This document shows, piece by piece, positions 1 through 64,000 of a DNA stretch of 64,000 bases. The DNA is taken from positions 31,322 through 95,321 of the forward strand of contig DHON01000092.1 in assembly GCA_002409965.1 (NCBI GenBank), written 5' to 3'. Positions within the stretch are counted from its first letter, which is position 1, and every line of letters begins with the position of its first letter. This stretch comes from Firmicutes bacterium UBA5389. GTDB taxonomy: Bacteria > Bacillota > DTU025. Both the position numbers and the translations under genes were made by a program. The notes beneath the pieces were generated by a model, which was not told the DNA's origin, searched no databases, and worked only from the letters and a program-made list of their open reading frames with translations.

Positions 1-600
1 GACTCGATGGCCCAGAGCGGCGAACATCCGTCTCACCTGGCGCTTCCTTCCCTCACGCATCTCTATCTCGACCAGCTTGCCCGACCCGTCTGCGAAGCGC
101 GCGCTGGCGGGCATGGTCGGACCATCAGCCAGCTGAATGCCGTGTGCAAGACGGTCGAGTTCATCCGGGGTTGCCCGCCGCTCGAGACGAACTAGGTACA
201 CCTTTGGCGCCTGTCGGCTGGGATGGGTCAATCCGAAGGCGAGTTCCCCATCGTCAGTCAATATCAGCAGGCCGTTGGAGTCCATATCCAGCCTGCCAAC
301 GGGGTAAATCCTGCGAGCGATGTTGGGGACGAGGTCGAGCACTGTGGGCCGCTGGTGGGTGTCGCAGGCGGTGGTCACAACGCCTCGGGGTTTGTTGAGG
401 GCAAGGTAGAGATGGTCGGTAGGAGGCTGCGCCACTTCCCCATCGACAGCCACGACATCCCGCCCTGGCTCGACTGCTGTGCCCAGCGCGGTGACTTGCA
501 CGCCGTTCACTGTGACGCGCCCGGACGCGACGAGCCGCTCGCACGCGCGCCGCGACCCCACTCCCGATCGAGCCAGGAACTTGTGAATACGCTCGGCCAT
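1..600 (-). CDS. rluB: RluB/RsuA-family rRNA pseudouridine synthase; N-terminus at 600, C-terminal part runs off the left edge of the window
   Basis: Own minus-strand translation from ATG 600-598: MAERIHKFLARSGVGSRRACERLVASGRVTVNG (S4 domain), then NKPRGVVTT and RIYPVGRLDMDSNGLLILTDDGEL (catalytic Asp motif), then KVYLVRLE. There is no stop before position 1. ATGA overlap with the trkA stop. Absent from the ORF track because it is edge-truncated. Confidence 0.7.
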   Translation of the reverse strand, partial: MAERIHKFLARSGVGSRRACERLVASGRVTVNGVQVTALGTAVEPGRDVVAVDGEVAQPPTDHLYLALNKPRGVVTTACDTHQRPTVLDLVPNIARRIYPVGRLDMDSNGLLILTDDGELAFGLTHPSRQAPKVYLVRLERRATPDELDRLAHGIQLADGPTMPASARFADGSGKLVEIEMREGRKRQVRRMFAALGHRV

Positions 601-1250
601 CATGACTTCCTGAAGCGCTGGAGTAGATCGTTGCGCCCGATGACTACAAGCACATCGCCCTCATGGATAACATCGTCGGCGCCCGGCGCCACCGTCATCG
701 CACGGCCTGATCGGATGGCCATAATGTACACGCCAAACCGAGCCCGCACGGCCAGCTCCGCCAGGGACTTCCCCGTCAGGCTGGCCGGGGCCGTCAGCTC
801 CACTATGCTGTAGTCAGGATCCAGGTCGATCTGCTCGATCAGGTTGGTCGACGTAAGCAGGCGGGCCAACCGCCAGCCTCCGTCGCGTTCGGGGAAAACA
901 ACCTTGTCGGCGCCCAGCTTCTCCAGCACCTTGCCGTGGAGATCGTCGTTGGCCTTGGCGACTATGGTGCGGACTCCGAGTTCCTTGAGGACCATGGTCC
1001 CCACCATGCTGGCCTTGATTTCGCTTCCCACGGTGATCACTGCTACGTCCACATTTCGGATGCCGATGGACCTCATGGCGTCGATGTCGGTGACATCGGC
1101 CACTACCGCGTGCGTCACCGTCGGCGCTATTCTCTGCACTTTCTCTTCGTTTACGTCAATGGCGAAGACCTCCTGGGCCAGTTCGGAGAGGGTGCGCGCC
1201 ACGCTCATGCCGAACCGTCCAAGCCCGATCACTGCAAATTGCTGTGCCAT
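600..1250 (-). CDS. trkA: TrkA/KtrA-type potassium transporter peripheral NAD-binding subunit (RCK_N + RCK_C)
   Basis: MAQQFAVIGLGRFG Rossmann motif followed by an RCK C-terminal domain. RBS GAGGGTG lies 7 nt before ATG 1250. The track ORF (to 1280) is an upstream extension. Confidence 0.8.
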   Translation of the reverse strand: MAQQFAVIGLGRFGMSVARTLSELAQEVFAIDVNEEKVQRIAPTVTHAVVADVTDIDAMRSIGIRNVDVAVITVGSEIKASMVGTMVLKELGVRTIVAKANDDLHGKVLEKLGADKVVFPERDGGWRLARLLTSTNLIEQIDLDPDYSIVELTAPASLTGKSLAELAVRARFGVYIMAIRSGRAMTVAPGADDVIHEGDVLVVIGRNDLLQRFRKS

Positions 1251-1316
1251 GTTCATGCACCCTCTGTCCCTCTTGCCCAAGCCAGGGCCGCCGTATAGGG
1301 CTTGCGCCTTACCGGA

Positions 1317-1715
1317 TTATACCACAGCTCCAGGCGCTCCACCAGTCGGCGGGCGGATCGCGCCCATTCGGGTGAGCACATCGGGCACCACATCCAGCAG
1401 ACGGTCGATCACGGCGTCTGACGTGACCGGCAAGAAGCGAACCTGCCTGTTGCCGACTACAAGGAAACCCACTGGGCTCAGCGAGACTCCCGCGCCCCCT
1501 CCTCCGCCGAAAGGTGAGCCCGCGCGCTCGGGCTGCTGGTCGTTGTTCCAATCGGATCCGCCCGCCGCGAACCCGAAAGAAACCCGGGAAACGGGCATGA
1601 TCACGTTGCCGTCCGGAGTCTCGACGGGGTCTCCAAGAATGGTATTGACGTCGATCATCTGGCTGATGCTGTCGAGTGTCGTTTTCATCAGGCCCTCTAT
1701 GGGATGGTCGGGCAA
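1317..1715 (-). CDS. ytfJ: sporulation protein YtfJ / GerW family
   Basis: HPIEGLMKT...IDVNTILGDPVETPDGNVIMPVSRVSFGFAAGG matches the YtfJ N-terminus. TTG start with RBS GGGGAGGAG 5 nt upstream. Follows a DUF2953 gene, as ytfI-ytfJ does in Bacillus. Confidence 0.8.
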   Translation of the reverse strand: MPDHPIEGLMKTTLDSISQMIDVNTILGDPVETPDGNVIMPVSRVSFGFAAGGSDWNNDQQPERAGSPFGGGGGAGVSLSPVGFLVVGNRQVRFLPVTSDAVIDRLLDVVPDVLTRMGAIRPPTGGAPGAVV

Positions 1716-1766
1716 GCTCTCTCTCCTCCCCGGCCCGCACGCGATGTGCAGGCATAAGTCTGTACA

Positions 1767-2384
1767 CTAGTATTCATGACCTGCAGCCGGTTCATTCCGC
1801 CGGCGCTTTCCCAGCATTGCCAGGAGCGACATCAGAGCCGCACGCAACTGTGCATCCCCAAGCAGCACAGCCAGGTTGGTCTCCACCACTAGATGCAGAG
1901 CTGTGTGGAAACGCGTTTGGTCGAAGGCCGGGGACACTGAGATTGCGGGCGGCCCTTGGCGCCTTCCCCATCTGGAGTATGCCCACGCCGCCAGGGCGGA
2001 CTTGATTGTCCATAGTTGTCCGCAGGCGATAGCGGTACATGCCGCATCCCCTGTGCCCACCGAAGAGTGCCACGTCAGTTCGATTAGCTTGTGGCCAAGC
2101 GAGGCGACGGATGCGATCATGCGAACCATTCGGCGTAGCCTCCCCAGGGTTTCGGGAAGGTCCGCAGGGTTCCATTGAGCGCCCCGGGCCGCGCGGGGCG
2201 GCACATCTCTATGGTAGAAGGGAATGGAGACGAGGAACGGCCATGGCGAGACGCGGACAGTCGCCCGAGTGCGCATCGCGCCCCGTGTGATGGACAGGTC
2301 GAACCTCAGCGGCCAGCGGAAAGCGACTGCTAGCCCGGCGGCGAGCGCCACGCCCGCCCACAGCGTGAGTGAAGCCCAGCGCAT
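1767..2384 (-). CDS. DUF2953 (YtfI-like) membrane-associated sporulation protein, hypothetical
   Basis: Signal/TM N-terminus (WASLTLWAGVALAAGLAVAF) and overall resemblance to DUF2953. Sits immediately upstream of ytfJ. Start uncertain: GTG 2393, TTG, or ATG 2384. Confidence 0.5.
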   Translation of the reverse strand: MRWASLTLWAGVALAAGLAVAFRWPLRFDLSITRGAMRTRATVRVSPWPFLVSIPFYHRDVPPRAARGAQWNPADLPETLGRLRRMVRMIASVASLGHKLIELTWHSSVGTGDAACTAIACGQLWTIKSALAAWAYSRWGRRQGPPAISVSPAFDQTRFHTALHLVVETNLAVLLGDAQLRAALMSLLAMLGKRRRNEPAAGHEY

Positions 2385-2429
2385 CAAGACCACTCCCGCT
2401 CGTAGTCTGGCTAGAAGCGCGGGCAGTAT

Positions 2430-2951
2430 TCATTCGTCGTCCGATTCGGGCAGAGGCGGCAGGTCTGAAAGGGATGAGAGCCCAAGATAGATGAGGAACT
2501 GGTCGGTGGTGCCGTACAAGACCGGACGCCCAACGCTGTTCCGTCTGCCCACTTCGCAGATGAGCCCTCGCTCTGTGAGAGTGGCGATGCTTGAGTCAGA
2601 GGAGACGCCGCGGATCCGGTCGACCTCGCCTCTGGTGACGGGCTGGCGGTAGGCCACGATAGACAACGTCTCCAAAGATGCGGGCGACAGTGGTTGCGGG
2701 CGCTGCCTCGCCGACAGATTCTCCACGAAGGGGGCGTACTCCGGCTTGCTCATCAAGATGAACGAGCCGTCAACATCTCTGAGCGCCACGCCCGACTGCT
2801 TGACGGAATGCCTGTCGCGAATCTCGCGGAGGAGTTTGGCCACCGTATCCTCATCCACCTCGATTGCAGCTGCAAGGTCCTTTGCAGCCAGAGGAAACGA
2901 TGCGGCGAACAAGATGGCCTCAATTGCTGCCTGTGCTTCTGGTAGGTTCAT
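2430..2951 (-). CDS. scpB: segregation and condensation protein B
   Basis: AIEAILFAASFPL...LETLSIVAYRQPVTRGEVDRIRGV: two winged-helix repeats typical of ScpB. 32-nt overlap with scpA. Confidence 0.85.
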   Translation of the reverse strand: MNLPEAQAAIEAILFAASFPLAAKDLAAAIEVDEDTVAKLLREIRDRHSVKQSGVALRDVDGSFILMSKPEYAPFVENLSARQRPQPLSPASLETLSIVAYRQPVTRGEVDRIRGVSSDSSIATLTERGLICEVGRRNSVGRPVLYGTTDQFLIYLGLSSLSDLPPLPESDDE

Positions 2952-3687
2952 CCGTTACACCCCCCATCGCTTGCGATGTCGAGAACATCCAGATTTCGCC
3001 GAACGGCGCCGGCTGTGTCGCGCAGATACGACCGCGCCGCACCAATTCCAGGACGGCCAGGACCGTAGAGATCATCAGCCGGCGTGATCTCGCACCGCCT
3101 AGGAACTCAAACAACCCCAGCTTGCCCCGGCGCGCCAAGCGCACGAGCACCGCCACCATCTGATTGGCTATGGGTATCTCATCGGCTGGAAGATATGCGA
3201 ACTCCTCCGGTATGCTTGACGATGCGCCCAGGTAGGCCTGGAGAAGATCGTCCGCGGTCACGCCCTCCACAGGATTGGCCCGGACGGCGGGCGTTGGCAA
3301 GCGACGCGGGGGGCGCGTGTACATACGCGAACCCACCGTCTCCATACTCACAAGGAGCCGGGCCGCATCGCGAAAGCGGCGATACTCTATGAGGCGGGCA
3401 ACAAGCTCAGCGCGGGGGTCGGGCATGTCTTCCTCCGCGGCGGACAGCTCATCGTCCGTCTCCTCCTCTGGGAGCAGCGCCCTCACTTTGATGTACAGGA
3501 GGGTCGCCGCAATCACCAGAAACTGGGCAGCCTGGTCAATATCGAGCCATTCCATGGCAGAGACCTGCTCTAGGTAGTCGTCGGCGATCTCCCCGATGGA
3601 TACCTCGCATATGTCGATCTGCTTCTTTTCTATCAACGACAGCAGCAGATCGAGCGGCCCGGAGAAGGCTTCGGTGTCTACCCTCAT
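2920..3687 (-). CDS. scpA: segregation and condensation protein A (kleisin)
   Basis: FSGPLDLLLSLIEKKQIDICEVSIGEIADDYL is the canonical ScpA N-terminus. ATGA overlap with the trpS stop. Confidence 0.85.
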   Translation of the reverse strand: MRVDTEAFSGPLDLLLSLIEKKQIDICEVSIGEIADDYLEQVSAMEWLDIDQAAQFLVIAATLLYIKVRALLPEEETDDELSAAEEDMPDPRAELVARLIEYRRFRDAARLLVSMETVGSRMYTRPPRRLPTPAVRANPVEGVTADDLLQAYLGASSSIPEEFAYLPADEIPIANQMVAVLVRLARRGKLGLFEFLGGARSRRLMISTVLAVLELVRRGRICATQPAPFGEIWMFSTSQAMGGVTDEPTRSTGSN

Positions 3688-4664
3688 ATCCTCATGGCCG
3701 CACGGACTTCCTCAAGAGTAGCCGCCGCCACGGGCCTGGCCCGATCCGCGCCTTCTGCCAGGATCGACTCGACTACCCCGGGGGTGGACTCAAGCCGCTT
3801 CCTCCGCTCATGCACGGGAGCAAGCGCCAGGACGAGAGTATCGGCAAGCTGCCGTTTGCATGCCACGCAGCCTATCTGCGCCCGTTCGCATTCGGCCCTG
3901 CGTTCCTCGGCAAGCTCGGGCGTGAACGCCGAATGGTACGCGAACACCGTGCACACATCCGGATGCCCCAGGTCGCTCTTGTGTATCCTGGCAGGGTCGG
4001 TGATCATGGATTTCACCGACTCGCGTATGGCCTCCGGCGAGTCGGCCATCTGAATCGCATTTCCGTAGCTCTTGCTCATTTTGCGTCCGTCCGTTCCCGG
4101 CAGGACCGCAACCGGGCTGAGCTTGGCCTGAGGTTCGGGGAAAACCGGCTGGTACATGAAGTTGAACCTGCGCGCGATCTCCCGGGCCAACTCCAAGTGG
4201 GGCAGCTGGTCCTCGCCTACAGGCACCGTGTCGGCTTTGTACACGAGTATGTCGCTTGCCATCAACACAGGATAGCCCAGGAATCCATATGTGGTTATCT
4301 CTCTTTCGGAAAGCTGCTGTAGCTGCTCCTTGTACGTGGGGCACCGTTCCAGCCACCCGAGAGGCGTGATCATGGAGAGCAACAAGTGCAATTCGGCATG
4401 CTCCTTCACGTCGGATTGACGGAAGACGACAGAGCGCTCGGGGTCGATGCCCGCCGAAAGGAAGTCGATGAGCACCTGCCGGGTGTGCTCGCGGAGCATC
4501 GACGTATCCTGGTACCCTGTGGTGAGAGCATGCCAGTCGACTACGGCAAAGAAACACTCGTAGTCGTCTTGCAGACGAACCCAGTTGGCGAGCGCTCCGA
4601 CGAGGTTGCCCAGATGGAGCATTCCTGTGGGTCTCATCCCGCTGAATATTCGGCCTTTCTTCAA
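3684..4664 (-). CDS. trpS: tryptophan--tRNA ligase
   Basis: Class I HIGH-type motif (SGMRPTGMLHLGN) and KMSKS (KMSKSYGNAI). Start reassigned to TTG 4664 (RBS GAGGGTG 5 nt upstream), giving MKKGRIFSG like Bacillus TrpS. Confidence 0.9.
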   Translation of the reverse strand: MKKGRIFSGMRPTGMLHLGNLVGALANWVRLQDDYECFFAVVDWHALTTGYQDTSMLREHTRQVLIDFLSAGIDPERSVVFRQSDVKEHAELHLLLSMITPLGWLERCPTYKEQLQQLSEREITTYGFLGYPVLMASDILVYKADTVPVGEDQLPHLELAREIARRFNFMYQPVFPEPQAKLSPVAVLPGTDGRKMSKSYGNAIQMADSPEAIRESVKSMITDPARIHKSDLGHPDVCTVFAYHSAFTPELAEERRAECERAQIGCVACKRQLADTLVLALAPVHERRKRLESTPGVVESILAEGADRARPVAAATLEEVRAAMRI

Positions 4665-4676
4665 ACGAACCACCCT

Positions 4677-5294
4677 CTACATAATCGCTCGGTACAGCGC
4701 TCCGATGATAGGCATGAGGATCCATGTCGACACAGGAGTAGCGATAAACACCAGAAGAATGATGTACGAGTATTGCTCCAGTTGATAGTAGAGCCTCGCT
4801 GCATTGCCCCTAAGCACCGCTGCCAGTATCTTGGAACCGTCCAGCGGCGGAATGGGCATCAGGTTGAACACGGCCAGCCCGAGGTTGATCCACACTCCCT
4901 GGTCGAGCGCCACCGCTACTAACTGGATTGTCCCTCCGCGAAACCCGTATGCACCGTATATGAACTTCACCATGATAGAGAAGAGCATGGCCAGAATCAA
5001 GTTGGCGCCCGGGCCTGCGAGGCTCACCATCACCATTCCGGCATCGCGGTTCTCGAAGTTCATGGGGTTAACCCTGACCGGCTTGGCCCATCCGAAGCGC
5101 CGGGTGAGCACCAGCGCGAGCAACCCCACGGGGTCAAGGTGAGCCAGGGGGTTGAGCGTGAGGCGCCCTTCCCACCGAGGAGTGCCGTCTCCCAGCTTCA
5201 CTGCAACGCGCGCGTGCGCGTATTCATGCACCGTCAGCGCAAACAGGAGGACCGGCAAGGTTATCAGGAAATACAGAATATCACTGCCGCTCAA
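4677..5294 (-). CDS. site-2 protease family (peptidase M50B) membrane metalloprotease
   Basis: HEYAHA (HExxH in a TM helix) and NLMPIPPLDG (LDG motif). TTG start at 5294 with RBS GGGGGTG. The track ORF extension to 5447 overlaps an upstream promoter and is judged non-coding. Confidence 0.7.
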   Translation of the reverse strand: MSGSDILYFLITLPVLLFALTVHEYAHARVAVKLGDGTPRWEGRLTLNPLAHLDPVGLLALVLTRRFGWAKPVRVNPMNFENRDAGMVMVSLAGPGANLILAMLFSIMVKFIYGAYGFRGGTIQLVAVALDQGVWINLGLAVFNLMPIPPLDGSKILAAVLRGNAARLYYQLEQYSYIILLVFIATPVSTWILMPIIGALYRAIM

Positions 5295-5315
5295 AGGCGC
5301 CACCCCCTGCGCTCG

Positions 5316-5326
5316 ATTATAGCATA
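5316..5326 (-). promoter_or_regulatory. TG-extended -10 element upstream of site-2 protease / trpS
   Basis: Minus strand: cTATGcTATAAT, overlapping the stop codon of the DUF2229 gene. About 20 nt upstream of the RBS GGGGGTG and the TTG start. Confidence 0.35.
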
Positions 5327-6447
5327 GACCACCGTCCGGTGGAAACTGACGGGCACGACCCCTCTCCCGCTTGGCGCCGCCGGGCTTGCAGCAGATCGCA
5401 AAACGCCTCCAGCCTGGTGTCGAATCCCACATCGGCGGTGTGCTCATCCACAGCGAGCGACATCACCGGAATACCTTCAGACTGACTAACCAGCGGAAGA
5501 ATGCTCTGGGCCACAATCTCGGGCATGCATGTCATGGGCGCTACGTGCAGTACGCCGGCCAGGCCCGACCGCGCCATATCGACTGAGCGCCCCACGCTTT
5601 CGACTCCATGGCCTCCCACGAAATGCCGCAGGTAGGGGCGGGCCCGCGACAGCATGTTGGACCTTGGCATCCGTCGGGCGATGTCGCCCACGATGTGCTC
5701 CTCGATCCAATGGGAGAATGTGATCGGCTGGACCACCTGCACCCCGAGTCGGCCCAGCTTCCTGCAGACATCCATGTTCACAGCGGGTTCCATCACCACA
5801 TAGATCTCGCCCACAACCCCCACGCGCATCGTGGGTCCGAGCCGTTCCTCTGTGCGGCATGCCACATCATGGAGCGTCTGCTCCACCGCGTATAGCACGG
5901 CATCGCACGTCTCGGCCGCGTCCAGCAGCGCAAGCCCCCGGTGTACGGCCGCGTCCACCTCTCCCGGTGCCGTTTCGCGCCAGCGCGCCATGTTCGCTGC
6001 CTGGTCCAGCGCATCCACTGCCCCAAATTTGGCCCACGCAAGCCGGCCTGCCTCTACTACCTGTCGCAGCGTGGCGCGGCGCTTGACCGTCCTCAGCGCT
6101 TGCACCAGCCCCCGAGGATCCCTCCGAGGAGGCTCCACCACTACGAGCTGCGCATTGCTTCCGGCTCTAGACAGCGCGTGTCGCTGAAGCTCGCAGTAGT
6201 ATCCCAGCCTGCAGGGCCCGATCCCTCCCACCATGAAGATGGTGTCGGCCCCCAGCTCCGCCGCCTCGATGAAGTTACCCACGGTCGCCTTGAGCGGCAG
6301 GCATGCCCCCTCAGGAGTGTACTTCGCCCCTATGGATAGTGTTCTCTTGGTGGTCGGAGGCGGGACCACCACGTCCAAACCCAATGAAGAGAAGAACGCC
6401 CTAACGGGTATCCACAGGTTGCCCAGATGTGGGAACGTAACGCGCAT
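5317..6447 (-). CDS. DUF2229-family protein (acyl-CoA dehydratase activase-related, CoA-enzyme-activase-associated domain)
   Basis: N-terminus VTFPHLGNLWIPVRAFFSSLGLDVVVPPP...GACLPLK matches the DUF2229 consensus (PRAL.YY...W..FF..LG.EVV...T.K...G...EACLP.K). 47-nt overlap with the upstream paralog. Confidence 0.6.
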   Translation of the reverse strand: MRVTFPHLGNLWIPVRAFFSSLGLDVVVPPPTTKRTLSIGAKYTPEGACLPLKATVGNFIEAAELGADTIFMVGGIGPCRLGYYCELQRHALSRAGSNAQLVVVEPPRRDPRGLVQALRTVKRRATLRQVVEAGRLAWAKFGAVDALDQAANMARWRETAPGEVDAAVHRGLALLDAAETCDAVLYAVEQTLHDVACRTEERLGPTMRVGVVGEIYVVMEPAVNMDVCRKLGRLGVQVVQPITFSHWIEEHIVGDIARRMPRSNMLSRARPYLRHFVGGHGVESVGRSVDMARSGLAGVLHVAPMTCMPEIVAQSILPLVSQSEGIPVMSLAVDEHTADVGFDTRLEAFCDLLQARRRQAGEGSCPSVSTGRWSML

Positions 6448-7375
6448 ACTCGCCGCTCCTCATGGCCACCGTGTCGATGAAGGCCTCCAGACGCGTAGTC
6501 AGCCCTGCCTCCGCCGAATGCTCGTCAATGTCGATGCACAGCAGAGGCATGTCGCCGTGCTTGCTCGCCTCATGTTGGATGACTTCGGCAACGAAGGATT
6601 CCGGACCGCAGCCGAAACTGGCGAGATGCACGATCCCGTCCACTTCGCCGGTTTCGAGCCACCTGTAGGCTGCGCCTACCAGGCGGCGGCCGTAGGTCCA
6701 GAAGAGGCGCTTGGCCCCGCGCCTGGCCCGCTCGCGCTCCCACCCGGCCGTTTCTCGATGAGAGTAGTCGCAGGCCTGTATGGGCGCGGCCCCCAGGCGG
6801 CGGATCTTGTCCACCAGGTCCAGGCTGATGTATGGGTCGCGCAGAGCGTAATTGTGCCCTAGGATGCCAATGCGAATGGCGCCGCTCGGCGCGGGCTCGG
6901 GCTCGGGCGAACCCCTCTTTGCGGCATCAATCGACTTGACCAGGGCGATCGCCGCGCGACCTCTGCCTACGCCCAGCGCTTGGCCGAGCGCCGCGACTTG
7001 CGATGCTATCCTGCTGAGCCCGGAAGACATATCGATGCACGGGTCCACCAGCCTGGGCGCGCCGCATACCCTGGCGCGAATCATGTCGGGCAATCCCATC
7101 AGCTTGGGGCAGATATACGCCCTGGGCTCAACGCTGACGAATCTGGGAACGAGCAACGCGTCTACCTTCCCTGAAAGGTAGGCGACATGTCCGAAGAACA
7201 CCTTGACAGGCAGGCAGGCCTCATCGACGCACAGCTCCAGCCCTGCCTGAAGGATCTCCCTATTGGTCACAGGAGAGAGCACAGGCCGAGCGCCGCACTG
7301 GCGCAGCAGCTCGAGCATGATTGGGCCGTACTCGTGGAACAGCAGCCCCCGCGGCACTCCTACCGCCAGGTTCAT
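6401..7375 (-). CDS. DUF2229-family protein (paralog of 5317..6447)
   Basis: GVPRGLLFHEYGPIMLELLRQCGARPVLSPVTNREILQAGLELCVDEACLPVKVFFGHV...VPRFVS...CPKLMGLPDM is the typical DUF2229 N-terminal region. Start ATG 7375 overlaps the spoVAE stop (ATGA). Confidence 0.6.
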   Translation of the reverse strand: MNLAVGVPRGLLFHEYGPIMLELLRQCGARPVLSPVTNREILQAGLELCVDEACLPVKVFFGHVAYLSGKVDALLVPRFVSVEPRAYICPKLMGLPDMIRARVCGAPRLVDPCIDMSSGLSRIASQVAALGQALGVGRGRAAIALVKSIDAAKRGSPEPEPAPSGAIRIGILGHNYALRDPYISLDLVDKIRRLGAAPIQACDYSHRETAGWERERARRGAKRLFWTYGRRLVGAAYRWLETGEVDGIVHLASFGCGPESFVAEVIQHEASKHGDMPLLCIDIDEHSAEAGLTTRLEAFIDTVAMRSGEYARYVPTSGQPVDTR

Positions 7376-7737
7376 GCCCTGGGGTTTGCGACCAGAGCGA
7401 TCAAGGCTGAGAAGAACACCGCAGTGGCCACTCCCAGCCCGGTGAATTCGAACGCCCCAGTGAAAAGCCCGATCACTCCGAGCCTCCTTGCCTCAAGTAA
7501 GGACCCGCGGGCGATGGAGTGCCCGAAACCCGAAACCGGCACCAGTGCTCCGGCGCCGGCGAAATCCACCAGTCGATCATATACTCCAAACCCTGACAGG
7601 ACGGCCCCTACCACAACGAACAGCACCAGCATGTGCGCTGGAGAAATCCGGGTCAGATCCAGCACGGCCTGGCCCACCGCGCATATGGCGCCTCCCACTA
7701 GGAATGCGATGACATAGTCCAGCGAAGACCCCTCCAT
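7372..7737 (-). CDS. spoVAE: stage V sporulation protein AE (SpoVAEb-like)
   Basis: DYVIAFLVGGAICAVGQ, like SpoVAEb. A small polytopic protein directly after spoVAD. Confidence 0.8.
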   Translation of the reverse strand: MEGSSLDYVIAFLVGGAICAVGQAVLDLTRISPAHMLVLFVVVGAVLSGFGVYDRLVDFAGAGALVPVSGFGHSIARGSLLEARRLGVIGLFTGAFEFTGLGVATAVFFSALIALVANPRA

Positions 7738-7748
7738 TCACGGGCGGC

Positions 7749-8756
7749 TCAAACCTGGAGCGTTACTGCATTGGCGATGCACGGTACTGACTCGCCCTGC
7801 TGCCAGGAGAGCGGCGACAGCAGGGCGCCCGTGGCAACGATCAGGGCACGCCTGATTTCGCCTTCGCACATCCTTTTCCATACGAAACCGTCCATTATCA
7901 GCGCCGAGCAGGCGCAGCCGCTGCCCCCCACGCCCGTTCCGCGCACACCCTGAAAGAGCATGACGCCGCCATCGGCGTAGTTGTCGCCCAGAGGCACTCC
8001 GCGGCGCTGCATCAGTTCGAGCAGAATCTGCGAGCCCACACTGCCCAGGTCGCCCGTGATTATCACATCGTAGAATCCGGGATCTCGCCCGGTATCGGCG
8101 AGGTGGCTGAAGATGGTCTCGGCCGCGGCGGGCGCCATGGCCGGGCCCATCTGGTTGGGGTCCTTGGTGCCCATGTCTATCACGCGCCCTACGGTAGCCT
8201 CGGTGATTTTCACCTTGCCCCCCGAACGCCCCACCAGCACCGCTCCTGCTCCGGTCGCAGTGTACTGCGACGTCGATTTCCGCTGGATGTTCAGCTCTAT
8301 CGGATATCTGAACTGCCGCTCGGCCGTCTGGTAGTGGCTGCTGGTCGCGGCAAGCGCAAGATCTGCGAACCCCGCGTCCACCAGGGCAGATGCCACGGTC
8401 AGGCTCTGGGCCGATGTGGAGCACGCGCCGTACACGCCGATGAACGGCATCCCTAGGTCTTCCGCGGTGAAACTGGCTGTGATCACCTGGTTGAGCAGAT
8501 CGCCGGCGATGAAGTAGTCCACCTGCTCGGGCTGGACGGCGGCCTGCGTCAAGGCTATCTTGACCGCGTCTCCCATGAACCGCCGTTCGGCCTTCTCAGC
8601 AGAGCGCTCGCCGAACATATCATCCGGGACCACTTCATCGAACCACCGGGCCATAGGCCCCCGGCTCTCCATGGGCCCGGCAACCGTTCCAGCAGACACA
8701 ATCACCGGGGGCGCGGCGAACCGGACGGTGCTTCTACCTATCCTTCTGGTGGCCAT
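7749..8756 (-). CDS. spoVAD: stage V sporulation protein AD
   Basis: PPVIVSAGTVAGPMEGRGP...GVYGACSTSAQSL... shows a thiolase-like fold with the SpoVAD-specific N-terminus. Confidence 0.9.
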   Translation of the reverse strand: MATRRIGRSTVRFAAPPVIVSAGTVAGPMESRGPMARWFDEVVPDDMFGERSAEKAERRFMGDAVKIALTQAAVQPEQVDYFIAGDLLNQVITASFTAEDLGMPFIGVYGACSTSAQSLTVASALVDAGFADLALAATSSHYQTAERQFRYPIELNIQRKSTSQYTATGAGAVLVGRSGGKVKITEATVGRVIDMGTKDPNQMGPAMAPAAAETIFSHLADTGRDPGFYDVIITGDLGSVGSQILLELMQRRGVPLGDNYADGGVMLFQGVRGTGVGGSGCACSALIMDGFVWKRMCEGEIRRALIVATGALLSPLSWQQGESVPCIANAVTLQV

Positions 8757-8759
8757 GGT

Positions 8760-9227
8760 TCACCCCCGGGAAAGCCATTTGATGAGCGCGACTGTCACTC
8801 CCGCCAATATCCCGTACACCAGAACGGGCCCGGCAATGATGAACATCTTGGCGCCCATGCCCAGGATGTAGCCTTCGCGCTTGAAGTCCATGGCAGCAGC
8901 AGCTACAGTGTTGGCAAACCCGGTTATGGGGACGGCGGCGCCGGCTCCGGCGAACTCGCCTATGTGGTGGTATACGGACAGCCCGGTCAGAACCACGCCT
9001 ATCAGGATCATTGTGGCCAGTGTAGGCGCCGTCGCCTCGTCGCCGGTCATGCCCGAGGCGATGAAGGCGTTCATGACTGCCTGTCCCAATGCGCATATTA
9101 GGCCTCCAACCACGAATGCCACTGCGATGTTCCGCGCCAGCTGGGGTCGGGGCACGATGGACGATGCCAGTTTCTGATACTTCGCTCTGTCGTCTGCCTT
9201 TTGCTTCTTAGCTCCGGGGCTCGCCAA
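8760..9227 (-). CDS. spoVAC: stage V sporulation protein AC
   Basis: IAVAFVVGGLICALGQ, like SpoVAC. Start set to TTG 9227 (RBS GGGGGGTG 9 nt upstream) because a sigmaG-type -10 ends about 4 nt before the ATG at 9248. That ATG is the alternative start. Confidence 0.8.
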   Translation of the reverse strand: MASPGAKKQKADDRAKYQKLASSIVPRPQLARNIAVAFVVGGLICALGQAVMNAFIASGMTGDEATAPTLATMILIGVVLTGLSVYHHIGEFAGAGAAVPITGFANTVAAAAMDFKREGYILGMGAKMFIIAGPVLVYGILAGVTVALIKWLSRG

Positions 9228-9252
9228 GGTGAAAGTCACCCCCCGCATGAGC

Positions 9253-9282
9253 TAGTATGCGACCGGCCGGGGGCTTTCATTC
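9253..9282 (-). promoter_or_regulatory. forespore sigmaG/sigmaF-type promoter for spoVAC-AD-AE(-DUF2229 x2)
   Basis: Minus strand: GAATG, exactly 18 bp, CATACTA (consensus GnATR-N18-CATnnTA). Overlaps the 3' end of sigF. Confidence 0.45.
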
Positions 9283-9960
9283 ACCAGCCATGCTGCGCCT
9301 GAGCGCGGCTAGTGCCGCCTTTTCTATTCGATGGACCTGCGGCTGTGAAATCCCAAGAAGGGTCGCCGCCTGAGCCTGTGTGCGCTCCTCGAAAAAGCGC
9401 ATCACAATGACCGCTCGCGCCGCCGGAGGCAGGCGTGAAAGAGCGGTCCGGAGCACGACCGAGTCGCACACGCTTTCGTCCGGCGCCAGCTCGCCCGGTA
9501 TTGCATCGATTAGCAGGCGGGCATCGGGCGCGCTGCATATGGGTTCATCGAGTGAACGTACTGGCGCATCGGAATCCATGGCGAAAGCGACATCGGCCGG
9601 AGAGATGGACAGGCGCGCGGCTATTTCCGACACGTTCGGATCGCGGCACAGCTCTGCGCTGAGCGCGCTGTGTGCCGCCCGGCACCTCTGGGCGAGTTCG
9701 CGAACGGGCCGTGGTATGTGAAGCGGGCCCAGACCTCGCAGGTATGCGCGGATCTCGGAGATCATCAGCGGAACAGCGTAGGTCGTGAAGGCCGTTTGGC
9801 GCGCAGGGTCGTAGGTGCGCACGGCTCGGACCAGGCCAACGCACGCGGCCTGGTGTAGATCGGCCAGTTCCGCCCGGCCGGCGAATCTCCTGGCGATAGA
9901 CATCGCCAACCCGGCGTGCCGACGGACATCGTCGTCATGCGGCCCGTTTTCCGATGGCAT
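9277..9960 (-). CDS. sigF: RNA polymerase sporulation sigma factor sigma-F
   Basis: Sigma-70 regions 2-4: FTTYAVPLMISEIRAYLR and a C-terminal HTH (QAQAATLLGISQPQVHRIEKAAL). Start ATG 9960 overlaps the spoIIAB stop (TAATG). The track ORF to 10302 is an out-of-frame upstream extension. Confidence 0.85.
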   Translation of the reverse strand: MPSENGPHDDDVRRHAGLAMSIARRFAGRAELADLHQAACVGLVRAVRTYDPARQTAFTTYAVPLMISEIRAYLRGLGPLHIPRPVRELAQRCRAAHSALSAELCRDPNVSEIAARLSISPADVAFAMDSDAPVRSLDEPICSAPDARLLIDAIPGELAPDESVCDSVVLRTALSRLPPAARAVIVMRFFEERTQAQAATLLGISQPQVHRIEKAALAALRRSMAGE

Positions 9961-10385
9961 TACTGATCGCCTGGTGTGAAGGACATCACCACTTTCGTGC
10001 CCTCTCCCGGCGACGAGGTCACGTCCATCGATTCCGACAGCGCCTCCATGAGGGTGAAGCCCATGCCCATCCTCTGAGGCGAACTGCTCACGCCGGGAGA
10101 GCGGGCCGCCAGGACATCCAAAATGCCAACGCCCTCGTCTTGCACCGAGATGGTGAAGGCATGATCCGAGGCCGACAGCATCATCAGCACTCTGCCCGGA
10201 CGCTCGGGATATGCGTGGACTATGCAGTTTGACACGGCTTCCGATACGGCAAGTTTGATGTCTTCCAGTTCCTCCAGGGTGAACCCGAGGCCTGCCGCCC
10301 AACTCGCTGCGGCGACGCGCGCGAAGCCCAGGTTACGAGCGACTGACTCGAACTCCACCCGCGCCCAGTTCACTTTGGGTTCCAT
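9960..10385 (-). CDS. spoIIAB: anti-sigma F factor (serine kinase)
   Basis: GHKL ATPase motifs: ELEDIKLAVSEAVSNCIVHAY and DEGVGI. Confidence 0.9.
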   Translation of the reverse strand: MEPKVNWARVEFESVARNLGFARVAAASWAAGLGFTLEELEDIKLAVSEAVSNCIVHAYPERPGRVLMMLSASDHAFTISVQDEGVGILDVLAARSPGVSSSPQRMGMGFTLMEALSESMDVTSSPGEGTKVVMSFTPGDQ

Positions 10386-10732
10386 TTCCTGACCTCCTCC
10401 CGCGCCGACAGCGCACTCTCGAGCGACACATATACCGGCATCAGCTTGGATACGCCGAGGAGATCGAGGGTTCGAGTCACACGCGCGCTGGGACCGGCAA
10501 TGGCCAAAACGGCGCCTCGGGCGAGAAGGCGCCTCTGCCTTCCGAACACCATGCCAATCCCCGAACTGTCGATGAAGCTGACTCTGTCCATTCTGAGTAT
10601 CACGCGCCGCGCGCCGCGGTTGGCGTCGATCAGCGAATCGATGGCCTGCGCCGCGCGGTCAGCGCAGGTCAGATCGAGCTCGCCCTGGAGGTCAACGATG
10701 AGATCGGATCCGCGGAGCACCCACTCGAACAA
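10370..10732 (-). CDS. spoIIAA: anti-sigma F factor antagonist (STAS domain)
   Basis: STAS fold with ...ILRMDRVSFIDSSGIGMVFG. TTG start with RBS GGAGGCGGGGG. Confidence 0.85.
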   Translation of the reverse strand: MFEWVLRGSDLIVDLQGELDLTCADRAAQAIDSLIDANRGARRVILRMDRVSFIDSSGIGMVFGRQRRLLARGAVLAIAGPSARVTRTLDLLGVSKLMPVYVSLESALSAREEVRKWNPK

Positions 10733-10764
10733 GGCCGTTCCCCCGCCTCCGTGTGTTTTGTACC

Positions 10765-10797
10765 GTCAAATTCTCTTCCGGCGGGGACCACTCCTGC
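10765..10797 (-). promoter_or_regulatory. sigmaH-like promoter upstream of spoIIAA
   Basis: Minus strand: GcAGGAgtg, 12-bp spacer, aGAGAATTt. This matches the sigmaH consensus RnAGGAwWW-N11/12-RnnGAATww in its core AGGA and GAAT elements. It lies about 35-65 nt upstream of the spoIIAA TTG, as in Bacillus spoIIA. Confidence 0.4.
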
Positions 10798-10809
10798 TTC
10801 CTTCGTTAA

Positions 10810-12039
10810 TCAATCGGGCGCGAACAGGAAAGTCGACCTGGCGAACTGGCGCGTGTGCCTCACCATGAGCTGCAACCAGCTGGCCTTGGGCACCGCCCGA
10901 ACCGCGATCACATCGGCTGCGGCAACCTCGACGCCATCGAGAAGCGCGACCATCTTGCCCACGGTTTGACCTTGCTCTATGGGCGCCTCCAGCTGGGGGG
11001 GCAGGGCGAGCCTGGCTTCGATCTTCCCACCCTCGCCTCTCGGAGTGACGACGTTCAAGTCGTGAGCCATGGTTACGTCTACCGATGTTTCGACTCCCCG
11101 GACCACCCGCACTAGCCCAAGATCCTGCCCTGCCCGGGCCAGCGTATGGGCCTCGCACATCTTGAAGCCGTAGTCTAGCAGGGTAGACGCCTCGGCGAAC
11201 CGAACCGAGCTGGTGGGTACGCCCAGCACTACTCCGATGACTCGGACGTTGTTTCGGACTGCTGTAGCCGACAGGCAGTATCTGGCTTTGTCGGTGTAGC
11301 CGGTCTTCAGGCCGTCCGCTCCCGGGTAGAACCTGATCAGACGGTTGGTGTTCGTAAGCATGTTCTTGCCGTCCCGTACGTAGCCGATCCAGATCGTGAG
11401 CCACTGATGAATCTCGGGGTAGCGCAAGAGTTCCCTGGACATTATGGCCACATCGCGGGCGGTCGACATGCAATCGTCGGAAGCCCCCGGCTCGGGCAGC
11501 CCGGTCGCGTTGACGAAATGAGTGTTGGCGCATCCCAGGGCGCCGGCCTTCTCGTTCATCATTGCCACAAAGGCAGCTTCGCTTCCCGCCACCTGTTCGG
11601 CCAGGGCAACGGCGGCATCGTTGGCAGACTCAATGGCCACGGCCTTCATCAGATCCGACACCGCCATAACCTCGCCTGGTTCCAGCCAGATCTGCGAACC
11701 GCCCATCGACGCCACATGCTCAGACGTGATCACCATGTCGCCCAGGCTTATGCGGCGCGCCTCAATCGCGTCCATGACCAACGTCAGGGTCATGATCTTG
11801 ACAACGCTTGCTATGGGCCGTGGGGCATCGGCGTTTTTCTCCCACAGAACTCGGCCTGTAGAGGCCTCCACGAGGATGGCTGACGGCGCGGTCACCTTCC
11901 TGGCGAGTTCGGCTGCTGCCGCCGCTTGAGGAGATGCAGCCGCAGCAGCCGACGCCCGGACCGTTCGGGCCGACAGGGCGCAGACCAGCAGGGCGCAGAC
12001 TGCGAGGACTCGCGCGGCCCTGGCGGGTTTGTACGACAA
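10810..12039 (-). CDS. dacF: sporulation-specific D-alanyl-D-alanine carboxypeptidase (PBP5-family)
   Basis: Signal peptide, SVVK (SxxK), SAND (SxN), KTGYT (KTG). Sits immediately upstream of the spoIIA operon, as dacF does in Bacillus. TTG start with RBS GGGAGG. Confidence 0.8.
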   Translation of the reverse strand: MSYKPARAARVLAVCALLVCALSARTVRASAAAAASPQAAAAAELARKVTAPSAILVEASTGRVLWEKNADAPRPIASVVKIMTLTLVMDAIEARRISLGDMVITSEHVASMGGSQIWLEPGEVMAVSDLMKAVAIESANDAAVALAEQVAGSEAAFVAMMNEKAGALGCANTHFVNATGLPEPGASDDCMSTARDVAIMSRELLRYPEIHQWLTIWIGYVRDGKNMLTNTNRLIRFYPGADGLKTGYTDKARYCLSATAVRNNVRVIGVVLGVPTSSVRFAEASTLLDYGFKMCEAHTLARAGQDLGLVRVVRGVETSVDVTMAHDLNVVTPRGEGGKIEARLALPPQLEAPIEQGQTVGKMVALLDGVEVAAADVIAVRAVPKASWLQLMVRHTRQFARSTFLFAPD

Positions 12040-12160
12040 GGGGCATGCCTCCCTTCGTCTCTTGTTTCAAGAGAGCATATTCCAAGGCATGCCCGGTTAT
12101 ACAGGATGGGCGCGGTTCCATTGCCACCAGCGGCCCGCCCGCCGGGCCCGAAGCGCGCGC

Positions 12161-13468
12161 CTATCTCTCGATGATTTCGTAGACAAGAGGCGGAGCCGAA
12201 CATGGCGCGTCGGAGTAAGCGAAGGCCGGGCCGGCCTGGGCTGTGCCCTCGCGCAGCCGAGGCTGGCTGCCGGCATAGAGCGTGGCCACTGGCTGGCCTG
12301 CTTCTATCCTATCGCCCACCGATACCAGAACCTTCAGCCCACAGTGGAGATCGACTGAGTCCGTCTTGCGCTGCCTGCCCGCGCCCATGGCCGCCGCCGC
12401 TCGGCCCAGCGTGAGAGCGTCCACGCGGCTCACGTAACCATCGGTCGGGGCTGTGATCTGCTCTGACAGCGGCGCAGCCCCGATTCGACTGGGGTCGTCC
12501 ACGCACGTCGCATCTCCGCCCTGCGCCTTCACCATTTCCCTAAGTTTGGCCAGAGCAGCGCCTGACTCAACCAAACCGCTCAAGACCGCGCGGGCCTGCG
12601 CCGTATCGCGTGCGGCCCCTCCCAAAACGACCATGTGCGCGCCAAGCTCCAGGCAGAGCTGGAGCAGCCGGCCGGCGCTGCGCCCAGACAGAGTATCGAT
12701 TGCCTCTATGACTTCCAGGGAGTTCCCTATGGCCTGCCCGAGAGGTTGGTTCATGTCGGAAATCACTGCCGCCATTCTCCGTCCGGCCAAGCGGCCTATG
12801 TCAACCATTGCGCGAGCGAGCCGGCGCGCTCGATCCAGCTCGTGCATGAATGCTCCGGTTCCGGCCTTGACGTCCAGCACTATCGCATCTGCGCCCGTGG
12901 CCAGCTTCTTGCTCATGATGCTGGAGGCGATTAGGGGAATGCTCTCCACTGTGGCTGTGACGTCGCGCAGAGCATAGAGCCGCTTGTCGGCCGGAGCTAT
13001 GTCCTCCGTCTGCCCGACGATGGCCAGACCGATCCGGTTAACCTGGTCCACAAATTCCCGTTCGGAGAGCGAGACCCGAAATCCGGGGATGGACTCCAGC
13101 TTGTCGAGGGTCCCGCCGGTGTGCCCAAGCCCGCGACCCGACATCTTGGCCACGGGCACGCCTGCCGCGGCCACCATAGGCACCAGCACCAGTGTGGTGG
13201 TGTCGCCCACCCCTCCCGTGCTGTGCTTGTCGACCTTGATGCCGCGTATGGCCGACAGGTCGGCCCGGCGCCCGGAGTCTGCCATTGCCGTGGTGAGGGC
13301 GGTGGTCTCCTCCGGCGTCATGCCCTGAAAGAATATGGCCATGCAGAAAGCGGACATCTGGTAGTCCGGCACGTCCTGGGAAAGCATGCCGCCGATCATG
13401 TAGCGTATCTCCTCGGGCGAGAGAACGTGCCCATCGCGCTTCTTCATAATGATGTCAGGAACTCTCAA
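12161..13468 (-). CDS. pdp: pyrimidine-nucleoside (thymidine) phosphorylase
   Basis: MRVPDIIMKKRDG..LSPEEIRYMIGG and the HSTGGVGDTT motif. TTG start with RBS AGGAGGAG. Confidence 0.9.
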   Translation of the reverse strand: MRVPDIIMKKRDGHVLSPEEIRYMIGGMLSQDVPDYQMSAFCMAIFFQGMTPEETTALTTAMADSGRRADLSAIRGIKVDKHSTGGVGDTTTLVLVPMVAAAGVPVAKMSGRGLGHTGGTLDKLESIPGFRVSLSEREFVDQVNRIGLAIVGQTEDIAPADKRLYALRDVTATVESIPLIASSIMSKKLATGADAIVLDVKAGTGAFMHELDRARRLARAMVDIGRLAGRRMAAVISDMNQPLGQAIGNSLEVIEAIDTLSGRSAGRLLQLCLELGAHMVVLGGAARDTAQARAVLSGLVESGAALAKLREMVKAQGGDATCVDDPSRIGAAPLSEQITAPTDGYVSRVDALTLGRAAAAMGAGRQRKTDSVDLHCGLKVLVSVGDRIEAGQPVATLYAGSQPRLREGTAQAGPAFAYSDAPCSAPPLVYEIIER

Positions 13469-13497
13469 TCCAACTCCTCCTGCGTAGTCACATGCTC

Positions 13498-14688
13498 CTA
13501 CAGGACCTGCTGCAAGAAGCTCTCGCCGGCCAGGCGCCAGGGCACCCCCAGGAATTCGGCTATCGTGGCGCCCAGATCCGCGAAACTGGTCCTCACTCCG
13601 ATGGGCCGCCCGGCGTGTCCTGCCTGTAAAGGCTGGGGCAACATGGCCAGCACAGGCACGTACTCCCTACTGTGATCGGTGCTGGGCGTGGTGGGGTCGT
13701 TGCCGTGGTCGGCGCACATGGCCAGAATATCGTTGCCCCTTAGCCTCTCGAGAAGCTCGGGTAAGCGTCGGTCCATATGCTCGAGGCCGCGCGCAAAGCC
13801 CTCCACATCGTTGCGATGGCCCCACTTCATGTCGAAATCGATCAAGTTTGCGAAGATCAACCCCGGCCGGCCTTCGTCCATGAAGCTCAGAACTGCGTCG
13901 AATACCGCATCGTTGCCTGACACATGCCGAGACAGCGTGATGCCTCGCATGGCGAAGATGTCGTCGATCTTGCCGCAGCCCATGACGTCCAGCCCTGCAT
14001 CGGCCACCAGATCAAGCAGAGTTGGACCGGGCGGAACCAGCGAGAAGTCGCGCCGCCGAATGGTTCTGGTGAACTGCCCATAGCTGCCCTCAAACGGGCG
14101 GGCGATCACCCTGCCCACTGCGTGCGGCCCGGTCAGGATGGCCCGGGCGATGCGGCACATCTCGTAGAGCGCATCCGGCGGAATCACGTCTTCATGAGCG
14201 GCTATCTGAAACACGGAGTCGGCCGAGGTGTATACGATAGGCTTTCCTGTGGCCACGTGCGCATCGCCCAGCTCCTGTATTATCTGGGTGCCCGATGCGG
14301 GTCGGTTGCCCAGCACACCGCGGCCTGTCTCCCTTTCGAACGCGTCGATGATCTCGGGAGGAAACCCGCCGGGATACGTCGGAAACGCCTGGTCCAACTG
14401 GATGCCGGCGATCTCCCAGTGGCCTGTGGTGGTGTCCTTCCCCGGCGATGCTTGCGCCATGCGGCCGTAGGAGGCGAGGGGCGAATCGCACATATCCACA
14501 CCTGCCAGCTCAAACCCGGTATCGGCGACTAGGTTGCCCAGGCCCATCCGCCCAAAGTTGGGCAGACTGAGCCCGCCTGCGGCCCTGGCGGCATTGACCA
14601 GGGTGTTGCTACCCCGATCGCCGTATGCGCCCGCGTCCGGCAGTTCGCCCACTCCCACACCATCGAGTACTATCAGAACCGCTCTCAT
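13498..14688 (-). CDS. deoB: phosphopentomutase
   Basis: [18 protein letters not shown] and alkaline-phosphatase-superfamily metal-binding motifs. RBS AAGGAGAGG. Confidence 0.9.
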
Positions 14689-14703
14689 GGCCGCCTCTCC
14701 TTC

Positions 14704-15612
14704 TCATGCCCTCGGATGGTGTTTGGCGTACACTTCCCGCAGCCTCGTCTGAGTGACATGCGTGTAGATCTGGGTTGTTTGGATGTCGACGTGCCCCAAC
14801 ATCTCCTGGACGGATAGGATGTCGGCGCCGTGCTCCAGAAGATGCGTGGCGAATGAGTGACGGAGTGTATGCGGAGTGATATGCGCGGCGATCCCGGCCT
14901 CCAGCGCCCTTCGCTTTATGATCTTCCAGAAACCCTGGCGGGTCATCCCGGCGCCCCGGTTGGTTATGAATAGGCTACTATCGTCGCTGGCACCCGCCAG
15001 CTCGCGTCGGCCCAGAGCCAAGTAGCGCTCTAGGGCGGCGACGGCGCTCTGGCCCACAGGCACGATGCGCTCGCGATTGCCCTTCCCTATGCAGCGCACG
15101 TATCCCATCTCCAGATCGACATCGCGGGTGGACAGCGACACCAACTCCGAGACGCGCAGGCCCGAAGCGTAAAGCAACTCCAGCATGGCTCGGTCGCGCA
15201 GAGATCGCGGCTCGTTGCCGGACGGCCCCGCGAGCAGTTTGTCCACTTCCTCGACCGTAAGCACTCTGGGCAATCGCCGTGCCTGCCTAGGGCCGTCCAG
15301 ATTGACAGTGGGGTCGCGCCTGATGTGCCCTTCCCGCAGAAGGAATCTGAAAAAACCGCGCAGGGCCGAGAGCCGCCTGGACGCAGAGGAAGATGATGCG
15401 CCCGACTCCATGCTGTGCGCGATGAATGCTGCGACAGTTGATTGCCCCGCCGAAGCGGCGTCCGCCTCGCACGGCTCGTCATCGCCCCGGTTGATTCGAG
15501 CTGCGAAGGAGGCGAACTGCGTGAGGTCGCGGGCGTAGGCCTCCAGAGTATTCTCTGAAAGACCTCTCTCAACCGCGAGGTATGATAGGTACTCTTCAAT
15601 GCAGCTTAGCAA
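14704..15612 (-). CDS. xerD: site-specific tyrosine recombinase XerD
   Basis: N-terminal SAM-like domain (LAVERGLSENTLEAYARDL) and catalytic HTLRHSFATHLL / TQIYTHV (RHRY). Start placed at the second TTG (15612) behind GGAGG. The track start 15627 is the alternative. Confidence 0.85.
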   Translation of the reverse strand: MLSCIEEYLSYLAVERGLSENTLEAYARDLTQFASFAARINRGDDEPCEADAASAGQSTVAAFIAHSMESGASSSSASRRLSALRGFFRFLLREGHIRRDPTVNLDGPRQARRLPRVLTVEEVDKLLAGPSGNEPRSLRDRAMLELLYASGLRVSELVSLSTRDVDLEMGYVRCIGKGNRERIVPVGQSAVAALERYLALGRRELAGASDDSSLFITNRGAGMTRQGFWKIIKRRALEAGIAAHITPHTLRHSFATHLLEHGADILSVQEMLGHVDIQTTQIYTHVTQTRLREVYAKHHPRA

Positions 15613-15696
15613 GGGGGAGACCTCCAACCGCGCCCATGGCGCATCGTGCTGTCAACATATTACCATTCGACACGCGCCCGCACGCTCCTGCCCGCG

Positions 15697-16332
15697 TTAC
15701 CCGAACCGTGCGGCGAGCATCAAGAACGCAGGGGACACGTAAGACTGGACAAATGCAGCTAGTACCAGCACGATTGCTGCAATAAAGAAAGAGGCTGACG
15801 ACTCAGCGAAGGCGTGCGCGACGTCCGCTTCGATTCCGAGGAGGTTTCTGCTCAACACCGACCATGAGAATCTGACTGATGACGCACAGGCCGCCACAAG
15901 CGCCGGCACTGCCACCAGGTTATGCGGCAACACAGACGACAGCGCCAGGACGGCGCCGGCGCCGGCCATTTCGCGAACAAGAAAAGCAACGGTGAAGCCT
16001 ACGCAGAACCCTCGGATGAACAGAATGAGGAACGCCCCGGCGAAACCCAGCACGCTTGAGCCCGCAATCCATATGAGCGCCACCGAAGATAGGTTGGCGC
16101 TCATGCTGGCAAGCATCACGCGGCCGTTCGATCCGGGAGTGTTGACACGCAGGTTCGCTAGGCCCGACTCCAAGTAGGTGAGGGCTTCGGCGCCGCCGTC
16201 TCGCATCGCTGAAGCGTAAGCGGCGCCTGTACACACGCCCGCTGCGAATATGACGAATGCCAACGCATACCATATCGCGTTGGCCCTAATGTAACCGGTC
16301 GCGGTCACACGAACCTGTCGCCTTCTCGCCAC
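15697..16332 (-). CDS. spoIIM: stage II sporulation protein M
   Basis: Polytopic membrane protein with SpoIIM-like topology and the Bacillus syntenic position (spoIIM upstream of xerD). GTG start 16332 behind GGGGGTG. Confidence 0.7.
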   Translation of the reverse strand: MARRRQVRVTATGYIRANAIWYALAFVIFAAGVCTGAAYASAMRDGGAEALTYLESGLANLRVNTPGSNGRVMLASMSANLSSVALIWIAGSSVLGFAGAFLILFIRGFCVGFTVAFLVREMAGAGAVLALSSVLPHNLVAVPALVAACASSVRFSWSVLSRNLLGIEADVAHAFAESSASFFIAAIVLVLAAFVQSYVSPAFLMLAARFG

Positions 16333-16387
16333 GTGGGACACCCCCGCAGGCCATCCCTATGCGCGAGGCGCGCATGTCATGACCGGA

Positions 16388-17590
16388 TCATTCCAGGAGC
16401 GCCCGCCCGTAGGTCCCTCCTCCTCCTGATCGAATGGCGAGCCTGCCTTCGCGCGCCATGACTATCCGAGCGGCTAGGCGCTCTCCCACCGCCTCGGCCA
16501 GCTGATCGCTGGTTGTGTGGTGAAGGACCGCCATTTCCGACCCGAAGGCCCGAATCAGCGCAGCAATGGCGACCGGCCCTACGCCCGGAACAAACGCCAA
16601 AGGCACCTGATGCCTGTATGGAGGGCGGTGGGCTGGGTGTCTCGGCTCTGGCCGATCGGCGATTTCGTCGATGCGGTCGGCCACTCCCCGCACCACGCGG
16701 GAACTGCCGCATTCTGGGCAGCCCGGCGCCGCGCCCGCTGCGGAAAAGCGGGCCTCACACACCTCGCACGCGCTCAAGTGGTACTTTCCCAGCCTGGGGT
16801 CGAGCCCGTAGTTGGCTGCCACGCGCCGACCATCGATGCGCGCTAGGGCCAGCGACACCTCGGCAAACGATGCCGATTCCATGCGCATCACGTTGTACTC
16901 CCGCCCCATCCGCGGAAGCGAGTGAGCATCAGAGTTCGAAAGAAATGTGTAGCTCGCAAGCTCCTCGATTCTGTCGGCCATCTGGGTATCGGCGGACAGT
17001 CCAAGTTCCACCCCGGCCACCAGCCGGCGGGATTCGTCGCCGAACACATCGGCGATCCGATGGGCGCACGTGCCGTACACGCTCTTGTGCGGGGTGAAAG
17101 CGTGCGCGATCACAAACAACCCGCCCGTATCGCTCGCAAGCTGGGCGACATGCCGCGGCAGAAGCCTGGTTCTTTGGGTGCTGAGGTCGATGTTGGAGGT
17201 ATGCCGGGCAAGTTCTCTCGCGAACTCGCGCACCTGGGCAAGCGTGGCGAAATACGCCACGTAGTGCGCGCTTCCCTTAGCGCCTTCGCGGGCATCGCCT
17301 CGGCAGGCAGCTTCCACCTCGGCGCCAGGGATGATTGTCGTGCGTCCCAGATATCTGAGACCGCCGCCTGGCGCCTCTTCCATCGCGCCTGATTCCAAGA
17401 GGCGGTCGATGTCGTCAAGCACGCGCCTGGAAGCGCAATCCACTACGCCTACAACATCGAGGCCCTTGTGCCGGGCGGCCTCGCGCGCGATGTTTTCCAA
17501 CGTGAGGTTGCGCGCGCCCGATACCTTGACCGGCCGCCCCTTGGAGTCTCTCCCGATGTGCACGTGAAGGTCGACGAAGTAGTCTTTCAT
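16388..17590 (-). CDS. endonuclease Q-like PHP-domain protein (TIGR00375 family)
   Basis: N-terminal MKDYFVDLHVHIG (PHP metal-binding HxH), internal His/Asp ligands, C-terminal Cys4 zinc finger (CEVCEARF...CPECG). No recognisable SD before the ATG. Confidence 0.6.
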   Translation of the reverse strand: MKDYFVDLHVHIGRDSKGRPVKVSGARNLTLENIAREAARHKGLDVVGVVDCASRRVLDDIDRLLESGAMEEAPGGGLRYLGRTTIIPGAEVEAACRGDAREGAKGSAHYVAYFATLAQVREFARELARHTSNIDLSTQRTRLLPRHVAQLASDTGGLFVIAHAFTPHKSVYGTCAHRIADVFGDESRRLVAGVELGLSADTQMADRIEELASYTFLSNSDAHSLPRMGREYNVMRMESASFAEVSLALARIDGRRVAANYGLDPRLGKYHLSACEVCEARFSAAGAAPGCPECGSSRVVRGVADRIDEIADRPEPRHPAHRPPYRHQVPLAFVPGVGPVAIAALIRAFGSEMAVLHHTTSDQLAEAVGERLAARIVMAREGRLAIRSGGGGTYGRALLE

Positions 17591-17620
17591 GAAGAACGCG
17601 TCATCATCATAGACCCAACC

Positions 17621-18694
17621 TCACTTCTCCTGACGCCTTGCGAGGGCTCTCGCGTAATTCCCCGCTGCTGCACACGTCAGGAAGAACTCCGGTTCCTCTT
17701 CGAACCCTCGGCCCATGGTGGAAAGCTCGATTCCCTGAGAGATCGCCCTTTCCACGCCCTCGCACCCCGTGGACGACACAAGCGTGTGCGTACCTCGGCA
17801 GATGGCATCAGCCAGCCGCGCGCGGGCCGAGCCTTGAAACCCCGGGTCCATGTCGGACGCCAGCACGCACGTTACAGAGGTGCAGCAGATATCGCGCAGT
17901 ACCGTCAAGGTGTGGTGGCTCACTACCTGATGTCTCAATCTGGGATCGGCCCGGGATAGACGCGGGACTATAATTGGCCGTCCTCCCATCCTGTTCACCG
18001 CATCCGCGATCCATCCTTGCTCCACGCCGGAGAACCCGTAGCGGGTGCCTGTTCCCACTATGCCTGGCCCCATTGCCACAACGGCGCAGTCACACCCGGC
18101 TACAGCTGTGGCTGCAACCAGTGCCGAGTGGACATTGACGGCCTCCATATCGCCGCCGAACGCGTGACCGGTTGTTATGGCGACATCGATGAGCCCCAAC
18201 TTCTTCAGCTGACGAACTGCCCGGCTCAGAGCAATCGGCAAGGCCGCCCCATCAGTCATGATATAGGCGGCCTTGCCTGCGAATCCACACAGAGTCGGCG
18301 CAAGCATGGAATGGAGCTCGCAGATGATCACGGGCATCCCGGCAAGGCCGGCGAAGGCGTCCACTGCCGCGTGACTTGCGGTGTCTTCCTCATAGCTCCC
18401 CGTGCATGCCTGCATCGGAGTGTATCTCATCTTCATGATGTGGCCGCGAGTTCGCCCACGGCGGCTGTCGCGACCGACCGCCCAGATCACGAAGTGGCGT
18501 CCGCCGCTTCCCAAATCCAGGTCGACGGCGGTGGTGTTCACGATCACCCAATCTCCAGGATACACAGGACCGGTCAGCGGCGGGTAGCATACAGCCGCGC
18601 ATTCCGCCCCGTCATCCACGGCCACCACCAACTCCTGAATACCAGGGGCTTCCAGTGTGACCCGCGCCACCCGTGCGACTCTCGCATTGATCAC
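17621..18694 (-). CDS. conserved hypothetical protein (DUF3866-like by recollection only)
   Basis: 357 aa, Gly-rich loops (GSGGRHFVIW, TTGHAFGGDMEAV, GPGIVGTGTRYGFSGVEQG). No motif I can assign. GTG start behind AGGAGGGGTG. Confidence 0.4.
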   Translation of the reverse strand: MINARVARVARVTLEAPGIQELVVAVDDGAECAAVCYPPLTGPVYPGDWVIVNTTAVDLDLGSGGRHFVIWAVGRDSRRGRTRGHIMKMRYTPMQACTGSYEEDTASHAAVDAFAGLAGMPVIICELHSMLAPTLCGFAGKAAYIMTDGAALPIALSRAVRQLKKLGLIDVAITTGHAFGGDMEAVNVHSALVAATAVAGCDCAVVAMGPGIVGTGTRYGFSGVEQGWIADAVNRMGGRPIIVPRLSRADPRLRHQVVSHHTLTVLRDICCTSVTCVLASDMDPGFQGSARARLADAICRGTHTLVSSTGCEGVERAISQGIELSTMGRGFEEEPEFFLTCAAAGNYARALARRQEK

Positions 18695-18772
18695 CGCTCC
18701 TCACCCCTCCTCCGAGTATTGTGCCCCGGAAGGAGCAGCGACAGCATGACCAATGTGGCGCAACGCGCGAAT

Positions 18773-19312
18773 CTATGCTTCTACCAGCTGCGCTCCTCGA
18801 TTGATGGCCTCGATGTTGAGCGGTATCAGGTTATGCCTTCGCGCAGGCAAGACCTCCTTCAGACATTCGGCGACCGATTCAGAGGCGACCACATGTGTGG
18901 CCGCCAGATACGCGCCGAGAACGCACATGTTGGCTACTCTATCCGACCCGAGTTCCCGGGCTATGTCGACGGCAGGGACCGCGATGACCCTAATGTCGCT
19001 TCGCTCGGGTTTTCGGTCGATGAGCGAGCTATTGTAGATGAGCAATCCGCCCGGCCTCAGCATCGGCTCGAACCGGTCCATCGACGGCCTGTTCATCACG
19101 ATGGCCGTCGTGGGCTCAGTGACAATGGGCGATCCTATCGGCTCAGCCGATATCACGACCGAGCAGTTGGCCGTGCCCCCTCGCATTTCGGGCCCGTAGG
19201 CAGGTATCCACGAGACGTTCTTGCCCTCATGCATGCCTGCGTAGGACAGGAGTTGTCCTATAACCATTACTCCCTGACCGCCAAACCCTGCGATGGTCAG
19301 TTCCTCAGCCAT
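18773..19312 (-). CDS. vorC: 2-oxoacid:ferredoxin oxidoreductase gamma subunit
   Basis: MAEELTIAGFGGQGV is the POR/KOR gamma signature. ATG overlaps the beta-subunit stop. Confidence 0.85.
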   Translation of the reverse strand: MAEELTIAGFGGQGVMVIGQLLSYAGMHEGKNVSWIPAYGPEMRGGTANCSVVISAEPIGSPIVTEPTTAIVMNRPSMDRFEPMLRPGGLLIYNSSLIDRKPERSDIRVIAVPAVDIARELGSDRVANMCVLGAYLAATHVVASESVAECLKEVLPARRHNLIPLNIEAINRGAQLVEA

Positions 19313-20060
19313 TGCTAGCGCCTCCTTCCGGAGTGCGGAACTCGCCCAATGGATAGTAGGGTATCATGTTCTCCTCGAGCCATGTCATGGCTTCAATGGG
19401 AGCCATGCCCCAGTTGGTCGGGCAAGTGGAAAGGCATTCCACAAGCGAAAACCCCGCCCCCGCCAGCTGCGTGTCGAAGGCTTTTCGTATGGCCCGTTTC
19501 GCCCGCGCGACGTGCGCCGGCGATGACAGGGCCACGCGCGCAACGTAGGCAGCTCCGGGGATCGTCGACAGCATCTCGGCAATGCGGATGGGACTTCCAG
19601 CGTGCTCCAGCTTACGGCCTGCAGGAGACGTGGTGGTCTTCTGACCCACGAGCGTTGTGGGGGCCATCTGCCCTCCGGTCATACCGTAGATTGCATTGTT
19701 TATGAATATGACAGTGATGCGCTCTCCCCTCATGGCAGCGTGGACGATTTCAGCCGCGCCGATGGAGGCTAGGTCGCCATCGCCCTGGTAGGCGAAGACT
19801 ACGGCGTCAGGCAGAGCGCGCCGTATGCCGGTGGCGACTGCGGGCGCCCTGCCGTGGGAGGCCTGTTGGAAGTCGCAGTCGAAGTAATCGTAGGCAAACA
19901 CCGCGCACCCGACCGGGGCTACGCCCACGGTGCGGTCGCGCACGCCGAGTTCGTCGATGGCCTCTGCTACCAATTTGTGGGCAATTCCATGAGTGCAACC
20001 CGGGCAGTAGTGCGTTGCCCGCGGTTGCAGCGCTTTGGGAACAGCGTATACTTGCTTCAT
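19305..20060 (-). CDS. vorB: 2-oxoacid:ferredoxin oxidoreductase beta subunit (TPP-binding)
   Basis: HYCPGCTHG cysteine motif and a TPP-binding GDG...N region. ATGA overlap with the alpha subunit. Confidence 0.9.
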   Translation of the reverse strand: MKQVYAVPKALQPRATHYCPGCTHGIAHKLVAEAIDELGVRDRTVGVAPVGCAVFAYDYFDCDFQQASHGRAPAVATGIRRALPDAVVFAYQGDGDLASIGAAEIVHAAMRGERITVIFINNAIYGMTGGQMAPTTLVGQKTTTSPAGRKLEHAGSPIRIAEMLSTIPGAAYVARVALSSPAHVARAKRAIRKAFDTQLAGAGFSLVECLSTCPTNWGMAPIEAMTWLEENMIPYYPLGEFRTPEGGASNG

Positions 20061-21127
20061 TTTCCCACCTCCGCCTTGGCGATCTTGCGCGCCTCTTCAA
20101 CTATCGCCGCCGCCGTGGGCACGATCCCGCCCGGAGTGCCGTAGAAATGCACGGGTGCAGCCCCCAACGCGCCTAGCTTGACGTCTTCGACCATCTGGCC
20201 CATGCTCATCTCCACTGCGAGGAATGCCCGGGCAGTGCGAGCCACATCGGCTATGACCTGGTATGGGAAGGGCGACACCGTAATCGGCCGCACCAAGCCA
20301 ACGCGGAGGCCCTCCGAGCGCGCTCTGTCCATCGCCGACCTGCACACTCTTGCGGAAGTTCCGTAAGCAACCAACACGATGTCGGCGTCTTCAGTGTTGA
20401 CAGTTTCGCATCTCACCTCGTCAACCTGCGCCTGTTTGAACTTGGCCTGCAGTTTGTGGTTGTGACGGAGGAGGTCGTCAGGCTTGATGTAGATGGAGTT
20501 GATCAGCCTGGTGGCCCTTCCATCGCGCGCCCCGTTGGTAGCCCAGTCGGGAGTCGGAAGATCGCGCGGCGCGGGATCGGGAAACACCACCGGCTCCATC
20601 ATCTGGCCCAAAACCCCATCTCCCAGCATCATGACGGGCATCCGGTACTTCTCGGCCACGTCGAAGGCATGCATTGTGAGGTCCACCATCTCCTGTACCG
20701 AGGCAGGCGCGAATACAATGCAGTGGTAGTCGCCGTGTCCGCCGCCTTTGACGGCCTGGAAGTAATCGCTCTGGGCGGGCTGAATTCCGCCGAGCCCGGG
20801 TCCTCCACGCACCATGTTTACGATGAGGCACGGAAGCTCGGCGCCGGCGATGTACGATATCCCTTCCTGCTTGAGGCTGATTCCCGGGCTCGAAGACGAA
20901 GTCATCACGCGGACTCCGGCGCCGGCGGCGCCGTATACCATGTTGATGGCTGCGACTTCGCTCTCGGCCTGCAAGAACACCCCGCCCACCTCAGGAAGCC
21001 TTCGCGACATGTACTCCGGGATCTCGTTCTGCGGCGTGATCGGATACCCGAAGAAGAAACGGCATCCGGCCCTGACAGCGGCCTCTGCAACGGCTTCGTT
21101 GCCCTTGAATAGTTTGCGTTCTGCCAT
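20057..21127 (-). CDS. vorA: 2-oxoacid:ferredoxin oxidoreductase alpha subunit
   Basis: MAERKLFKGNEAVAEAAVRAGCRFFFGYPITPQNEI is the canonical N-terminus of the alpha subunit. Confidence 0.9.
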   Translation of the reverse strand: MAERKLFKGNEAVAEAAVRAGCRFFFGYPITPQNEIPEYMSRRLPEVGGVFLQAESEVAAINMVYGAAGAGVRVMTSSSSPGISLKQEGISYIAGAELPCLIVNMVRGGPGLGGIQPAQSDYFQAVKGGGHGDYHCIVFAPASVQEMVDLTMHAFDVAEKYRMPVMMLGDGVLGQMMEPVVFPDPAPRDLPTPDWATNGARDGRATRLINSIYIKPDDLLRHNHKLQAKFKQAQVDEVRCETVNTEDADIVLVAYGTSARVCRSAMDRARSEGLRVGLVRPITVSPFPYQVIADVARTARAFLAVEMSMGQMVEDVKLGALGAAPVHFYGTPGGIVPTAAAIVEEARKIAKAEVGK

Positions 21128-21141
21128 GCGTACTGCCCTCC

Positions 21142-21348
21142 TCAGGGTTTAAATACTTCGATGACTGCATCTGGGCACATCCTGCCGCACGTCCCGCAGG
21201 AGATGCAATCGCCCTCGTTGGCGAGATAGGCTGGATGGTACCCCTTGGCGTTGATCCTATCGGCCATCTGGATCACCTTCTTGGGGCAGAAGTGCACGCA
21301 TACACCGCAACCTTTGCACTTTGCCTCATCAAAAACCACTTTGCTCAT
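21142..21348 (-). CDS. vorD: 2-oxoacid:ferredoxin oxidoreductase delta subunit (2x[4Fe-4S] ferredoxin)
   Basis: CKGCGVCVHFCP and CISCGTCGRMCP. ATG 21348 behind GGAGGAGG. The upstream 34 codons in the track are an extension. Confidence 0.8.
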   Translation of the reverse strand: MSKVVFDEAKCKGCGVCVHFCPKKVIQMADRINAKGYHPAYLANEGDCISCGTCGRMCPDAVIEVFKP

Positions 21349-21409
21349 GAATGACCGGCCGCCTCCTCCTACTGCGTTTTTCTGCATACGACTCGAGGGT
21401 GGCTTCACG

Positions 21410-22480
21410 TTACGATATTCTCTTGACTTGCTCGACGCCGGCCAATGCACGGAGGGCCGCTCTGGCCAAGGCCAGCATCTCCTCCTCGCCCGGGTACACC
21501 ATCACCCTGGCGATGAACTTGACCCGGGCAGTAATCCACTCCACCAGCATCTTGGAGTTCGCAGCGCCTCCAGTGACGACGATGGCATCGACTTCGCCCG
21601 ACATGGCGCACGCAACTCGGCCTATCTCCTTGGCCACCTGGTAAGCCATTCCCTCGTAGCACAGCTTGGCTTGGCTATCGCCTTCCGCGATGCGTTTCTC
21701 AACGTCCAGCAGCGAGTTGGTGCCCAGATAGGCTACTAGCCCACCCTGCCCGGTGATCTTCCTTCGCATTTCGCGTTCGGTGTAGTCGCCGCTGAAACAG
21801 AGCCTGATCACACCGGTGTTGGGCAGGGTCCCTGAGCGCTCGGGCGAATACGGGCCTTCCCCGTCGAGGGCATTGCTCACCTCCGCCACTCGGCCCTTCC
21901 GGTGCCCGCCCACGCTGATCCCGCCCCCGAGGTGTACAACAATGAGGTTACAGTCATGATACTCGCGCCCCAGCGCGCTTGCGGCTTGCCGAGCCACGGC
22001 TTTCTGGTTGAGCGCGTGAAAAACGCTCCTTCGCTCAATCTCGGGCAGGCCTGTGTAGCGGGCAACGTCGTCCAGCTCATCGGTGGTGACTGGATCCGCG
22101 ATATAAGCGGGGATTCTGGCGGCCCTGGCGATGTCGCGCGCTATGAGGCCGCCTAAGCTGGACGCATGGTTCCATCCATGCTCGTACAGCGCCTCGACTA
22201 TCGCATCGTCGACTTCGTAGACACCGCCTTCTACAGGAGGCAGAACCCCGCCGCGTCCTATTACCGCGGAGAGCTGATTCATGGCGAAACCGGCTCTGGC
22301 CAAAAACTCGACTACTGCCTCCTTCCTCATATCGAATTGGTCGAATATTCGTGAAAATGCCGCGATTGCTGCAGCATCGTGCCTCAGTGTCTCAGAGGCC
22401 GCAACCTGCTCGCCCTGGAAAACGGCGACTTTCGTGGACGTAGAGCCGGGATTGATCACAAGCAGCCTTGGGTCGCGCAC
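21410..22480 (-). CDS. buk: butyrate (branched-chain fatty acid) kinase
   Basis: RLLVINPGSTSTKVAVF and ASKHG-fold motifs. GTG start behind GGGGAGG. Confidence 0.9.
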   Translation of the reverse strand: MRDPRLLVINPGSTSTKVAVFQGEQVAASETLRHDAAAIAAFSRIFDQFDMRKEAVVEFLARAGFAMNQLSAVIGRGGVLPPVEGGVYEVDDAIVEALYEHGWNHASSLGGLIARDIARAARIPAYIADPVTTDELDDVARYTGLPEIERRSVFHALNQKAVARQAASALGREYHDCNLIVVHLGGGISVGGHRKGRVAEVSNALDGEGPYSPERSGTLPNTGVIRLCFSGDYTEREMRRKITGQGGLVAYLGTNSLLDVEKRIAEGDSQAKLCYEGMAYQVAKEIGRVACAMSGEVDAIVVTGGAANSKMLVEWITARVKFIARVMVYPGEEEMLALARAALRALAGVEQVKRIS

Positions 22481-22495
22481 ATGAGCCGCCTCCCC

Positions 22496-23395
22496 TCACT
22501 CCGATGTCACTATGGCGCAGGCCAGCGAGAGCAGCCTAGCTCTGGGAGAGTCTGATCTAGATGTAAGGACGATCGGCGCCCGGGCCCCTGCCACCAGTGC
22601 CGCGGCTTCGATGTCGCCGAAGTAAACCATGGTTTTGTAGATAGCGTTGCCTGCAGCGATGTCGGGCGCAAGAATGATATCAGCCTTGCCGGCTACGGGC
22701 CCTCCTACTCCTTTGTGCTTCGCGGACTCCGCCGACACCGCGTTATCGAGGCCAAGCGGACCATCGATGATGCACCCTTTGATCTGCCCCCTGTCGCCCA
22801 TCTTGGCCAAGGCCGCCGCTTCGATGGTCTCAGGCATCGCCGGGTTTACCACCTCGACCGCGGCTACGCACGCCACTTTGGGCGTCGCATTTCCCAGCTT
22901 GTGCGCCACACCAACCGCGTTGCCAATGATCTGCGCCTTTTCCTCCAACGTGGGAGCGACTACCATGGCTCCGTCAGTCAGGTAGAAGAACCTATCGTAC
23001 CGGGGAGACTTGAACACCGCCACATGGCTCAAGAGCTTGCCGGTGCGCAGGCCCACCTCCCGGTCGAGCACAGCCTTGAGGAACCCGGATGTGGGTATGA
23101 GACCCTTCATCAGTATGCCTGCCTTGCCCGAACTCACCAGGCTGACGGCGAGCCGCGCCGCGTTCGGAGCATCCGGCTCGTCCAGAATGTCCACTCTGGA
23201 GACATCAAGGCCCACATCGGAAGCCACATCCGCTATCCGACGGGCATCGCCCACCAGTGCGAAATCGCCCATTCCAACGTCGATCGCCATCTTGACTGCT
23301 TCGAGTACCTCGCGGTCTTGCGCCGCCGCTACGGCTACCCGCGCCGACTTGTGTCCCTTGGCGCACGCCACAACTTGATCGAAGGTTGTCAGCAT
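22496..23395 (-). CDS. ptb: phosphate butyryltransferase
   Basis: Pta/Ptb fold, ...AGILMKGLIPTS.... RBS AAGGAGGCG. Confidence 0.9.
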   Translation of the reverse strand: MLTTFDQVVACAKGHKSARVAVAAAQDREVLEAVKMAIDVGMGDFALVGDARRIADVASDVGLDVSRVDILDEPDAPNAARLAVSLVSSGKAGILMKGLIPTSGFLKAVLDREVGLRTGKLLSHVAVFKSPRYDRFFYLTDGAMVVAPTLEEKAQIIGNAVGVAHKLGNATPKVACVAAVEVVNPAMPETIEAAALAKMGDRGQIKGCIIDGPLGLDNAVSAESAKHKGVGGPVAGKADIILAPDIAAGNAIYKTMVYFGDIEAAALVAGARAPIVLTSRSDSPRARLLSLACAIVTSE

Positions 23396-23436
23396 CGTAT
23401 TCGCCTCCTTGGATGTGAGTAGTACAACCTCATGTG

Positions 23437-24552
23437 CTACTGCATCGGTCGAGCGCCGTATTGGCCCGCCTGTTCCTGGCCTTCGAGTACCAGCATGGCG
23501 CTGACGGCCAGGGCCTCCATCTCATTCTCTCCGGGAAACACCATGATCGGCGCGATGAACTCGCAGCGGCGAGTCACATCGTCAACGAGTCGTCTCCAGG
23601 CGGCCAGCCCGCCGGTGAGCGCAACGGCGTCGACCTCTCCTGAAAGCACCGTGGCCATTGCTCCAATTTCTTTGGCGATCTGATACGCCATGGCCTGCGC
23701 GACCTCGAGAGCGTGCGCGTCGCCCTCCTGGATCATCCTCTCGACGTCTTGAGCATCGGTGGTACCTAAGTGGCCGCAAAGCCCCGCTTTGCGTGTAATC
23801 TTGCTGATCAGCTCGGCCTGCGTATACCGGCCGGAGTAGCAGAGCGACACCAGATCCGCCATGGGCAAGCTGCCGGCGCGTTCCGGCGAGAAAGGCCCTT
23901 CATCGTCGGCACCGTTCGCGTCAACCATCAATCCGGCCTTGACGGGGCATATCGATATTCCGCTGCCCAGATGAGCCACGATCACGTTGACATCGCCCAG
24001 AGCGCGTCCGAGCTCGCTCGCGGCTTTGCGGGCAGTGCTTCGGATCGACAGCGCATGCAACCGCGACTGGCGCGGCGCCTCCGGAAGGCCCGAAAGTCTG
24101 GCAAGGGGTTCGAACTCGTCGACAGTGATGGGGTCTGCGAAATACGATGGGATTCCCAGAGGCTGGGCGATGGCGTAGGCTATGGGAGGGGACAGGTTCG
24201 CGGCGTGCTCAGTGGCTGGTCTGCAGCGCAAGTCGTCGAGCATATCCTGGCTGATCATATACGTTCCGCCGCGCATTGCGCTGGGTGCGCCGCCCCGGGA
24301 TACTACTGCGTCGAGTGTTCGCGGGTCGCAATTGCCGGCCTCGAGGCTGGCCAGGACGGCCTTTCGCCTGTACTCCAGCTGATCCCAGATCCCTGCGAAG
24401 TCGGCGAGCTCGTTAACGGGATGTCGAATGCTTTCGGAGTAGACCGGCTCGCGGCCCTGGAAGATGGCGATTTTGGTGGAGGTGGAGCCTGTGTTGACGA
24501 CAAGTACCTTACGCTCGGGTTGCTTAGTGCCTAACGCTCTCACAGAACACAA
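23437..24552 (-). CDS. buk2: butyrate kinase paralog
   Basis: KVLVVNTGSTSTKIAIF...EGPFSPERAGSLP is paralogous to 21410..22480. TTG/GTG start. The N-terminus is uncertain by about 3 codons. Confidence 0.85.
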   Translation of the reverse strand: MCSVRALGTKQPERKVLVVNTGSTSTKIAIFQGREPVYSESIRHPVNELADFAGIWDQLEYRRKAVLASLEAGNCDPRTLDAVVSRGGAPSAMRGGTYMISQDMLDDLRCRPATEHAANLSPPIAYAIAQPLGIPSYFADPITVDEFEPLARLSGLPEAPRQSRLHALSIRSTARKAASELGRALGDVNVIVAHLGSGISICPVKAGLMVDANGADDEGPFSPERAGSLPMADLVSLCYSGRYTQAELISKITRKAGLCGHLGTTDAQDVERMIQEGDAHALEVAQAMAYQIAKEIGAMATVLSGEVDAVALTGGLAAWRRLVDDVTRRCEFIAPIMVFPGENEMEALAVSAMLVLEGQEQAGQYGARPMQ

Positions 24553-24571
24553 CCGCCTTCCCGTATGGTTA

Positions 24572-24582
24572 AGCTATGCACA
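24572..24582 (-). promoter_or_regulatory. TG-extended -10-like element upstream of buk2-ptb-buk-vor operon
   Basis: Minus strand: TATGcAATAAT. Same TATGCwATAmT pattern as the rpsB and S2P promoters. About 28 nt upstream of the buk2 start. Confidence 0.3.
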
Positions 24583-24663
24583 TTATTGCATATTCGACTT
24601 TAAAACGCTAATCCCTCCTGGAATCGCATGTCCCTTCCGCGCCCCAGCACCATCCTTGACGAG

Positions 24664-24700
24664 CGTAGATGGCTCGTGAGCGGGGTACGAGCCATCTACG
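24664..24700 (-). repeat. perfect 14-bp inverted repeat (9-nt loop) downstream of panB at the low-GC island boundary
   Basis: CGTAGATGGCTCGT gagcggggt ACGAGCCATCTACG. No U-tract on either strand. A second weaker hairpin GCACACA-N8-TGTGTGC lies at 24734..24755. Confidence 0.6.
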
Positions 24701-24789
24701 GAAGCTTGCGCACCGGCACCTTGAAGGTTCTACGCACACAGGGATTCGTGTGTGCAACCCAATACCTCCACTTGTCATGACAGCGTGAG

Positions 24790-25653
24790 CTACTTGGTCT
24801 TCTCGAAATGCTCCAGAATCTCGCGCTCTGCGTCCTCACTCACATGGTAGCTGTAGTTCTCGTCTGGGAACACTCCAGTCTTTACCTCTGTGTCGTATTG
24901 GGCAAGAGCATCGACTACATCTTTGCCCATCTGAGCATACTGCTTGACGAACTTAGGCACGAAACGATCGAACAGGCCCAAGAGGTCGTGCATTACCAGA
25001 ACCTGAGCGTCGCAATAGGGGCCGGCCCCTATTCCCATGGTCGGAATGGTGAGCCGTTCGGTGATCACCCGAGCCACCGGGTTCGGCATGGCTTCAAGCA
25101 CCACACAGAAGGCTCCTGCTTCCTGGAGAGCCAGAGCGTCGTCAAGTAGCTTCTGGGCCGCGGAGAAGTCCTTTCCTTGAACCTTGAAGCCGCCCAACTG
25201 CGAGCTGCTCTGAGGGGTCAAGCCTATGTGTCCCATAACTGGAATGCCGGCCTTGACAATGGCGGCTACCGTATCCGCCACCCTTACGCCGCCCTCCAGT
25301 TTCACGCAATCCACTTCAGCTTCCTTCATGAGCCTGCCGGCGTTCTCTATGGCCTTCTCGCGGCTCACCTCGTAAGACATGAAAGGCATGTCTCCCACGA
25401 TAAACGTGTTGGGCGCCCCCTTGACCACCGCTCTGGAGAACAGGATCTGCGTGTCCAAATCGATGGGAACAGTGCTCTTGTGTCCCAGCATCACCATTGC
25501 CGCCGAATCGCCGACCAGGATCATCTCGATGTCGGTCTTGTCCACCTGCGTAGCCTGGGCATAATCATAGGCAGTAACCATTGTGAACTTTTTGCCGTCT
25601 CGTTTCATCTTCAGGAACTGCGGGATTGAAGTCTTCTTCTTCGTTTCTGCCAT
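24790..25653 (-). CDS. panB: 3-methyl-2-oxobutanoate hydroxymethyltransferase
   Basis: KMKRDGKKFTMVTAYDY...ILVGDSAAMVMLGH is the PanB signature. Lower GC than the flanks. Confidence 0.9.
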   Translation of the reverse strand: MAETKKKTSIPQFLKMKRDGKKFTMVTAYDYAQATQVDKTDIEMILVGDSAAMVMLGHKSTVPIDLDTQILFSRAVVKGAPNTFIVGDMPFMSYEVSREKAIENAGRLMKEAEVDCVKLEGGVRVADTVAAIVKAGIPVMGHIGLTPQSSSQLGGFKVQGKDFSAAQKLLDDALALQEAGAFCVVLEAMPNPVARVITERLTIPTMGIGAGPYCDAQVLVMHDLLGLFDRFVPKFVKQYAQMGKDVVDALAQYDTEVKTGVFPDENYSYHVSEDAEREILEHFEKTK

Positions 25654-25666
25654 CTCTGTTACCCCC

Positions 25667-26605
25667 CTAGATCTGCTTCGCGTAGTTCTGCTCTATGGCT
25701 CTTATCATCTCGCTCACGATGCGGTTGGTCGGGGTCGGCGCCTTAAGCCTTTCTCCTTCTCGGACAATGGCGCCGTTGATGGAGTCTATTTCCGTCCTTC
25801 TCTTCCTCAGAACATCCTGCAACATGGAGTTGATATTGCCGCTGGTCTTCTCGCAGACCGTAGCCACTTCGTCAACCATGTGTGGATGCGTGAGCGTTAC
25901 CCCTTTTTTCTCGGCTACTGTCAGGGCCTCCTCGACTAGCTCTCTCTGCAGCGCCAGACTGTGCTTTCCCTGAGTGAGCTCGCCGTTTCTGACCCTAAGC
26001 AACGTTCCCAACGCGTTGATGCCTACATTGACCATCAACTTGCTCCAGATCAGACCCAGCACATTATCAGAAGCATCAGTCTCGATGCGAGCTCGGGTAA
26101 GGACCTGGGCAAGCTCGCAAGTTCGATCAGTGATCAGTCCGCTCAACTCGCCGACTACAGTGGGACCCGCGCCGGCGTGGCATACTCTGCCCGGTCCCAA
26201 CACATTGGCTCCATGGGAAGTAGTACCTGCTACCACGCGCTCTTCACCAAAGATGGAGCTGAGCGTCTCGAAGTTCCCCAAGCCATTCTGTAGGGTCAGG
26301 ATAGTGGTGTTCTTTCCCACCAACGACGACATGCCCCTCGCCGCGGTCTCAGTGTGGTAGGATTTCACAAAGAAGATGATCAAGTCCGATATGCCAGGAA
26401 TCTCCTCCGGCTCAGTTGCCGCCCTGACTTCGATGAACCGATCACCGCTGAGACCTTCTATCCACAAGCCCTTGTCGTTGATGGTCTCCACATGTTCCTT
26501 CCAGACGTCTACTAGATGCACGTCGCAACCCGACTCAGCGAGCAAGCCGCCAAACAACGACCCCATCGCGCCCGCTCCGACAATATCGATTCTCATTGCG
26601 CTCAT
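25667..26605 (-). CDS. panE: 2-dehydropantoate 2-reductase
   Basis: MRIDIVGAGAMGSLFGG Rossmann motif and C-terminal KTSGNINSMLQDVLRKRRTEIDSINGAIV (ApbA_C). Start ATG 26605 or 26596. The track extension to 26701 contains an intercistronic hairpin. Confidence 0.8.
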   Translation of the reverse strand: MSAMRIDIVGAGAMGSLFGGLLAESGCDVHLVDVWKEHVETINDKGLWIEGLSGDRFIEVRAATEPEEIPGISDLIIFFVKSYHTETAARGMSSLVGKNTTILTLQNGLGNFETLSSIFGEERVVAGTTSHGANVLGPGRVCHAGAGPTVVGELSGLITDRTCELAQVLTRARIETDASDNVLGLIWSKLMVNVGINALGTLLRVRNGELTQGKHSLALQRELVEEALTVAEKKGVTLTHPHMVDEVATVCEKTSGNINSMLQDVLRKRRTEIDSINGAIVREGERLKAPTPTNRIVSEMIRAIEQNYAKQI

Positions 26606-26629
26606 TCTCTCTGTGTTGATTTCGGCAGA

Positions 26630-26675
26630 CACCGCAGCCGGGGAGCCTGCAATGTGCTCTCTGCCGGCTGCGGTG
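26630..26675 (-). repeat. intercistronic inverted repeat (12-bp GC-rich stem, 22-nt loop) between C45 gene and panE
   Basis: CACCGCAGCCGG ... CCGGCTGCGGTG, perfect. No U-tract. Confidence 0.6.
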
Positions 26676-26763
26676 CTTGCAGCAAGTCCACGGTCAGACA
26701 AAGCAGACCTGTCAGTTCAAATGTGCAAGAACGCTGCGGATCACGGTAGTTAGTGCAGCACGA

Positions 26764-28185
26764 CTATAGGCGCGCCAGTTCCTCTTTGAGGTTGAAGTAC
26801 TCGTATCCGCCTCTTTGCGCCGGGAAGTCCTTCATCGCCAACCAGAACTCGCCGCTGTCTACGGCTGCGACCATGCTCCACAGGTTGGAGAAACAGGCGC
26901 TGAAGGAACCCTTCTTCTCGCTCTTGTAGAACTTGACGTTATCAGCATATTTCACGATGGGAGAGTACATGCATATGGTGACTCCATCGTTCATGCTGGG
27001 ATGCGACTCTTCCCAATCTCTCACTTTGCCAGTGTACGGGTCGACTCTGTCGCTCAGTATCTGCTGAGCTATCTTCTCGTCTATCTTGCCGTAGTGCTCC
27101 TCCAGCAGCTGTCCGTATCTGACGAACCTAGCTGATCCGCATACGTTCGGGTTGTCCTTGTCCGCCAGGCTCTCTTGCCACTTCTCGATGGTGCTGATAT
27201 CAGGCATCTTGTACACGGGAGCCTGATCTATTACCATACTGTGACCCTCATAGCCCTTCCACCCGGGATAGCAATTGCAGTGGTTAGACGTCCACATGGC
27301 GTCCTTCCCCGCTTCGGGATAGCGGACTGCTACTTGACTCGCTGATGCTTCGATTACTGCAGCCCTGCCGGCCTTCGCGTCCCCAACATGGTAGTTGATG
27401 CCCGTGCATCTCGGGTAAACCGTAAGTATGTTGATAGCGTCTTCAATTACATCTGTATTCGTCAGGATCAGCCTGGACAGAATTCCGATGCCGCAGCCCT
27501 TCAGTGTCTCATTAACTGAGGCGCTGTACTGAGTCATCATCTCGATGCCGTTTTCGCTGATGCCGCCGTCAATAGCGATCATTCCCGGATGGGTAATGAA
27601 TGCGTGGCCGTACCCTCTGTCGGGCTTGACTATGGCCAATATGCGGTGCTCTTTTGCGCCCGGTATGTTCAGGTTGTCCATGTTCTTGCCGAAGATCATC
27701 TTGCCGTTGACAGTAGCCTTGCCCCAGGCCGAAAAGCTGCTGCAGCCCGGCGGATATGCATGCCTGACCGAATGCCTGTCCGGCTCTGCAGGATCAGGAT
27801 GCGCATAGAAGCACCATTGGTCGTACATCGTGTTCCAAAGAACTATGTCGTCATAGTCCAGCGTCGAACCTTGGGCGGCTATCCCGTCGGCAATTCCCCT
27901 CATCTCTTCCTTGAACTCAGGAGGAACGTACCCTTCGGCCGACCTCTTGCCCTTCATCATTACCTCGATAGCCTCACTGTGGCTACAGCCTAGGGCCAGA
28001 GCAATAACGGCGGCGGCTCCGGTAATCGAATCCGGGATGACCTCCGAGATCTCCTTCGCCAGCAGGAATCCGTGTTGATAGCCTCTCTCGTAAGGCTTCC
28101 CCGACAGGTGCAGGACCTTGATGCCCTTGTTCATCTCCAGAAATCCGTTGTCGCGTGTCTTCACTGTCTTCACGACTTGTGCCAT
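26764..28185 (-). CDS. C45-family Ntn-hydrolase (acyl-CoA:6-aminopenicillanic acid acyltransferase-like peptidase/acyltransferase)
   Basis: Autoproteolytic Gly-Cys site (YPPGCSSFSAWG) with an AAT/C45-like flank. Cytoplasmic. RBS GGAGGC. Confidence 0.7.
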   Translation of the reverse strand: MAQVVKTVKTRDNGFLEMNKGIKVLHLSGKPYERGYQHGFLLAKEISEVIPDSITGAAAVIALALGCSHSEAIEVMMKGKRSAEGYVPPEFKEEMRGIADGIAAQGSTLDYDDIVLWNTMYDQWCFYAHPDPAEPDRHSVRHAYPPGCSSFSAWGKATVNGKMIFGKNMDNLNIPGAKEHRILAIVKPDRGYGHAFITHPGMIAIDGGISENGIEMMTQYSASVNETLKGCGIGILSRLILTNTDVIEDAINILTVYPRCTGINYHVGDAKAGRAAVIEASASQVAVRYPEAGKDAMWTSNHCNCYPGWKGYEGHSMVIDQAPVYKMPDISTIEKWQESLADKDNPNVCGSARFVRYGQLLEEHYGKIDEKIAQQILSDRVDPYTGKVRDWEESHPSMNDGVTICMYSPIVKYADNVKFYKSEKKGSFSACFSNLWSMVAAVDSGEFWLAMKDFPAQRGGYEYFNLKEELARL

Positions 28186-28263
28186 ATCTTCTGCCTCCTA
28201 TACGTTTTTCTGGTTCAGCCGCAGGCGTGGCCAACTCGACTCTCCAGTTACTTATCCATTCCG

Positions 28264-28314
28264 GGCGGGCTGCAGCCGCGGACCTTTTGCAGGGATCTCG
28301 GTTTGCAGCCCGCC
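28264..28314 (-). repeat. intercistronic inverted repeat (11-bp GC-rich stem, 29-nt loop) between SBP gene and C45 gene
   Basis: GGCGGGCTGCA ... TGCAGCCCGCC, perfect. No U-tract. Confidence 0.6.
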
Positions 28315-28347
28315 TCGCATACTCAGCGCTTTAGAGGGCTGACTGGA

Positions 28348-29538
28348 CTATTTCCATGCCTCCACGTACGTTACGCATTTCTTGATTCCGTTCTCTATGA
28401 CGAAGAGGAATGAGCCCTTGTCGGAAGGTATTCCGTCCTTCATCGACCACGCCATCTGTATACCGTCGAAGTCCTGCATGTTGCGGATGTAATCTCTGAT
28501 CATGATCCGCTCTGCCTTCAGCTTCTTGGGATCGCCGGTTACGTCCGTCTCCTCGATGGCCCTCTTGATCATGTAGACGCAGTCGTAGTATATGGTGGAC
28601 AGGGAAGTCGGATCCAGTCCGCCATGATCCTTCTTGTAGTTCTCCTTGAAGGTCTTCCAGCGGGGCGTCTCTTTCGCGCCGTCGAAGTAGGCATAGATGT
28701 AGCACCCATTGAGGCTATCCCTCCCTGTGGTATACAGAGGCATATCGTCAGCGCTGCTGAAAATGAGTATCTTGGACTTATCCTTCCAGCCGTACTTCTC
28801 TAGCTCGATGATTATCTTCGCAACCTTCTCAGATGTGCACGTGAACATGAATCCATCGGGCTTCTGTGCCAACGCCCTGACAACCAGGGGTCCGAAAGTG
28901 ACCGCGTCTGTCGGAACCTCAACGGTGAAGGTTTCTACTCCAACGGAAGCCAGCCCGTCAGCGTGAGCGTCCGCCATGCTCGGCCAGCAAGCCCACTTCT
29001 CCACAAACTGGATAACCTTCTTCATCTTGGGCTGCTCCTTGGCCCAGGCAGCGGCTGCGGGGGCCAGGTGTTTGTCCGTGGGTGGATACCACGACAGCGT
29101 CCAGGGGAAGAACTGAGTTGAGTACTCGTAGGTCGTGGAAGCTGTCATGCTGAACAGGCCTTGCCTCACAGCCAGCGGCATGGCTGCCATTATGCAGGCT
29201 TCAGGCACTGGACCCAATGACACCAGGCTCTTGTTGACGATCCTGGCCATTTGCTCAACGGCCTTCTCCGGGCTGACACCCGTGTCGTAGTCCACGATTT
29301 TGACGGGCTTGCCCTTGATGCCGCCCTTCTGGTTGATCTCGTACGCCGCCCTGTGCGCGCTCCAGGCCATGTACTCGCCGATGCTCGCGATAGGTCCGGT
29401 CAAGCAGTTCAGAAACGGTATCTCCCACTGATCTACCACAGCGGCTGAAGGCGCGCCGAGGCTAGAGCCGGCGAGACAGACTAGAAGAACCGCCATGATC
29501 AGCAGACCTGCGAATGACTTAGTGTGCTTTCCCATCAT
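28348..29538 (-). CDS. ABC transporter substrate-binding protein, branched-chain amino acid (HAAT/LivK) family, secreted
   Basis: Signal peptide MMGKHTKSFAGLLIMAVLLVCLAGSS and a periplasmic-binding-protein type I fold. ATG 29538 behind GGGAGGAG. The upstream track extension overlaps the permease and is judged non-coding. Confidence 0.8.
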   Translation of the reverse strand: MMGKHTKSFAGLLIMAVLLVCLAGSSLGAPSAAVVDQWEIPFLNCLTGPIASIGEYMAWSAHRAAYEINQKGGIKGKPVKIVDYDTGVSPEKAVEQMARIVNKSLVSLGPVPEACIMAAMPLAVRQGLFSMTASTTYEYSTQFFPWTLSWYPPTDKHLAPAAAAWAKEQPKMKKVIQFVEKWACWPSMADAHADGLASVGVETFTVEVPTDAVTFGPLVVRALAQKPDGFMFTCTSEKVAKIIIELEKYGWKDKSKILIFSSADDMPLYTTGRDSLNGCYIYAYFDGAKETPRWKTFKENYKKDHGGLDPTSLSTIYYDCVYMIKRAIEETDVTGDPKKLKAERIMIRDYIRNMQDFDGIQMAWSMKDGIPSDKGSFLFVIENGIKKCVTYVEAWK

Positions 29539-29549
29539 CTTTCTCCTCC

Positions 29550-30431
29550 CTAGTTGTTGCATTTGCTGATTCCACCCGATACCTTGCCTTTCAGACGTAG
29601 AAGCATCCGTTTCGTGACTAACCCACCGGGGAGTACGAGGACAATGACAATAAGGGTGAGCGCGTAGATGACTTGGCGCCACGAGGCGATAGCGCTAGGA
29701 AGAAGCAACTGCATGCCTTCTAGGATCGGAACTGAGACTATCACCCCCCACATGGTTGTATGCCCGCCGGCAAAGAGCATGCACATGAGAGTGCCAATGA
29801 CTCCCAGGTTAAAGAACTCGGGGAAGAGACCGCCTATGAGAAACGCGTATAGAGTCCCCGCTAGTCCAGCTAGTGCTCCTGCTGCGACTTGAAAGAACAT
29901 CCCTAGCCTCTTCACGTCGATTCCCAGGGCGGCCGCGGTGTTCTTGTCTACAAAGACCACAGAGGCCGCTCTTCCCAACCGGGAGTGGTCTATCCGGTAT
30001 ATCACCGCTCCCGCATACACGACAAGCAAGTACGTTAGTGGGAGCAAGTGGTTGACCTGTGGAATCCCGAAGAAGCCTATCGTTCCGCCCAGTGCCGGGG
30101 AGTTCTCGACGGCTGTCTTCAGAATGAAGATAATGGTCAAGCCGATGATCACCACCGTAAAGCAGGGCGCATCGCCGATAGCAAACGAAGGGATCAAGCA
30201 GATCAAGATTCCGATGAGTATTCCGACTACGACTATCAGGGCAAAGGGCCATGACCATTCGCGGGCAGCGAAGCCGGAAAAATAGGCAGACGCAAGCATG
30301 CAAGCAACGGTCAAGTAATGGAGTTGCCCAACGCGGTAAGGCAGGTAAAGCGACCAACACATCAGGATATTAATCCCTGTAAATGACAAGAAGTAATACA
30401 GTACTGGCGACAACTGTCCAGCCTCCCCCAT
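29550..30431 (-). CDS. branched-chain amino acid ABC transporter permease (LivM-like)
   Basis: Polytopic permease of the HAAT family. No SD before ATG 30431. Alternative start TTG 30413 behind GGGGAGG. Confidence 0.8.
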   Translation of the reverse strand: MGEAGQLSPVLYYFLSFTGINILMCWSLYLPYRVGQLHYLTVACMLASAYFSGFAAREWSWPFALIVVVGILIGILICLIPSFAIGDAPCFTVVIIGLTIIFILKTAVENSPALGGTIGFFGIPQVNHLLPLTYLLVVYAGAVIYRIDHSRLGRAASVVFVDKNTAAALGIDVKRLGMFFQVAAGALAGLAGTLYAFLIGGLFPEFFNLGVIGTLMCMLFAGGHTTMWGVIVSVPILEGMQLLLPSAIASWRQVIYALTLIVIVLVLPGGLVTKRMLLRLKGKVSGGISKCNN

Positions 30432-30448
30432 CTCGTAATATCTAGAGG

Positions 30449-31324
30449 CTATGCTTCAATGCCGAACAACCCTTCGGGCTTTATCAGCATGATTACGAGC
30501 ATCATCATGAAAGCAATGGCGTTTGACCATGACCCGGCGAGATACCCAATTGCCATGCTCTCGGCGATTCCAAGCAGCAACCCGCAAACCAGGCCGCCCT
30601 TCAGATTGCCCAGACCGGCGAGGATGGAAGCCGCTACTACCTTCATCCCCACGAAGTCGCCGAGACCCGGCGATGCTGATCCCAACAGCCTGGCGAACAT
30701 GACAGCCGTTAGGCCGCCCAGAAGACCCGCTATGGCGTAGCTTAGGACCCGCGTCTTGATGATGGGTATTCCTATGATCGATGAGAGGAGGCTGTTTTCG
30801 CTTATGGCCCTCAGCACCCTTCCCTGCCTTGTTCGATACAGCAGGTAGAAGAAGGCCGCCACGGCAGCGATGCCTCCGAATAGGGCGTACGCTTGCCCTG
30901 CAGAGAAGGCGATCAACCCAGAGCTGAAAATACTCTTTCCTACCCACTCTGTCGGAAAAGCAATAGGATATCCGTAGTTGAGCAGGTGAGACATTACGTC
31001 CGTTATCAAGAGAGCCATGCTCATTGAAACCACGAAAGACACGTTGATGTCCAGGCCGTGTCTCTTGGCAAGCAGGCGGAATATCGGTTCAATCGCCACG
31101 TTCACCACTATGCAACTGGCAACGGAGGCGAGCACGACCAGGAGCATGTTGTCGGTGTGCCGCAATACTCCCCAGCATACGTACATGGACAATACCACCA
31201 GGTGCGGATAGGCGAACTGGATGATCTTCGCGACTAGGAGCATTAGGTTGAACCCCAGTACCAGCAGAACATACATGCTGCCCAAAGAGAGACCGTTAAG
31301 CAGTTGAGCCGCAAATATTTCCAT
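30449..31324 (-). CDS. branched-chain amino acid ABC transporter permease (LivH-like)
   Basis: LNGLSLGSMYVLLVLGFNLM is the LivH signature. RBS AAGGAGA. Confidence 0.8.
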   Translation of the reverse strand: MEIFAAQLLNGLSLGSMYVLLVLGFNLMLLVAKIIQFAYPHLVVLSMYVCWGVLRHTDNMLLVVLASVASCIVVNVAIEPIFRLLAKRHGLDINVSFVVSMSMALLITDVMSHLLNYGYPIAFPTEWVGKSIFSSGLIAFSAGQAYALFGGIAAVAAFFYLLYRTRQGRVLRAISENSLLSSIIGIPIIKTRVLSYAIAGLLGGLTAVMFARLLGSASPGLGDFVGMKVVAASILAGLGNLKGGLVCGLLLGIAESMAIGYLAGSWSNAIAFMMMLVIMLIKPEGLFGIEA

Positions 31325-31353
31325 AGTATGTATTCTCCTTAACTCTGGTTGAA

Positions 31354-32058
31354 CTACACGTTGCTGCCCAAATAGGCACGACGGACTTCCGGATGACTCA
31401 TGAGTTCCTGCGTGAGACCTTGCAGCACCACTCTGCCGGTCTCCATGACATAAGCGCGATTGGCGAACTCAAGCGTCTTCTTTGCGTTTTGCTCTGCCAG
31501 GAGAATCGTATAACCCTTATTGTTCAGGTCGCCCAGGATATCAAAAATCTCGCTGACCACTTTTGGAGCGAGGCCCAGCGAGAGTTCGTCTACCATGACC
31601 AGTTCAGGTTTTGACATCAGTGTCCGGGCTATCGACAGCATCTGCTGTTCCCCGCCGCTCAGGGTTCCTGCAGTTTGGTGAATCCTCTTGCGCAAAACCG
31701 GAAAAGACTCGAACACGTTCTCCAGGTTGTCGTTGAAATCCTGAGGGTTGTGGTAAGCCCCCAATTGGAGATTCTCCAAGACGGTCATCGTGGAAAACAC
31801 CAAGTGCCCTTCGGGTATGAGGCCCAGACCCATATTGGCGACCTTGTCGGTGCTGCTGTTGGTGATGTCGTCTCCCAAGAAGAGTACTTTCCCGCTCTGA
31901 ACCTTCTGAACACCGAGAATCGCTTTGAGCAACGTTGTTTTGCCTGCGCCGTTCGCACCGATCAGGGCCACGATCTCTCGTCTGTCCACTTCAATGCTGA
32001 TATTCTCGAGCGCCCTCACTGGCCCGTAGGATACGGAAACACCTTCAACCTTAAGCAT
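31354..32058 (-). CDS. ABC transporter ATP-binding protein (LivF-like)
   Basis: Walker A GANGAGKTT, signature LSGGEQQML. ATG 32058 overlaps the livG stop (ATGCTTAA). Confidence 0.85.
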   Translation of the reverse strand: MLKVEGVSVSYGPVRALENISIEVDRREIVALIGANGAGKTTLLKAILGVQKVQSGKVLFLGDDITNSSTDKVANMGLGLIPEGHLVFSTMTVLENLQLGAYHNPQDFNDNLENVFESFPVLRKRIHQTAGTLSGGEQQMLSIARTLMSKPELVMVDELSLGLAPKVVSEIFDILGDLNNKGYTILLAEQNAKKTLEFANRAYVMETGRVVLQGLTQELMSHPEVRRAYLGSNV

Positions 32059-32833
32059 GCTGCTCTTCTTCACCGAGATAAGCCTCCAGTACTTTCGGAT
32101 CGCTCTGTATGTGCTTCGGACTCCCCTCGCTGATTTTCTCTCCGAAATTGATGACTGTGACCCAATCACACAGATCGACAACTAAGCTGACATCATGACT
32201 GACTAGGACTATGGTGACTCCAGTATCCCTTATGTGCCTGATAATGCCCTTCAGTTCTTCTGTTTCTTTGAGCCCCATTCCCGAGGTAGGTTCATCCAGA
32301 AGCAATAGCTTCGGATCGAGTACTAAGGCACGAGCAATCTGCACTAGTTGACGTTCCACCCAAACTAGTTCGCCGGCCCAGCGGTGGGCCGAGTCTGCCA
32401 TTCCCACGAAATCCAAAGCCTCTTGTGCCTTTTGCCTGATCTCCCTCTCCTGAGCACAGAAAACACGAGGCCGCCGAAGAAAAGTCCCGATGGGATCGAT
32501 ACCGGAATAGTAGTACATACCTGCCATAACATTCTCCAGTACAGTATCGGGCATCATCATGGCAGCCTGGAAGGACCGAGCAAGCCCCATTCTGGCAACG
32601 GCCTGAGCCGGAAGGTTGGTTGTGTTCACAGAGTCGAGATAGATCTGCCCTTCGGTGGGCGGCAGCAATCCCGAAACCAGGTTAAAGAACGTTGACTTCC
32701 CGGCCCCGTTGGGGCCGATCAGCCCGTGAATCCTACCCCTCTTCACATTGACATCCAGGTTGGTAATTGCCTTGACACCACTGAAATGCTTACTTAGCCC
32801 CATGGTCGAGAGGATTGCCTCGTCTGAAGTCAT
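32051..32833 (-). CDS. ABC transporter ATP-binding protein (LivG-like)
   Basis: Walker A GPNGAGKST and the LivG-specific C-terminal extension. ATG 32833 behind AAAGGAG. Confidence 0.85.
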   Translation of the reverse strand: MTSDEAILSTMGLSKHFSGVKAITNLDVNVKRGRIHGLIGPNGAGKSTFFNLVSGLLPPTEGQIYLDSVNTTNLPAQAVARMGLARSFQAAMMMPDTVLENVMAGMYYYSGIDPIGTFLRRPRVFCAQEREIRQKAQEALDFVGMADSAHRWAGELVWVERQLVQIARALVLDPKLLLLDEPTSGMGLKETEELKGIIRHIRDTGVTIVLVSHDVSLVVDLCDWVTVINFGEKISEGSPKHIQSDPKVLEAYLGEEEQHA

Positions 32834-32919
32834 GCGATCAATGCTCCTTTGCATGCAGCGACTTTGCTTTCTGGCGGCGGCAGGACACTCCATAATCCCC
32901 ATCAATGAACTTGTATAGA

Positions 32920-32948
32920 AGTTTATCGAATATTGCCGATGGTGTCAA
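32920..32948 (-). promoter_or_regulatory. sigmaA-type promoter for the ABC transporter / C45 / panEB operon
   Basis: Minus strand: TTGACA, 17 bp, TAAACT. About 80-nt leader to the livG ATG 32833. Confidence 0.45.
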
Positions 32949-33072
32949 CCATTATCGCCATTACGCCACCGCGTCTGGGTAACGGATTAGGGCGTTTCCC
33001 TGGCGATTACCATAAGAGGATGCCGGTATTATGCTGGGTGGCGCGGCAATGGTAAATACGAAATTTGGGCAT

Positions 33073-33097
33073 AAAAAAAAGCCGGAACTGATCCGGC
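33073..33097 (-). terminator. intrinsic terminator downstream of pnp
   Basis: On the minus strand: GCCGGA-tcagt-TCCGGC followed by TTTTTTTT. Lies 33 nt after the pnp stop. Confidence 0.7.
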
Positions 33098-33129
33098 TGT
33101 GTTGCTATATTGCTATATGCGGCACTAAC

Positions 33130-35328
33130 CTATCTGCGCCGTCGGTCACCCCCGCCATCTCGCCTGGGCCCGGCGCTCCCTCGCTGGAAGCCCGCTCGCG
33201 GCGGCCTCGGACCCCGGTCGAAAGGCTGCTCCACATAGCCTTCCGGCTTGGGCAGCAGGTCCTTGCGCGACAGGTTGATCCTGCCCTGGCTGTCGATCTC
33301 GGTCACCCTCACCGTCACCTCATCGCCTATGTTCACAACGTCTTCCACAGTTGCAACCCGCTCATAGGCAAGCTGAGAGATGTGCACGAGGCCTTCTTTG
33401 CCCGGGAGCACTTCCACGAAAGCGCCGAACGGCATTATCCGCGTTACCTTGCCTGTATAGACTTCGCCCTGCTCAGGATCGTGCACCAGCTCGTTGATCA
33501 TGGCCACCGCGCGTTTGGCGTCGTCTTCATCGATCGATGCAATGAACACGCGACCATCGTCTTCGATGTCGATCTTGGTGTTGGTCAGCTCGATGATCTT
33601 GCGTATCATCTTGCCCCCAGGTCCGATCACATCGCGGATCTTGTCGGGGTCAATGCTTATCGTGAGCATCCTGGGCGCGTAGGGCGACAGCTCAGGACGG
33701 GGCTCCGGCAGAGCCTCCAGCATCTTGCCGAGGATGAACATCCTGCCTCGATTCGCCTGCTCCAGCGCCGACCGGAGTATGTCGCGGGAGATGCCCTTGA
33801 CCTTCATGTCCATCTGTATCGCCGTCACGCCGTCGCGTGTGCCTGCCACCTTGAAGTCCATGTCGCCGAGATGGTCTTCCATGCCCTGGATGTCAGTGAG
33901 TATGGCGAGTCTGTCGTCGTGCTTGACCAAACCCATCGCTACGCCAGCTACCGGCTTTTTGATCGGCACGCCCGCGTCCATAAGCGAGAGTGTGCTGCCG
34001 CAGATGGATGCCTGGCTGCTCGAGCCGTTGGATTCAACGACCTCCGACACCAGCCTGATCGTATATGGAAACTCCTCTTCAGAGGGGATAACGGGCAGAA
34101 GAGCGCGCTCAGCCAGCGCACCGTGGCCAATCTCGCGTCTCCCCGGGCCCCGGATGGGACGCACCTCGCCAACGCTGTACGGCGGGAAGTTGTAGTGGTG
34201 TATGTAGCGCTTCGACTCCTCTAGGCCCAGGTCGTCGATGATCTGCATTTCGCCGACGGCTCCCAGCGTGCATGTGGTGATCACCTGAGTCTGCCCGCGC
34301 CGGAACATGGCCGACCCGTGCACACGGGGAAGCAGGCCCACAGCGCAGTCTATCGGGCGGATTTCGTCCATTGCCCGGCCGTCCGGTCGAATGTGCTCTG
34401 CCGTGATCATCTTGCGCACTATCTGCTTGAGCATGCTGTCCAGCGCCGCGTCTATGCACTTGTGAGGCGTGTCTTCGCCCATTTCCTCCTCGAAATGCGC
34501 ATGGGTCGCCTGTCGGACGGCGCTGGTCAGTTTCTCGCGGGCCAGTTTGTCGGGGTTGCGCACGGCCGCATCCAGCTGCGCGTGGGCGAACACCTCAATC
34601 TTCGCAGCAAGCTCCGGATCGGGTTCGAGTAACTTGAACTCCCGCTTGGGCACGCCGACCGCTGCGATGATCTCGTCCTGAAAAGCGATTATCTCCTTGA
34701 TCGTGTCGTGCCCGCGCATGATCGCCTCCAACACCTGCTCCTCGGAGACCTCGTTGGCCGCGGCCTCCACCATGAGCACTGCATCGCGGGTACCTGCGAC
34801 CACCAACGACAGGCTCGACTTATCCAGCTCTTCCGCGCTGGGGTTGATCACGAATTCGTCGTCCACGATGCCGACCTTGACGCCTGCGATGGGGCCGTCG
34901 AAGGGCACATCGGAGATGCCGAGCGCAATGGACGCTCCGTTCATCGCCAGCACCGATGGTTCCACCCCAGGCTCAACGGACATCACTACCGCGACTACCT
35001 GGACATCGTTTCTGAAACCCTCCGGAAACAGCGGCCGTATCGGCCTGTCGATCTGCCGCCCCGCCAGGATCGCCGCCTCGCTCGGGCGGCCTTCGCGCTT
35101 GATGAACCCTCCAGGGATCTTGCCCACTGAATAGAGCCTTTCCTCGTAGTCCACCAAGAGCGGGAAGAAGTCTATGCCCTCCCTCGGCTCCTTGGAAGCA
35201 GTCGCGGTGACCAGGACCACTGTATCGCCGTACCGTACCAGCGCAGACCCCCCGGCCTGCCGGGCGACGTAGCCGGTTTCAACCGACAGCTTCCTTCCTG
35301 CCACGACTGTCTCAAACGTCTGATGCAT
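33130..35328 (-). CDS. pnp: polynucleotide phosphorylase with a basic RG-rich C-terminal tail
   Basis: Two RNase PH domains, KH ([10 protein letters not shown]) and S1 ([19 protein letters not shown]). The tail is [27 protein letters not shown]. Confidence 0.95.
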
Positions 35329-35365
35329 TCAGTCGCCTACCTCCTCAATGTGTAGCGCATCTTGC

Positions 35366-35404
35366 TTACAAATAGGAGAGCGGGAAGGTGAACACCCGCT
35401 CTCC
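35366..35404 (-). terminator. rpsO terminator / pnp-leader hairpin
   Basis: Minus strand: GGAGAGCGGG-tgttcacctt-CCCGCTCTCC then TATTTGT. Lies between the rpsO stop and the pnp RBS (GAGGAGG). The position is analogous to the rpsO terminator/RNase III site that autoregulates pnp in other bacteria. Confidence 0.6.
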
Positions 35405-35416
35405 GTAGCACTTCCC

Positions 35417-35686
35417 CTACTTGCGCAACCCCAGTCGCTCCACAATGGCCCTGTACCGCTCGATCTCGGTTTCCTTCAGGTAATCCAAGAGCGCCCGCCG
35501 TCTGCCCACCATCTTGAGCAGACCTCGCCTGGAGTGATGGTCCCTCTTGTGCGTCTTCAGGTGCTCCGTAAGGTAGTTTATCCTTTCCGTCAAGATTGCC
35601 ACCTGGACTTCTGGAGACCCGGTATCGGAATCGTGGACCCGGTACTTCTCAATGATCGCTCGCTTCTCATCAATGCTCAGGCTCAA
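35417..35686 (-). CDS. rpsO: 30S ribosomal protein S15
   Basis: [47 protein letters not shown] start 35686, 10 nt after AGGAGG. The track GTG sits inside the RBS. Confidence 0.9.
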
Positions 35687-35836
35687 AGGATACTGCACCT
35701 CCTAGTTTTGGATCCCCCCCTACCAAGAAAGCCGTCGGAGGGTCGGCAGCCCTAGTACGGGGTTCGACAAGCGCTACTCTGATAACTTGCCAAAGTACAT
35801 CTTAGCATACGGGTCATAGGGTGTAAACTCAGTTGC

Positions 35837-36772
35837 TCAGAAGCTCAGAAGGACTCGCGCGGCGGCCATGTCCTCCTTGATCTGCTCCGCCAGTTGGGCG
35901 GGGTCGGCGAACTTGAGTTCATCCCTGAGCCGCGCGGCGAACTCCACCGTGAGAGATGTTCCGTACAGGTCGGGCGATGCGTCCATAATGTGCACTTCCA
36001 GCGTGACTCCGCGCGCCTGATCGTCGAATGTGGGCCTCACTCCGATATTGCATACGGCGGGCGATTCCGGCGACTGGCCCGAGCGCGCCACACAGGCGTA
36101 CACTCCCGGCATGGGCAGCGCGATGCCTGCCGGAACGCTCACATTCGCAGTGGGGATCCCGATCCCGCGGCCGACTCCTCTTCCCCGCGCCACAACGCCT
36201 CGGACGAAGTGACGCCTGCCCAGGAGCCGGGCGGCGCGCCCCACATCTCCGCAGGCGAGAGCGGCTCTGATGCCTGTGCTCGAGGCCAGCTCGCCGCGGA
36301 TCTCAACCGGCGGCAGGACCCGAGCTTCGATGCCCGCGTTTCGCGCAAGCGATTCGAGCCTAGCGGGGGTTCCGGCCCCGCCATGGCCGAAGGAGTAGTC
36401 GAACCCCACCACTACGCACTCGGCATCCAGCGAATCGCGGAGCACATCGGTTACGAAAAATTCTGGGGCCATGCGCGCCAATCCTACATCGAAAGCCCGG
36501 ACAATCGCCACATCCACTCCGCAGGATTCCATAAGGCCGAGCCTGTCGTGTATGGTCATCAGAGTGGCAGGCGCGCGCTCGGGGCAGACCACCTGCATCG
36601 GATGGACATCGAAAGTGTACACGCCGCACGCTGTGCCGCGCTCCCCGGCGATTCTCACCGCCTCTTCGATCAACGCCGAATGGCCGATGTGCACGCCGTC
36701 GAATGTGCCCAAAGCGTAGACTCCGGCGATATACTGGGGACGTTGGTTGCTGCTCACAAAGCATCGATGCAT
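35837..36772 (-). CDS. ribF: bifunctional riboflavin kinase / FMN adenylyltransferase
   Basis: GTFDGVHIGH (HxGH nucleotidyltransferase) and C-terminal riboflavin-kinase motifs (PTAN, GVY). Confidence 0.9.
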   Translation of the reverse strand: MHRCFVSSNQRPQYIAGVYALGTFDGVHIGHSALIEEAVRIAGERGTACGVYTFDVHPMQVVCPERAPATLMTIHDRLGLMESCGVDVAIVRAFDVGLARMAPEFFVTDVLRDSLDAECVVVGFDYSFGHGGAGTPARLESLARNAGIEARVLPPVEIRGELASSTGIRAALACGDVGRAARLLGRRHFVRGVVARGRGVGRGIGIPTANVSVPAGIALPMPGVYACVARSGQSPESPAVCNIGVRPTFDDQARGVTLEVHIMDASPDLYGTSLTVEFAARLRDELKFADPAQLAEQIKEDMAAARVLLSF

Positions 36773-36790
36773 TCCACAACACCTCGTAAT

Positions 36791-37723
36791 TCACAGAACG
36801 ACCTTGGGCTGAATCAGAAGCCCGGGGTCGCCGCGCCCCACCCTCGCTATGGCCGCGAGAGACCCGTCAGGGCGCACTAGAGCGATGTAGGGGATATCGG
36901 TTGCTGCACTTGCTGCGCTGCGGACTCGGCCGCCATTGCATTCGAAAGCCGTTCCATGACTGACCCAGCCCGCTTCGAGCTCGGTGAGGTCTAGCGCTGG
37001 AAGATGCCTGACGCCTTCCAGGGACGGCTTGATAGCCTGAGCGAGCGATCCGAAAGAGGCCATTCGCTCAAGTTCATCAAGGGTCACGGCCTGTTCGAGA
37101 GTGAATCCGGACGTGGCCGTTCGCACGAGGGCGCTCATGTGGCCGGCAACCCCAAGGCTACGGCATATGTCTTCGCACAGGGTCCGTATATATGTTCCCC
37201 GAGAGCATTCCACCCGTATCCTGCCGCGTGAGCCGTGTTCCAAATGCGATGGCCAGCTTGACACGGACAACGGTTCGATGCTGTACACGACAACAGCGCG
37301 GGGCTTTCGCTCGACGGTGATCCCCTGACGGGCCAGTTCATACAGCCGGCGGCCGCGGTGGTGGATCGCCGAAACCATAGGCGGCACTTGCTGTATGTCG
37401 CCCACAAACTTTCCGAAGGCGGCGAACGCTTCGGAAAGAGGGATCGAGAAGCCCTCGCTGCGAGCCACGACCTCTCCGCTGGCATCGCCGGTCATGGTGG
37501 ACAGCCCAAATGCGATCTCAGCTTCATACCGCTTGGGGAACTCTTCCATGAAACGTGTGAGCCTGGTGGCGGCTCCCATGCACACCACCAGCAGGCCGGT
37601 GGCATCGGGATCGAGCGTGCCCGTATGGCCGGAGGAGCGTTCGCCTGTGATGCTCCTTACGCGCATCACAACATCGTGGGAGGTTATCCCAGCTGGCTTA
37701 TGTATGGCGACTATGCCGTCCAC
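36791..37723 (-). CDS. truB: tRNA pseudouridine(55) synthase
   Basis: GIVAIHKPAGITSHDVV...GHTGTLDPDATGLL (catalytic Asp). Confidence 0.9.
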   Translation of the reverse strand: MDGIVAIHKPAGITSHDVVMRVRSITGERSSGHTGTLDPDATGLLVVCMGAATRLTRFMEEFPKRYEAEIAFGLSTMTGDASGEVVARSEGFSIPLSEAFAAFGKFVGDIQQVPPMVSAIHHRGRRLYELARQGITVERKPRAVVVYSIEPLSVSSWPSHLEHGSRGRIRVECSRGTYIRTLCEDICRSLGVAGHMSALVRTATSGFTLEQAVTLDELERMASFGSLAQAIKPSLEGVRHLPALDLTELEAGWVSHGTAFECNGGRVRSAASAATDIPYIALVRPDGSLAAIARVGRGDPGLLIQPKVVL

Positions 37724-38700
37724 GTGTATCCCGCCTCGCGAAGCGCCTGCTCCAGACGGGGCATGACCTTGATCCGGGCTTGTTCCATGGTGCCTTGGAT
37801 GGAGCAGCCTGAAGCCCGGACATGTCCTCCGCCTCCGAACTCACTTGCAACCTTGGCGACGTCCGCGCGTTCCTTCGAGCGCAATCCCACACGTATGAGC
37901 CCCTGTCCCACCTCGCGAAAAGCGGCCGCGACTTCAACTCCGTCGACAGAACGCGCATAGCCTATGAACCCCTCGGTATCGCCTTCGCTGATGCCGTGCC
38001 GGGCCATATCGGAAGCTCGGATGCTCATCGCGGCGATCAAATGGTCGCAGCTGAACTCGATGCCGAGTATGGCTTCGGCCAGAGCCGCCAGAGCGCTGTA
38101 TGGCTTGCTGTCGTAGATGTTCTGGGCGATCTCCCATGGCCTGGCTCCCGCCTCAGCTAGCTCCGCAGCGGCGCGGAACGTCGACGCCCGCGTGTTGGAA
38201 TAGCGAAATGAGCCTGTGTCGGTGGACAGCCCGGTGAACAGGCATGTAGCTATGTCGGAATCGTAGGGGATTCCAAGCGCCCGAATTAGCTCCGCAACCA
38301 GCTGGCAGGTGGCCGCAGCCTCGGTATCGACCCAGTTGATCGTAGCAAACCGGGTATTGGTGGCATGATGGTCGATGTTTACCGTCACCGGGCAAGCGCG
38401 AACCGCCTCCACGCACTGGCCCACACGGTCGAGGGATCCGCAGTCGAGCACCAGGCCCAAGTCGAACTGGCGGGACTTTGCGGATCCGCCCGCCTCGATG
38501 CTCCGGGACTCGGGAAGAAAGCGAAGCGATGGCGGCACGCCGTCCGACAGGCCGGCCCGAGTCTCCTTACCCACACGTTCCAGAGCAAGCTTGATGCCGA
38601 GCAGCGAGCCGACAGCATCGCCATCGGGAACCACGTGGGAGGTGATGAAGACTCTACGGGCACGCCTGACGGCCTCCACGATCTCGCCGGGCACACTCAA
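37711..38700 (-). CDS. nrnA: DHH/DHHA1 phosphoesterase (NrnA-like oligoribonuclease/pAp phosphatase)
   Basis: HVVPDGDAVGS and IDHH motifs, C-terminal GGGH (DHHA1). Confidence 0.8.
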   Translation of the reverse strand: MSVPGEIVEAVRRARRVFITSHVVPDGDAVGSLLGIKLALERVGKETRAGLSDGVPPSLRFLPESRSIEAGGSAKSRQFDLGLVLDCGSLDRVGQCVEAVRACPVTVNIDHHATNTRFATINWVDTEAAATCQLVAELIRALGIPYDSDIATCLFTGLSTDTGSFRYSNTRASTFRAAAELAEAGARPWEIAQNIYDSKPYSALAALAEAILGIEFSCDHLIAAMSIRASDMARHGISEGDTEGFIGYARSVDGVEVAAAFREVGQGLIRVGLRSKERADVAKVASEFGGGGHVRASGCSIQGTMEQARIKVMPRLEQALREAGYTWTA

Positions 38701-39077
38701 TTCTCATTCTCCTTGTCGCCTTTGGCGCCCGGCTCTTCGCTCTGTATCTCCGAGATGATCCGCAGAATGCGGGCGCCGCGCTCAATAGAATCGTCGTACG
38801 CGAAGCTGATCTCGGGAGTCAGCCGGAGCTGCACGCGACGGCCGATCTCCGAGCGTATATAGCCTCGCGCACTCTCAAGGGCCTGCATTGTCTGCTGCCT
38901 TGAGGCATCGTCGCCGAGTATGCTCACGTACACCTGCACATGCTGAAGATCGCCGCTGACTCGCACATCAGTCACAGTCGCGAATCCCAGCCTCGGGTCT
39001 TTCAGATCGCGCTGAAGCATGTTCGATATTTCCTGGCGCATTGCGGCGCGCACGCGGTCATTTCGGTAGGTAGGCAA
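38697..39077 (-). CDS. rbfA: ribosome-binding factor A
   Basis: RVRAAMRQEISNMLQRDLKDPRLGFATVTDVRVSGDLQHVQVYVS. Confidence 0.9.
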   Translation of the reverse strand: MPTYRNDRVRAAMRQEISNMLQRDLKDPRLGFATVTDVRVSGDLQHVQVYVSILGDDASRQQTMQALESARGYIRSEIGRRVQLRLTPEISFAYDDSIERGARILRIISEIQSEEPGAKGDKENEN

Positions 39078-39125
39078 TATCTGGCACCTCCAAACATCCG
39101 AGTTCAGCGGTCGCGAGACTGTCGC

Positions 39126-41795
39126 CTAGAGCTCGCGCTTGACAGCCTCATTGCCGTACCCCTCGATCACATCGCCCTCACGCACGTCATTGAAGCCTTC
39201 TATTCCAATGCCGCACTCGAACCCTGCAGCCACCTCGCGCACATCATCCTTGAACCGCTTGAGCGAGCCGATCTTGCCATCGTGTATCACAACGCCATCG
39301 CGTACCAACCGCACCTGGGCTGATCGCGCGATCTTGCCGTCGGTTACATAGCAGCCGGCCACGACCCCTGCCTTGGGGACCTTGAAGGTCGCCCTCACCT
39401 CCGCATGGCCGTAGACGACCTCGCGGAACTCCGGCTCGAGCAGCCCCTCCATGGCCTTCTTGACATCGTCGATGGCCTCATATATCACGCGATAGAGCCT
39501 CACGTCGACCTGCTCAACCTGGGCGCTCGACGCCCCGGCCGTATCGGGCCGCACGTTGAAGCCGATGATTACTGCGTTGGACGCAGACGCCAACATCACA
39601 TCGGACTCGTTGACGGCGCCCACGCCGCCGTGAATGACGTTCACGCGCACCTCGTCTGTGGACAACCGCTCAATCGCCTGCTTCAGAGCTTCAGTGGAGC
39701 CCTGCACGTCTGCCTTGATGATGACCCTGAGTTCCTTGGTTTGGCCCTCCTTGATCTGGTTGAACAGATCCTCGAGCGACACCTTCTTGCTAGTCTCCCC
39801 GATCTCCGAGATGCGCTTGCGCTCAGCGCGTCTTTCAGCGACCTGCCTGGCCTCGCGCTCATCAGTTACCGACTGGAAGACATCGCCGGCTTCAGGCACA
39901 TAGCTCAGGCCCAGAACCTCCACAGGCATCGATGGAGTCGCCTGTTCCAATGCCCTGCCACGGTAATCGGCCATTGCCCGCACCCTGCCGTAGACCTCGC
40001 CTACCAGGAATGAGTCGCCTACCTTCAGCGTGCCCTTCTGGATGAGCACCGTCGCGACCGGTCCGCGCCCGCGGTCCACCCTGGCCTCGATCACAGTGCC
40101 CAGTGCAGGACGGTCGGGATTGGCCTTGAGGTCGCGCATGTCCGCCACGAGCAGGATCATCTCCAGCAGGTCCTCAAGCCCCTTCTTCTGAAGAGCCGAC
40201 ACGGGCACCATCACGGTATCGCCGCCCCACTCTTCGGGAACCAACCCCATCTCCGACAGCTGCCGCTGCACTCGCTCAGGCTGTGCGTGCGGCTTGTCGA
40301 TCTTGTTCACTGCCACTACTATCGGTACGTTGGCATCGCGCGCATGGTTGATGGCTTCGATTGTTTGAGGCATCACGCCATCGTCGGCCGCCACCACGAG
40401 CACCGCCACATCAGTAGCTTGAGCGCCCCTAGCTCGCATTGCGGTGAATGCCTCATGGCCGGGAGTATCTAGGAAGGTAATCTTCCTTCCGTTCAGCTCT
40501 GCCTGATAGGCGCCTATATGCTGAGTAATGCCGCCTGCCTCGGTGGCAGTTACGTTGGCCTCCCGTATCGCGTCCAAGAGAGACGTCTTGCCATGGTCCA
40601 CATGCCCCATTATCGTGACCACGGGCGGTCTGGGCTTCAGGCTCTCCGAGGCGTCTTCGATTTCAGCGATGGCAACTTCGCGCTCCTCGCGCTCCGAAGT
40701 CAACTCGGCTTCGAAACCGAGTTCGGTCGCTAGAATTTGCGCTACTTCGCCCTCGATTTCCTGGTTTATGCCAGCCATCACGCCCATCCGGATGAGCCTG
40801 CTGACAGCCTCAGGCGCAGATATCTCCAGCTTCGCCGCGAGATCGCGGACGGCTATCGCCTCGCCTATCTCCACGCGCCGGATCTTGGCGGGCTTCTCGC
40901 GCCTTCGCCCAATCCGCCGGACTACAATGTCATCGGCGCCGTCAATATCCCCGGCCCTCACACGGCGCTCTATGAGACGCGCATCGCCGAGGGGAGCTGA
41001 GGTCGGAGCCCTTTTCCTGCCGCGCCTGTCGGGCCTGCGAGCCCCTCTGGCCGTATCCATCTCATCCTCGCCGCCGCCGCGCCGCCTTCCCCGGCCCGAC
41101 CATGCGGGCTTGCCCTTCCCGCCGCCTCTAGCGGCGGGAGCCGGAGCCGAAGACGGTGGAGGCGGGGGAACCGAAACAGCCGGACCGCGCCTGAAGCCTC
41201 CCCCGGGTTGCACCGGCCCGCCAGGCCGCGGTCGCGCCCCTGGCCCAGCAGGCGTAGGGTAACGGTCAGGCCGGGCAAACCTATCGCTTCGCTCGGGCCC
41301 AAATGGTTGCGGCGCCTGTTGCGGTTGCACCGGCGCCGCTGGGCGCGGACGCGCACCGCCGGCCCCTTGAGGCCTGTGCCGTGCAGGTATGAATGGATAG
41401 GAAGGGTCCAAGGGTTTGGGCGATCTGGCATCATACGCCCGCTCAGGACGTCTGTCATCCACTGGCCGCGACACTGGGCCCGGCGCGGCCGGTATCCGCT
41501 CCTGCCTGCGCTGAGCATCGGAAGGCCGCAAGTCGGGCGTACGATGCCCCGCGTCGGGGGCATCTCCCTTCGCTGTAGCCGAGGACGGCGATGGAGGCGC
41601 AGCGGACGCGTCCTTCTGATCCTCCGCTTTCTGCGATTCAGGCCCAAATTTCCTCATCACATAGCGCGCCGCATTCTCGTCGATCGCGCTCATGTGATTC
41701 TTCGCCTTCACGCCTAGCTCATTTAGGAGCGTAACTAGGTCCTTGCTAGGCATATCAAGTTCTTTGGCCAGCTCGAATACTCTCACTTTAGCCAT
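39126..41795 (-). CDS. infB: translation initiation factor IF-2 (with long Pro/Ala/Arg-rich low-complexity N-terminal region)
   Basis: G domain ([21 protein letters not shown]) and C-terminal beta-barrels. RBS GGGGGTGA. Confidence 0.95.
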
Positions 41796-41943
41796 TGATC
41801 GTCACCCCCATGACCCGCATAAAGCCGGACTATCTTGTGGCGCTGCATAGGCCCCTGGGCGAGGCGCCGGATCGTGACCGGCGCTCCGCGATAGTTCCGG
41901 CCGGATATGCAAGGCCTAGGAACCCAAGAACACCCAAAGACAC

Positions 41944-42222
41944 CTATGATTCATCAACTCCGCCCAATCTATTGGAGAGCGCTGTAACAACATCTTCGGG
42001 CACCTCGACCTCGAGCGCTCTCGCAAGTTTGCCCGAACCCACTGCCCGCTGCAAACAACCTCGCTCCGCGCATACGTACGCTCCCCGCCCCGACCGCTTT
42101 CCCGTGAGATCAACGGCCACATCGCCTTCGGGAGTGCGCACTATGCGAACCAGATCGCGCTTATCGGCAACCTTTCCGCAGCCTACACAGGTCCGCTGCG
42201 GCGTCTTTCTGAGTTTCGGCAT
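41944..42222 (-). CDS. ylxR: YlxR-family (DUF448) RNA-binding protein
   Basis: [19 protein letters not shown]...GRGAYVC. Lies between nusA and infB, as in Bacillus. Confidence 0.8.
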
Positions 42223-42234
42223 TTCAACGCACCT

Positions 42235-43314
42235 CTAGAAGTCGATTTCGAACCGGGGTATTCCCCCCAGCCCGACCTGGGACTCGCTCTTGATGTCGAT
42301 CTTCCAGCCGGTGATCTTTGCAGCCAACCGCGCGTTCTGCCCTTCCCTGCCAATGGCCAGCGACAGCTGGTAATCGGGAACCACCACCATCGCGACCTTG
42401 GAGATGAAGTCGGGCCTCACCTCTACTACCTTGGCCGGGCTCAACGCGTTCGCTATGAACGTGGAGTAGTCCTCACTCCATGGTATCACATCTATCTTCT
42501 CGCCAGCCAGTTCCGCCACGACCGCCTGGATGCGGGCGCCCCGCGGACCGACACAGGCTCCAACCGGGTCTACATTAGGGTCATGGGCGAGCACAGCGAC
42601 TTTGGACCTTGCGCCTGCCTCTCGCGCTATGCCGCGTATCTCAACAACCCCATCGGAGATCTCGGGAATCTCCAGTTCCAACAGCCGTTTGAGCAACCCC
42701 GGATGTGTTCTGGACAGCATTACCATGGGTCCTCGACTGGTCTTGCGCACTTCCACCACGTAGCACTTCAGCCTCATCCCGGGCTCATACCGTTCGGTGG
42801 AGATCTGCTCCTGCTGAGGCAGGGACGCTTCAGTCTTGCCCAGATCCAGCACTACATTTCGGGGCTCGACACGGCTTACGGCGCCTGTGACGACATCGCC
42901 TTCGCGGTTAGAGAACTGCTCATAGAGGACGCCGCGCTCGGCCTCGCGGATGCGTTGCACCACTACCTGCTTGGCAGTTTGCGCCGCTATTCGTCCGAAC
43001 TCCTTGGGGGTGACCTCGTTTTCGATCACATCGCCCGGGTTGTAGCCCGGGTCGATCGCCCTGGCATCGTCCAGCAATATCTCACCTTTGGGATCGTCCA
43101 GCTCCTCCACAACGGTTTTGCGGGCAAGCACCAGCACTTTCCCAGTTGCAGGGTCTATGAGGACTCGCACGTTCTGCGACGAGCCGTAGTGCCTCTTGAA
43201 CGCCGAAACAAGCGCCGCCTCTATCGCATCAAGCAGCACTTCCTTGGTTATCCCCCGCTCCTTCTGTAGCTCATCCAGAGCGCGGATTATCTCGAGGCCG
43301 TCATTCTGACTCAT
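42235..43314 (-). CDS. nusA: transcription termination/antitermination factor NusA
   Basis: S1 and two KH domains. ATG 43314 behind AGGAGGTG. 14-nt overlap with the rimP end. Confidence 0.95.
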
Positions 43315-43792
43315 CACCGCGCACCTCCTTGAAAGGAACCGCAAGCCGGGCTGCGCTGATCCTTTGCCGCGGTATTTCAACAGCCGTGCCGTCCACCTCC
43401 ATCAAAACCGAATCGCCGGCGTTTCCCATGAGCAGTCCCTCGAAGCGCTTGCGCCCATTGATCTCTGAGTACGTATTGACCAGGGCCCACCTGCCCTTGA
43501 ACTCATCGTATTCTTCATCGCGCCGAAGCGGCTTCTCGCCTGAGGATGACACCTCGAGGATGTAGCTCGCCGGGACGAAATCCTGGCGGTCGAGTTCAGA
43601 GCCTATCGCCGTGGACAGGTTGGCGCAATCGTCGATGGCGACCCCGCCCGGCTTTTCTATGTATACTCGCAGATACCAGTAGCCAGAGTCACGCACGAAC
43701 TCCGCGTCGATGACCTGCAGGCCGAGCGGCCCGGCGGCTGACTCGGCAACACCCTTTGCGCGGCTTTCGATCCGCCGACGATCCATTCTCAC
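43301..43792 (-). CDS. rimP: ribosome maturation factor RimP
   Basis: RimP/YlxS-like sequence in the position immediately upstream of nusA. Start GTG 43792 or ATG 43786. Confidence 0.85.
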   Translation of the reverse strand: MRMDRRRIESRAKGVAESAAGPLGLQVIDAEFVRDSGYWYLRVYIEKPGGVAIDDCANLSTAIGSELDRQDFVPASYILEVSSSGEKPLRRDEEYDEFKGRWALVNTYSEINGRKRFEGLLMGNAGDSVLMEVDGTAVEIPRQRISAARLAVPFKEVRGDESE

Positions 43793-43853
43793 CTCAGCCC
43801 TCCTACTTGGCCTCAGCCGGGAAACGCAGCGCTTTGGCCCTATGGCTGGCAGA

Positions 43854-43881
43854 CAAGATTAAAGAGTGGGACCGACCCACT
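43854..43881 (-). terminator. leader hairpin + U-tract (attenuator) between promoter and rimP
   Basis: Minus strand: GAGTGGG-tcggt-CCCACTC followed by TTTAATCTT, about 55 nt downstream of the predicted TSS and about 60 nt upstream of the rimP start. Confidence 0.5.
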
Positions 43882-43932
43882 CTCCGAAACCGCTCACAAC
43901 GCACGTCTGCCACCGGCTACCCTCACAGGTTC

Positions 43933-43961
43933 CAATATACCACAGGCTCGGACAGCGTGCA
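43933..43961 (-). promoter_or_regulatory. sigmaA-type promoter for rimP-nusA-ylxR-infB operon
   Basis: Minus strand: TTGCAC, 17-bp spacer, TG-extended -10 (gTGgTATATT). Starts 20 nt after the polC stop. Confidence 0.5.
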
Positions 43962-43980
43962 AGGGGGATCCGACGCGCGC

Positions 43981-46900
43981 TCAGAACAGCGACAGCTGAT
44001 CCGTCTCGGGCATACCGTCCAGAGCGCCGGTGTCGCGGAGGGTGTCGATGTGCGATCTCGTCAAGCGGGTCCGCTCGCGCAGATCAAGGATGGAACTGAA
44101 CCGTCGCTCCTCCCGCGCCTGCACCACGCTGGCCGCCGCGGCATCGCCCAGCGAAGGCACGCTCACCAGCGGAAGCCGGAGCGATCCCTCCTCGATGGCG
44201 AACTGCGCGGCGCATGACCTGACAATGTCTACAGGAAGGAACGCCACCCCTCGCATCTTGGCTTCCGCCGCCGCCTCCATCATCGTAGCCAAGCTCTTTT
44301 CGCGCGCAGTGGCATCCTGACTGGCGTTGACATCGCGAAGAGCCGTCATGATCTCCTCCACACTCATCAGAGCGATGGAGGAATCGAAGTCGGAAGCCCT
44401 TATGGTGAAGTAGGCCGCGTAGAACTCAACCGGCCGATGCACCTTGAAGTAGGCGATTCGAAACGACATGGTCACGTAGGCTGCAGCGTGAGCTTTGGGG
44501 AACATGTACCTTATCTTGTTGCAGGAATCGATGTACCACTCGGGCACACCGTGCTCCGCCATGAGCCGGTCGTCCCCGTCCGCCAGCCCTTTGCCCTTGC
44601 GCACGCGCTCCATTATCCTGAAAGCGTCCTTTGGCGGCAGCCCGTCTGAGATCAGCCTGTTCATGATATCGTCTCGGCAGGCAATCACATCGGTCAACCG
44701 CGCGACGCCCGACTCGATGAGATCCTGTGCGTTGCTGAGCCAGACGTTAGTGCCATGCGACAGACCGCTGATGCGCACCAGTTCTCCAAAGCTCTTGGGC
44801 CTGGTCGCCTCCAGCATTCCTCGCACGAACTTGGTGCCGAACTCGGGGACCGCCACGGTACCCACAGCCATCCCGCTTTCCCGAGGGTCTAGCCCAAGCG
44901 CTTCGACTCCGGAGAAAATCGACATGGTGGCCGGATCGTCCATGGGTACATCATCGGCGCGCATGCCGGTCAGATCCTCCAGCATCTTGATCATGGTCGG
45001 GTCATCGTGGCCGAGCAGGTCCAGTTTGAGCAGGCAGTCGTGGATCGTCTTATACTCAAAATGCGTTGTGACGATATCCGAGTTCCTGTCGTTGGCGGGA
45101 CGCTGCACGGGAGTGAACTCGTGCACGTCTCTGCCTCTCGGCACAATCATCACGCCGCCCGGATGCTGGCCGGTGGTCCTCTTCACGCCTGAGCATCCGC
45201 GGGCAAGCCTCGCGACTTCCGCATTGCGCAGGGTGAGGTTTCGGGATTCGCAGTACGCCTTGACGAAGCCGTAGGCAGTCTTGTCAGCGATGGTGGCAAT
45301 GGTGCCGGCCCGGAACACGTGGTCGGCACCGAACAGCTCCTCGGCATACTTGTGGATCACAGACTGATATTCGCCCGAGAAGTTCAGATCGATGTCGGGA
45401 ACCTTGTCGCCCTCGAAACCCATGAAGGTTTCAAAGGGGATCCCCTGCCCGTCTTTGCCTAGCTTGGCGCCGCAACGGGGGCACTGGCTATCCGGCAGAT
45501 CGTAGCCCGACTCGACTGCCGCGCCGTGCTCGAAGTCGCTGTACTGGCAATTGGCGCACAGATAGTGAGGAGGCAGCGGGTTGACCTCGGTTATGCCGCA
45601 CATCGTGGCTACAAGCGATGACCCGACTGACCCTCGAGAACCTACCGGATATCCATCCTCAACTGATTTCTGCACCAGCTTTGCAGCGATGTCGTAGTTG
45701 ACGGCAAAGCCGTTTCCGATGATCGACGACACTTCCCGGGCCAGACGGGCTTGGACGATCTGTGGCAGCGGATCGCCGTAGAGCTCGCGGGCTCTCTGGT
45801 AGGTGCGCGAGCGCACATCCTCGTCGGCGCCTTCTATCTCCGGAGTGGCGAGTTGGTTAGGGACTGGTCTGATTCGCTCGGCTCTACCCGCAATCAGCCT
45901 GGGGTTGTCGATGACCACCTCGCGGCGTGCCTCCTCCCCGAGGTAGGCGAAGTCGCGAAGCATCTCGTCGGTGGTGTGATAGTACAACGGCGCCTGATGG
46001 TCGGCGTCATCGTAGCCCTGCCCTGCCATGAGCACCCGGCGGTACGCCTCATCTGCCGGCTCAAGAAAATGGACATCGCCCGTTGCGGCCACCGGAATCC
46101 CCAGGCGCTTGCCTATGCCGTATATTCGGGCTGTGATGGCCTGCACATCGTCGATTCCGCGAAGCCGTCCCGACCGTATCAGGAACTCATCGTTGGCCGC
46201 AGGCATGATTTCCAGGTAGTCATAGAACAGGGCAATCCGGTCCAGGTCCGCGTCGGAAGCGCCGTCCAGCGCTGCGCGGAACAGCTCTCCGGCGGAGCAT
46301 GCCGAACCGATGAGAAGGTTCGAGCGCACCTGGGCAAGGCGCGCCCTGGGGATCCGGGGATGCCTGTGGAAGTACTTAAGATGCGACTCAGACACCAGCG
46401 TGTATAGGTCTCTGAGGCCCGCCTCGTTCCTGACTAGAATGGTGATGTGATGAGTGGGGCAGTCATTGGCGGTGATCTCGTCCACCAGGTAGCCTTCCAT
46501 GCCGAATATTATCTGGACTCCATGCTTCTCTCCCGCGGCGAAAGCTTCGGGGAACGACTGGACCACTCCGTGATCGGTGATGGCCACCGCTGGGTGATTC
46601 CAAGCAGCGGCTTGTCGCACAGCGGCCTCCACCTCGCATACGGAATCCATCGCGCTCATCTTGGTGTGCAGGTGCAGTTCGACGCGCTTGTCGGGCGAGG
46701 TATCGTGCCTGGTTGGGGCCGAGTCGGGCATGATGTCCGACACCGCGAGCACTATCTCCCGCGCATACTGATCGTACTGCACCTCTCCTCGCACGCGCGC
46801 CCACTGCCCTTCCGTGAGCCCGAAACTAGGCTCTTCGGGATCGCAGAAGCACTTGCACATGATGGAGTCCTCTCGATCAGTTATGGAGAAGCTCACTATC

Positions 46901-47700
46901 TTGAGGCCGGTCCGGGTCAGACGCTCCACATACCCGAACACCTCGCCCCTAGCCACCGCCTTCTTTTGCCCTTGCACCAGGCTGGACACGGGCTGAGCTG
47001 GGTCGGTGAACCAACGCCCGCGTATGGCGCCTTCGTCTGTCACGACACGTCGGCGCCTGCCCCGACGCTTCTCAGTTGCCGGCGACGGCGCAGGCAACTG
47101 AGGAGGCGCGCTCGCGGCATCAGCATCCGACGGCATGCACACATCATCCTCGGGCGGGTCCCGGGGCGCATCGAACTCGCCCACGTCTATCATGACCGCC
47201 ATTCTGACGCCGGCGACATGGTGGAGAGCATCCGAGATCAGGGATGCGCATCCGCGCTCTGCGAGTTTGGTCCGTTGCACCTCCCCCGGAACCTCTACGA
47301 TCATGCAGTCGCCGTCTATCCGGCACCTGGCTTGGCCAAGCCACACCCCTACGCTGGGAGCGCAATCGAGGACGCGCTCCACGACCCGTTCCCAGCAACG
47401 CTCCAATCCGCTGGCATCGACAGCCGCGGCTGCTGCAGCCAGCTTCACTTGCGCATCGCAGCGATCTCCCAGAATCTTGTGAAAAGCCAAACAGATCAGC
47501 TCACAGCACTCCTCGCTGAAAGCGGCAACGCCGGGGCTGGCCAGATGCACCACCCATTGGCCAGACTCCGGATGTATATCGATCTTCTCTATTCTGCTCG
47601 AAGACGGAATGGAATCGGGCGCGCTCATGCCGGCGCGTCTGAATATATATCCAAGCCCCGCCCGGTCGTCGGACGGAACCACCACGAGCGTTACAGACAA
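43981..47700 (-). CDS. polC: DNA polymerase III alpha subunit, PolC-type, without the exonuclease insert
   Basis: PolC N-terminal domain (IEKIDIHPESGQWVVHL), OB domain, PHP (VELHLHTKMS), PolC palm with Cys4 zinc finger (CANCQ...CPRCG) and C-terminal duplex-binding region. GMEGYLVDE is joined to HITILVRNEAGL by only about 12 residues, where Bacillus PolC carries a roughly 180-aa DEDD exonuclease. TTG start behind AGGAGGG. Confidence 0.9.
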   Translation of the reverse strand: MSVTLVVVPSDDRAGLGYIFRRAGMSAPDSIPSSSRIEKIDIHPESGQWVVHLASPGVAAFSEECCELICLAFHKILGDRCDAQVKLAAAAAAVDASGLERCWERVVERVLDCAPSVGVWLGQARCRIDGDCMIVEVPGEVQRTKLAERGCASLISDALHHVAGVRMAVMIDVGEFDAPRDPPEDDVCMPSDADAASAPPQLPAPSPATEKRRGRRRRVVTDEGAIRGRWFTDPAQPVSSLVQGQKKAVARGEVFGYVERLTRTGLKIVSFSITDREDSIMCKCFCDPEEPSFGLTEGQWARVRGEVQYDQYAREIVLAVSDIMPDSAPTRHDTSPDKRVELHLHTKMSAMDSVCEVEAAVRQAAAWNHPAVAITDHGVVQSFPEAFAAGEKHGVQIIFGMEGYLVDEITANDCPTHHITILVRNEAGLRDLYTLVSESHLKYFHRHPRIPRARLAQVRSNLLIGSACSAGELFRAALDGASDADLDRIALFYDYLEIMPAANDEFLIRSGRLRGIDDVQAITARIYGIGKRLGIPVAATGDVHFLEPADEAYRRVLMAGQGYDDADHQAPLYYHTTDEMLRDFAYLGEEARREVVIDNPRLIAGRAERIRPVPNQLATPEIEGADEDVRSRTYQRARELYGDPLPQIVQARLAREVSSIIGNGFAVNYDIAAKLVQKSVEDGYPVGSRGSVGSSLVATMCGITEVNPLPPHYLCANCQYSDFEHGAAVESGYDLPDSQCPRCGAKLGKDGQGIPFETFMGFEGDKVPDIDLNFSGEYQSVIHKYAEELFGADHVFRAGTIATIADKTAYGFVKAYCESRNLTLRNAEVARLARGCSGVKRTTGQHPGGVMIVPRGRDVHEFTPVQRPANDRNSDIVTTHFEYKTIHDCLLKLDLLGHDDPTMIKMLEDLTGMRADDVPMDDPATMSIFSGVEALGLDPRESGMAVGTVAVPEFGTKFVRGMLEATRPKSFGELVRISGLSHGTNVWLSNAQDLIESGVARLTDVIACRDDIMNRLISDGLPPKDAFRIMERVRKGKGLADGDDRLMAEHGVPEWYIDSCNKIRYMFPKAHAAAYVTMSFRIAYFKVHRPVEFYAAYFTIRASDFDSSIALMSVEEIMTALRDVNASQDATAREKSLATMMEAAAEAKMRGVAFLPVDIVRSCAAQFAIEEGSLRLPLVSVPSLGDAAAASVVQAREERRFSSILDLRERTRLTRSHIDTLRDTGALDGMPETDQLSLF

Positions 47701-47728
47701 ACCTAGCCCTCCTGATATCTCTTGAGCC

Positions 47729-48358
47729 TCAGTCCCAGTGCACTACGGTTTTCAAGACATCCCAGTACATTTTGACCCGTGAGGCCGCCCCTTTCACCGG
47801 GCCTAACTTCTCTTCCTTCATCACCTGGGTGAGCTGGGCAAGCTTTACCTCGACCACCCTCATCCCCACTTCTTTTGCATGCCGGGTGAGCAGCGCCTCG
47901 ATGCCAAATCCCGACTCGCCCAAGTCAAGGCCGTCGAACGCGCTGCGCCTCATCGCGCGCTGGCCCGACAGCCACGGAGTTATCGCCTGTGCCAGGTCGG
48001 TGGCCGGACGCCCATCCCCGAAGATCCCGACAGTCATGTCAGCCTGATCAGACAGCACCGGGTCGAGCAGGTTCTCCACGTGTTTGACCGTCAGGCCGAC
48101 CAGGTCTGCATCCAGGAAAAGCAGCACATCGGCCGGGGTAGACTGGATTCCGCGCGCAACGGCGCCTCCCTTGCCGCAATTGCGGTCCATGCGCACCACA
48201 TGCGCCCCATGGGCCGCTGCGACTTTCGCAGTATCATCATCTGAGCCGTCATCAACCACCAGTATCTCGTCCACCATTCTGCTCTGGCGGACTACATCCA
48301 GCACGGCGGCGATTCTGGGGCCTTCGTTGTATGCAGGCACTATCGCCGAGACGCGCAT
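47729..48358 (-). CDS. family-2 glycosyltransferase
   Basis: AIVPAYNEG...VVDDGSDDDT...LFLDADL (GT-A DxD). ATG 48358 behind GGGAGGTG. Confidence 0.6.
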   Translation of the reverse strand: MRVSAIVPAYNEGPRIAAVLDVVRQSRMVDEILVVDDGSDDDTAKVAAAHGAHVVRMDRNCGKGGAVARGIQSTPADVLLFLDADLVGLTVKHVENLLDPVLSDQADMTVGIFGDGRPATDLAQAITPWLSGQRAMRRSAFDGLDLGESGFGIEALLTRHAKEVGMRVVEVKLAQLTQVMKEEKLGPVKGAASRVKMYWDVLKTVVHWD

Positions 48359-48380
48359 GAAAAGCACCTCCCACAAATCC

Positions 48381-49460
48381 CTAGACGTGTTGCCCCGCCG
48401 CTTTGGCGGAAGCAGCCGCCCTTGCGGCTTCGACCAGCGCGGGCACCATCTCTGCTTCTCGGACACGGCGCACCACGCGTCCATTTGCGAATATCAACCC
48501 GACTCCGTTGCCGCACGCCAGCCCCACATCGGCGTCTCGCGCCTCGCCCGGGCCATTCACTTCGCAGCCCATCACGGCAACGGTGATCGGCACAGTGATG
48601 GTGGCGATCGCCTCTCGCACTGACGACACTATGCCCACTACATCCCCCCGCCGCCTGCCGCATGTTGGGCAGGAGACTATGACGGGCCCAAACGATCTGA
48701 GCTCCAGCGCGGTCAGGATTTCGCGACCGGCCGACACTTCGGCGACGGGGTCGCCGGTTAGGCTGACCCTTATGGTATCGCCGATGCCCTCGTCCAGGAT
48801 GACGCCGATCCCGACCGCCGACTTGACCAGGCCGCTCGGAGGCGGGCCTGCCTCGGTCACTCCCACGTGCAGCGGGTAATTCACCCCGGCTGCCAGCAGG
48901 CGGTAAGCTTGCACTGTGCGGGGAACATCCGATGCCTTGAGCGACACGACGATATCGTAGAACCCTTCCTGCTCCAAGAGGCCGATGTGGCCCAAGGCCG
49001 CCTCTACCATGGCGCGCGCTGTACGGCCGTACCTCTGCACAAGCTCACGAGGCAGAGAGCCCGAGTTGACGCCGATGCGTATCGGAATGCCCCTGTCGCG
49101 AGCAGCGGTCGCCACCTCGCGCACCCCCGCTGGGCTGCCAATGTTGCCCGGGTTGATCCTGAGCTTGTCGATGCCCACCTCAATGCACGCAAGCGCGAGC
49201 CTGCAGTCGAAGTGTATGTCGGCTACCAAAGGAATCTCCGTGGCTTTTCGAATCAGGCGAAGGGCGTCCACTGCCTCCGCGTTGGGCACTGCGATGCGCA
49301 CCAGCTCGCATCCGGCACTCTCAAGCGCGTTGATCTGTGCAATAGTCGCCTCTGCATCACGTGTATCGGTATTGGTCATTGACTGAACCGACACCGGGGC
49401 GCCGCCGCCAATGGGCACGCGCCCGGCCGATACCTGCCGTGTATTGTTTCGAGTAAACAT
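48381..49460 (-). CDS. ispG: 4-hydroxy-3-methylbut-2-enyl diphosphate synthase
   Basis: VQSMTNTDTRD and C-terminal [4Fe-4S] cysteines (CPTCGR). Confidence 0.9.
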   Translation of the reverse strand: MFTRNNTRQVSAGRVPIGGGAPVSVQSMTNTDTRDAEATIAQINALESAGCELVRIAVPNAEAVDALRLIRKATEIPLVADIHFDCRLALACIEVGIDKLRINPGNIGSPAGVREVATAARDRGIPIRIGVNSGSLPRELVQRYGRTARAMVEAALGHIGLLEQEGFYDIVVSLKASDVPRTVQAYRLLAAGVNYPLHVGVTEAGPPPSGLVKSAVGIGVILDEGIGDTIRVSLTGDPVAEVSAGREILTALELRSFGPVIVSCPTCGRRRGDVVGIVSSVREAIATITVPITVAVMGCEVNGPGEARDADVGLACGNGVGLIFANGRVVRRVREAEMVPALVEAARAAASAKAAGQHV

Positions 49461-49491
49461 AGTTAACGCACCATCCGGTCAAGAGCCAAAT

Positions 49492-50526
49492 TTAGCGCAC
49501 CACGAGCCGCGAAATATCGCTCACTGTAGCATATACCATGAGCAGCATGAGTAGCGCAAGACCCACGAATTTCAGAGCCTCCTCGATCTGGGGCGATAGC
49601 GGCCTTCCGCGAACCGCCTCCAGTGCGAGAAGGAGAATCCACCCTCCGTCAAGAATCGGCACCGGCATCAGGTTGAGCAACCCCAGGCTGGTGGAGATGA
49701 GGGCGATGAACATCATCAGGCTGGGAAGGCCCTGCTGCGCGGCTTGAGCTGACATTCCGGCGATGCCAAGGGGCCCCGACACCTCGGGCTTGGTCCTGCC
49801 GGATAGCACTGCCCAGAGCGAAGTGACAGTGGTATCGACGACCCCCCAAGTGTACCTGAGCGCTCCGCCCACAGTGCCTCGGGTTTCGGCCCTGACAGGC
49901 GACTCCGTCAGCCTCACGCCTATCCGTCCCACTCTGACCTGGGCATCGTAGTCAGGCACCACATACAACGTCTCTCGCTGTCCATCCCTCTGAACTTCCA
50001 CGTCCATGCGCCTACCCCAGCTGGCCGATATCGTGTTCACAAACCCGGCCACCGATGCCACAGGCCTGCCGTTGACGCTCACGATAGTATCGCCCGCCCG
50101 AAAGCCTGCGACCTCGGCGGGGCTTGCGTCCACCACATCCACGACCGTGGCCATGGGCACCCCGTAGGCGGAAAACAGGCCGGTCAGTATCGCCACAGCC
50201 AGCACGAAGTTCATGAGCGGCCCCGCCGCCACTATGAGTATCCTCTGCCAGAAGGGCCGGTTTACGAAGCTCGCAGGGTCGTCCGGGTCCGCCTGTTCCT
50301 CCGCAAGCTCCGAATCGTCCATGCCCGCCAGCCTACACATGCCGCCAAGAGGCAACGCGCGCACAGCGTAGAGCGTCTGACCCACTTGCCTCGCGAAAAG
50401 ACGGGGGCCAAACCCGAAGGCGAACTCGTACACTCGCACTCCGCACAGCCTCGCAGCCCCAAAATGGCCCAGCTCATGAACGAGCACTACCAGGCCAACT
50501 ACTACTATGAAAGCGAGCGCATACAT
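49492..50526 (-). CDS. rseP: RIP zinc metalloprotease RseP/RasP (site-2 protease with PDZ)
   Basis: HELGHF (HExxH), PDZ domain, NLMPVPILDGG. ATG 50526 behind GAGAGGTG. Confidence 0.85.
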   Translation of the reverse strand: MYALAFIVVVGLVVLVHELGHFGAARLCGVRVYEFAFGFGPRLFARQVGQTLYAVRALPLGGMCRLAGMDDSELAEEQADPDDPASFVNRPFWQRILIVAAGPLMNFVLAVAILTGLFSAYGVPMATVVDVVDASPAEVAGFRAGDTIVSVNGRPVASVAGFVNTISASWGRRMDVEVQRDGQRETLYVVPDYDAQVRVGRIGVRLTESPVRAETRGTVGGALRYTWGVVDTTVTSLWAVLSGRTKPEVSGPLGIAGMSAQAAQQGLPSLMMFIALISTSLGLLNLMPVPILDGGWILLLALEAVRGRPLSPQIEEALKFVGLALLMLLMVYATVSDISRLVVR

Positions 50527-51668
50527 ACGCCGCACCTCTCTTCCACCGACTGCCGGGCCCACCTATCTGCCAGAACGATATTGTCGAGCGACAGTTCCCC
50601 GCCGACAGCGCATTCGCGCATGACCTCGGCCACAACCGAAGCTATGCCTTGAAAACGGAGCGCGCCCCGGAGGAACAGGCCGACTGCCGCCTCATTTGCC
50701 GCCGACATGACTGCCGGCGCGATCCCGCCGCGACGTAGAGCCTCATGCCCGAGCAACACGCCGGGGAAGCGCTCTGTATCGGGGCGGGCGAAAGTCAGCG
50801 CCCTCAGCTGAGCGAAGTTGAGCTTCGTAGCGAGCCCTTCGCGCCTTGTGGGATACGTCAGCGCATACTGTATGGGAGTGCGCATGTCGGCCGCTCCCAT
50901 CTGGGCGATCACTGATCCGTCAGCGAATTCGACCATAGAATGCACAACGCTCTCGCGGTGCACGACAATCTCTATGATATCCGGGGAGACTTCGAAAAGC
51001 CAGTGGGCCTCCACCACTTCTAGTGCCTTGTTGATCATTGTGGCTGAATCCACCGATATCTTGGGCCCCATTCTCCAGTTGGGATGTGCGAGCGCTTCCT
51101 CCACGGCGACGTGCGATAGGTCGGCCCTGTCGCGAAACGGCCCTCCGGACGCAGTCAGTATGAGACGCGACAACTCGGGCCTGTCCAGCCCGGCTATGCA
51201 TTGCCAGATGGCCGAGTGCTCGCTGTCCACCGGCCTTATGGACACGCCCGCCCGCCGGGCGCGCTCCATAACGATGCCGCCGGCCGCTACGAGTGTCTCC
51301 TTGTTCGCCAGTGCCACGTCATGACCCGCGTCGATGGCCGCCAGAGTTGGATACACGCCGCCAAATCCCACGACCGCGTTGACCACGACACTGTGCTCCT
51401 CCATGGCGGCCAGCTCGCATATTCCGTCCATTCCCACGAGTAACCTCGGGGTCGGCGAAATCTCGCGCAACAGACTCTGCGCCTCGCCCGCCATCCGCTC
51501 ATCACCCACTGCACACGCAGCCGGCTTGAACTCCCGCGCCTGATCGGCCAGGAGACGGAGGTTGGACCAAGTAGAAAGCCCGCTCACGTCGAGGCCTAAA
51601 GACCTTGCCACATCGATTGTTTGGGCGCCCACAGAACCTGTGGAGCCCAGAATGCAGATTGCGCGCAT
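50505..51668 (-). CDS. dxr: 1-deoxy-D-xylulose 5-phosphate reductoisomerase
   Basis: ICILGSTGSVGAQTIDV (NADPH-binding) and central DXP-binding motifs. Confidence 0.9.
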   Translation of the reverse strand: MRAICILGSTGSVGAQTIDVARSLGLDVSGLSTWSNLRLLADQAREFKPAACAVGDERMAGEAQSLLREISPTPRLLVGMDGICELAAMEEHSVVVNAVVGFGGVYPTLAAIDAGHDVALANKETLVAAGGIVMERARRAGVSIRPVDSEHSAIWQCIAGLDRPELSRLILTASGGPFRDRADLSHVAVEEALAHPNWRMGPKISVDSATMINKALEVVEAHWLFEVSPDIIEIVVHRESVVHSMVEFADGSVIAQMGAADMRTPIQYALTYPTRREGLATKLNFAQLRALTFARPDTERFPGVLLGHEALRRGGIAPAVMSAANEAAVGLFLRGALRFQGIASVVAEVMRECAVGGELSLDNIVLADRWARQSVEERCGVCMRSLS

Positions 51669-51671
51669 AGC

Positions 51672-52715
51672 TTACTCCTTATCCAGCGGAAACACCGGCA
51701 GAATCACCGAATGCAGTATCGCCTTCATGAATATCACTGCCAGAGGCCCCATAATGAATCCACTCAAACCGAACAACTGCACCCCCACGTACACGGAAAC
51801 CAGAGCCACGAGGGGATGCAGATCGAGATTCCTGCCCATTACTCTGGCCTCGGCGACCTGCCTGACAGTGGAGCTGATCGCAAGCACTGCTATCAGGCCC
51901 ACGGCGTATCCGATATTCCCCGCTAGCACGTGATAGAGCGCCCACGGCAGAAACAGGGCCGATGGGCCTATCAGCGGCAGTATGTCCAGCGCTCCGCAGG
52001 CCAAGCCGAGCAGCCAGGCGTAGTTGACCCGCATCGCTGAGAGCCCGAGGATCGTAATGGCCGCGGTTATTGAAAGCAAGACGAATCGCGCCCGCAGAAA
52101 GCCTATGAACGCGGCCAACATCTCGCCTCGGATCTTGCCGAACTGCTTCCGCCATGCCTTAGGCAGAGCGGCGGCAGCGCGGGCAGACGCCGAGTAGAAG
52201 TCGCGCGACACGAAGAACGTGGCCACTACGCTGATCACAAAAGTCAAAGTGAGCTGCGGCAGGCGCCTGAGGAATCCCGCGAGGACTGCGATGACCGACT
52301 CGATGAACTCGACCGCTCTGCCTTCGTTCGCCTTTATTATGTCCAAGACCGGTTGGGGCAGCTCTTCGAAGAAATGGGCGGCACTGTCCGTCAGGTCGTC
52401 TACTATCCTGGTGAACGATCTGGACAGCCCCCCGATGTTCCGCGAAAGCTGGTCGATCTCGCGCGAGACTTCGCTTACGCCCACTGCCACCAGAAGGCCG
52501 AGAACCACTCCCAAGGCTGCCAAGACGATGAGAACTGCGATTGCGCGGGGCATCCGGAGCCTGCGTTCCAGAAAGCTCACGATAGGATCGATGAGGACGG
52601 CGATGAACAGCGCAACCAAGAACGGCGTGAACAGCGGCAGGACGAATCTGATCATTAGGTAAGCAGCGCAAGCTAGCACTCCCAGGGCAATGCCCGCCTT
52701 AGCATGGTTGCTCAT
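51672..52715 (-). CDS. AI-2E family transporter (YtvI-like sporulation integral membrane protein)
   Basis: 8-TM protein with AI-2E/PerM-like topology. ATG 52715 behind GGAGGTG. Confidence 0.6.
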   Translation of the reverse strand: MSNHAKAGIALGVLACAAYLMIRFVLPLFTPFLVALFIAVLIDPIVSFLERRLRMPRAIAVLIVLAALGVVLGLLVAVGVSEVSREIDQLSRNIGGLSRSFTRIVDDLTDSAAHFFEELPQPVLDIIKANEGRAVEFIESVIAVLAGFLRRLPQLTLTFVISVVATFFVSRDFYSASARAAAALPKAWRKQFGKIRGEMLAAFIGFLRARFVLLSITAAITILGLSAMRVNYAWLLGLACGALDILPLIGPSALFLPWALYHVLAGNIGYAVGLIAVLAISSTVRQVAEARVMGRNLDLHPLVALVSVYVGVQLFGLSGFIMGPLAVIFMKAILHSVILPVFPLDKE

Positions 52716-52731
52716 GCCGGCACCTCCGCGT

Positions 52732-53559
52732 TCACATCCCGCCCAAACCGGGTATAAGTAGGATGAGATAGTAGTATGCGACAGGACAAGCGAAGAAGAA
52801 TGAATCAAACCTGTCGAGCACCCCGCCGTGCCCGGGAAAGATCCAGCCCGTATCCTTGATTCCGGTATCGCGCTTCATGGCAGACTCGGCGAGATCGCCC
52901 AATTGACCGCAGGCGGCAATGGTCAGCGCCAGGATGATCGCGTGAAGCCAGTCGAGAGTGTACCACAGGCCGCTTGCGTCCCCCAGCGCCTTGAAAACGG
53001 CCGAGGCCAGCGCTGCCCAGACAAACCCGCCGATTGCCCCCTCGACGGTCTTCTTGGGAGACAGCCCGGGCGCAAGCTTACGCCGTCCGAATGCCTTCCC
53101 GGTGAAAAACGCTCCCATGTCGTTCATCCACACCGACACCACGAAGAGAAGAGCAAGGCCTAGCCCTGCATCTCCCAGAGAACACCGGATGAGGCAGAAC
53201 CGGCTCAATGTCCACCCGCAGTAAAGCGACCCAAACACCTCCAGGGCCGGTCCGCCCACTGAGTTGACCGGCCTGCCCCGGGCCACCTCAAGAAGGAGCG
53301 AGCCTAGGAGGATGAAAGCCAGTACGAGGCCGGAGAAACGACCGCCCCAGCGCATCGCGTCAACCACGAACATCGACGAAGCAACCACAATCAGCGGAGC
53401 ACTGGGCGACCACGCTTTCGTGCGGCACATCAGAGCGTATTCGTAGGCGCCGACCCCTGCCACCAGAAGCATCGTCACGGCAAGAGGAACGCCGCCGACC
53501 CACAGCACGAGAAGGCCAATGGGCGCGCCCACTAGGCCCACCAACACCCTTGCCTTCAA
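52732..53559 (-). CDS. cdsA: phosphatidate cytidylyltransferase
   Basis: C-terminal CTP-transferase signature: SAMKRDTGIKDTGWIFPGHGGVLDRFDS. Confidence 0.85.
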   Translation of the reverse strand: MKARVLVGLVGAPIGLLVLWVGGVPLAVTMLLVAGVGAYEYALMCRTKAWSPSAPLIVVASSMFVVDAMRWGGRFSGLVLAFILLGSLLLEVARGRPVNSVGGPALEVFGSLYCGWTLSRFCLIRCSLGDAGLGLALLFVVSVWMNDMGAFFTGKAFGRRKLAPGLSPKKTVEGAIGGFVWAALASAVFKALGDASGLWYTLDWLHAIILALTIAACGQLGDLAESAMKRDTGIKDTGWIFPGHGGVLDRFDSFFFACPVAYYYLILLIPGLGGM

Positions 53560-54254
53560 ACGCCATCACCCCCGAAGCGTCGGTGTCGCGATCTATACTC
53601 CCGTATGGCCTCCTTCAGGTGATCGGGAGTGAAATCAGGCCACAGAACGGGCGTAACGTACATCTCCGAGTAGGCGGACTGCCAGAGAAGGAAGTTGCTG
53701 ATCCTCCGCTCGCCGCCTGTGCGTATCAGAAGATCCGGATCGGGCTGGCCCGATGTGGACAGCCTCGATGACACCATCTTCTCGGTGATGTCGTCCGGAC
53801 GAACGCGCCCCGACTGAACGTCTCTGGCTATCGAACGCACAGACTGGATGATGTCCCACTTGCCCCCGTAATTCAGCGCGATGTTCACCGCCATCTTCCG
53901 GCCTGACCTGGTCAGCTCCTCGGAGCGCTCGACGACCGACTGAACGGATCCGGGAAGGCCGCTTTTCTCGCCTATAATGCGCACCTGAATCCCGTATCCC
54001 TCAAGGAGCTTCACCTCACGCAGGAAGAACTCCTCAAGCACCCGGAATATCCCCTGTATCTCCGCGGGTGGACGCTTCCAGTTCTCCGTGGAGAAGGCGA
54101 ACAACGTTAGGTACTTGGCGCCCATGTCCGAGGCGGCCAATACTATCGTCTTCGCAACCTCCGCTCCGACCCGATGCCCGTATAGTCGGGGTTTCCCTCT
54201 TTCCTGTGCCCATCTGCCGTTGCCGTCCATTATGATAGCTATATGCGAAGGCAC
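53556..54254 (-). CDS. uppS: isoprenyl transferase (undecaprenyl-diphosphate synthase)
   Basis: HIAIIMDGNGRWA and ALNYGG motifs. Confidence 0.9.
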   Translation of the reverse strand: MPSHIAIIMDGNGRWAQERGKPRLYGHRVGAEVAKTIVLAASDMGAKYLTLFAFSTENWKRPPAEIQGIFRVLEEFFLREVKLLEGYGIQVRIIGEKSGLPGSVQSVVERSEELTRSGRKMAVNIALNYGGKWDIIQSVRSIARDVQSGRVRPDDITEKMVSSRLSTSGQPDPDLLIRTGGERRISNFLLWQSAYSEMYVTPVLWPDFTPDHLKEAIREYRSRHRRFGGDGV

Positions 54255-54332
54255 GTTCGGGACTGCCTCCCTCCGAGCGCTGCGCGCGCTGTGTGCGATA
54301 TGCTCAAAAACGGCGCAGAGTGCCGCAAGTAT

Positions 54333-54360
54333 GCCATAAACCCCCTCGAAAGAGGGGGTG
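54333..54360 (-). terminator. intrinsic terminator downstream of frr
   Basis: Minus strand: CCCCCTC-tttc-GAGGGGG followed by TTTATGG. Confidence 0.6.
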
Positions 54361-54384
54361 TGACGCTTCTGCCATGGCAGAGAT

Positions 54385-54942
54385 CTACACCTGCATTATC
54401 TCAACTTCTTTTTCGGCCAGCATCTTGTCGACTTCGGATATGTACTTATCAGTCAGTTTCTGCGCTTCATCCTGCGCACGCTTGAGATCATCCTCTGTGA
54501 TGGTTTTCTCCTTCTCCATGGCGCGGAATTGCTCTATAGCATCGCGACGCACCGACCGCACCGCCACGCGCTTCTCCTCGGCAATTCTCCTGACCACCTT
54601 GACAAGGTCTCGGCGGCGCTCCTCCGTCAGATGAGGAATCGCCATCCGTATGACATTACCGTCGTTGGTCGGAACCAGCCCAACATCTGATTTGAGTATG
54701 GCCTTTTCGACTTTGCCGAGGACGGATTTGTCCCACGGAGTCACCACCAGAAGGCGCGGCTCAGGGGCCGACACGTTCGCTATCTGATTGAGCGGCGTTG
54801 GAGTATCGTAGTAATCCACGACGATTCTGTCGAGCAGCGCCGGGTTGGCTCTCCCAGTCCTCACGCCCGCGAACTCGCGGACTGTCGACTCGACCACGTC
54901 TTTCATCTTGTCTTCAGCCATGGACATTTCGTCCTTGTACAA
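54385..54942 (-). CDS. frr: ribosome recycling factor
   Basis: Full-length RRF: VRTGRANPALLDRI, IPHLTEERRRDLVK. Confidence 0.95.
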   Translation of the reverse strand: MYKDEMSMAEDKMKDVVESTVREFAGVRTGRANPALLDRIVVDYYDTPTPLNQIANVSAPEPRLLVVTPWDKSVLGKVEKAILKSDVGLVPTNDGNVIRMAIPHLTEERRRDLVKVVRRIAEEKRVAVRSVRRDAIEQFRAMEKEKTITEDDLKRAQDEAQKLTDKYISEVDKMLAEKEVEIMQV

Positions 54943-54944
54943 AC

Positions 54945-55658
54945 CTAATCCCTCCCGATGTAGGTTCCCACAGGCTCGCCTGCAAGCGCTCTTCTGATGT
55001 TGCCGTCGCGCAGCAGGTTGAACACCACTATTGGTATGTCGTTATCCATACACAGTGATGCCGCTGTAGAATCCATTACTGCTAGCCCGCGGTTGATAAC
55101 GTCGATGAACGATAGCTTGTCGAAGAGCGTCGCATCTGGGTTCTTCCGAGGATCGCAGTCGTATACTCCATCGACGCGCTTCGCCATGAGGATCGCATCT
55201 GCCTCTATTTCGGCCGCCCGCAGCGCCGCGGCGGTGTCGGTGGAGAAGAACGGGTTTCCGGTGCCTGCGCCGAAGATGACGACTCGTCCCTTCTCCATAT
55301 GTCTCATCGCTCTGCGGCGGATATGGGGCTCGGCAATCGCGCGTATCTCGATGGCCGTCAGCACCCTGGTGGGAATGTCGATATCTTCCAGCGCATCCTG
55401 AAGGACCACTGAGTTGATCACGGTGGCCAGCATGCCCGCGTAGTCGGCTGTGGTGCGATCCATGCCTCTCCGGCTCGCTTCGGCCCCACGCCATATGTTG
55501 CCTCCGCCTACCACTATGGCCATTTCCGCGCCCAGTGTATATGCGTCCGCAACCTGCTGAGCAATCCACTTAACTGAGTCAAAGTCAACTCCGGCTCTCT
55601 GGTCGCCGGCGAACGCCTCGCCTGAGAGCTTGAGCACTACCCGGGTGTACTTGGGCAT
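54945..55658 (-). CDS. pyrH: UMP kinase
   Basis: [13 protein letters not shown]...[10 protein letters not shown]. Start ATG 55658 or GTG 55664. Confidence 0.9.
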
Positions 55659-55730
55659 TTCCACAGCGATCACCCCTAATCCCGATTCGATACCTGCCGG
55701 TTTTCTCCTTCATGAGGCAATGACTTGCCG

Positions 55731-55771
55731 ACAACGAGAAAGGAGAGAACACCTCGGTGTTCTCCCCTCCC
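55731..55771 (-). terminator. intrinsic terminator downstream of tsf
   Basis: Minus strand: GGAGAACACC-gag-GTGTTCTC(t)CC followed by TTTCTCGTTGT. Confidence 0.6.
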
Positions 55772-55781
55772 TGCCATTCTG

Positions 55782-56387
55782 CTAGAGACTTTCCCCGCGC
55801 TCGAAGCGCACGAACCGCCTCACACTAATGTTCTCTCCGATGGTGCCGATGTTCTCGCCTATCAGATCAGCCACGGTCTTCTCGGGATCCCTGATGAAGG
55901 GCTGATCCAGAAGACAGACCTCCTGGTAGAACTTGGTCATCCTGCCCTGGACGATCTTGTCGGCGAACTTCTCCGGTTTGCCCTCGTTGATCGCCTGGGA
56001 ACGGTAGATCTCGCTCTCGCGCCGCACGAGCTCTTCCGGAACCTGATCGCGCGAAACATAGAGCGGACGAGACGCGGCAACCTGCATCGCCAGATCATGT
56101 ACCAAGGCCTGGAACTGCGCGTTCTTCGCTACGAAATCGGTCTCGCAGTTGACTTCGATCAGAACGCCAATCTTGCCGCCCATATGGATGTAGGCGTCGA
56201 CCATGCCTTCGCTGGTCTCTCTGCCGGCGCGTTTGGCCGCGGCAGCTAGGCCCTTCTCCCTGAGGACGATGATCGCCTTGTCCAGGTCGCCGAGGGTCTC
56301 AAGGAGTGCCTTCTTGCAGTCCATCATGCCCGCGCCCGTACGTTCCCGAAGGTCTTTGACCAAGGATGCGGTGATTTCCATTTGCAA
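55782..56387 (-). CDS. tsf: elongation factor Ts (short ~200-aa form)
   Basis: [24 protein letters not shown] (UBA-like N-terminus) and a single core domain. Confidence 0.9.
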
Positions 56388-56401
56388 GCGTCCCTCCGTA
56401 C

Positions 56402-57208
56402 TTACTCGATTACACCGACAGCCTCCCGGGAGTCGACAGAGCCCGGAGTCGCCCCGGACTCGTCCTGAACCCCTTCGTCCTGCCCGCGCTCTGCCTCCGC
56501 CTCGGGCGCCTCTGGCGCCTGGTCGAGGCCCTCGCGCCCCTCGATGACCGCATCAGCCATTTTCGACGTGAGCAGCCTGACTGCGCGAATAGCGTCATCG
56601 TTGCCCGGTATCACGTAGTCGATCTCGTCAGGATCGCAGTTGGTGTCGACGATGGCAATGATGGGTATGTGCAGCCTGCGCGCCTCGGCAACGGCGATTC
56701 TCTCCTTGCGAGGATCGATGACAAACATCGCGCTGGGGATATCCCTCATGTCGCGTATTCCAGACAGCCGCTTCTGCAGCTTCTCTCGCTCGGCGACTAG
56801 TTTCTGCACTTCCTTCTTGGGAAGCGCATCGAAGGAACCGTCCTCTTCCATGCGTTCGAGCATCTTCATCCGGTCGACTCGTCGACGTATGGTGGAAAAG
56901 TTTGTCAGCATACCGCCGAGCCAACGCTCATTGACCCAGAACATCCCGCAGCGCTGGGCCTCTTCGGAAACGGTGTCATGCGCCTGTTTCTTGGTGCCCA
57001 CAAACAGCAGAGACCCGCCATCCTGCGCTATCGAACGAACGAAGTTGTACGCCTCGTCCACTTTCCTGACAGTCCTCTGGAGGTCGATGATGTAGATGCC
57101 GTTTCTCGACGTGAAGATATACATCTTCATCTTCGGGTTCCAGCGCCTCGTCTGGTGCCCGAAGTGCACACCCGCCTCGAGCAGTTGTTTCATTGTTACC
57201 ACTGCCAC
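56402..57208 (-). CDS. rpsB: 30S ribosomal protein S2
   Basis: [29 protein letters not shown] start 57208, 8 nt after GGGAGGGAGG. Confidence 0.95.
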
Positions 57209-57328
57209 GAATATCACCTCCCTCCCGTAGCGGTTTTCCCTCCGGATTCTTCATCTCCGAACCCCACCGGCACTTTCCTGCCGGCACCGCGGCCCGGATC
57301 GGAAGCCGTGTGTAGTTGCACAACGGTT

Positions 57329-57357
57329 AGTATAGCATAGCCGCCAGCGCCTCGCAA
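57329..57357 (-). promoter_or_regulatory. sigmaA-type promoter for rpsB-tsf
   Basis: Minus strand: TTGCGA, 17 bp, TG-extended -10 (cTATGcTATACT). Followed by a leader of about 110 nt containing the hairpin CCGGCA-ggaaag-TGCCGG. Confidence 0.45.
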
Positions 57358-57364
57358 TCCCATC

Positions 57365-58150
57365 TCACCTTGCGTGAAGCTTGTCGAGTTCGTCGAAGAG
57401 CTTGTCGTTGAGGACCCGAATGTAGGTGCCCTTCATCCCGAGCGACCTGGATTCGATCACTCCCGCGCTTTCGAACTTGCGGAGCGCGTTCACTATCACC
57501 GACCTGGTGATACCGACTCTGTCGGCGATCTTGGAAGCGACAAGCAAACCCTCGTCTCCGGCGAGTTCATCGAAGATGTGCTCCACTGCTTCCTGTTCCG
57601 AGTATGAGAGTGTGTCCAGGGCCATCTGGACGGAGGCGCGCTTGCGCGCCTCTTCCTCCATCTTCTCGCTCCTCGACCTCAGGATCTCCATCCCGACTAC
57701 CGCCGCTCCGTACTCGGCGATCACGAGGTCGTCCTCGTCCAGACGGCCATCGCTTCTGAGCAGAACCAGTGTGGCGATGCGCTCACCGGCGCCGTGTACC
57801 GGAATTACAGTGACAAGGCAGGACCTAGACCCTCCCAGGAGTTCGTCCTGGAAGATGTCGAGACCCCCGGAGGGCGCCAGGTTCGCCGATGTTTCCGGCA
57901 CCCGAAGCAATTCCGCATTGGCATCCCGGGGCAAGAACCCTGTCTCCAGAGTTTCCGGTTGATCATCGACCGATTCGACCACAATGGTCAGAGAATGCCC
58001 GAGCAATCTGCCGTTTCGGGCGATCACGAAAGTCTGGCACGATGTAGCATCGGCTAACGCTTCGGCCAGTTCCCCGAAGTTTACAGAGTAGCCCGCGGCG
58101 TTTTGGATGAGGCGGGTGATCCTGCGCGTGCGCTCTAGCAGTGAACTCAC
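57365..58150 (-). CDS. codY: GTP/BCAA-sensing global regulator CodY
   Basis: N-terminal GAF domain and C-terminal wHTH (ASKIADRVGITRSVIVNALRKFESAGVIESR). GTG start behind AGGAGG. Confidence 0.9.
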   Translation of the reverse strand: MSSLLERTRRITRLIQNAAGYSVNFGELAEALADATSCQTFVIARNGRLLGHSLTIVVESVDDQPETLETGFLPRDANAELLRVPETSANLAPSGGLDIFQDELLGGSRSCLVTVIPVHGAGERIATLVLLRSDGRLDEDDLVIAEYGAAVVGMEILRSRSEKMEEEARKRASVQMALDTLSYSEQEAVEHIFDELAGDEGLLVASKIADRVGITRSVIVNALRKFESAGVIESRSLGMKGTYIRVLNDKLFDELDKLHAR

Positions 58151-58220
58151 ATTTGAACCTCCTCTCGCATGCCACGCTGAGAATAGCCTGCCCTGTGAAT
58201 TGACTCAGCAGTGCTGCTGT

Positions 58221-58249
58221 TTTATATTGTCCAAAGATTCCACTCCCAA
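58221..58249 (-). promoter_or_regulatory. possible sigmaA promoter upstream of codY
   Basis: Minus strand: TTGGGA, 17 bp, TATAAA. Followed by the palindrome CAGCAGCACTGCTG. Confidence 0.3.
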
Positions 58250-58268
58250 AACAGGCCAGAGCGCATGG

Positions 58269-59666
58269 CTACAGGATGTAGTCCGAGAAGTCGCTGCGCG
58301 AGATGACGTCTGCAAGATGCGCCCTGACATAGGCCTCATCTACGACGATGCAGCCTGATTCCTCGGGAGCGTTGAACGCCACGTCTTCCAGGACCTTTTC
58401 GAGTATGGTGTGGAGACGACGCGCGCCTATGTTCTCGGCGCTGGAGTTGACATCGTCAGCGATGCGCGCGATCTCTCCGATGCCGTCGGAGGTGAACGAC
58501 AGGTCGACGCCTTCGGTGGAAAGCAGAGCGGCGTACTGTTTGGTGAGCGCGCTTCTCGGTTCAGTCAGAATGCGCACGAAGTCCGCGCAAGTCAGGCTGG
58601 AGAGTTCGACGCGAATGGGAAACCTCCCCTGCAGTTCGGGGATGAGGTCGGAAGGCTTCGACATGTGGAAAGCCCCAGCCGCTATGAACAGAATATGCCC
58701 TGTCTTGACCGGGCCATGCTTGGTCTGAACAGTGCATCCTTCCACAATCGGAAGGATGTCGCGCTGAACGCCCTCGCGGGATACATCCGGACCTGCGCCA
58801 TGGCTCTTGCCTGCGATCTTGTCGATTTCGTCGAGAAATACGATGCCCGACTGCTCCGCTCGGGCAATACCCTCCGCCGCAACCTCTTCCGAGTCGATGA
58901 GTTTGGCCGCCTCTTCAGCAGTGAGGATCCTCCGCGCTTCGCGCACGGGCACCCTGCGCCGGCGCCTTTTCTGGGGCAGCATCCCTCCCAGAAGGTCCTG
59001 AAGGTTCACGCCCAGCTCCTCGATGCCGCTGCCTGAGAAGACCTCTATCATGCCCTGCGACGAGTCGGCCACTTCCACCTCGACCAGCTGGTCTTCGAGT
59101 TCGCCTCGCCTGAGTCGCTCCCGGACTTCGCCCCTCTTCGACCTCGCCGCAGACAACCTCGACTCAAAGGCGGCATCATCTTGCGGCTCACGCGGCGGCT
59201 GCGTTCCGAATATGGCCGCGAACGGGTTCGCGGCGGGCTTCTCCCTGACCGGAAGAGGGCAGAGTGCATCTAGGAGACGCTCTTCTCCGTGAAATCGAGC
59301 GCGCTTCTCAACAGCAGCGGTCTTCTCAGACCGGACCATGCGTATAGATAGTTCCACCAAATCGCGTATGATGCTGTCGACATCGCGACCAACATACCCG
59401 ACTTCCGTGAACTTGGTCGCTTCGACCTTGACAAAAGGGGCGCCCACCAACCGTGCCAGCCTGCGTGCGATTTCGGTCTTCCCCACTCCCGTGGGCCCTA
59501 TCATCAGTATGTTCTTGGGTATGATGTCTTCCTGCATCTCCCCGGAGAGCGCCAGCCTTCGATGGCGGTTGCGCAGGGCTATGGCCACCGCTCTCTTAGC
59601 CTGCGCCTGTCCCACGATGTACTTGTCGAGTTCCTCGACGATCCTGCGCGGAGTCAGGTTCTCCAT
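58269..59666 (-). CDS. hslU: ATP-dependent protease ATPase subunit HslU
   Basis: [16 protein letters not shown], Walker [19 protein letters not shown] 59666 behind GGAGGCG. The 79 upstream codons in the track are judged non-coding. Confidence 0.9.
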
Positions 59667-59682
59667 GCAAACGCCTCCCGGG

Positions 59683-60234
59683 CTAGATCTCTTCAATGCT
59701 CGTGTGATCGTTGGTGTAGATACAGATGTCGGCCGCGATCCCCAGCGACTCACGGACGATTTCGGCAGCGGATAGCTGCGTGTGTCGCGCCAGGGCTCTG
59801 GCGGCCGCCAGAGCGTACGCGCCTCCCGAGCCCACTGCCGCGATGTTGTCGTCCGGCTCAAGAACCTCGCCGCTGCCCGACAGAACCAGCATGCGCTGGC
59901 CATCGGTGACTATGAGCATTGCCTCGAGCTTCTGGAGTACGCGGTCAGTGCGCCACTCGCGCCCCAGGGCCGTTGCCGCCCGAACCAGGTTGCCCTTGTG
60001 CTCCGATAGCTTGCCCTCGAAGCGTTCGAGGAGCGCCAGCGAATCGGAGGCCGAACCGGCGAAACCGACCAATACGTTCCAGTCGGGCAGTCTCCTTATC
60101 TTGCGGGCGCCGTGCTTCATCACTGTGCTGCCCAAGGTAACCTGTCCATCGGAGCCCAGAGCGCACTTGCCGTCGCGCAGCACTCCAACAACGGTTGTGG
60201 ACCTGAACCTGCCCTCATCCCTATTGACCATCAC
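59683..60234 (-). CDS. hslV: ATP-dependent protease proteolytic subunit HslV (CodW-like, short propeptide before TT)
   Basis: ...[10 protein letters not shown]..., with GSGG and Ntn fold. Confidence 0.9.
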
Positions 60235-60275
60235 TCATCCCTCCCCGGGCCTTTCCGTCTGCATGAATCGACCGC

Positions 60276-61166
60276 CTATGCCCTTGGGTGGGTCTTCCGG
60301 TAGACCCTGTAGAGTCTTTCCCGCGAGACGCTCGTATAAATCTGAGTTGTGGAAATGTCGGAGTGCCCCAAGAGCTCCTGGACCGCGCGCAAGTCGGCGC
60401 CGGAATCCGTCATGTGGGTTGCGAACGAATGCCGCATGGAATGCGGAGTGGACCGACTAGGAAGGCCGGCCTTCATGAGGTATTTCTTCATGGCGCGCTC
60501 CACAGAGCGCCCCGAGATGCGTTGGCCTAGCCTGCTCACGAAGAGCGCACTGGATTCGCGTCCCGCGAGCAGCGCAGGTCGGGCGGTCTCCAAGTAGTGC
60601 CCTATGGCGGCGATCGCCTGGGACCCCACCGGCGCGATCCTCTCCCGGGCTCCCTTGCCGAACACTCTGACGCTGCGCGTGCTGGGAGAGTAGTCATGCA
60701 CGTCTATGCCCACCAGCTCCGACAGGCGAATGCCCGATGAATACAGCAGCTCCAAAATCGCGCGGTCGCGAATGGCCAGGGGCGAATCGCCTCCCGCAGC
60801 CCCAAGCAGACTCGTCACTTCATCGCGGCCAAGCGCCCGCGGAAGGCGCCGGGGTCGCCTGGCGCGACTCATGGTGAGAGCCGGATTGCTTTCGATGGCG
60901 CCCTCGCGCGCCAGATACCGCAGGTACGACCGTATCGAACTGAGCTTCCTTGACACGCTGCTCGCGCTCATGCCCCGCGATTGCAGCATGGACAGGAATT
61001 TCCGTATGGCGCCCACTCCGATATGGCCAGGGCTGTCTTCACTGATGCCTAGGCGTTCACAGAAGGATATGAACTGCGCGACATCGCCAGTGTATGCTTC
61101 GACAGTCCTTGGAGAGAGATTGCGCTCTGACCCAAGGTGCCGAGCGAAGCTATCGATCCAACTCAT
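60276..61166 (-). CDS. xerC: site-specific tyrosine recombinase XerC
   Basis: RHRY active site (HSMRHSFATHM, TQIYTSV). Start ATG 61166 (MSWIDSF...). Syntenic with codV in Bacillus. Confidence 0.85.
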   Translation of the reverse strand: MSWIDSFARHLGSERNLSPRTVEAYTGDVAQFISFCERLGISEDSPGHIGVGAIRKFLSMLQSRGMSASSVSRKLSSIRSYLRYLAREGAIESNPALTMSRARRPRRLPRALGRDEVTSLLGAAGGDSPLAIRDRAILELLYSSGIRLSELVGIDVHDYSPSTRSVRVFGKGARERIAPVGSQAIAAIGHYLETARPALLAGRESSALFVSRLGQRISGRSVERAMKKYLMKAGLPSRSTPHSMRHSFATHMTDSGADLRAVQELLGHSDISTTQIYTSVSRERLYRVYRKTHPRA

Positions 61167-62475
61167 GGCCGCGTCTCCCCTCCATGAATCGCGACATGGC
61201 CGCCCGTGCCTCACTTATCTGCCGCGCTCTCTTTTCGTTGCGTCGCGCGGACACAGCGGGGGCCGGCAATAGGCCGAAATTGACATTCATCGGCTGATAG
61301 TCGCCGGCGGCAGGCGTGGATACATGCCAACACAGCGCGCCCATGGCCGTGGCGCGCGGAAAGACCGCCAGCTCAGCTCCGTGCGCCATAAGCGCTGCGT
61401 TGACCCCGGCAACTAGGCCTGTGGCGGTGGACTCGAGATAGCCTTCTACCCCCGTGATTTGCCCCGCCATAAATACGCGGGGCGTCCGCTTGAGCGACAG
61501 CGTGGGACAGAGGTGCGCCGGGCCGTTGATGTAGGTGTTCCTGTGCATCATCCCGTAGCGAAGGAATTCAGCTTGCGCGAGCCCGGGTATCATGCGAAAC
61601 ACGCGTCTCTGTTCAGACCGCGTCAGCCTGGTTTGAAAACCTACGATGTTGAGAAGAGAGCCTGAAGTATTCTCCTTCCTGAGCTGCACTGCGGCATAAG
61701 GGCGTTTGCCGGTGCGCGGATCTACGAGCCCCACAGGCTTCATCGGACCAAAGCGCAGGGTGTCGCGTCCGCGGCGCGCCAACTCCTCCACGGGCATGCA
61801 CCCCTCAAACAGCCGGAGGGACTCGAACTCGTGCAGCTCCGATACATCCGCCGATACGAGGGCCTGCCAGAACCCATCGTACTGGGCCTGGTTCATGGGG
61901 CAGTTGAGGTAGTCGGCATCGCCCTTGTCGTATCGAGACGCCCAGAAGGCTGATGCTAGGTCGATGGAATCGCTGTCGATTATGGGCGCCGCCGCGTCGA
62001 AGAAGTGCAGGTGTTCTTCACCGAGAAAGCGAGCGATCTCCCCGGCGAGCGCCGGCGAAGTGAGCGGCCCTGTAGCCACGATCACGATTCCCTCGTCCGG
62101 TATGCCGAGTGCCTGCTCCCTGACTATCTCGATCTCAGACATGGATTCCACTTGTCGCGTAACGCCCGCGCTGAACAGCGTTCGATCCACTGCAAGAGCC
62201 TGCCCTGCCGGCACTCGGGCCCCATCGGCGCACTGCATGACCACCGATCCCAGTGAGCGTAGCTCCTCCTTGAGCAGGCCCGGGGCGGTGCCCTCCCTGT
62301 CGGAGCCCAGAGAATTGCTGCAGACGAGTTCGGCAAAATCGGGAGTAGAATGCGCCGGGGTGCTCACGGCTGGGCGCATTTCGACCAGCTTGACCCGGAC
62401 GCCCAAGTGCGCGGCCTGCCAGGCTGCCTCGCTGCCGGCCATGCCCGCCCCGATTACCGTGACCTCATTTGGCAA
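61150..62475 (-). CDS. trmFO: methylenetetrahydrofolate--tRNA-(uracil54-C5)-methyltransferase TrmFO
   Basis: FAD-binding VTVIGAGMAGSEAAWQ. TTG start 62475, 9 nt after GGAGG. The 531-aa track ORF is an upstream extension into topA. Confidence 0.9.
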   Translation of the reverse strand: MPNEVTVIGAGMAGSEAAWQAAHLGVRVKLVEMRPAVSTPAHSTPDFAELVCSNSLGSDREGTAPGLLKEELRSLGSVVMQCADGARVPAGQALAVDRTLFSAGVTRQVESMSEIEIVREQALGIPDEGIVIVATGPLTSPALAGEIARFLGEEHLHFFDAAAPIIDSDSIDLASAFWASRYDKGDADYLNCPMNQAQYDGFWQALVSADVSELHEFESLRLFEGCMPVEELARRGRDTLRFGPMKPVGLVDPRTGKRPYAAVQLRKENTSGSLLNIVGFQTRLTRSEQRRVFRMIPGLAQAEFLRYGMMHRNTYINGPAHLCPTLSLKRTPRVFMAGQITGVEGYLESTATGLVAGVNAALMAHGAELAVFPRATAMGALCWHVSTPAAGDYQPMNVNFGLLPAPAVSARRNEKRARQISEARAAMSRFMEGRRGHELDR

Positions 62476-64000
62476 CCTTGCTCGCCTCCGACCGGCGCGC
62501 GCCGCGGTCTTCGTGTTCTGCGGTCCATTCGTGACCGCATTTGGGGTTGGCGCACTTGTACTTGACGCCTGCGCGCAATTGCCTCGACGTGGTGAACGAT
62601 GCGCACTTGGGGCAGGCAACGCCCGATGGAGGGTTCCACGAGACGAATTCGCACTCCGGGTAACGGGCGCAACCGTAGAACACGCGTCCCTTCTTGCTCC
62701 GCCGCTGGACCATGTCGCCGCCGCACTCCGGACACGTTGCATCAACCTTGCGAACGATGCTTCTGCGGTAGGTGCATTCGGGGTAGCGCGGGCATGCGAT
62801 GAACTTCCCGAACCGACCGGTCTTTATGACCAGTTTGGCCATTTTGCACTGCGGGCAATCTTCATCAGTGGGCTCATCCGCGATGACCACACGCTCCGCC
62901 AGTGCGTCCGCCTCCCGGAGTTTCTCCGAAAACGGCTTGTAGAACTTGTCGGTTATCTGTACCCAGTCGGACCGTTGCTCCTCAATGCCATCCAGTTCTT
63001 CCTCCATCGTGGCCGTGAACTTCAGATTCACCACGTTCGGGAAGTGCTCGCTCAACAGATCGCATACTGCAAACCCGACATCGGTGGGCTTGAAGCGCCT
63101 CTGCTCCAACGCAGCGTAGTCGCGCTTCCGAATGGTTTCGATGATCGGCGCGTAGGTGCTGGGCCTCCCTATCCCGTGCTTCTCCAGCTCGCGAACGAGC
63201 GTGGCTTCTGTGAACCTCGGGGGAGGCTGGGTGTGGTGTTCCTCCGGACACAGCTCAACTAGGGTCAATTCCTTGCCGGCTTCGAGCGGTGGAAGAGCCT
63301 GCTCCCGTTCGTTTTTCTCATCGTCGCGTCCCTCCGTGTATAGGACCGTAAACCCTTCGAACTTCATCACCTGCCCGGCGGCGCGGAAAACATGCTTCGC
63401 CTGGGCGGAGTCGGCGTTGATGTCGACAGTAGTGGCGTCGAAAAGCGCATCCGCCATCTGGCTGGCCATGAAACGCGACCAGATAAGCTTGTAGAGCCTA
63501 AGCTGGTCGCGGCCGATGCTGCCGGAGAGGCTCTCCGGGCTACGGTCGATCTGTGTGGGCCTGACGGCTTCATGCGCGTCTTGAGCGCCCTTCTTGGACC
63601 GGTAGACCCGAGCTCTCGCGGGAATGTGGTTCTCCCCGTATCGACCCTTGACGAACTCGCGCGCCGCTGCCTGTGCCTCCTGCGATATCCTGGTCGAGTC
63701 GGTGCGCATGTAGGTGATCAAGGCCACGTGCCCTTCGCCCGCCAACTCGACACCCTCGTACAGCTGTTGCGCCACTGCCATAGTCCGCTTGGCGGAAAAG
63801 CCGAGCTTCCTGAAGGCCTCCTGCTGCATCGTACTGGTGGTGAAGGGAGGTGAAGGTCTCCGCGCCTGTTCCTTGAGTGTCACAGACTTGACTACATACT
63901 CCGCGCCTTCGAGTTCGCTCACGATTCTGTCCACATCTTGGCGTGACATGCGACGCTCGCCCGGCGTGAGCAGGCGAGCATCGAACTTCTTGCCTCGCGC
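62465..64000 (-). CDS. topA: DNA topoisomerase I, C-terminal about 510 codons; N-terminus beyond the right edge of the window
   Basis: Toprim/cap-domain remainder plus three C-terminal Cys4 zinc ribbons (CPQCK...CPRYPEC, CPECGG...CARYPEC, CPKCAS...CANPKCG). Frame is open upstream of 63949 to position 64000. Confidence 0.85.
   Translation of the reverse strand, partial: ARGKKFDARLLTPGERRMSRQDVDRIVSELEGAEYVVKSVTLKEQARRPSPPFTTSTMQQEAFRKLGFSAKRTMAVAQQLYEGVELAGEGHVALITYMRTDSTRISQEAQAAAREFVKGRYGENHIPARARVYRSKKGAQDAHEAVRPTQIDRSPESLSGSIGRDQLRLYKLIWSRFMASQMADALFDATTVDINADSAQAKHVFRAAGQVMKFEGFTVLYTEGRDDEKNEREQALPPLEAGKELTLVELCPEEHHTQPPPRFTEATLVRELEKHGIGRPSTYAPIIETIRKRDYAALEQRRFKPTDVGFAVCDLLSEHFPNVVNLKFTATMEEELDGIEEQRSDWVQITDKFYKPFSEKLREADALAERVVIADEPTDEDCPQCKMAKLVIKTGRFGKFIACPRYPECTYRRSIVRKVDATCPECGGDMVQRRSKKGRVFYGCARYPECEFVSWNPPSGVACPKCASFTTSRQLRAGVKYKCANPKCGHEWTAEHEDRGARRSEASKVAK

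Follow-up and report, generated by a model that had tools for sequence, protein, structure and literature searches.

In Firmicutes bacterium UBA5389, two genes coding for DUF2229 proteins follow spoVAC, spoVAD and spoVAE in what appears to be a single forespore operon, and the same linkage recurs in many other spore-forming lineages. Comparisons of gene order and protein sequence lead us to consider it probable that these genes belong to a module encoding an oxygen-sensitive, ATP-dependent [4Fe-4S] alpha-beta reductase or dehydratase, which would occupy the last part of the spoVA operon of anaerobic endospore-formers and be expressed in the forespore. SpoVA is the central machine for dipicolinate (DPA) loading and release. 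Most work on its operon comes from Bacillus and from a handful of Clostridium species, which have no DUF2229 genes. The spoVA-linked pair points to a putative chemical step inside the developing spore that is so far unstudied. Literature searches joining DUF2229, activase or 2-hydroxyglutaryl-CoA dehydratase to spoVA, forespore or sigG returned nothing relevant, and we found no paper describing the spoVA-DUF2229 linkage in the literature searched.

A predicted forespore operon that ends in two DUF2229 genes

The window, by which we mean the whole 64 kb stretch of DNA that was analyzed, carries five consecutive genes on its minus strand. Three of these were identified with Pfam and NCBIfam equivalog models as spoVAC (8760..9227, with the longest ORF extending to an ATG at 9248; PF03862 and TIGR02838), spoVAD (7749..8756; PF07451, E 1.3e-135; TIGR02845, 456 bits) and spoVAE, which codes for a SpoVAEb-type membrane subunit (7372..7737; PF03862; TIGR02839, 138 bits). 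The true start of spoVAC is likely the TTG at 9227, because the ATG at 9248 lies 4 nt past the -10 promoter element and homologues begin M-A-S-P. The remaining two genes code for PF09989 (DUF2229) proteins, namely a Red1-like catalytic subunit of 324 amino acids that we call DUFa (6401..7375) and a Red2-like catalytic subunit of 376 amino acids that we call DUFb (5317..6447). Directly upstream of the spoVA operon lies the spoIIAA-spoIIAB-sigF operon (9277..10732, minus strand), with genes matching the Pfam families STAS (spoIIAA, 10370-10732), HATPase_c_2 (spoIIAB, 9960-10385) and Sigma70 r2/r3/r4 (sigF, 9277-9960).

The original prediction placed a consensus sigmaG/sigmaF promoter before spoVAC, and such a forespore-type element, GAATG-N18-CATACTA, which is a perfect match to the sigmaG type, can be read directly at 9253..9282 on the minus strand, its -35 element overlapping the sigF stop codon. 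This site is the single match to the pattern GHATR-N18-CATNHTA on both strands of the window, where chance alone would be expected to yield 0.23 matches per 64 kb. Three relatives (L001, L004 and L005) carry an identical motif at equal distance from spoVAC.

Downstream of this promoter, the genes are packed tightly. The stop codon of spoVAE and the start codon of DUFa share the sequence ATGA (7372-7375), and DUFa and DUFb overlap by 47 nt (6401-6447), with both junctions present as predicted. DUFb is preceded at a distance of 8 nt by an AGGAG Shine-Dalgarno sequence, and DUFa has no usable Shine-Dalgarno sequence of its own. A terminator or an independent promoter that would separate spoVAE from the DUF2229 genes was sought and not found: terminator-like sites are present neither between spoVAE and the DUF2229 genes nor after them in the window, and no sigma70-like promoter was found from spoVAC to the DUF2229 pair. 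The features that define a spoVA operon (a sigmaG-type promoter followed on one strand by ORFs that overlap or lie close together, uninterrupted by a terminator or a further promoter) extend to the DUF2229 pair, and this operon-type arrangement is kept in L001 and L084. In our judgment, forespore transcription of the DUF2229 genes most likely starts at the spoVAC sigmaG-type promoter, and the ATGA and 47-nt overlaps most likely couple their translation. The unique promoter, the overlapping ORFs and the lack of a terminator uphold the earlier proposal that all five genes would form one forespore transcript. The accompanying description of the genes as 'translationally fused' is better worded as 'translationally coupled', since the ORFs are separate.

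A sigma70-like promoter, TTTCCA-18-(TG)TATAAT (10/12 matches, extended -10 TG), is located within the 3' end of DUFb at 5316..5345 on the minus strand, and is probably the promoter of the M50 peptidase, trpS and scpAB genes further downstream. The M50-family gene, which is site-2 protease-like (4677..5294, minus strand; PF02163), begins ~23 nt after DUFb, a position that the ATPase gene described below takes in most relatives. The same M50 neighbor is present in L001 and L084.

Sequence and predicted structure of the two proteins

Homology searches place both proteins in the DUF2229 family, as originally proposed, with PF09989 scores of 120.8 bits for DUFa and 52.0 bits for DUFb (Pfam gathering cutoff 29.4). 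Matches to HGD-D are weak and C-terminal in both, and in an NCBIfam scan no model matches either protein. In 21-sequence alignments, one for each protein, C54, C89 and C256 are invariant in DUFa, as are C49, C79, C307 and an FVGGHG motif in DUFb. Some homologues are alpha-beta fusions of 690-770 amino acids.

A search of PDB sequences with DUFa returned only chance thioredoxin matches (E ~0.5). AF2 models of the two proteins are confident (pLDDT 87.9 for DUFa and 84.9 for DUFb), and when these were compared with the PDB by Foldseek, the top 19 matches of DUFa, nearly all of its significant ones, and all 15 matches of DUFb at E<=1e-3 were HadBC, DCCP, BzdNO or MbdON, with best E values of ~1e-9 to 3e-9 and TM scores of 0.5-0.58. 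The kinship of DUFa to solved structures is visible by fold only, as judged from the predicted model. Both proteins have the catalytic-subunit fold and the conserved cysteines that characterize the HAD/BCR/DCCP superfamily. By these predictions, DUFa and DUFb are paralogous catalytic subunits of the 2-hydroxyacyl-CoA dehydratase/benzoyl-CoA reductase/double-cubane/PlsA-Ger superfamily, and both are predicted to carry Fe-S clusters.

DUF2229 itself can no longer be called wholly uncharacterized, being the 'reduction' domain of plasmalogen synthase PlsA and glycerol ester reductase Ger (PMC13159169; PMC12838417). PlsA/PlsR, known from Clostridium perfringens and in a fused single-gene form from Listeria and Enterococcus, and Ger, which is Tmari_0479 of Thermotoga maritima, are the only characterized DUF2229 enzymes (PMC13159169; PMC12838417). 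Ger is composed of two activation domains and DUF2229/HGD-D halves in an order beginning B-B-D (PMC13159169). For comparison with PlsA we used as a proxy the Listeria fused PlsA/PlsR-type protein, taken from a mislabelled 'plasmid' record, which has 1475 amino acids and contains two BcrAD_BadFG domains plus DUF2229. DUFa aligns with its residues 670-959 (the Red1 region, E 9e-16) and DUFb with residues 1030-1244 (the Red2 region, E 2e-9). These alignments are collinear at ~24-25% identity, and the conserved cysteine motifs of DUFa and DUFb align with those of the Listeria protein.

Linkage to spoVA in related genomes

The original prediction called for a check of synteny in related spore-formers, and the linkage proved to be widespread. 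Among 72 related loci in GTDB species-representative genomes, 63 have a spoVA gene directly upstream (within 1.3 kb) of the DUF2229 pair, spanning Moorella, Syntrophomonas, Thermincola, Tepidanaerobacter, Halanaerobiales, Dethiobacter and others. The intergenic distances between spoVA and the module are mostly below 100 nt or negative, and the ATGA and 47-nt overlaps are retained in relatives at 80% and 53% identity. The typical layout is spoVAC-AD-AEb-(AEa)-(AF)-alpha-beta-ATPase, followed by lysA. The module is located away from spoVA in the other nine loci, and also in Monoglobus. The best 80 matches all come from spore-forming Bacillota lineages or unclassified metagenome bins.

Downstream of the module, the related loci carry lysA and genes for a TrpB-like PLP enzyme, a DHH-CBS protein and housekeeping functions, and no module-specific fourth gene is found among these conserved neighbors. 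The entire dacF-spoIIA-spoVA-...-lysA-...-M50-trpS-scpAB region is syntenic across these taxa, and so part of the linkage between spoVA and the module could stem from gene order passed down by descent and not from a shared function.

Promoter motifs offer a view of expression in those genomes where the module is spaced from spoVA. In 40 loci with a gap of at least 40 nt before the first DUF2229 gene, a forespore-type motif is present on the coding strand in 12, as compared to none on the reverse strand and an average of 0.8 in shuffled sequences. Control regions gave 26/51 for spoVAC, 0/46 for spoIIAA, 0/18 for trpS and 0/59 for spoVAD. The strict sigmaG motif precedes spoVAC in 11 of 51 relatives and a relaxed -10 element is needed to reach 25-26 of 51, and so these motif counts are pattern-dependent lower bounds.

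The partner ATPase

In agreement with the original prediction, no BadF/BadG/BcrA/BcrD-type (BcrAD_BadFG) ATPase is encoded in the window: neither phmmer with a module ATPase nor an HMM built from 62 module ATPases gave a match at E<=10 among all six-frame ORFs. The description of the pair as 'orphan' fits this lineage and not the family, because an HgdC-like ATPase gene of this class lies no more than 400 nt after the second DUF2229 gene in 58 of 69 related loci, as in Calderihabitans maritimus. A cognate ATPase is evident at the level of the family and not within the 64 kb window. The adjacent ATPase gene is missing from this lineage and from at least four other clades, which is a derived state, and relatives with 80% and 53% identity share the ATPase-less arrangement. 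Module ATPases are homologous to MbdQ, HadI and HgdC (E 1e-36 to 1e-41), and both cluster cysteines align; MbdQ is the best PDB match (E 3e-41), and HadI and HgdC match at E 1e-36 to 1e-37.

Candidate reactions and alternative explanations

In the mechanism that we propose, ATP hydrolysis by the HgdC-like ATPase would drive a low-potential electron into the Cys-ligated clusters of the alpha-beta dimer, which would then reduce, or radically dehydrate, a substrate of the developing spore. In the present lineage, the ATPase would have to be encoded at another place in the genome, or another donor would have to replace it. The leading candidate for the substrate is an acyl ester in a glycerolipid of the forespore membrane, which would be converted to an alkyl or alkenyl ether, on the precedent of the only characterized DUF2229 enzymes, whose defining reaction turns an sn-1 acyl ester into an alk(en)yl ether. 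We offer this candidate tentatively, and at ~24% identity to the Listeria PlsA/PlsR-type protein a lipid substrate is an analogy and not an orthology call. Extending the analogy, we speculate that the module might be a forespore-specific lipid ester reductase that remodels the inner membrane of the forespore by introducing ether or vinyl-ether lipids during SpoVA-mediated dipicolinate loading or, in a variant of this idea, process DPA or a related ring.

Gene order alone would also be consistent with a vegetative, fermentation-type dehydratase or reductase of acyl-CoA chemistry that resides beside spoVA in a conserved block, with read-through from spoVAC being incidental. The dacF-to-scpB block is conserved in distant relatives, the module is elsewhere in nine loci and in Monoglobus, and spoVA is followed in many loci by lysA, as it is in B. 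subtilis, though lysA is not a sporulation gene. We nevertheless regard this explanation as unlikely, because the ATGA overlap with spoVAE is kept at 53-80% identity, DUFa lacks a usable Shine-Dalgarno sequence, and between spoVAC and the pair the window shows no sigma70-like promoter. Moreover, forespore-type motifs precede the first gene in 12 of 40 gapped loci versus 0-2 for housekeeping controls, and the restriction of the best 80 matches to spore-forming Bacillota or unclassified bins likewise argues against a vegetative role. It is far less plausible that the pair is a non-functional remnant on the way to becoming pseudogenes after loss of the adjacent ATPase. The lack of an ATPase in 64 kb would fit such decay, as would dN/dS values that are two to three times those of spoVAD or trpS. 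The values themselves (0.29 and 0.19 for the two genes, calculated against an 80%-identical relative) indicate purifying selection, both ORFs are intact with every invariant family residue kept, including all six cysteines, and the ATPase-less layout has persisted in relatives with 80% and 53% identity as well as in four or more other clades. We rejected pseudogenization in this lineage for these reasons.

A forespore enzyme might instead act on DPA or on a lysine/diaminopimelate (DAP) intermediate, in the forespore or at germination, for example by Birch-type reduction of the pyridine ring as in benzoyl-CoA reductase, which would account for its attachment to the DPA channel. In ~17-20 loci the module is flanked by the DPA-channel genes and lysA, and a TrpB-like PLP enzyme is encoded close by; the Monoglobus module adjoins dapF and an LL-DAP aminotransferase gene, and the fold is common to the dearomatizing reductases BzdNO and MbdON. 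Adjacency of spoVA and lysA is ancestral, however, and Bacillus has it without the module. In addition, the related loci show neither a CoA ligase gene nor any other pathway gene conserved alongside the module, the closest sequence family is DUF2229/PlsA-type and not Bcr/Bzd, and DPA is synthesized in the mother cell before its import into the forespore (PMC3789822). We consider this chemistry quite doubtful, and continue to favor a forespore-expressed reductase or dehydratase with a lipid ester as its tentative substrate.

Many anaerobic spore-formers thus append a putative ATP-driven Fe-S radical enzyme to the spoVA operon, and some of these organisms have a separate forespore-type promoter motif for the module. 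Sporulation biology gains a concrete candidate for a maturation reaction, and the DUF2229/PlsA-Ger family is placed in a second biological setting. Should a membrane lipid prove to be the substrate, the finding would bear on the long-standing puzzle of spore inner-membrane impermeability, and a lipid ester reductase would help explain both this impermeability and the lipid immobility of the inner membrane in anaerobic spores. Either variant of the scenario, if true, would constitute an unrecognized enzymatic step of endospore maturation that many Clostridia-type lineages have in common. That the neighboring ATPase gene was lost repeatedly raises the mechanistic question of how the enzyme is activated without a partner encoded alongside.

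Comparison with known systems

The module resembles PlsA and Ger in its building blocks, which are a tandem pair of DUF2229(+HGD-D) 'reduction' halves plus BcrAD_BadFG activation domains, and a CxxCxxxC motif follows the ATPase domain in the module ATPase and the Listeria protein alike. In contrast to a B-B-D-H-D-H fusion, the module is divided among individual genes, those for the reductase halves preceding that for a single-domain ATPase. The two activation domains that accompany the halves, fused or paired, in PlsA and Ger have as their counterpart one single-domain ATPase gene in relatives and none in the window, and the linkage to the spoVA operon is a further difference.

The 2-hydroxyacyl-CoA dehydratase systems HadBC/HadI and HgdAB/HgdC provide the best structural matches of both subunits (3o3m/3o3n, E ~1e-9, TM ~0.5) and likewise combine an alpha-beta dimer with a separate ATPase activator. 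However, identity to HadBC and HgdAB is ~12%, the PF06050 match of the window proteins is weak and covers only the C-terminus, HadBC and HgdAB lack the DUF2229-specific N-terminal half, and the module lacks an acyl-CoA pathway context. The class I benzoyl-CoA reductases BzdNOPQ and MbdONPQ and the double-cubane cluster protein pair DCCP/DCCP-R have in common with the module the catalytic-subunit fold and ATP-driven low-potential electron transfer, but BzdNO, MbdON and DCCP are only 11-16% identical and have no link to sporulation. Further differences are the two distinct ATPase subunits of Bcr systems and the homodimeric catalytic protein of DCCP.

Among spoVA operons, C. difficile CD0773-0775 and B. 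subtilis spoVA share with the window the spoVAC-AD-AE core and a sigmaG-type promoter (PMC3789822). The B. subtilis operon runs from spoVAA to spoVAF and is followed by lysA, which is likewise downstream in many relatives that carry the module. The described B. subtilis and C. difficile spoVA operons are devoid of DUF2229 and BcrAD genes, whereas here, as in 63 of 72 related loci, the module follows the last spoVA gene.

A DUF2229 gene pair coupled to the forespore spoVA operon

In this uncultured Bacillota MAG (about 62% GC), the minus strand carries a run of genes that Pfam and NCBIfam identify as spoIIAA (10370-10732), spoIIAB (9960-10385), sigF (9277-9960), spoVAC (8760-9227, or 9248 by an upstream ATG), spoVAD (7749-8756) and spoVAE (7372-7737). 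These are followed on the same strand by two Pfam DUF2229 genes, DUFa (6401-7375; alpha) and DUFb (5317-6447; beta), and then by genes for an M50-family peptidase (4677-5294), trpS, scpA and scpB, in transcription order. The original prediction described the pair as translationally fused to the operon, where the proper term is translationally coupled; apart from this word, all that it said about the sequence is correct. Both overlaps that it reported are present: spoVAE and DUFa share the sequence ATGA (7372-7375), and DUFb, preceded by AGGAG, starts 47 nt ahead of the end of DUFa.

The sigmaG/sigmaF-type promoter sequence predicted ahead of spoVAC, GAATG-N18-CATACTA, is also present (9282-9253, minus strand), with its -35 element overlapping the sigF stop codon. 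This is the sole match to GHATR-N18-CATNHTA on either strand of the 64 kb, with 0.23 per window expected by chance. Judging from the sequence, the candidate ATG at 9248 cannot be the real spoVAC start because it lies 4 nt past the -10 element; the TTG at 9227, with GGGGGGTGA before it, yields the N-terminus M-A-S-P, as in spoVAC homologues.

No terminator-like hairpin was found in the window sequence between spoVAE and the DUF2229 pair, nor after the pair, and a sigma70-like promoter occurs at the 3′ end of DUFb. This element, TTTCCA-18-TGnTATAAT with an extended -10 TG (5345-5316, minus strand), resides within the final 30 nt of DUFb, shortly before the M50 peptidase gene, trpS and scpAB. It is therefore probably a vegetative promoter, embedded in the 3′ end of a sporulation operon, that serves these housekeeping genes.

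Several other features of the window were recorded. A 400-aa open reading frame with good coding statistics and no Pfam match adjoins spoIIM (16388-17590, minus strand), and an unannotated 400-aa gene occupies the equivalent position in the relative with 80% identity (L084). Two acetate/butyrate-kinase-family genes surround a phosphate acetyl/butyryl-transferase gene (21410-24552, minus strand); the adjoining genes encode three 2-oxoacid:ferredoxin oxidoreductase subunits (18773-21127) and a DUF3866 protein (17621-18694). GC content falls from about 0.62 to 0.53-0.57 at 24000-34000 and returns to about 0.60-0.63 from pnp-rpsO (33130-35698) on. This segment, which holds panB, panE, an AAT-family (acyl-CoA:6-APA acyltransferase-like) gene and a branched-chain amino-acid ABC transporter, may have been acquired laterally.

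Conservation of the spoVA linkage

When each GTDB species, represented by a single genome, was scanned by pattern, at least 576 relatives were revealed, from which the best 80 loci were taken for synteny; as top-scoring matches to DUFa, these loci describe the orthologous clade and not DUF2229 proteins as a whole. They derive from Moorella/Neomoorella, Syntrophomonas, Syntrophaceticus, Thermincola, Tepidanaerobacter, Thermovenabulum, Dethiobacter, Desulfitobacteriaceae, Peptococcia, Halonatronum, Orenia, other Halanaerobiales and many Bacillota MAGs. Searching their six-frame open reading frames with the window proteins and with the ATPase and GerA/SpoVAF protein of Calderihabitans revealed a shared one-strand order, spoIIAA-spoIIAB-sigF-(dodecin)-spoVAC-AD-AEb-(AEa)-(AF)-DUFa-DUFb-ATPase, often followed by a TrpB-like PLP enzyme gene and lysA, and farther on by M50-trpS-scpAB.

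The linkage is kept in relatives: a spoVA gene lies no more than 1.3 kb upstream of DUFa in 63 of the 72 loci with at least 1.5 kb of upstream sequence. A BcrAD_BadFG ATPase gene, which completes what we call the module, lies within 400 nt after DUFb in 58 of the 69 loci with at least 1.3 kb downstream. The spacing between DUFa and the spoVA gene nearest to it is mostly negative or below 100 nt, larger gaps often hold SpoVAEa (PF14097), and DUFa/DUFb overlaps of -4, -29 and -47 recur. The two closest relatives, GCA_964471415.1 (80% identity) and GCA_034926675.1 (53% identity), reproduce the window arrangement exactly: both overlaps (ATGA and 47 nt) are there, and the ATPase gene is not.

The gene for the TrpB-like PLP enzyme (about 450 aa) and lysA commonly come after the module (L011:12374-15219 and 17-20 other loci). 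This matches the spoVA-lysA adjacency known from B. subtilis, and so places the module exactly between spoVA and lysA. In the window lineage, the interval from DUFb to the M50 gene contains none of the ATPase, TrpB-like and lysA genes. In Monoglobus pectinilyticus (L088; NZ_OY725744.1, 6001-12625) the same alpha-beta-ATPase module stands apart from spoVA; after it come genes for a TSCPD-domain protein, DapF, LL-diaminopimelate aminotransferase and a YlmC/YmxH sporulation protein. Two further loci (L074 and L080) carry paralogous clusters in the order DUFb-ATPase-DUFa-DUFb-DUFa without spoVA, and these constitute a deep-branching group of their own within the family.

Forespore-type promoter motifs in relatives

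Of 51 related loci, 11 have the strict sigmaG motif ahead of spoVAC, at positions -49 to -56 relative to the start, against a background of 0.005 per 200 nt; a relaxed version (GHATR-N17/18-NANAHTA) is found there in 25-26 of the 51. The relaxed motif also stands directly upstream of DUFa: among the 40 loci where the gap is at least 40 nt, 12 have it, often between -59 and -68. On their reverse strand these segments yielded 0/40, and after shuffling a mean of 0.8 and a maximum of 5. Upstream of other genes the counts were 0/46 (spoIIAA), 0/18 (trpS), 0/59 (spoVAD), 1/69 (ATPase) and 2/29 (M50). This enrichment suggests that modules not translationally coupled to spoVA often have a predicted forespore-type promoter of their own.

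Calderihabitans (L003) and several relatives have a small dodecin-like gene between sigF and spoVAC, and a GC-rich hairpin immediately precedes spoVAC in eight loci (L006, L007, L016, L028, L031, L036, L039 and L072), so the spoVA promoter arrangement varies among lineages.

Identity and fold of the two proteins

Both open reading frames exceed the Pfam DUF2229 threshold, in agreement with their original assignment, and each has a weak C-terminal match to the 2-hydroxyglutaryl-CoA dehydratase D-component family. Neither protein was matched in an NCBIfam scan or in a sequence search of the PDB. The two are paralogues, with 29% identity across the C-terminal half. AlphaFold2 models built from 21-sequence alignments were confident, with pLDDT 87.9 and pTM 0.86 for DUFa, and 84.9 and 0.85 for DUFb. 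When these models were compared with the PDB by Foldseek, the significant neighbours belonged to one superfamily, represented by HadBC, which is an (R)-2-hydroxyisocaproyl-CoA dehydratase, by DCCP, the double-cubane cluster protein, and by the catalytic subunits of benzoyl-CoA reductase (BzdNO) and 3-methylbenzoyl-CoA reductase (MbdON), with E down to about 3e-9, TM-scores of 0.5-0.58 and identities of 11-16%. Family alignments reveal three invariant cysteines per subunit (C54/C89/C256 in DUFa; C49/C79/C307 in DUFb), a pattern that would be expected for cluster ligation in this superfamily.

The family is large, with 1083 representatives at 50% identity among homologues with E<=1e-30. Nine close DUFa homologues of 690-770 aa with three matched stretches (P0241, P0247, P0248, P0254, P0264, P0269, P0279, P0334 and P0378) appear to be natural alpha-beta fusions, which supports alpha and beta working as one unit. 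Four PLSDB 'plasmid' records (NZ_LR134399.1, NZ_CP030101.1, NZ_CP154629.1 and NZ_CP084075.1) either reach chromosome size (2.1-2.9 Mb) or, with a length of 394 kb, contain core chromosomal genes; plasmid labels in that collection are not to be trusted.

The partner ATPase and its repeated absence

With E-values of 3e-41 to 1e-36, the module ATPase is homologous to MbdQ, HadI and HgdC. Two of its cysteines, C128 and C167, align with conserved cysteine motifs of MbdQ and HadI and are the counterparts of the cluster-bridging Cys127 and Cys166 of HgdC. After the HgdC-like domain, a C-terminal CxxCxxxC...C motif is fully conserved in the Calderihabitans ATPase (L003:10002-10976; residues 285-311, with a further conserved Cys193) and in those of 61 other loci. 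A similar motif, CNLCSNTC, lies between the ATPase and reductase parts of a fused PlsA/PlsR-type protein of Listeria, and the motif may provide DUF2229-type systems with an additional metal or cluster site that is particular to them.

The original prediction held that the 64-kb window lacks such an ATPase, and this was borne out by searches with one module ATPase (phmmer) and with an HMM of 62 module ATPases, neither of which gave a match at E<=10. Its description of the pair as an orphan holds for the window lineage and fails for the family: the ATPase gene adjoins in most loci and is missing in some clades, and orphan status is thus a lineage trait. In a DUFb neighbour-joining tree, ATPase-less loci fall into at least five separate clades (window/L001; L033/L056/L060; L039; L011; L057/L073), and at one locus (L070) the ATPase is 2.8 kb away. 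Repeated loss or relocation follows from this distribution.

Possible function and alternative explanations

We propose that the alpha-beta dimer would carry [4Fe-4S] clusters and would be charged by the ATPase dimer through ATP-driven electron transfer, and that in the forespore, while DPA is being loaded or afterwards, it would catalyse either a reduction or a radical dehydration. In the window lineage the ATPase would act in trans, or a different donor would be used. Dehydratase-type members of the family need just catalytic activation, and an unlinked activator would be tolerated. Our leading guess at the reaction, though one of rather low probability, is that it would form ether or vinyl-ether lipids of the forespore inner membrane, because the sn-1 ester of membrane glycerolipids is what the nearest characterised enzymes reduce. 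As a rival we considered chemistry related to DPA or DAP, which is suggested by the nearby lysA and, in Monoglobus, by dapF and dapL.

Two further rivals were considered. The module might be an incidental neighbour within a conserved gene block; the promoter motifs of its own that it often has in relatives lacking translational coupling lend independent support to a functional link with the forespore programme. Alternatively, the genes could be decaying in the window lineage, but the conservation data speak against this. Relative to the 80%-identity relative, dN/dS is 0.29 for DUFa and 0.19 for DUFb (spoVAD, 0.09; trpS, 0.08), values that indicate purifying selection on the pair despite the missing ATPase.

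Comparison with known systems

The enzyme superfamily, the DUF2229 domain, and the spoVA operon with its sigmaG control are already known. Our literature search found no description of a DUF2229/BcrAD module within or linked to spoVA operons. Unlike the window operon, the sigmaG-dependent spoVA operon of C. difficile consists of spoVAC-AD-AE alone (PMC3789822), and so the DUF2229 extension is not universal.

DUF2229 is the 'reduction' domain of the lipid ester-to-ether enzymes PlsA/PlsR (plasmalogen synthase) and Ger (glycerol ester reductase), the latter with two BcrAD_BadFG domains ahead of DUF2229/HGD-D repeats (PMC13159169, PMC12838417, PMC9702350). As a proxy for these enzymes we used the 1475-aa fused PlsA/PlsR-type protein of Listeria monocytogenes (two BcrAD_BadFG domains plus DUF2229). 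DUFa aligns with its residues 670-959 (24% identity, E 9e-16) and DUFb with residues 1030-1244 (25% identity, E 2e-9), in the same order of halves and with coinciding cysteine motifs. These alignments argue that DUFa-DUFb is a split, distant relative of the two reductase halves, Red1-Red2, of PlsA-type enzymes. The Listeria protein is a fusion and the window pair is encoded by separate genes; we classify the module as a branch of the PlsA/Ger-HAD-BCR family that is split and linked to sporulation.

Follow-up and report, generated by a model that had tools for sequence, protein, structure and literature searches.

A horizontally acquired cassette with a C45-family Ntn hydrolase, PanE and PanB as a possible pantothenate uptake and breakdown module in an anaerobic Bacillota bacterium

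An uncultured, spore-forming, anaerobic Bacillota bacterium from anaerobic digesters holds, between pnp and buk, a horizontally acquired metabolic cassette without mobility genes. With a probability of roughly 50%, this cassette is a module for the uptake and breakdown of pantothenate, in which a C45 Ntn hydrolase would act as pantothenase, PanE and PanB would work in reverse, and the product would be handed over to VOR, Ptb, and Buk. If true, pantothenate would be converted via pantoate and ketopantoate into 2-oxoisovalerate and methylene-THF, and finally into isobutyrate and ATP, a previously undescribed route, and the long-unidentified pantothenase would receive its gene. The broader claim, that the C45 enzymes of the clade defined below as A are pantothenases and form, together with reversed PanE/PanB, a new mobile anaerobic pathway of vitamin B5 catabolism in Bacillota and Atribacterota from digesters and sediments, is more tentative and is placed somewhat below even odds.

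Organization of the Cassette

The window, that is, the whole stretch of 64,000 nucleotides that was analysed, contains eight minus-strand genes recognizable with Pfam and NCBIfam (Table 1), in the same direction and order as given in a preliminary description of this DNA, which also located the TTGACA/TAAACT site correctly. The genes had been considered tightly packed behind a single promoter. A promoter-like site is indeed present; however, the packing is uneven, with gaps of ~160 bp behind the genes for the binding protein, the C45 enzyme, and PanB, and as each gap bears a strong GC-rich hairpin, a single promoter for all eight genes is unproven. The panE reading frame comprises 344 residues from position 26701, with Met36 as its probable start, and its homologues have 309 residues.

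Table 1. Features of the inserted cassette and its borders (positions in the window).
Feature	Position	Strand	Support and remarks
Inserted cassette, whole	24640..33070	(-)	~8.43 kb; absent from close relatives
ABC ATPase, LivG-like, 260 aa	32051..32833	(-)	PF00005 and PF12399; NF008449; start codon from public gene calls
ABC ATPase, LivF-like, 239 aa	31354..32073	(-)	NF008626; public gene call
HAAT-family permease 1, LivH-like	30449..31324	(-)	PF02653 (BPD_transp_2), 108 bits
HAAT-family permease 2, LivM-like	29550..30413	(-)	PF02653 (BPD_transp_2), 51 bits; public gene call
Solute-binding protein, N-terminal signal sequence	28348..29538	(-)	PF13458 (Peripla_BP_6), 127 bits
C45 Ntn hydrolase proenzyme, cytoplasmic, 473 aa	26764..28185	(-)	NF040521 and PF03417
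Ketopantoate reductase PanE	25667..26596	(-)	TIGR00745, 283 bits (cutoff 141)
Ketopantoate hydroxymethyltransferase PanB	24790..25653	(-)	TIGR00222, 328 bits (cutoff 207)
Promoter, sigma-70-like, TTGACA-17-TAAACT	32920..32948	(-)	10/12 consensus matches only; within inserted DNA
Perfect 14-bp hairpin 3' of panB, without T-run	24664..24700	(-)	possible end of the cassette transcript
Native pnp terminator, hairpin and T-run	33080..33098	(-)	insertion immediately 3' of the T-run
Native buk-ptb-buk-ferredoxin-vorABC cluster	18773..24543	(-)	directly downstream; Pfam, NCBIfam, public gene calls

Horizontal Insertion between pnp and buk

The horizontal insertion of the cassette is directly supported by three relatives (L097, L098, and L099, with pnp identities of 90, 89, and 81%), where the block is absent between pnp and buk, and the buk-ptb-buk-fdx-vorABC cluster starts 137–170 bp after pnp. 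Synteny with these relatives breaks at 33071 and at ~24497–24640, and L097 and L098 have kept the pnp terminator. The borders had formerly been placed at 24553 and ~33060. Intergenic alignment to the relatives upholds the pnp-terminator side, but assigns the stretch from 24553 to 24640, containing the buk promoter region, to the native DNA, so that the true insert extends over ~24640–33070. Homology to the cassettes of loci L087 and L106 spans only 32837 or 32833 down to 24800 or 24817. In other Bacillota MAGs, the same eight genes (72–95% amino-acid identity) lie in unrelated contexts, as in these two loci with their unrelated flanks. Less similar cassettes (64–78%) are found in low-GC contigs, which were placed in the Atribacterota on the basis of PanB similarity.

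The composition of the block is also atypical, although the GC drop of about 12 points previously announced shrinks on recalculation to 7.3 points (54.3% in 24553–33060 versus 61.65% in the rest of the window). Most of this deficit lies at the first two codon positions, with a GC1 of 0.549 in the cassette genes versus 0.655 in the host genes and a GC2 of 0.397 versus 0.473, while the gap at the third position is smaller (0.683 versus 0.729). Despite this lesser GC contrast, the block is still an outlier in tetranucleotide distance (z = 7–8.6 versus the rest of the window) and in pooled RSCU distance (0.069, versus 0.035 +/- 0.007 when eight host genes are drawn at random). The cassettes of L087 and L106 have the same codon-position GC as that of the window, and this matching composition in unrelated contexts, together with the empty sites, bears out the acquisition from outside. 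A native block, whose low GC would be due to the amino-acid make-up of membrane and transport proteins, would fit the concentration of the deficit at codon positions 1 and 2, and the fact that in L106 the GC1 and GC2 of the cassette are also below those of its flanks, but it has practically no probability left, being refuted by three empty sites at exactly the same position and by the presence of the cassette elsewhere with unrelated flanks.

As had been remarked before, neither a recombinase nor a tRNA marks the borders. No tRNA genes were found within the window, no terminal or border repeats of the block were detected, and Pfam and NCBIfam revealed no recombinase among the eight genes or next to them; the nearest tyrosine recombinase gene (~14.7–15.6 kb of the window) belongs to the native DNA and is kept in the relatives. 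Among the hallmarks of genomic islands, the block thus shows absence from relatives and atypical composition, and lacks integrase, tRNA, and direct repeats. Altogether, the original observation on this block is real but overstated.

Proteins Encoded by the Cassette

The transporter shares the five-component architecture and the domain families of LIV-I/HAAT importers (LivJ/K-HMGF, UrtABCDE). Nevertheless, none of its components comes near the equivalog cutoffs for Liv and Urt, with scores against the LIV-I thresholds of 199/362 bits for LivG, 247/441 for LivF, 81/379 for LivH, 27/366 for LivM, and 48/477 for the binding protein, and the profiles therefore place it in the HAAT family only, and not in LIV-I. 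The binding protein is distantly related to the LivJ/LivK structures (E 1e-11, 47 bits), and pantothenate is proposed as its ligand.

The C45 protein matches its family profiles well above the cutoffs (NF040521, 151 versus 85 bits; PF03417, 77 versus 23 bits). Self-cleavage is predicted at Gly147|Cys148, which would give an N-terminal Cys nucleophile, and the motif GCSSFSAW, which starts at G147, is invariant in 43 homologues. An AF2 model (pLDDT 89.4), in which residues 139–146 before the cleavage site are the sole low-confidence loop, predicts an alpha-beta-beta-alpha Ntn-hydrolase fold, and its best PDB hits with Foldseek are the structures 2x1c, 2x1d, and 2x1e of the isopenicillin N acyltransferase (IAT) from Penicillium chrysogenum (E 2e-20, TM (target) 0.78–0.80). 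Both proteins share the Ntn fold, an internal Gly|Cys site, and PF03417. However, their identity is only 18%, and the C45 protein (473 residues versus ~357 in IAT) holds a longer N-terminal pro-segment of 147 residues and a C-terminal extension. Moreover, it belongs to a prokaryotic group found in bacteria and archaea, and its gene neighbourhood has nothing to do with beta-lactam synthesis. The sequence contains no signal peptide, so the enzyme would act on an imported substrate.

PanB and PanE resemble normal biosynthetic enzymes. PanB also exceeds the cutoff of the NF001452 model (373 versus 272 bits). PanE matches the family but does not reach the narrower equivalog models; its motifs LQNG, K..N, S..QD, and TEID align with those of the ketopantoate reductase (KPR) 3hwr, and its best PDB hits are all KPRs. 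Both are bona fide members of the same families as the enzymes of panBCD(E) biosynthesis operons, in which panB is accompanied by PanC and usually by PanD. The cassette, by contrast, encodes neither of these two proteins, unites panB and panE in an operon with importer and amide-hydrolase genes, moves horizontally as a unit, and adjoins catabolic genes in relatives. As noted from the outset, no panC or panD is found in the window by tblastn; with E. coli queries validated against PDB 1iho and 1ppy, PanC and PanD gave no match in any of the ~90 C45 loci either, nor within 10 kb in the ~37 clade-A loci.

Genomic Neighbourhoods of C45 Homologues

Clade A comprises C45 proteins with at least 52% identity and an indel signature of their own. 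Their loci were screened by tblastn for transporter, pan, S58, M20, aminotransferase, aldehyde dehydrogenase, and IclR genes. At least one of them was found in 33 of the 37 clade-A loci (the other four include three with flanks shorter than 750 bp and one with PanF), and none in the 51 loci of clade B.

Clade-A C45 genes consistently adjoin an importer of one of four types (HAAT ABC, Opp/Dpp ABC, TAXI-TRAP, or SSF), and, unlike in LIV-I systems, the place of the transporter is taken in homologous clusters by Opp-type, TAXI-TRAP, or PanF importers. The SSF importer is a bona fide PanF sodium/pantothenate symporter (TIGR02119, 650 bits, cutoff 328), whose gene comes after its usual DUF997 partner, with the C45 gene 40 bp further downstream, an adjacency seen in one lineage only (three contigs). 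The genes of PanB and a ketopantoate reductase lie beside the C45 gene in at least nine lineages, with divergent PanB lineages (50–57% identity), and in some of them PanE is replaced by a non-orthologous DUF2520/PanG-type reductase (PMC4572677).

Genes for beta-alanine catabolism and an IclR regulator are often found in the vicinity too. L087 and L106 add IclR and, directly upstream of the transporter, an Aminotran_3 protein and a CoA-acylating methylmalonate-semialdehyde dehydrogenase (MMSDH; TIGR01722, 562 bits, cutoff 448), which make up a one-way beta-alanine catabolic pair. The cassette of the window contains neither this pair nor IclR. In locus L114, PanE/PanB give way to a dehydrogenase of the Iso_dh family together with an aldehyde:ferredoxin oxidoreductase. 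S58 and M20 hydrolases also recur near clade-A C45 genes, and in the loci that carry one, the S58 or M20 enzyme could be the real pantothenate-cleaving enzyme.

Proposed Breakdown of Pantothenate and Alternative Functions

The protein responsible for pantothenase activity has been stated to be unknown (PMC10393543). From its genomic context, the clade-A C45 enzyme is a candidate for this activity (EC 3.5.1.22). In the mechanism proposed for the inserted cassette, the HAAT-type importer would take in pantothenate or a close pantoyl-amide. The C45 proenzyme, after its predicted self-cleavage in the cytoplasm, would hydrolyse the amide bond of pantoyl-beta-alanine. PanE would then oxidize pantoate to ketopantoate, and PanB would split the latter by retro-aldol cleavage into 2-oxoisovalerate and 5,10-methylene-THF, both enzymes being identified, and the direction in which they would work being proposed. 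The adjacent native VOR, Ptb, and Buk would finally convert 2-oxoisovalerate into isobutyrate and ATP, while in the fuller clusters found elsewhere the aminotransferase and the CoA-acylating (methyl)malonate-semialdehyde dehydrogenase would dispose of beta-alanine under IclR control.

The unusual combination of a liv-type transporter, C45, and panBE, pointed out in the preliminary description, holds up, and so does the idea put forward there that the genes serve to take up an N-acylated or pantoate-containing compound. The synthesis of pantoate from 2-ketoisovalerate, also deduced there, is probably the wrong direction, since breakdown is favoured by the conserved partners (importers, including PanF, amide hydrolase, IclR, beta-alanine transaminase, and CoA-acylating (methyl)malonate-semialdehyde dehydrogenase), by the absence of panC/panD from ~37 related loci, and by the adjoining 2-oxoisovalerate:ferredoxin oxidoreductase (VOR). 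Against breakdown, the kinetics of E. coli KPR indicate that the PanE equilibrium favours pantoate formation, so that reverse flux needs product removal, and pantothenate is a trace nutrient, so that eight genes for its catabolism look like a high cost. The restriction of the PanF adjacency to one lineage, the lack of the aminotransferase/MMSDH pair and IclR in the window's cassette, and the ordinary biosynthetic look of PanB and PanE also speak against it.

The cassette might instead supply precursors, by importing a beta-alanine amide or peptide from which C45 (with S58/M20 in relatives) frees beta-alanine, with PanB and PanE working forward and PanC encoded elsewhere. The ordinary biosynthetic scores of PanB and PanE agree with this, as do the recurring S58 (DmpA/BapA family) and M20 deacylases, which can release beta-amino acids, and the recycling of beta-alanine from pantothenate by bacteria (PMC10393543). 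This function is nonetheless unlikely: no panC or panD lies within 10 kb in ~37 loci, the semialdehyde dehydrogenase of L087 and L106 destroys the beta-alanine carbon irreversibly, and PanF beside the C45 gene brings in the finished vitamin. In addition, IclR regulators and importers typically go with catabolic operons.

The catabolism of another amide (a beta-peptide, an N-acyl amino acid, or a natural product), with the PanB/PanE-like enzymes acting on analogous 2-oxo/2-hydroxy acids, has a similarly low probability. Peptide-like substrates are suggested by Opp/Dpp and HAAT importers accompanied by S58 and M20 peptidases. Clade-B C45 genes lie near secreted peptidases in methanogens, and the KPR family includes other 2-hydroxyacid dehydrogenases. 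However, PanB scores 120 bits above its equivalog cutoff, the PanF adjacency points to pantothenate, and the PanG-type swap for PanE beside panB speaks for ketopantoate reduction/oxidation as the selected activity (PMC4572677).

Finally, C45 could be an acyltransferase in the place of PanC, joining an activated pantoyl donor to beta-alanine in a PanC-independent route to pantothenate, as its closest structural relative, the acyltransferase IAT, and the lack of panC in all loci would allow, but this is very improbable, given that the cassette encodes no enzyme able to activate pantoate, that importers, IclR, and beta-alanine catabolic genes ill suit a biosynthetic role, and that PanF would make synthesis redundant.

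The breakdown of pantothenate proposed here follows the same logic as a pathway known from the biochemistry of the 1960s in Pseudomonas P-2 and P. fluorescens, where pantothenase yields pantoate and beta-alanine, and pantoate is converted through aldopantoate and 3,3-dimethylmalate into 2-oxoisovalerate. In both cases, the pantoate carbon would end as 2-oxoisovalerate, and beta-alanine is likewise degraded via malonate semialdehyde in Pseudomonas. Both genes of beta-alanine catabolism (omega-aminotransferase and CoA-acylating semialdehyde dehydrogenase) are present in L087 and L106, but missing from the truncated cassette of the window. Unlike the Pseudomonas pathway, with its C4 oxidation and decarboxylation, the cassette is predicted to use C2 oxidation and a retro-aldol reaction. 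The two enzymes of L114, being of the kinds called for by the classical route through dimethylmalate, could correspond to that Pseudomonas pathway.

Insertion of the cassette at the pnp–buk site

The window covers part of the core chromosome of an uncultured, spore-forming member of the Bacillota; among the host genes in it are spoVAD, a sigma factor gene, codY, hslU, rpsB, dxr, ispG, polC, nusA, infB, truB, ribF, rpsO, and pnp. Identical sequence occurs in the MAG GCA_002411445.1 (L004; contig DHSX01000122.1, labelled 'Firmicutes bacterium'), and also in many digester and fermentation metagenomes. Eight co-directional genes lie between pnp and buk, as the preliminary description had it, all on the minus strand: those for two ABC ATPases, two HAAT-family permeases, and a Peripla_BP_6 binding protein, followed by a C45 proenzyme gene, panE, and panB.

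Horizontal insertion of this cassette is solidly supported. Three relatives, reached through a protein search and contig look-ups, encode pnp proteins 90, 89, and 81% identical to that of the window, and in all three pnp is followed by buk within 137–170 bp, in the order rpsO-pnp-buk-ptb-buk-ferredoxin-vorABC-DUF3866. Since these relatives carry the empty site, a purely compositional explanation, with the block native to the host, is rejected. Nucleotide synteny between the window and the relatives extends up to 33071 and resumes from about 24500. Of the borders originally proposed (24553 and 33060), the right one, at the pnp terminator, stands, while the intergenic alignment puts the insert at about 24640–33070, with the T-run of the pnp terminator on one side and the conserved promoter region of buk on the other. 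At the block borders, searches found no repeat (direct or inverted), no tRNA, and no integrase, in agreement with the earlier remark that neither recombinase nor tRNA marks them. A contig scan with pnp is uninformative on the insertion, because the matches listed were distant Bacillota (at most 68% identity), none with buk or cassette genes near pnp.

Composition and organisation of the block

The block is a clear compositional outlier. Its GC content is 54.3% versus 61.65% for the remainder, which makes the drop 7 points and not the roughly 12 first reported; most of the deficit falls on the first two codon positions, with a modest share at the third. The atypical composition is borne out by tetranucleotide usage (z = 7–8.6) and by codon usage, with a pooled RSCU distance of 0.069 for the block versus 0.035 ± 0.007.

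The promoter-like site and the pnp terminator were both located where they had been described. A single transcript for the cassette is nevertheless not established, because a strong hairpin lies in each of three gaps about 160 bp long; all three are GC-rich, with a stem of 11–14 bp and a z of about −2.1 to −2.8. No T-run accompanies these hairpins, which may stabilise the mRNA or cause partial termination and so give the genes of the operon different levels of expression.

Positions of the features discussed in the text
Feature	Sequence	Position	Remark
pnp	window	33130-35328	flank of the block
pnp terminator	window	33080-33098
TTGACA/TAAACT promoter-like site	window	32920-32948
Hairpin gap	window	28186-28330	after the binding-protein gene
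C45 gene	window	26764-28185
Hairpin gap	window	26597-26740	after the C45 gene
Hairpin gap	window	24645-24790	after panB
buk	window	23437-24543	other flank of the block
Two butyrate-kinase paralogues	window	21410-24543	flanking ptb
Part of second buk differing from L004	window	21705-21948
Part of second buk differing from window	L004	16238-16809
400-aa ORF	window	16388-17590	between DUF3866 and spoIIM
trpS leader	window	4674-5316
Acid phosphatase gene	L087	13448-14527	after the cassette
Acid phosphatase gene	L106	12910-13986	after the cassette
PanF–C45 gene cluster	L114	847-7364

The cassette in other genomes

The same eight genes occur with entirely different flanks in other Bacillota MAGs, exemplified by the loci L087 (GCA_033808915.1; 72–84% amino-acid identity to the window cassette) and L106 (74–95%), where homology is confined precisely to the stretch from the start codon of livG to the stop codon of panB. 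The codon-position GC of the cassette in both loci equals that in the window, which fits Bacillota of this kind as the donor. Versions of about 35% GC (L090, L113, and L117), whose PanB proteins are 79–89% identical to proteins labelled Atribacterota by NCBI, indicate that the cassette crosses phylum boundaries.

The window holds a minimal version. In L087 and L106, by comparison, a class-III aminotransferase and a CoA-acylating methylmalonate-semialdehyde dehydrogenase (TIGR01722, 562 bits, cutoff 448) are encoded in the same orientation under an IclR regulator, all three of which are missing from the window cassette; this enzyme pair degrades beta-alanine irreversibly. Both loci also carry, after the cassette, a gene for an e(P4)-family acid phosphatase (a lipoprotein; TIGR01533, 200 bits, just under the cutoff of 216), which could dephosphorylate extracellular phosphopantothenate or CoA fragments ahead of uptake.

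The C45 protein

The C45 protein has 473 residues, no signal peptide, and a motif, G147-C148-S-S-F-S-A-W, that is invariant in 43 homologues. In its AlphaFold model (pLDDT 89.4), the sole disordered stretch, residues 139–146, directly precedes Cys148. The top match among solved structures is the isopenicillin-N acyltransferase of Penicillium (E 2e-20, TM 0.78–0.80, 18% identity), followed by cephalosporin acylases, acid ceramidase, NAAA, and bile-salt hydrolases; a sequence search of the PDB gave acid ceramidase as its only match, a marginal one (E 0.16). From motif and fold, the protein is predicted to be a self-processing Cys-Ntn amide hydrolase or acyltransferase of family C45. Neither the PDB nor the literature searched yielded a close relative that has been characterised.

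Genetic neighbourhoods of C45 homologues

About 90 loci encoding C45 homologues were collected, and the family splits cleanly into two clades by indel signature. Members of clade A are at least 52% identical to the window protein and share an insertion of 6–9 residues at positions 404–436. Neighbours were screened by tblastn for transporter, pan, S58, M20, aminotransferase, aldehyde dehydrogenase, and IclR genes, and at least one was present at 33 of the 37 clade-A loci (three of the other four have flanks shorter than 750 bp, and one has PanF), versus none of the 51 clade-B loci. A Pfam census of 114 neighbouring ORFs from 17 dereplicated clade-A loci counted ABC_tran 17 times, BPD_transp_2 10, Peripla_BP_6 9, ApbA 7, Pantoate_transf 6, Peptidase_S58 6, M20 5, Aminotran_3 4, IclR 3, and Aldedh 2, with no PanC, PanD, or PanK among them; with validated tblastn queries, panC and panD were absent at every locus.

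Clade-B proteins (43–51% identical) are widespread in methanogens (Methanothrix, Methanosarcina), Desulfobacterales, and Spirochaetota, and at about 50 metagenome loci, with no conserved transporter or pan neighbours. In Methanosarcina siciliae (CP009508; L094) and Methanothrix harundinacea (CP003117; L095), the gene lies beside secreted M4 or C25 peptidases. Distant homologues (Methanosarcina, Methanothrix, Desulfobacterales, P0031, and P0045) have neither pan nor transport neighbours and are thus uninformative on function. In the plasmid collection, only two C45 genes are found, both remote (about 25% identity).

The type of importer differs among clade-A loci (HAAT ABC, Opp/Dpp ABC, TAXI-TRAP, or SSF), so that what stays constant is uptake of some small compound, probably a carboxylate. 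In one lineage (L114–L116), the importer is PanF (TIGR02119, 650 bits, cutoff 328) with its usual DUF997 partner, and its gene ends 40 bp before that of C45. The L114 cluster reads DUF997-PanF-C45-S58-Iso_dh, with a convergent aldehyde:ferredoxin oxidoreductase gene and neither panE nor panB. The Iso_dh-family dehydrogenase and the aldehyde:ferredoxin oxidoreductase are of the kinds needed by the classical aldopantoate/dimethylmalate route, which is suggestive only; L114 could hold another form of the pathway, one that passes through dimethylmalate and needs neither PanE nor PanB.

Elsewhere, panB and a ketopantoate reductase gene recur near C45 in at least nine lineages. At L092, a DUF2520 protein, a member of the PanG family (PMC4572677), takes the place of the PanE-type reductase. 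This replacement, together with the divergence of the PanB proteins of L092 and L121 (only 50–57% identical to the cassette type), indicates that the association arose more than once.

Proposed function

Uptake and breakdown of pantothenate is the simplest model that uses all parts. The C45 protein, as a candidate pantothenase, would cleave pantoyl-beta-alanine; PanE and PanB, running backwards, would yield 2-oxoisovalerate and methylene-THF; and the native VOR, Ptb, and Buk encoded immediately downstream would convert 2-oxoisovalerate into isobutyrate with a gain of ATP. Both pan reactions are reversible in vitro, and the PanE equilibrium favours pantoate (E. coli enzymes). The recurrent S58 and M20 hydrolases have no assigned step in this model. 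On the basis of gene neighbourhood, the reading as a cassette for pantothenate catabolism, with C45 as the pantothenase, is a well-supported hypothesis, with a probability of about 0.4–0.5.

Two alternatives are live. The cassette may serve provisioning, with release of beta-alanine and synthesis of pantoate for a distant PanC, or the C45 protein may act on a different amide. A role of C45 as a substitute for PanC is rejected, since the cassette has no pantoate-activating enzyme, and importers, IclR, and beta-alanine catabolic genes misfit.

Pantothenate breakdown is a pathway known biochemically, not genetically: the protein behind the pantothenase activity is reported as unknown (PMC10393543), and the literature search found no gene assignment for pantothenate catabolism. 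The catabolic reading would supply the gene for an activity known since the 1960s, and would mean that the textbook biosynthetic enzymes PanB and PanE have been recruited for catabolism. It would also show how fermentative anaerobes use up vitamin B5 or CoA debris, a consumption that matters for auxotrophy and for vitamin cross-feeding among the microbes of digesters, sediments, and the gut. The protein would be the first bacterial C45-family member with an assigned physiological role, and a model Cys-Ntn hydrolase for cleavage of the pantothenate amide bond. The closest structural match of human TANGO2, which has a Cys-Ntn fold, is the C45-annotated protein 3gvz; cleavage of the pantothenate amide of acyl-CoA has been modelled, speculatively, for TANGO2, and vitamin B5 has been used to treat TANGO2 deficiency (PMC12359130). 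Should a C45 pantothenase be confirmed in bacteria, it would offer a relevant precedent.

Other features of the window

Searches against Rfam gave no match in the 64 kb of the window, none in the block at E ≤ 1, and none in the leader of trpS, a 640-bp stretch of lower GC in which a Bacillota genome might be expected to carry a T-box. An ORF of 400 residues with no Pfam match is found at the same place in each of the three relatives.

In L004, the copy of the region from the public MAG, the inside of the second buk gene differs from the window and from five metagenome contigs: about 350 bases are added, among them an inverted piece of 229 bp, and no second acetate/butyrate-kinase gene is called. 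Either the assembly is at fault here or the gene is truly disrupted. In the window, the two butyrate-kinase paralogues (46% identical) lie on either side of ptb, upstream of ferredoxin-vorABC-DUF3866, an arrangement kept in the relatives with pnp proteins 81–90% identical.

Follow-up and report, generated by a model that had tools for sequence, protein, structure and literature searches.

A hallmark of PolC-type replicases, seen in 86–94% of PolCs, is a DnaQ-like DEDD exonuclease that interrupts the PHP domain. In canonical PolC the exonuclease, of about 200 residues, lies between the fifth and the sixth PHP metal ligand. PolCs that have no such insert (Exo-less PolCs) are already known, having been published in 2014 (Timinskas, Balvociute, Timinskas & Venclovas, NAR, PMC3919608). 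They account for 6% of PolCs and for 16% of those in genomes that encode both PolC and DnaE1, and they occur solely in Clostridia and Negativicutes, groups in which PolC is paired with DnaE1 (PMC3919608). A second point of comparison is provided by DnaE1 of M. tuberculosis and Pol III alpha of Thermus, in which the PHP domain has been demonstrated to act as an exonuclease; in M. tuberculosis DnaE1 nine ligands form a Zn3 proofreading exonuclease (PMC5636811). These enzymes also have no integral DEDD domain, but they belong to the DnaE-type branch, with the OB domain C-terminal and with neither the NTD nor the Cys4 finger of PolC. PolC is an antibiotic target; to our knowledge no PolC has been shown to have an active PHP exonuclease, and we know of no experimental characterisation of the PolC + DnaE1 replisome of Clostridia. 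Exo-less PolCs are natural experiments on the question of which nuclease of a C-family replicase guards fidelity. The significance of the gene described here is modest, as it adds one more member, from an uncultured lineage, to a class catalogued in 2014.

The open reading frame encodes an Exo-less PolC

The open reading frame at 43981..47700 (minus strand) of the 64-kb window, the whole stretch of DNA that was analysed, has a TTG start and encodes 1239 residues identical to a database protein (P0001). The product passes the NCBIfam equivalog models for PolC [NF001688, 1459.8 bits (cutoff 873); TIGR01405, 1358.2 bits (cutoff 1043.45)], and every score with the DnaE models falls far under its cutoff. 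The PolC profile matches this frame only; neither a dnaE gene nor a second polC was found in the window, and an Rfam scan of it at the gathering threshold gave zero matches. Residues 233–1239 align end to end with 3F2B (E = 0), unbroken across the site of the exonuclease insert. The equivalog scores, Pfam and the 3F2B alignment agree with the preliminary description, which had identified the gene as polC and listed its domains.

All domains are encoded on the minus strand. The NTD (residues ~10–175, 47176..47671) is a confident α/β fold in the AF2 model and is followed by a disordered linker of low pLDDT (residues 180–215). Its profile matches are weak (PF11490, E = 0.23; gamma/tau NF011513, E = 2e-4, residues 88–194); in a Foldseek search of the PDB with the AF2 model, 615 columns align with full-length PolC 9QPC. 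The OB domain (residues ~248–326, 46723..46959; PF01336 at 254–324, E = 4e-7) has five strands in the AF2 model and lies on the N-terminal side of the PHP domain (residues ~341–610, 45871..46680), to which Pfam assigns residues 341–488 (E = 8e-29). The remainder (43984..45870) is the polymerase core with the (HhH)2 element and a C-terminal clamp-binding motif, covered in Pfam by DNA_pol3_alpha (residues 629–810), the finger domain (900–1037) and HHH_6 (1151–1231) (PF07733, PF17657, PF14579). The palm aspartates (DID in VPDIDLNFSG), the Cys4 finger (CANC...CPRC), the thumb, the fingers and the clamp motif QLSLF are present, and the core residues are conserved with respect to 3F2B. Compared with canonical PolC (B. 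subtilis, G. kaustophilus 3F2B, 9QPC) the identity over the core is 50–60%, and the palm, Cys4 finger, fingers, (HhH)2, OB placement, NTD and operon context are the same.

The gene order is dxr-rseP-ispG-GT2-polC-rimP-nusA-infB-rbfA-nrnA, a canonical context that supports the identification as PolC. An upstream rseP and a downstream rimP-nusA had been given as the flanks of polC; both are found, although ispG and a GT2 glycosyltransferase gene intervene between rseP and polC. The frame is the orthologous polC of a high-GC Bacillota (Clostridia-type) bacterium and belongs to the Exo-less subclass. It shares with the Exo-less PolCs of 2014 (PMC3919608) the order NTD-OB-PHP-Pol3-(HhH)2, the lack of the insert and a Clostridia-type Bacillota host; its PHP metal site and clamp motif are intact too. 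No architectural difference is seen, but the present host is uncultured and comes from a lineage of ~62% GC represented by MAGs only.

The PHP domain is uninterrupted

The PHP ligands E402 and H418 flank the site at which other PolCs carry the exonuclease of ~200 residues. They are separated here by 15 residues, E402-GYLVDEITANDCPTH-H418 (46447..46497, minus strand), compared with 212–219 in Exo-bearing relatives, and residues 432–638 of 9QPC have no match in the protein. The corresponding loop of M. tuberculosis DnaE1 has 29 residues (PMC5636811). In the AF2 model the junction is a short loop between the strands 396–406 and 417–423 (pLDDT 85–89), and the DNA that encodes it is in frame, clean and unremarkable. 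The linker after GMEGYLVDE had been estimated at about 12 residues and the junction had been put at ~46.65 kb. The linker is indeed short, but it has 9 residues (GMEGYLVDE runs to residue 408, HITILV from residue 418), and the junction has to be moved to ~46447–46497.

RNase_T (PF00929) has no match in the protein even at E ≤ 1, and the profile-HMM scan of the polC frame for a DEDD exonuclease, which the preliminary description had proposed, came out empty at that threshold. A second HMM was built on the exonuclease inserts of 61 PolC relatives that have the domain. All Exo-bearing PolCs of the fetched loci were recognised by it, with values from 1e-68 to 1e-89; among the 690 six-frame frames of the window it found nothing, the best E being 0.94. 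The NTD, OB and PHP domains are all that the AF2 model of residues 1–640 contains, and an RNase-H-like fold is absent from its Foldseek matches in the PDB. The lack of the DnaQ-like insert, the central claim made earlier, stands: the insert is missing cleanly, and the PHP barrel, with a loop of DnaE length in place of it, is otherwise complete. The 15-residue junction and the lack of a match to PF00929 or the insert HMM place the protein in the Exo-less subclass, still inside PolC.

The Exo-less state is the norm of the lineage

The identical 1239-residue protein is found on 12 contigs (sources NCBI, ENA, Logan and JGI). Its best match among species representatives is 84% identical, and the nearest DNA relatives have 77–84% amino-acid identity, a distance at which synonymous sites would be saturated for a dN/dS estimate. 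Throughout the clade (P0001–P0026) the length is 1218–1261 residues, which is also the norm in many other clostridial and negativicute lineages. Fifty-nine of the 120 best homologue clusters have the Exo-less architecture, the other 61 being Exo-bearing, and it is found at ~54 of 80 species-representative genome loci. The junction measures 13–17 residues in relatives at 49–84% identity and the architecture is shared down to 48%. The 1239-residue protein groups with other PolCs of the Exo-less type, and its close relatives are all from Bacillota or Clostridia MAGs. Exo-less homologues also occur in MAGs labelled Syntrophomonadaceae, Selenomonadaceae/Schwartzia and Limnochordia, and a cultured example is Thermanaeromonas toyohensis (P0074, 1210 residues). 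The rarity implied by the preliminary description is not borne out, given a length that is the norm of the clade and a class published in 2014 (PMC3919608). By neighbour joining (unrooted) with parsimony, presence or absence of the insert changes 4–6 times among clostridial PolCs, a count that is indicative only. The insert has been gained or lost several times among clostridial PolCs and the Exo-less state is the norm of the lineage.

These data bear on the reading of the short frame as an artefact, which could take three forms: collapse in assembly of ~600 bp of exonuclease-coding DNA, decay of the gene as a pseudogene, or fusion of the exonuclease at another place in the protein. The short length is the one observation that speaks for it. 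The same sequence was obtained from independent assemblies and sources, and relatives down to 48% identity have the same architecture; the probability of an artefact is very small. Each of its forms was considered. Assembly collapse, a concern raised earlier, was rejected on the independent assemblies and the clade-wide conservation of the architecture, and a pseudogene on the open, full-length frame with conserved termini. Relocation of the exonuclease within PolC was rejected because no fold or profile match appears anywhere (Pfam, insert HMM, AF2 model of residues 1–640 with Foldseek). The preliminary description would have given way to a length that is the lineage norm combined with an exonuclease fused elsewhere; the first part of this holds, but there is no fused exonuclease.

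The PHP metal site is complete

All nine PHP ligands, mapped by alignments to 3F2B and E. coli 4JOM, are intact (H343, H345, D352, H377, E402, H418, C468, D542 and H544). The pattern HHDHEHCDH is present in 120 of 120 homologues, including all 59 Exo-less and all 61 Exo-bearing ones. A PHP domain with the complete pattern HHDHEH[C/H]DH is classed as ‘active’ in PMC12926913, and the same nine residues (five His, three Asp/Glu and one Cys) make up the site of M. tuberculosis DnaE1 and Thermus Pol III alpha. G. kaustophilus PolC, reported to be without PHP exonuclease activity (PMC5636811), has Asn at the position of D542 in the alignments, as has 9QPC. Since the 61 Exo-bearing clostridial relatives keep the nine ligands, their conservation is not specific to the Exo-less forms, and it could instead reflect a structural or metal-binding role. 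In the literature we found no Exo-less PolC that had been assayed.

An exonuclease in trans or unusual replication fidelity had been presented as the sole options for this replicase, which overlooks the intact nine-ligand PHP site. We infer that the PHP domain of the 1239-residue PolC proofreads in cis. A complete trinuclear metal site would act as the cis proofreader, the role that a site of this type plays in M. tuberculosis DnaE1 and in Pol III alpha of Thermus. Two nominally active proofreaders, the PHP domain and the DnaQ-like insert, appear to be present in clostridial PolCs, so that loss of the insert would be tolerated. Replication would be shared with a DnaE1 presumably encoded elsewhere in the genome, with an intact PHP site of its own; its presence is expected because PolC is, by a published rule, always accompanied by DnaE1 or DnaE3. 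Taken jointly, a functional Exo-less polC, proofreading in cis by PHP and a partner DnaE1 encoded elsewhere are the best explanation, to which we assign a probability of about 60%.

Epsilon edits the errors of E. coli DnaE in trans, and the errors of the Exo-less PolC might likewise be edited by a separately encoded DEDD exonuclease (DnaQ-like or another, such as a DinG-type one) docked on the polymerase or the clamp. DnaQ homologues that stand alone are frequent, averaging more than three per proteome, and the Exo domain of B. subtilis PolC can proofread for DnaE3 in trans (PMC12926913); in mycobacteria DnaQ is a second proofreader beside PHP (PMC11348249). Against such a factor, there is no DEDD frame in the window and, in a scan of 80 related loci, none within ±10 kb of the ~54 Exo-less polC genes, hence nothing that points to fission into a neighbouring gene; moreover, an intact PHP site in cis makes a trans factor unnecessary. 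Proofreading in trans is on this evidence quite improbable.

PolC might also be a non-proofreading enzyme that is not the main high-fidelity replicase, with a PHP-active DnaE1 carrying out bulk synthesis and PolC subsidiary, or a lower fidelity of PolC might be tolerated and backed by mismatch repair. This possibility was raised by Timinskas et al. (PMC3919608) for PolC + DnaE1 genomes, citing Exo-less PolCs, and some Clostridia have DnaE1 alone. The gene does not look marginal, however, as it is highly conserved (56% mean column identity in the clade, with the catalytic, zinc-finger, clamp-motif and PHP residues nearly invariant) and keeps its canonical operon position; an idle PHP site, furthermore, would need no retention of nine ligands. 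We therefore regard this account as unlikely.

Proofreading in cis by PHP can be extended to the class. The chances are about even that Exo-less clostridial PolCs are the first PolC-type replicases to proofread solely via PHP, the insert having been redundant and discarded at least four times. More boldly, some Exo-less lineages may keep an ancestral state of PolC that predates the capture of DnaQ, which is compatible with the unrooted tree.

The natural Exo-less protein resembles the construct crystallised as 3F2B, which is an engineered ΔExo form of G. kaustophilus PolC. That construct is an active polymerase, as is engineered ΔExo PolC of S. aureus (PMC3656037), and it is a precedent for function without the Exo domain; as a counterpoint, the ΔNΔExo enzyme of S. 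aureus was treated as exonuclease-deficient (PMC3656037). The PolCs of S. aureus and G. kaustophilus are of the Bacilli type, and at least that of G. kaustophilus has a mutated PHP ligand.

Domain organization of the PolC protein

The polC gene (43981–47700, minus strand, TTG start) encodes a protein of 1239 residues, identical to database protein P0001. Pfam identifies an OB fold (residues 254–324), a PHP domain (341–488), the Pol III alpha NTPase domain (629 onward), the fingers (900–1037) and HHH_6 (1151–1231). The catalytic aspartates (DID in VPDIDLNFSG), the Cys4 finger (CANC...CPRC) and a clamp-binding motif at the C-terminal end (QLSLF) are all present. Both NCBI PolC equivalog models match above their cutoffs [NF001688, 1459.8 bits (cutoff 873); TIGR01405, 1358 bits (cutoff 1043)]. 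The top-scoring equivalog segment places residues 412–1239 on model positions 610–1444 of 1445; the protein beyond the 'junction' (the PHP stretch E402–H418, where other PolCs carry the ~200-residue DnaQ-like 3'–5' exonuclease, Exo) thus corresponds to the model positions lying after the Exo region.

In the AlphaFold2 model of residues 1–640 (mean pLDDT 84.7), an alpha/beta N-terminal domain (residues 10–175) and an OB barrel (248–326) precede a PHP domain that is uninterrupted, the junction being a short loop joining strands 396–406 and 417–423. The N-terminal domain has a weak gamma/tau-like match among the NCBI family models, consistent with the published kinship between this domain and domain V of tau. 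The linker between the N-terminal and OB domains (window 47056–47161, minus strand; residues ~180–215) is of low complexity, rich in Pro, Ala and Asp and then running into KRRGRRRR; it is predicted to be disordered (pLDDT 35–39) and its sequence is not conserved across the clade.

The Exo domain is absent

The preliminary description, which proposed a profile-HMM scan, had carefully and correctly reported a PolC without the DnaQ-like domain. No Pfam match to RNase_T/DnaQ (PF00929) is found in the protein even at E ≤ 1, and an HMM built from the inserts of 61 Exo-bearing homologues matches none of the ORFs in the window's six-frame translation (best E 0.94); applied to the retrieved loci, the same HMM scores 1e-68 to 1e-89 on all of their Exo-bearing PolCs. 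Foldseek comparison of the 1–640 model with the PDB returns PolC, DnaE PHP domains, PHP phosphoesterases and OB proteins, and no RNase-H-like exonuclease is among these matches.

The G. kaustophilus PolC crystallization construct 3F2B, from which the N-terminal and Exo domains were deliberately deleted, aligns without a break over residues 233–1239 (E = 0, 1164 bits). Full-length PolC (9QPC) aligns in two pieces, the query up to ~408 with 360–431 and from ~416 with 639–830, so that ~207 residues of 9QPC are unmatched. The ligands E402 and H418 are separated by 15 residues; when the 120 best homologue clusters are aligned, the equivalent spacing is 13–32 residues in 59 Exo-less and 212–219 in 61 Exo-bearing proteins. 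The junction DNA is ordinary and in frame, and lies at window ~46447–46497, slightly away from the ~46.65 kb first proposed. Four Exo-less homologues (P0025, P0026, P0035 and P0041) have junctions of 30–32 residues (vs 13–20), and these may be what is left of independent deletions that ended at different points.

Distribution and probable loss of the Exo insert

Relatives of the protein (P0002–P0026 and P0036; 49–84% identity, 1218–1261 residues) all lack PF00929 in their precomputed Pfam annotation. When one genome per species was scanned (80 loci kept), an Exo-less PolC was encoded at ~54 loci, the closest being Bacillota or Clostridia MAGs with 84, 80 and 77% identity; locus labels include Syntrophomonadaceae, Oscillospiraceae, Selenomonadaceae/Schwartzia, Lachnospiraceae, Desulfitobacteriaceae and Anaerovoracaceae. 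Among the Exo-less homologues with cultured or named sources are those of Thermanaeromonas toyohensis and of a Limnochordia MAG. The Exo-less architecture is the norm in this lineage. Assembly collapse or pseudogenization of polC is effectively excluded by this norm and by the occurrence of the same 1239-residue sequence on 12 contigs (NCBI, ENA, Logan and JGI). Three loci stem from assemblies whose titles name taxa in which PolC is unexpected, L053 (Lutibacter sp., Exo-bearing), L059 (Bacteroidaceae, Exo-less) and L068 (Treponemataceae, Exo-less); contamination or mislabelled bins are likely.

The Exo-less PolC is an already catalogued variant: the insertion is missing from 6% of PolC sequences, which occur only in Clostridia and Negativicutes save for one extra Thermotogae copy, and these Clostridia and Negativicutes pair PolC with DnaE1 (Timinskas et al., 2014; PMC3919608). 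Exo-less proteins make up 16% of PolCs in PolC + DnaE1 genomes (Table 2 of the same paper).

A neighbour-joining tree of the shared PolC core places the protein inside a coherent Exo-less clade, with further Exo-less groups interspersed among Exo-bearing ones. Fitch parsimony, whose count is independent of root placement, requires four changes on the observed tree and four to six over 50 bootstrap replicates. At the level of neighbour-joining, this points to repeated loss of the insert, since recurrent re-insertion at one and the same loop is implausible; the unequal junction lengths (13–32 residues) agree.

The PHP metal site and its proposed role in proofreading

When aligned with 3F2B and with the metal-restored PHP domain of E. 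coli (4JOM), the protein shows nine PHP ligands, H343, H345, D352, H377, E402, H418, C468, D542 and H544. They form a perfect HHDHEHCDH pattern, common to 120 out of 120 homologues; strong conservation of these positions in PolC has been reported (PMC3919608). In M. tuberculosis DnaE1, where the PHP exonuclease is the replicative proofreader, these nine residues bind its trinuclear zinc centre (Banos-Mateos et al., 2017; PMC5636811). The same study notes that the PolC Exo domain sits in a loop beside the PHP metal site, and that G. kaustophilus PolC, with one PHP ligand mutated, has no PHP exonuclease activity. The mutated ligand is visible in our alignments, G. kaustophilus PolC and 9QPC having ATGNVH where the present protein has ATGDVH. 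A 2026 survey (PMC12926913), from the same group as PMC3919608, classes PHP domains with HHDHEH[C/H]DH as 'active' and finds that three nominally active proofreaders are usual in Clostridia (PolC PHP, DnaE1 PHP and PolC DnaQ).

The preliminary description had offered a choice between an exonuclease in trans and unusual fidelity, which overlooks the PHP nuclease with its nine intact ligands. A trans-acting DEDD exonuclease editing for this PolC is possible; neither the window nor related loci lend it support, and no DEDD ORF lies within ±10 kb of any Exo-less polC locus examined, so the Exo domain has not simply been split off into a neighbouring gene. Alternatively, as Timinskas et al. themselves raised (PMC3919608), this PolC could be non-proofreading or auxiliary, with DnaE1 as the main replicase. 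The strict conservation of polC speaks against a marginal role. The most economical reading is that the PHP domain would proofread in cis, and that two redundant nucleases in clostridial PolCs would have permitted the DnaQ-like one to be lost repeatedly. Exo-bearing clostridial relatives keep the same nine ligands, so their conservation alone is no proof of PHP activity; our literature search found no published assay of any Exo-less PolC. Engineered ΔExo PolCs from Bacilli are polymerase-active, yet treated in the literature as exonuclease-deficient.

Gene neighbourhood

Reading along the minus strand, polC is preceded by dxr (50505–51668), rseP (49492–50562), ispG (48381–49460) and a GT2-family glycosyltransferase gene (47729–48484), and followed by rimP (43301–43792), nusA (42235–43380), infB (39126–41795), rbfA and a gene for an NrnA-like DHH/DHHA1 protein. 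Such an arrangement is canonical for polC in Bacillota and agrees with the initial placement downstream of rseP and upstream of rimP–nusA, ispG and the GT2 gene lying between rseP and polC. No second C-family polymerase is encoded in the window. The GT2 gene is unexpected at such a position and, as listed, shares ~100 nt with the ispG ORF. Immediately downstream of pnp (33130–35328), GC content falls from ~0.62 to 0.53–0.57 (window 24000–34000) in a block with panB (24790–25653), panE (25667–26701), an AAT-family acyltransferase-like protein (26764–28185) and a Liv-type branched-chain amino-acid ABC transporter (28348–32905). This block may be an insert, either acquired laterally or of distinct composition, within the otherwise conserved infB–rbfA–nrnA–truB–ribF–pnp region.
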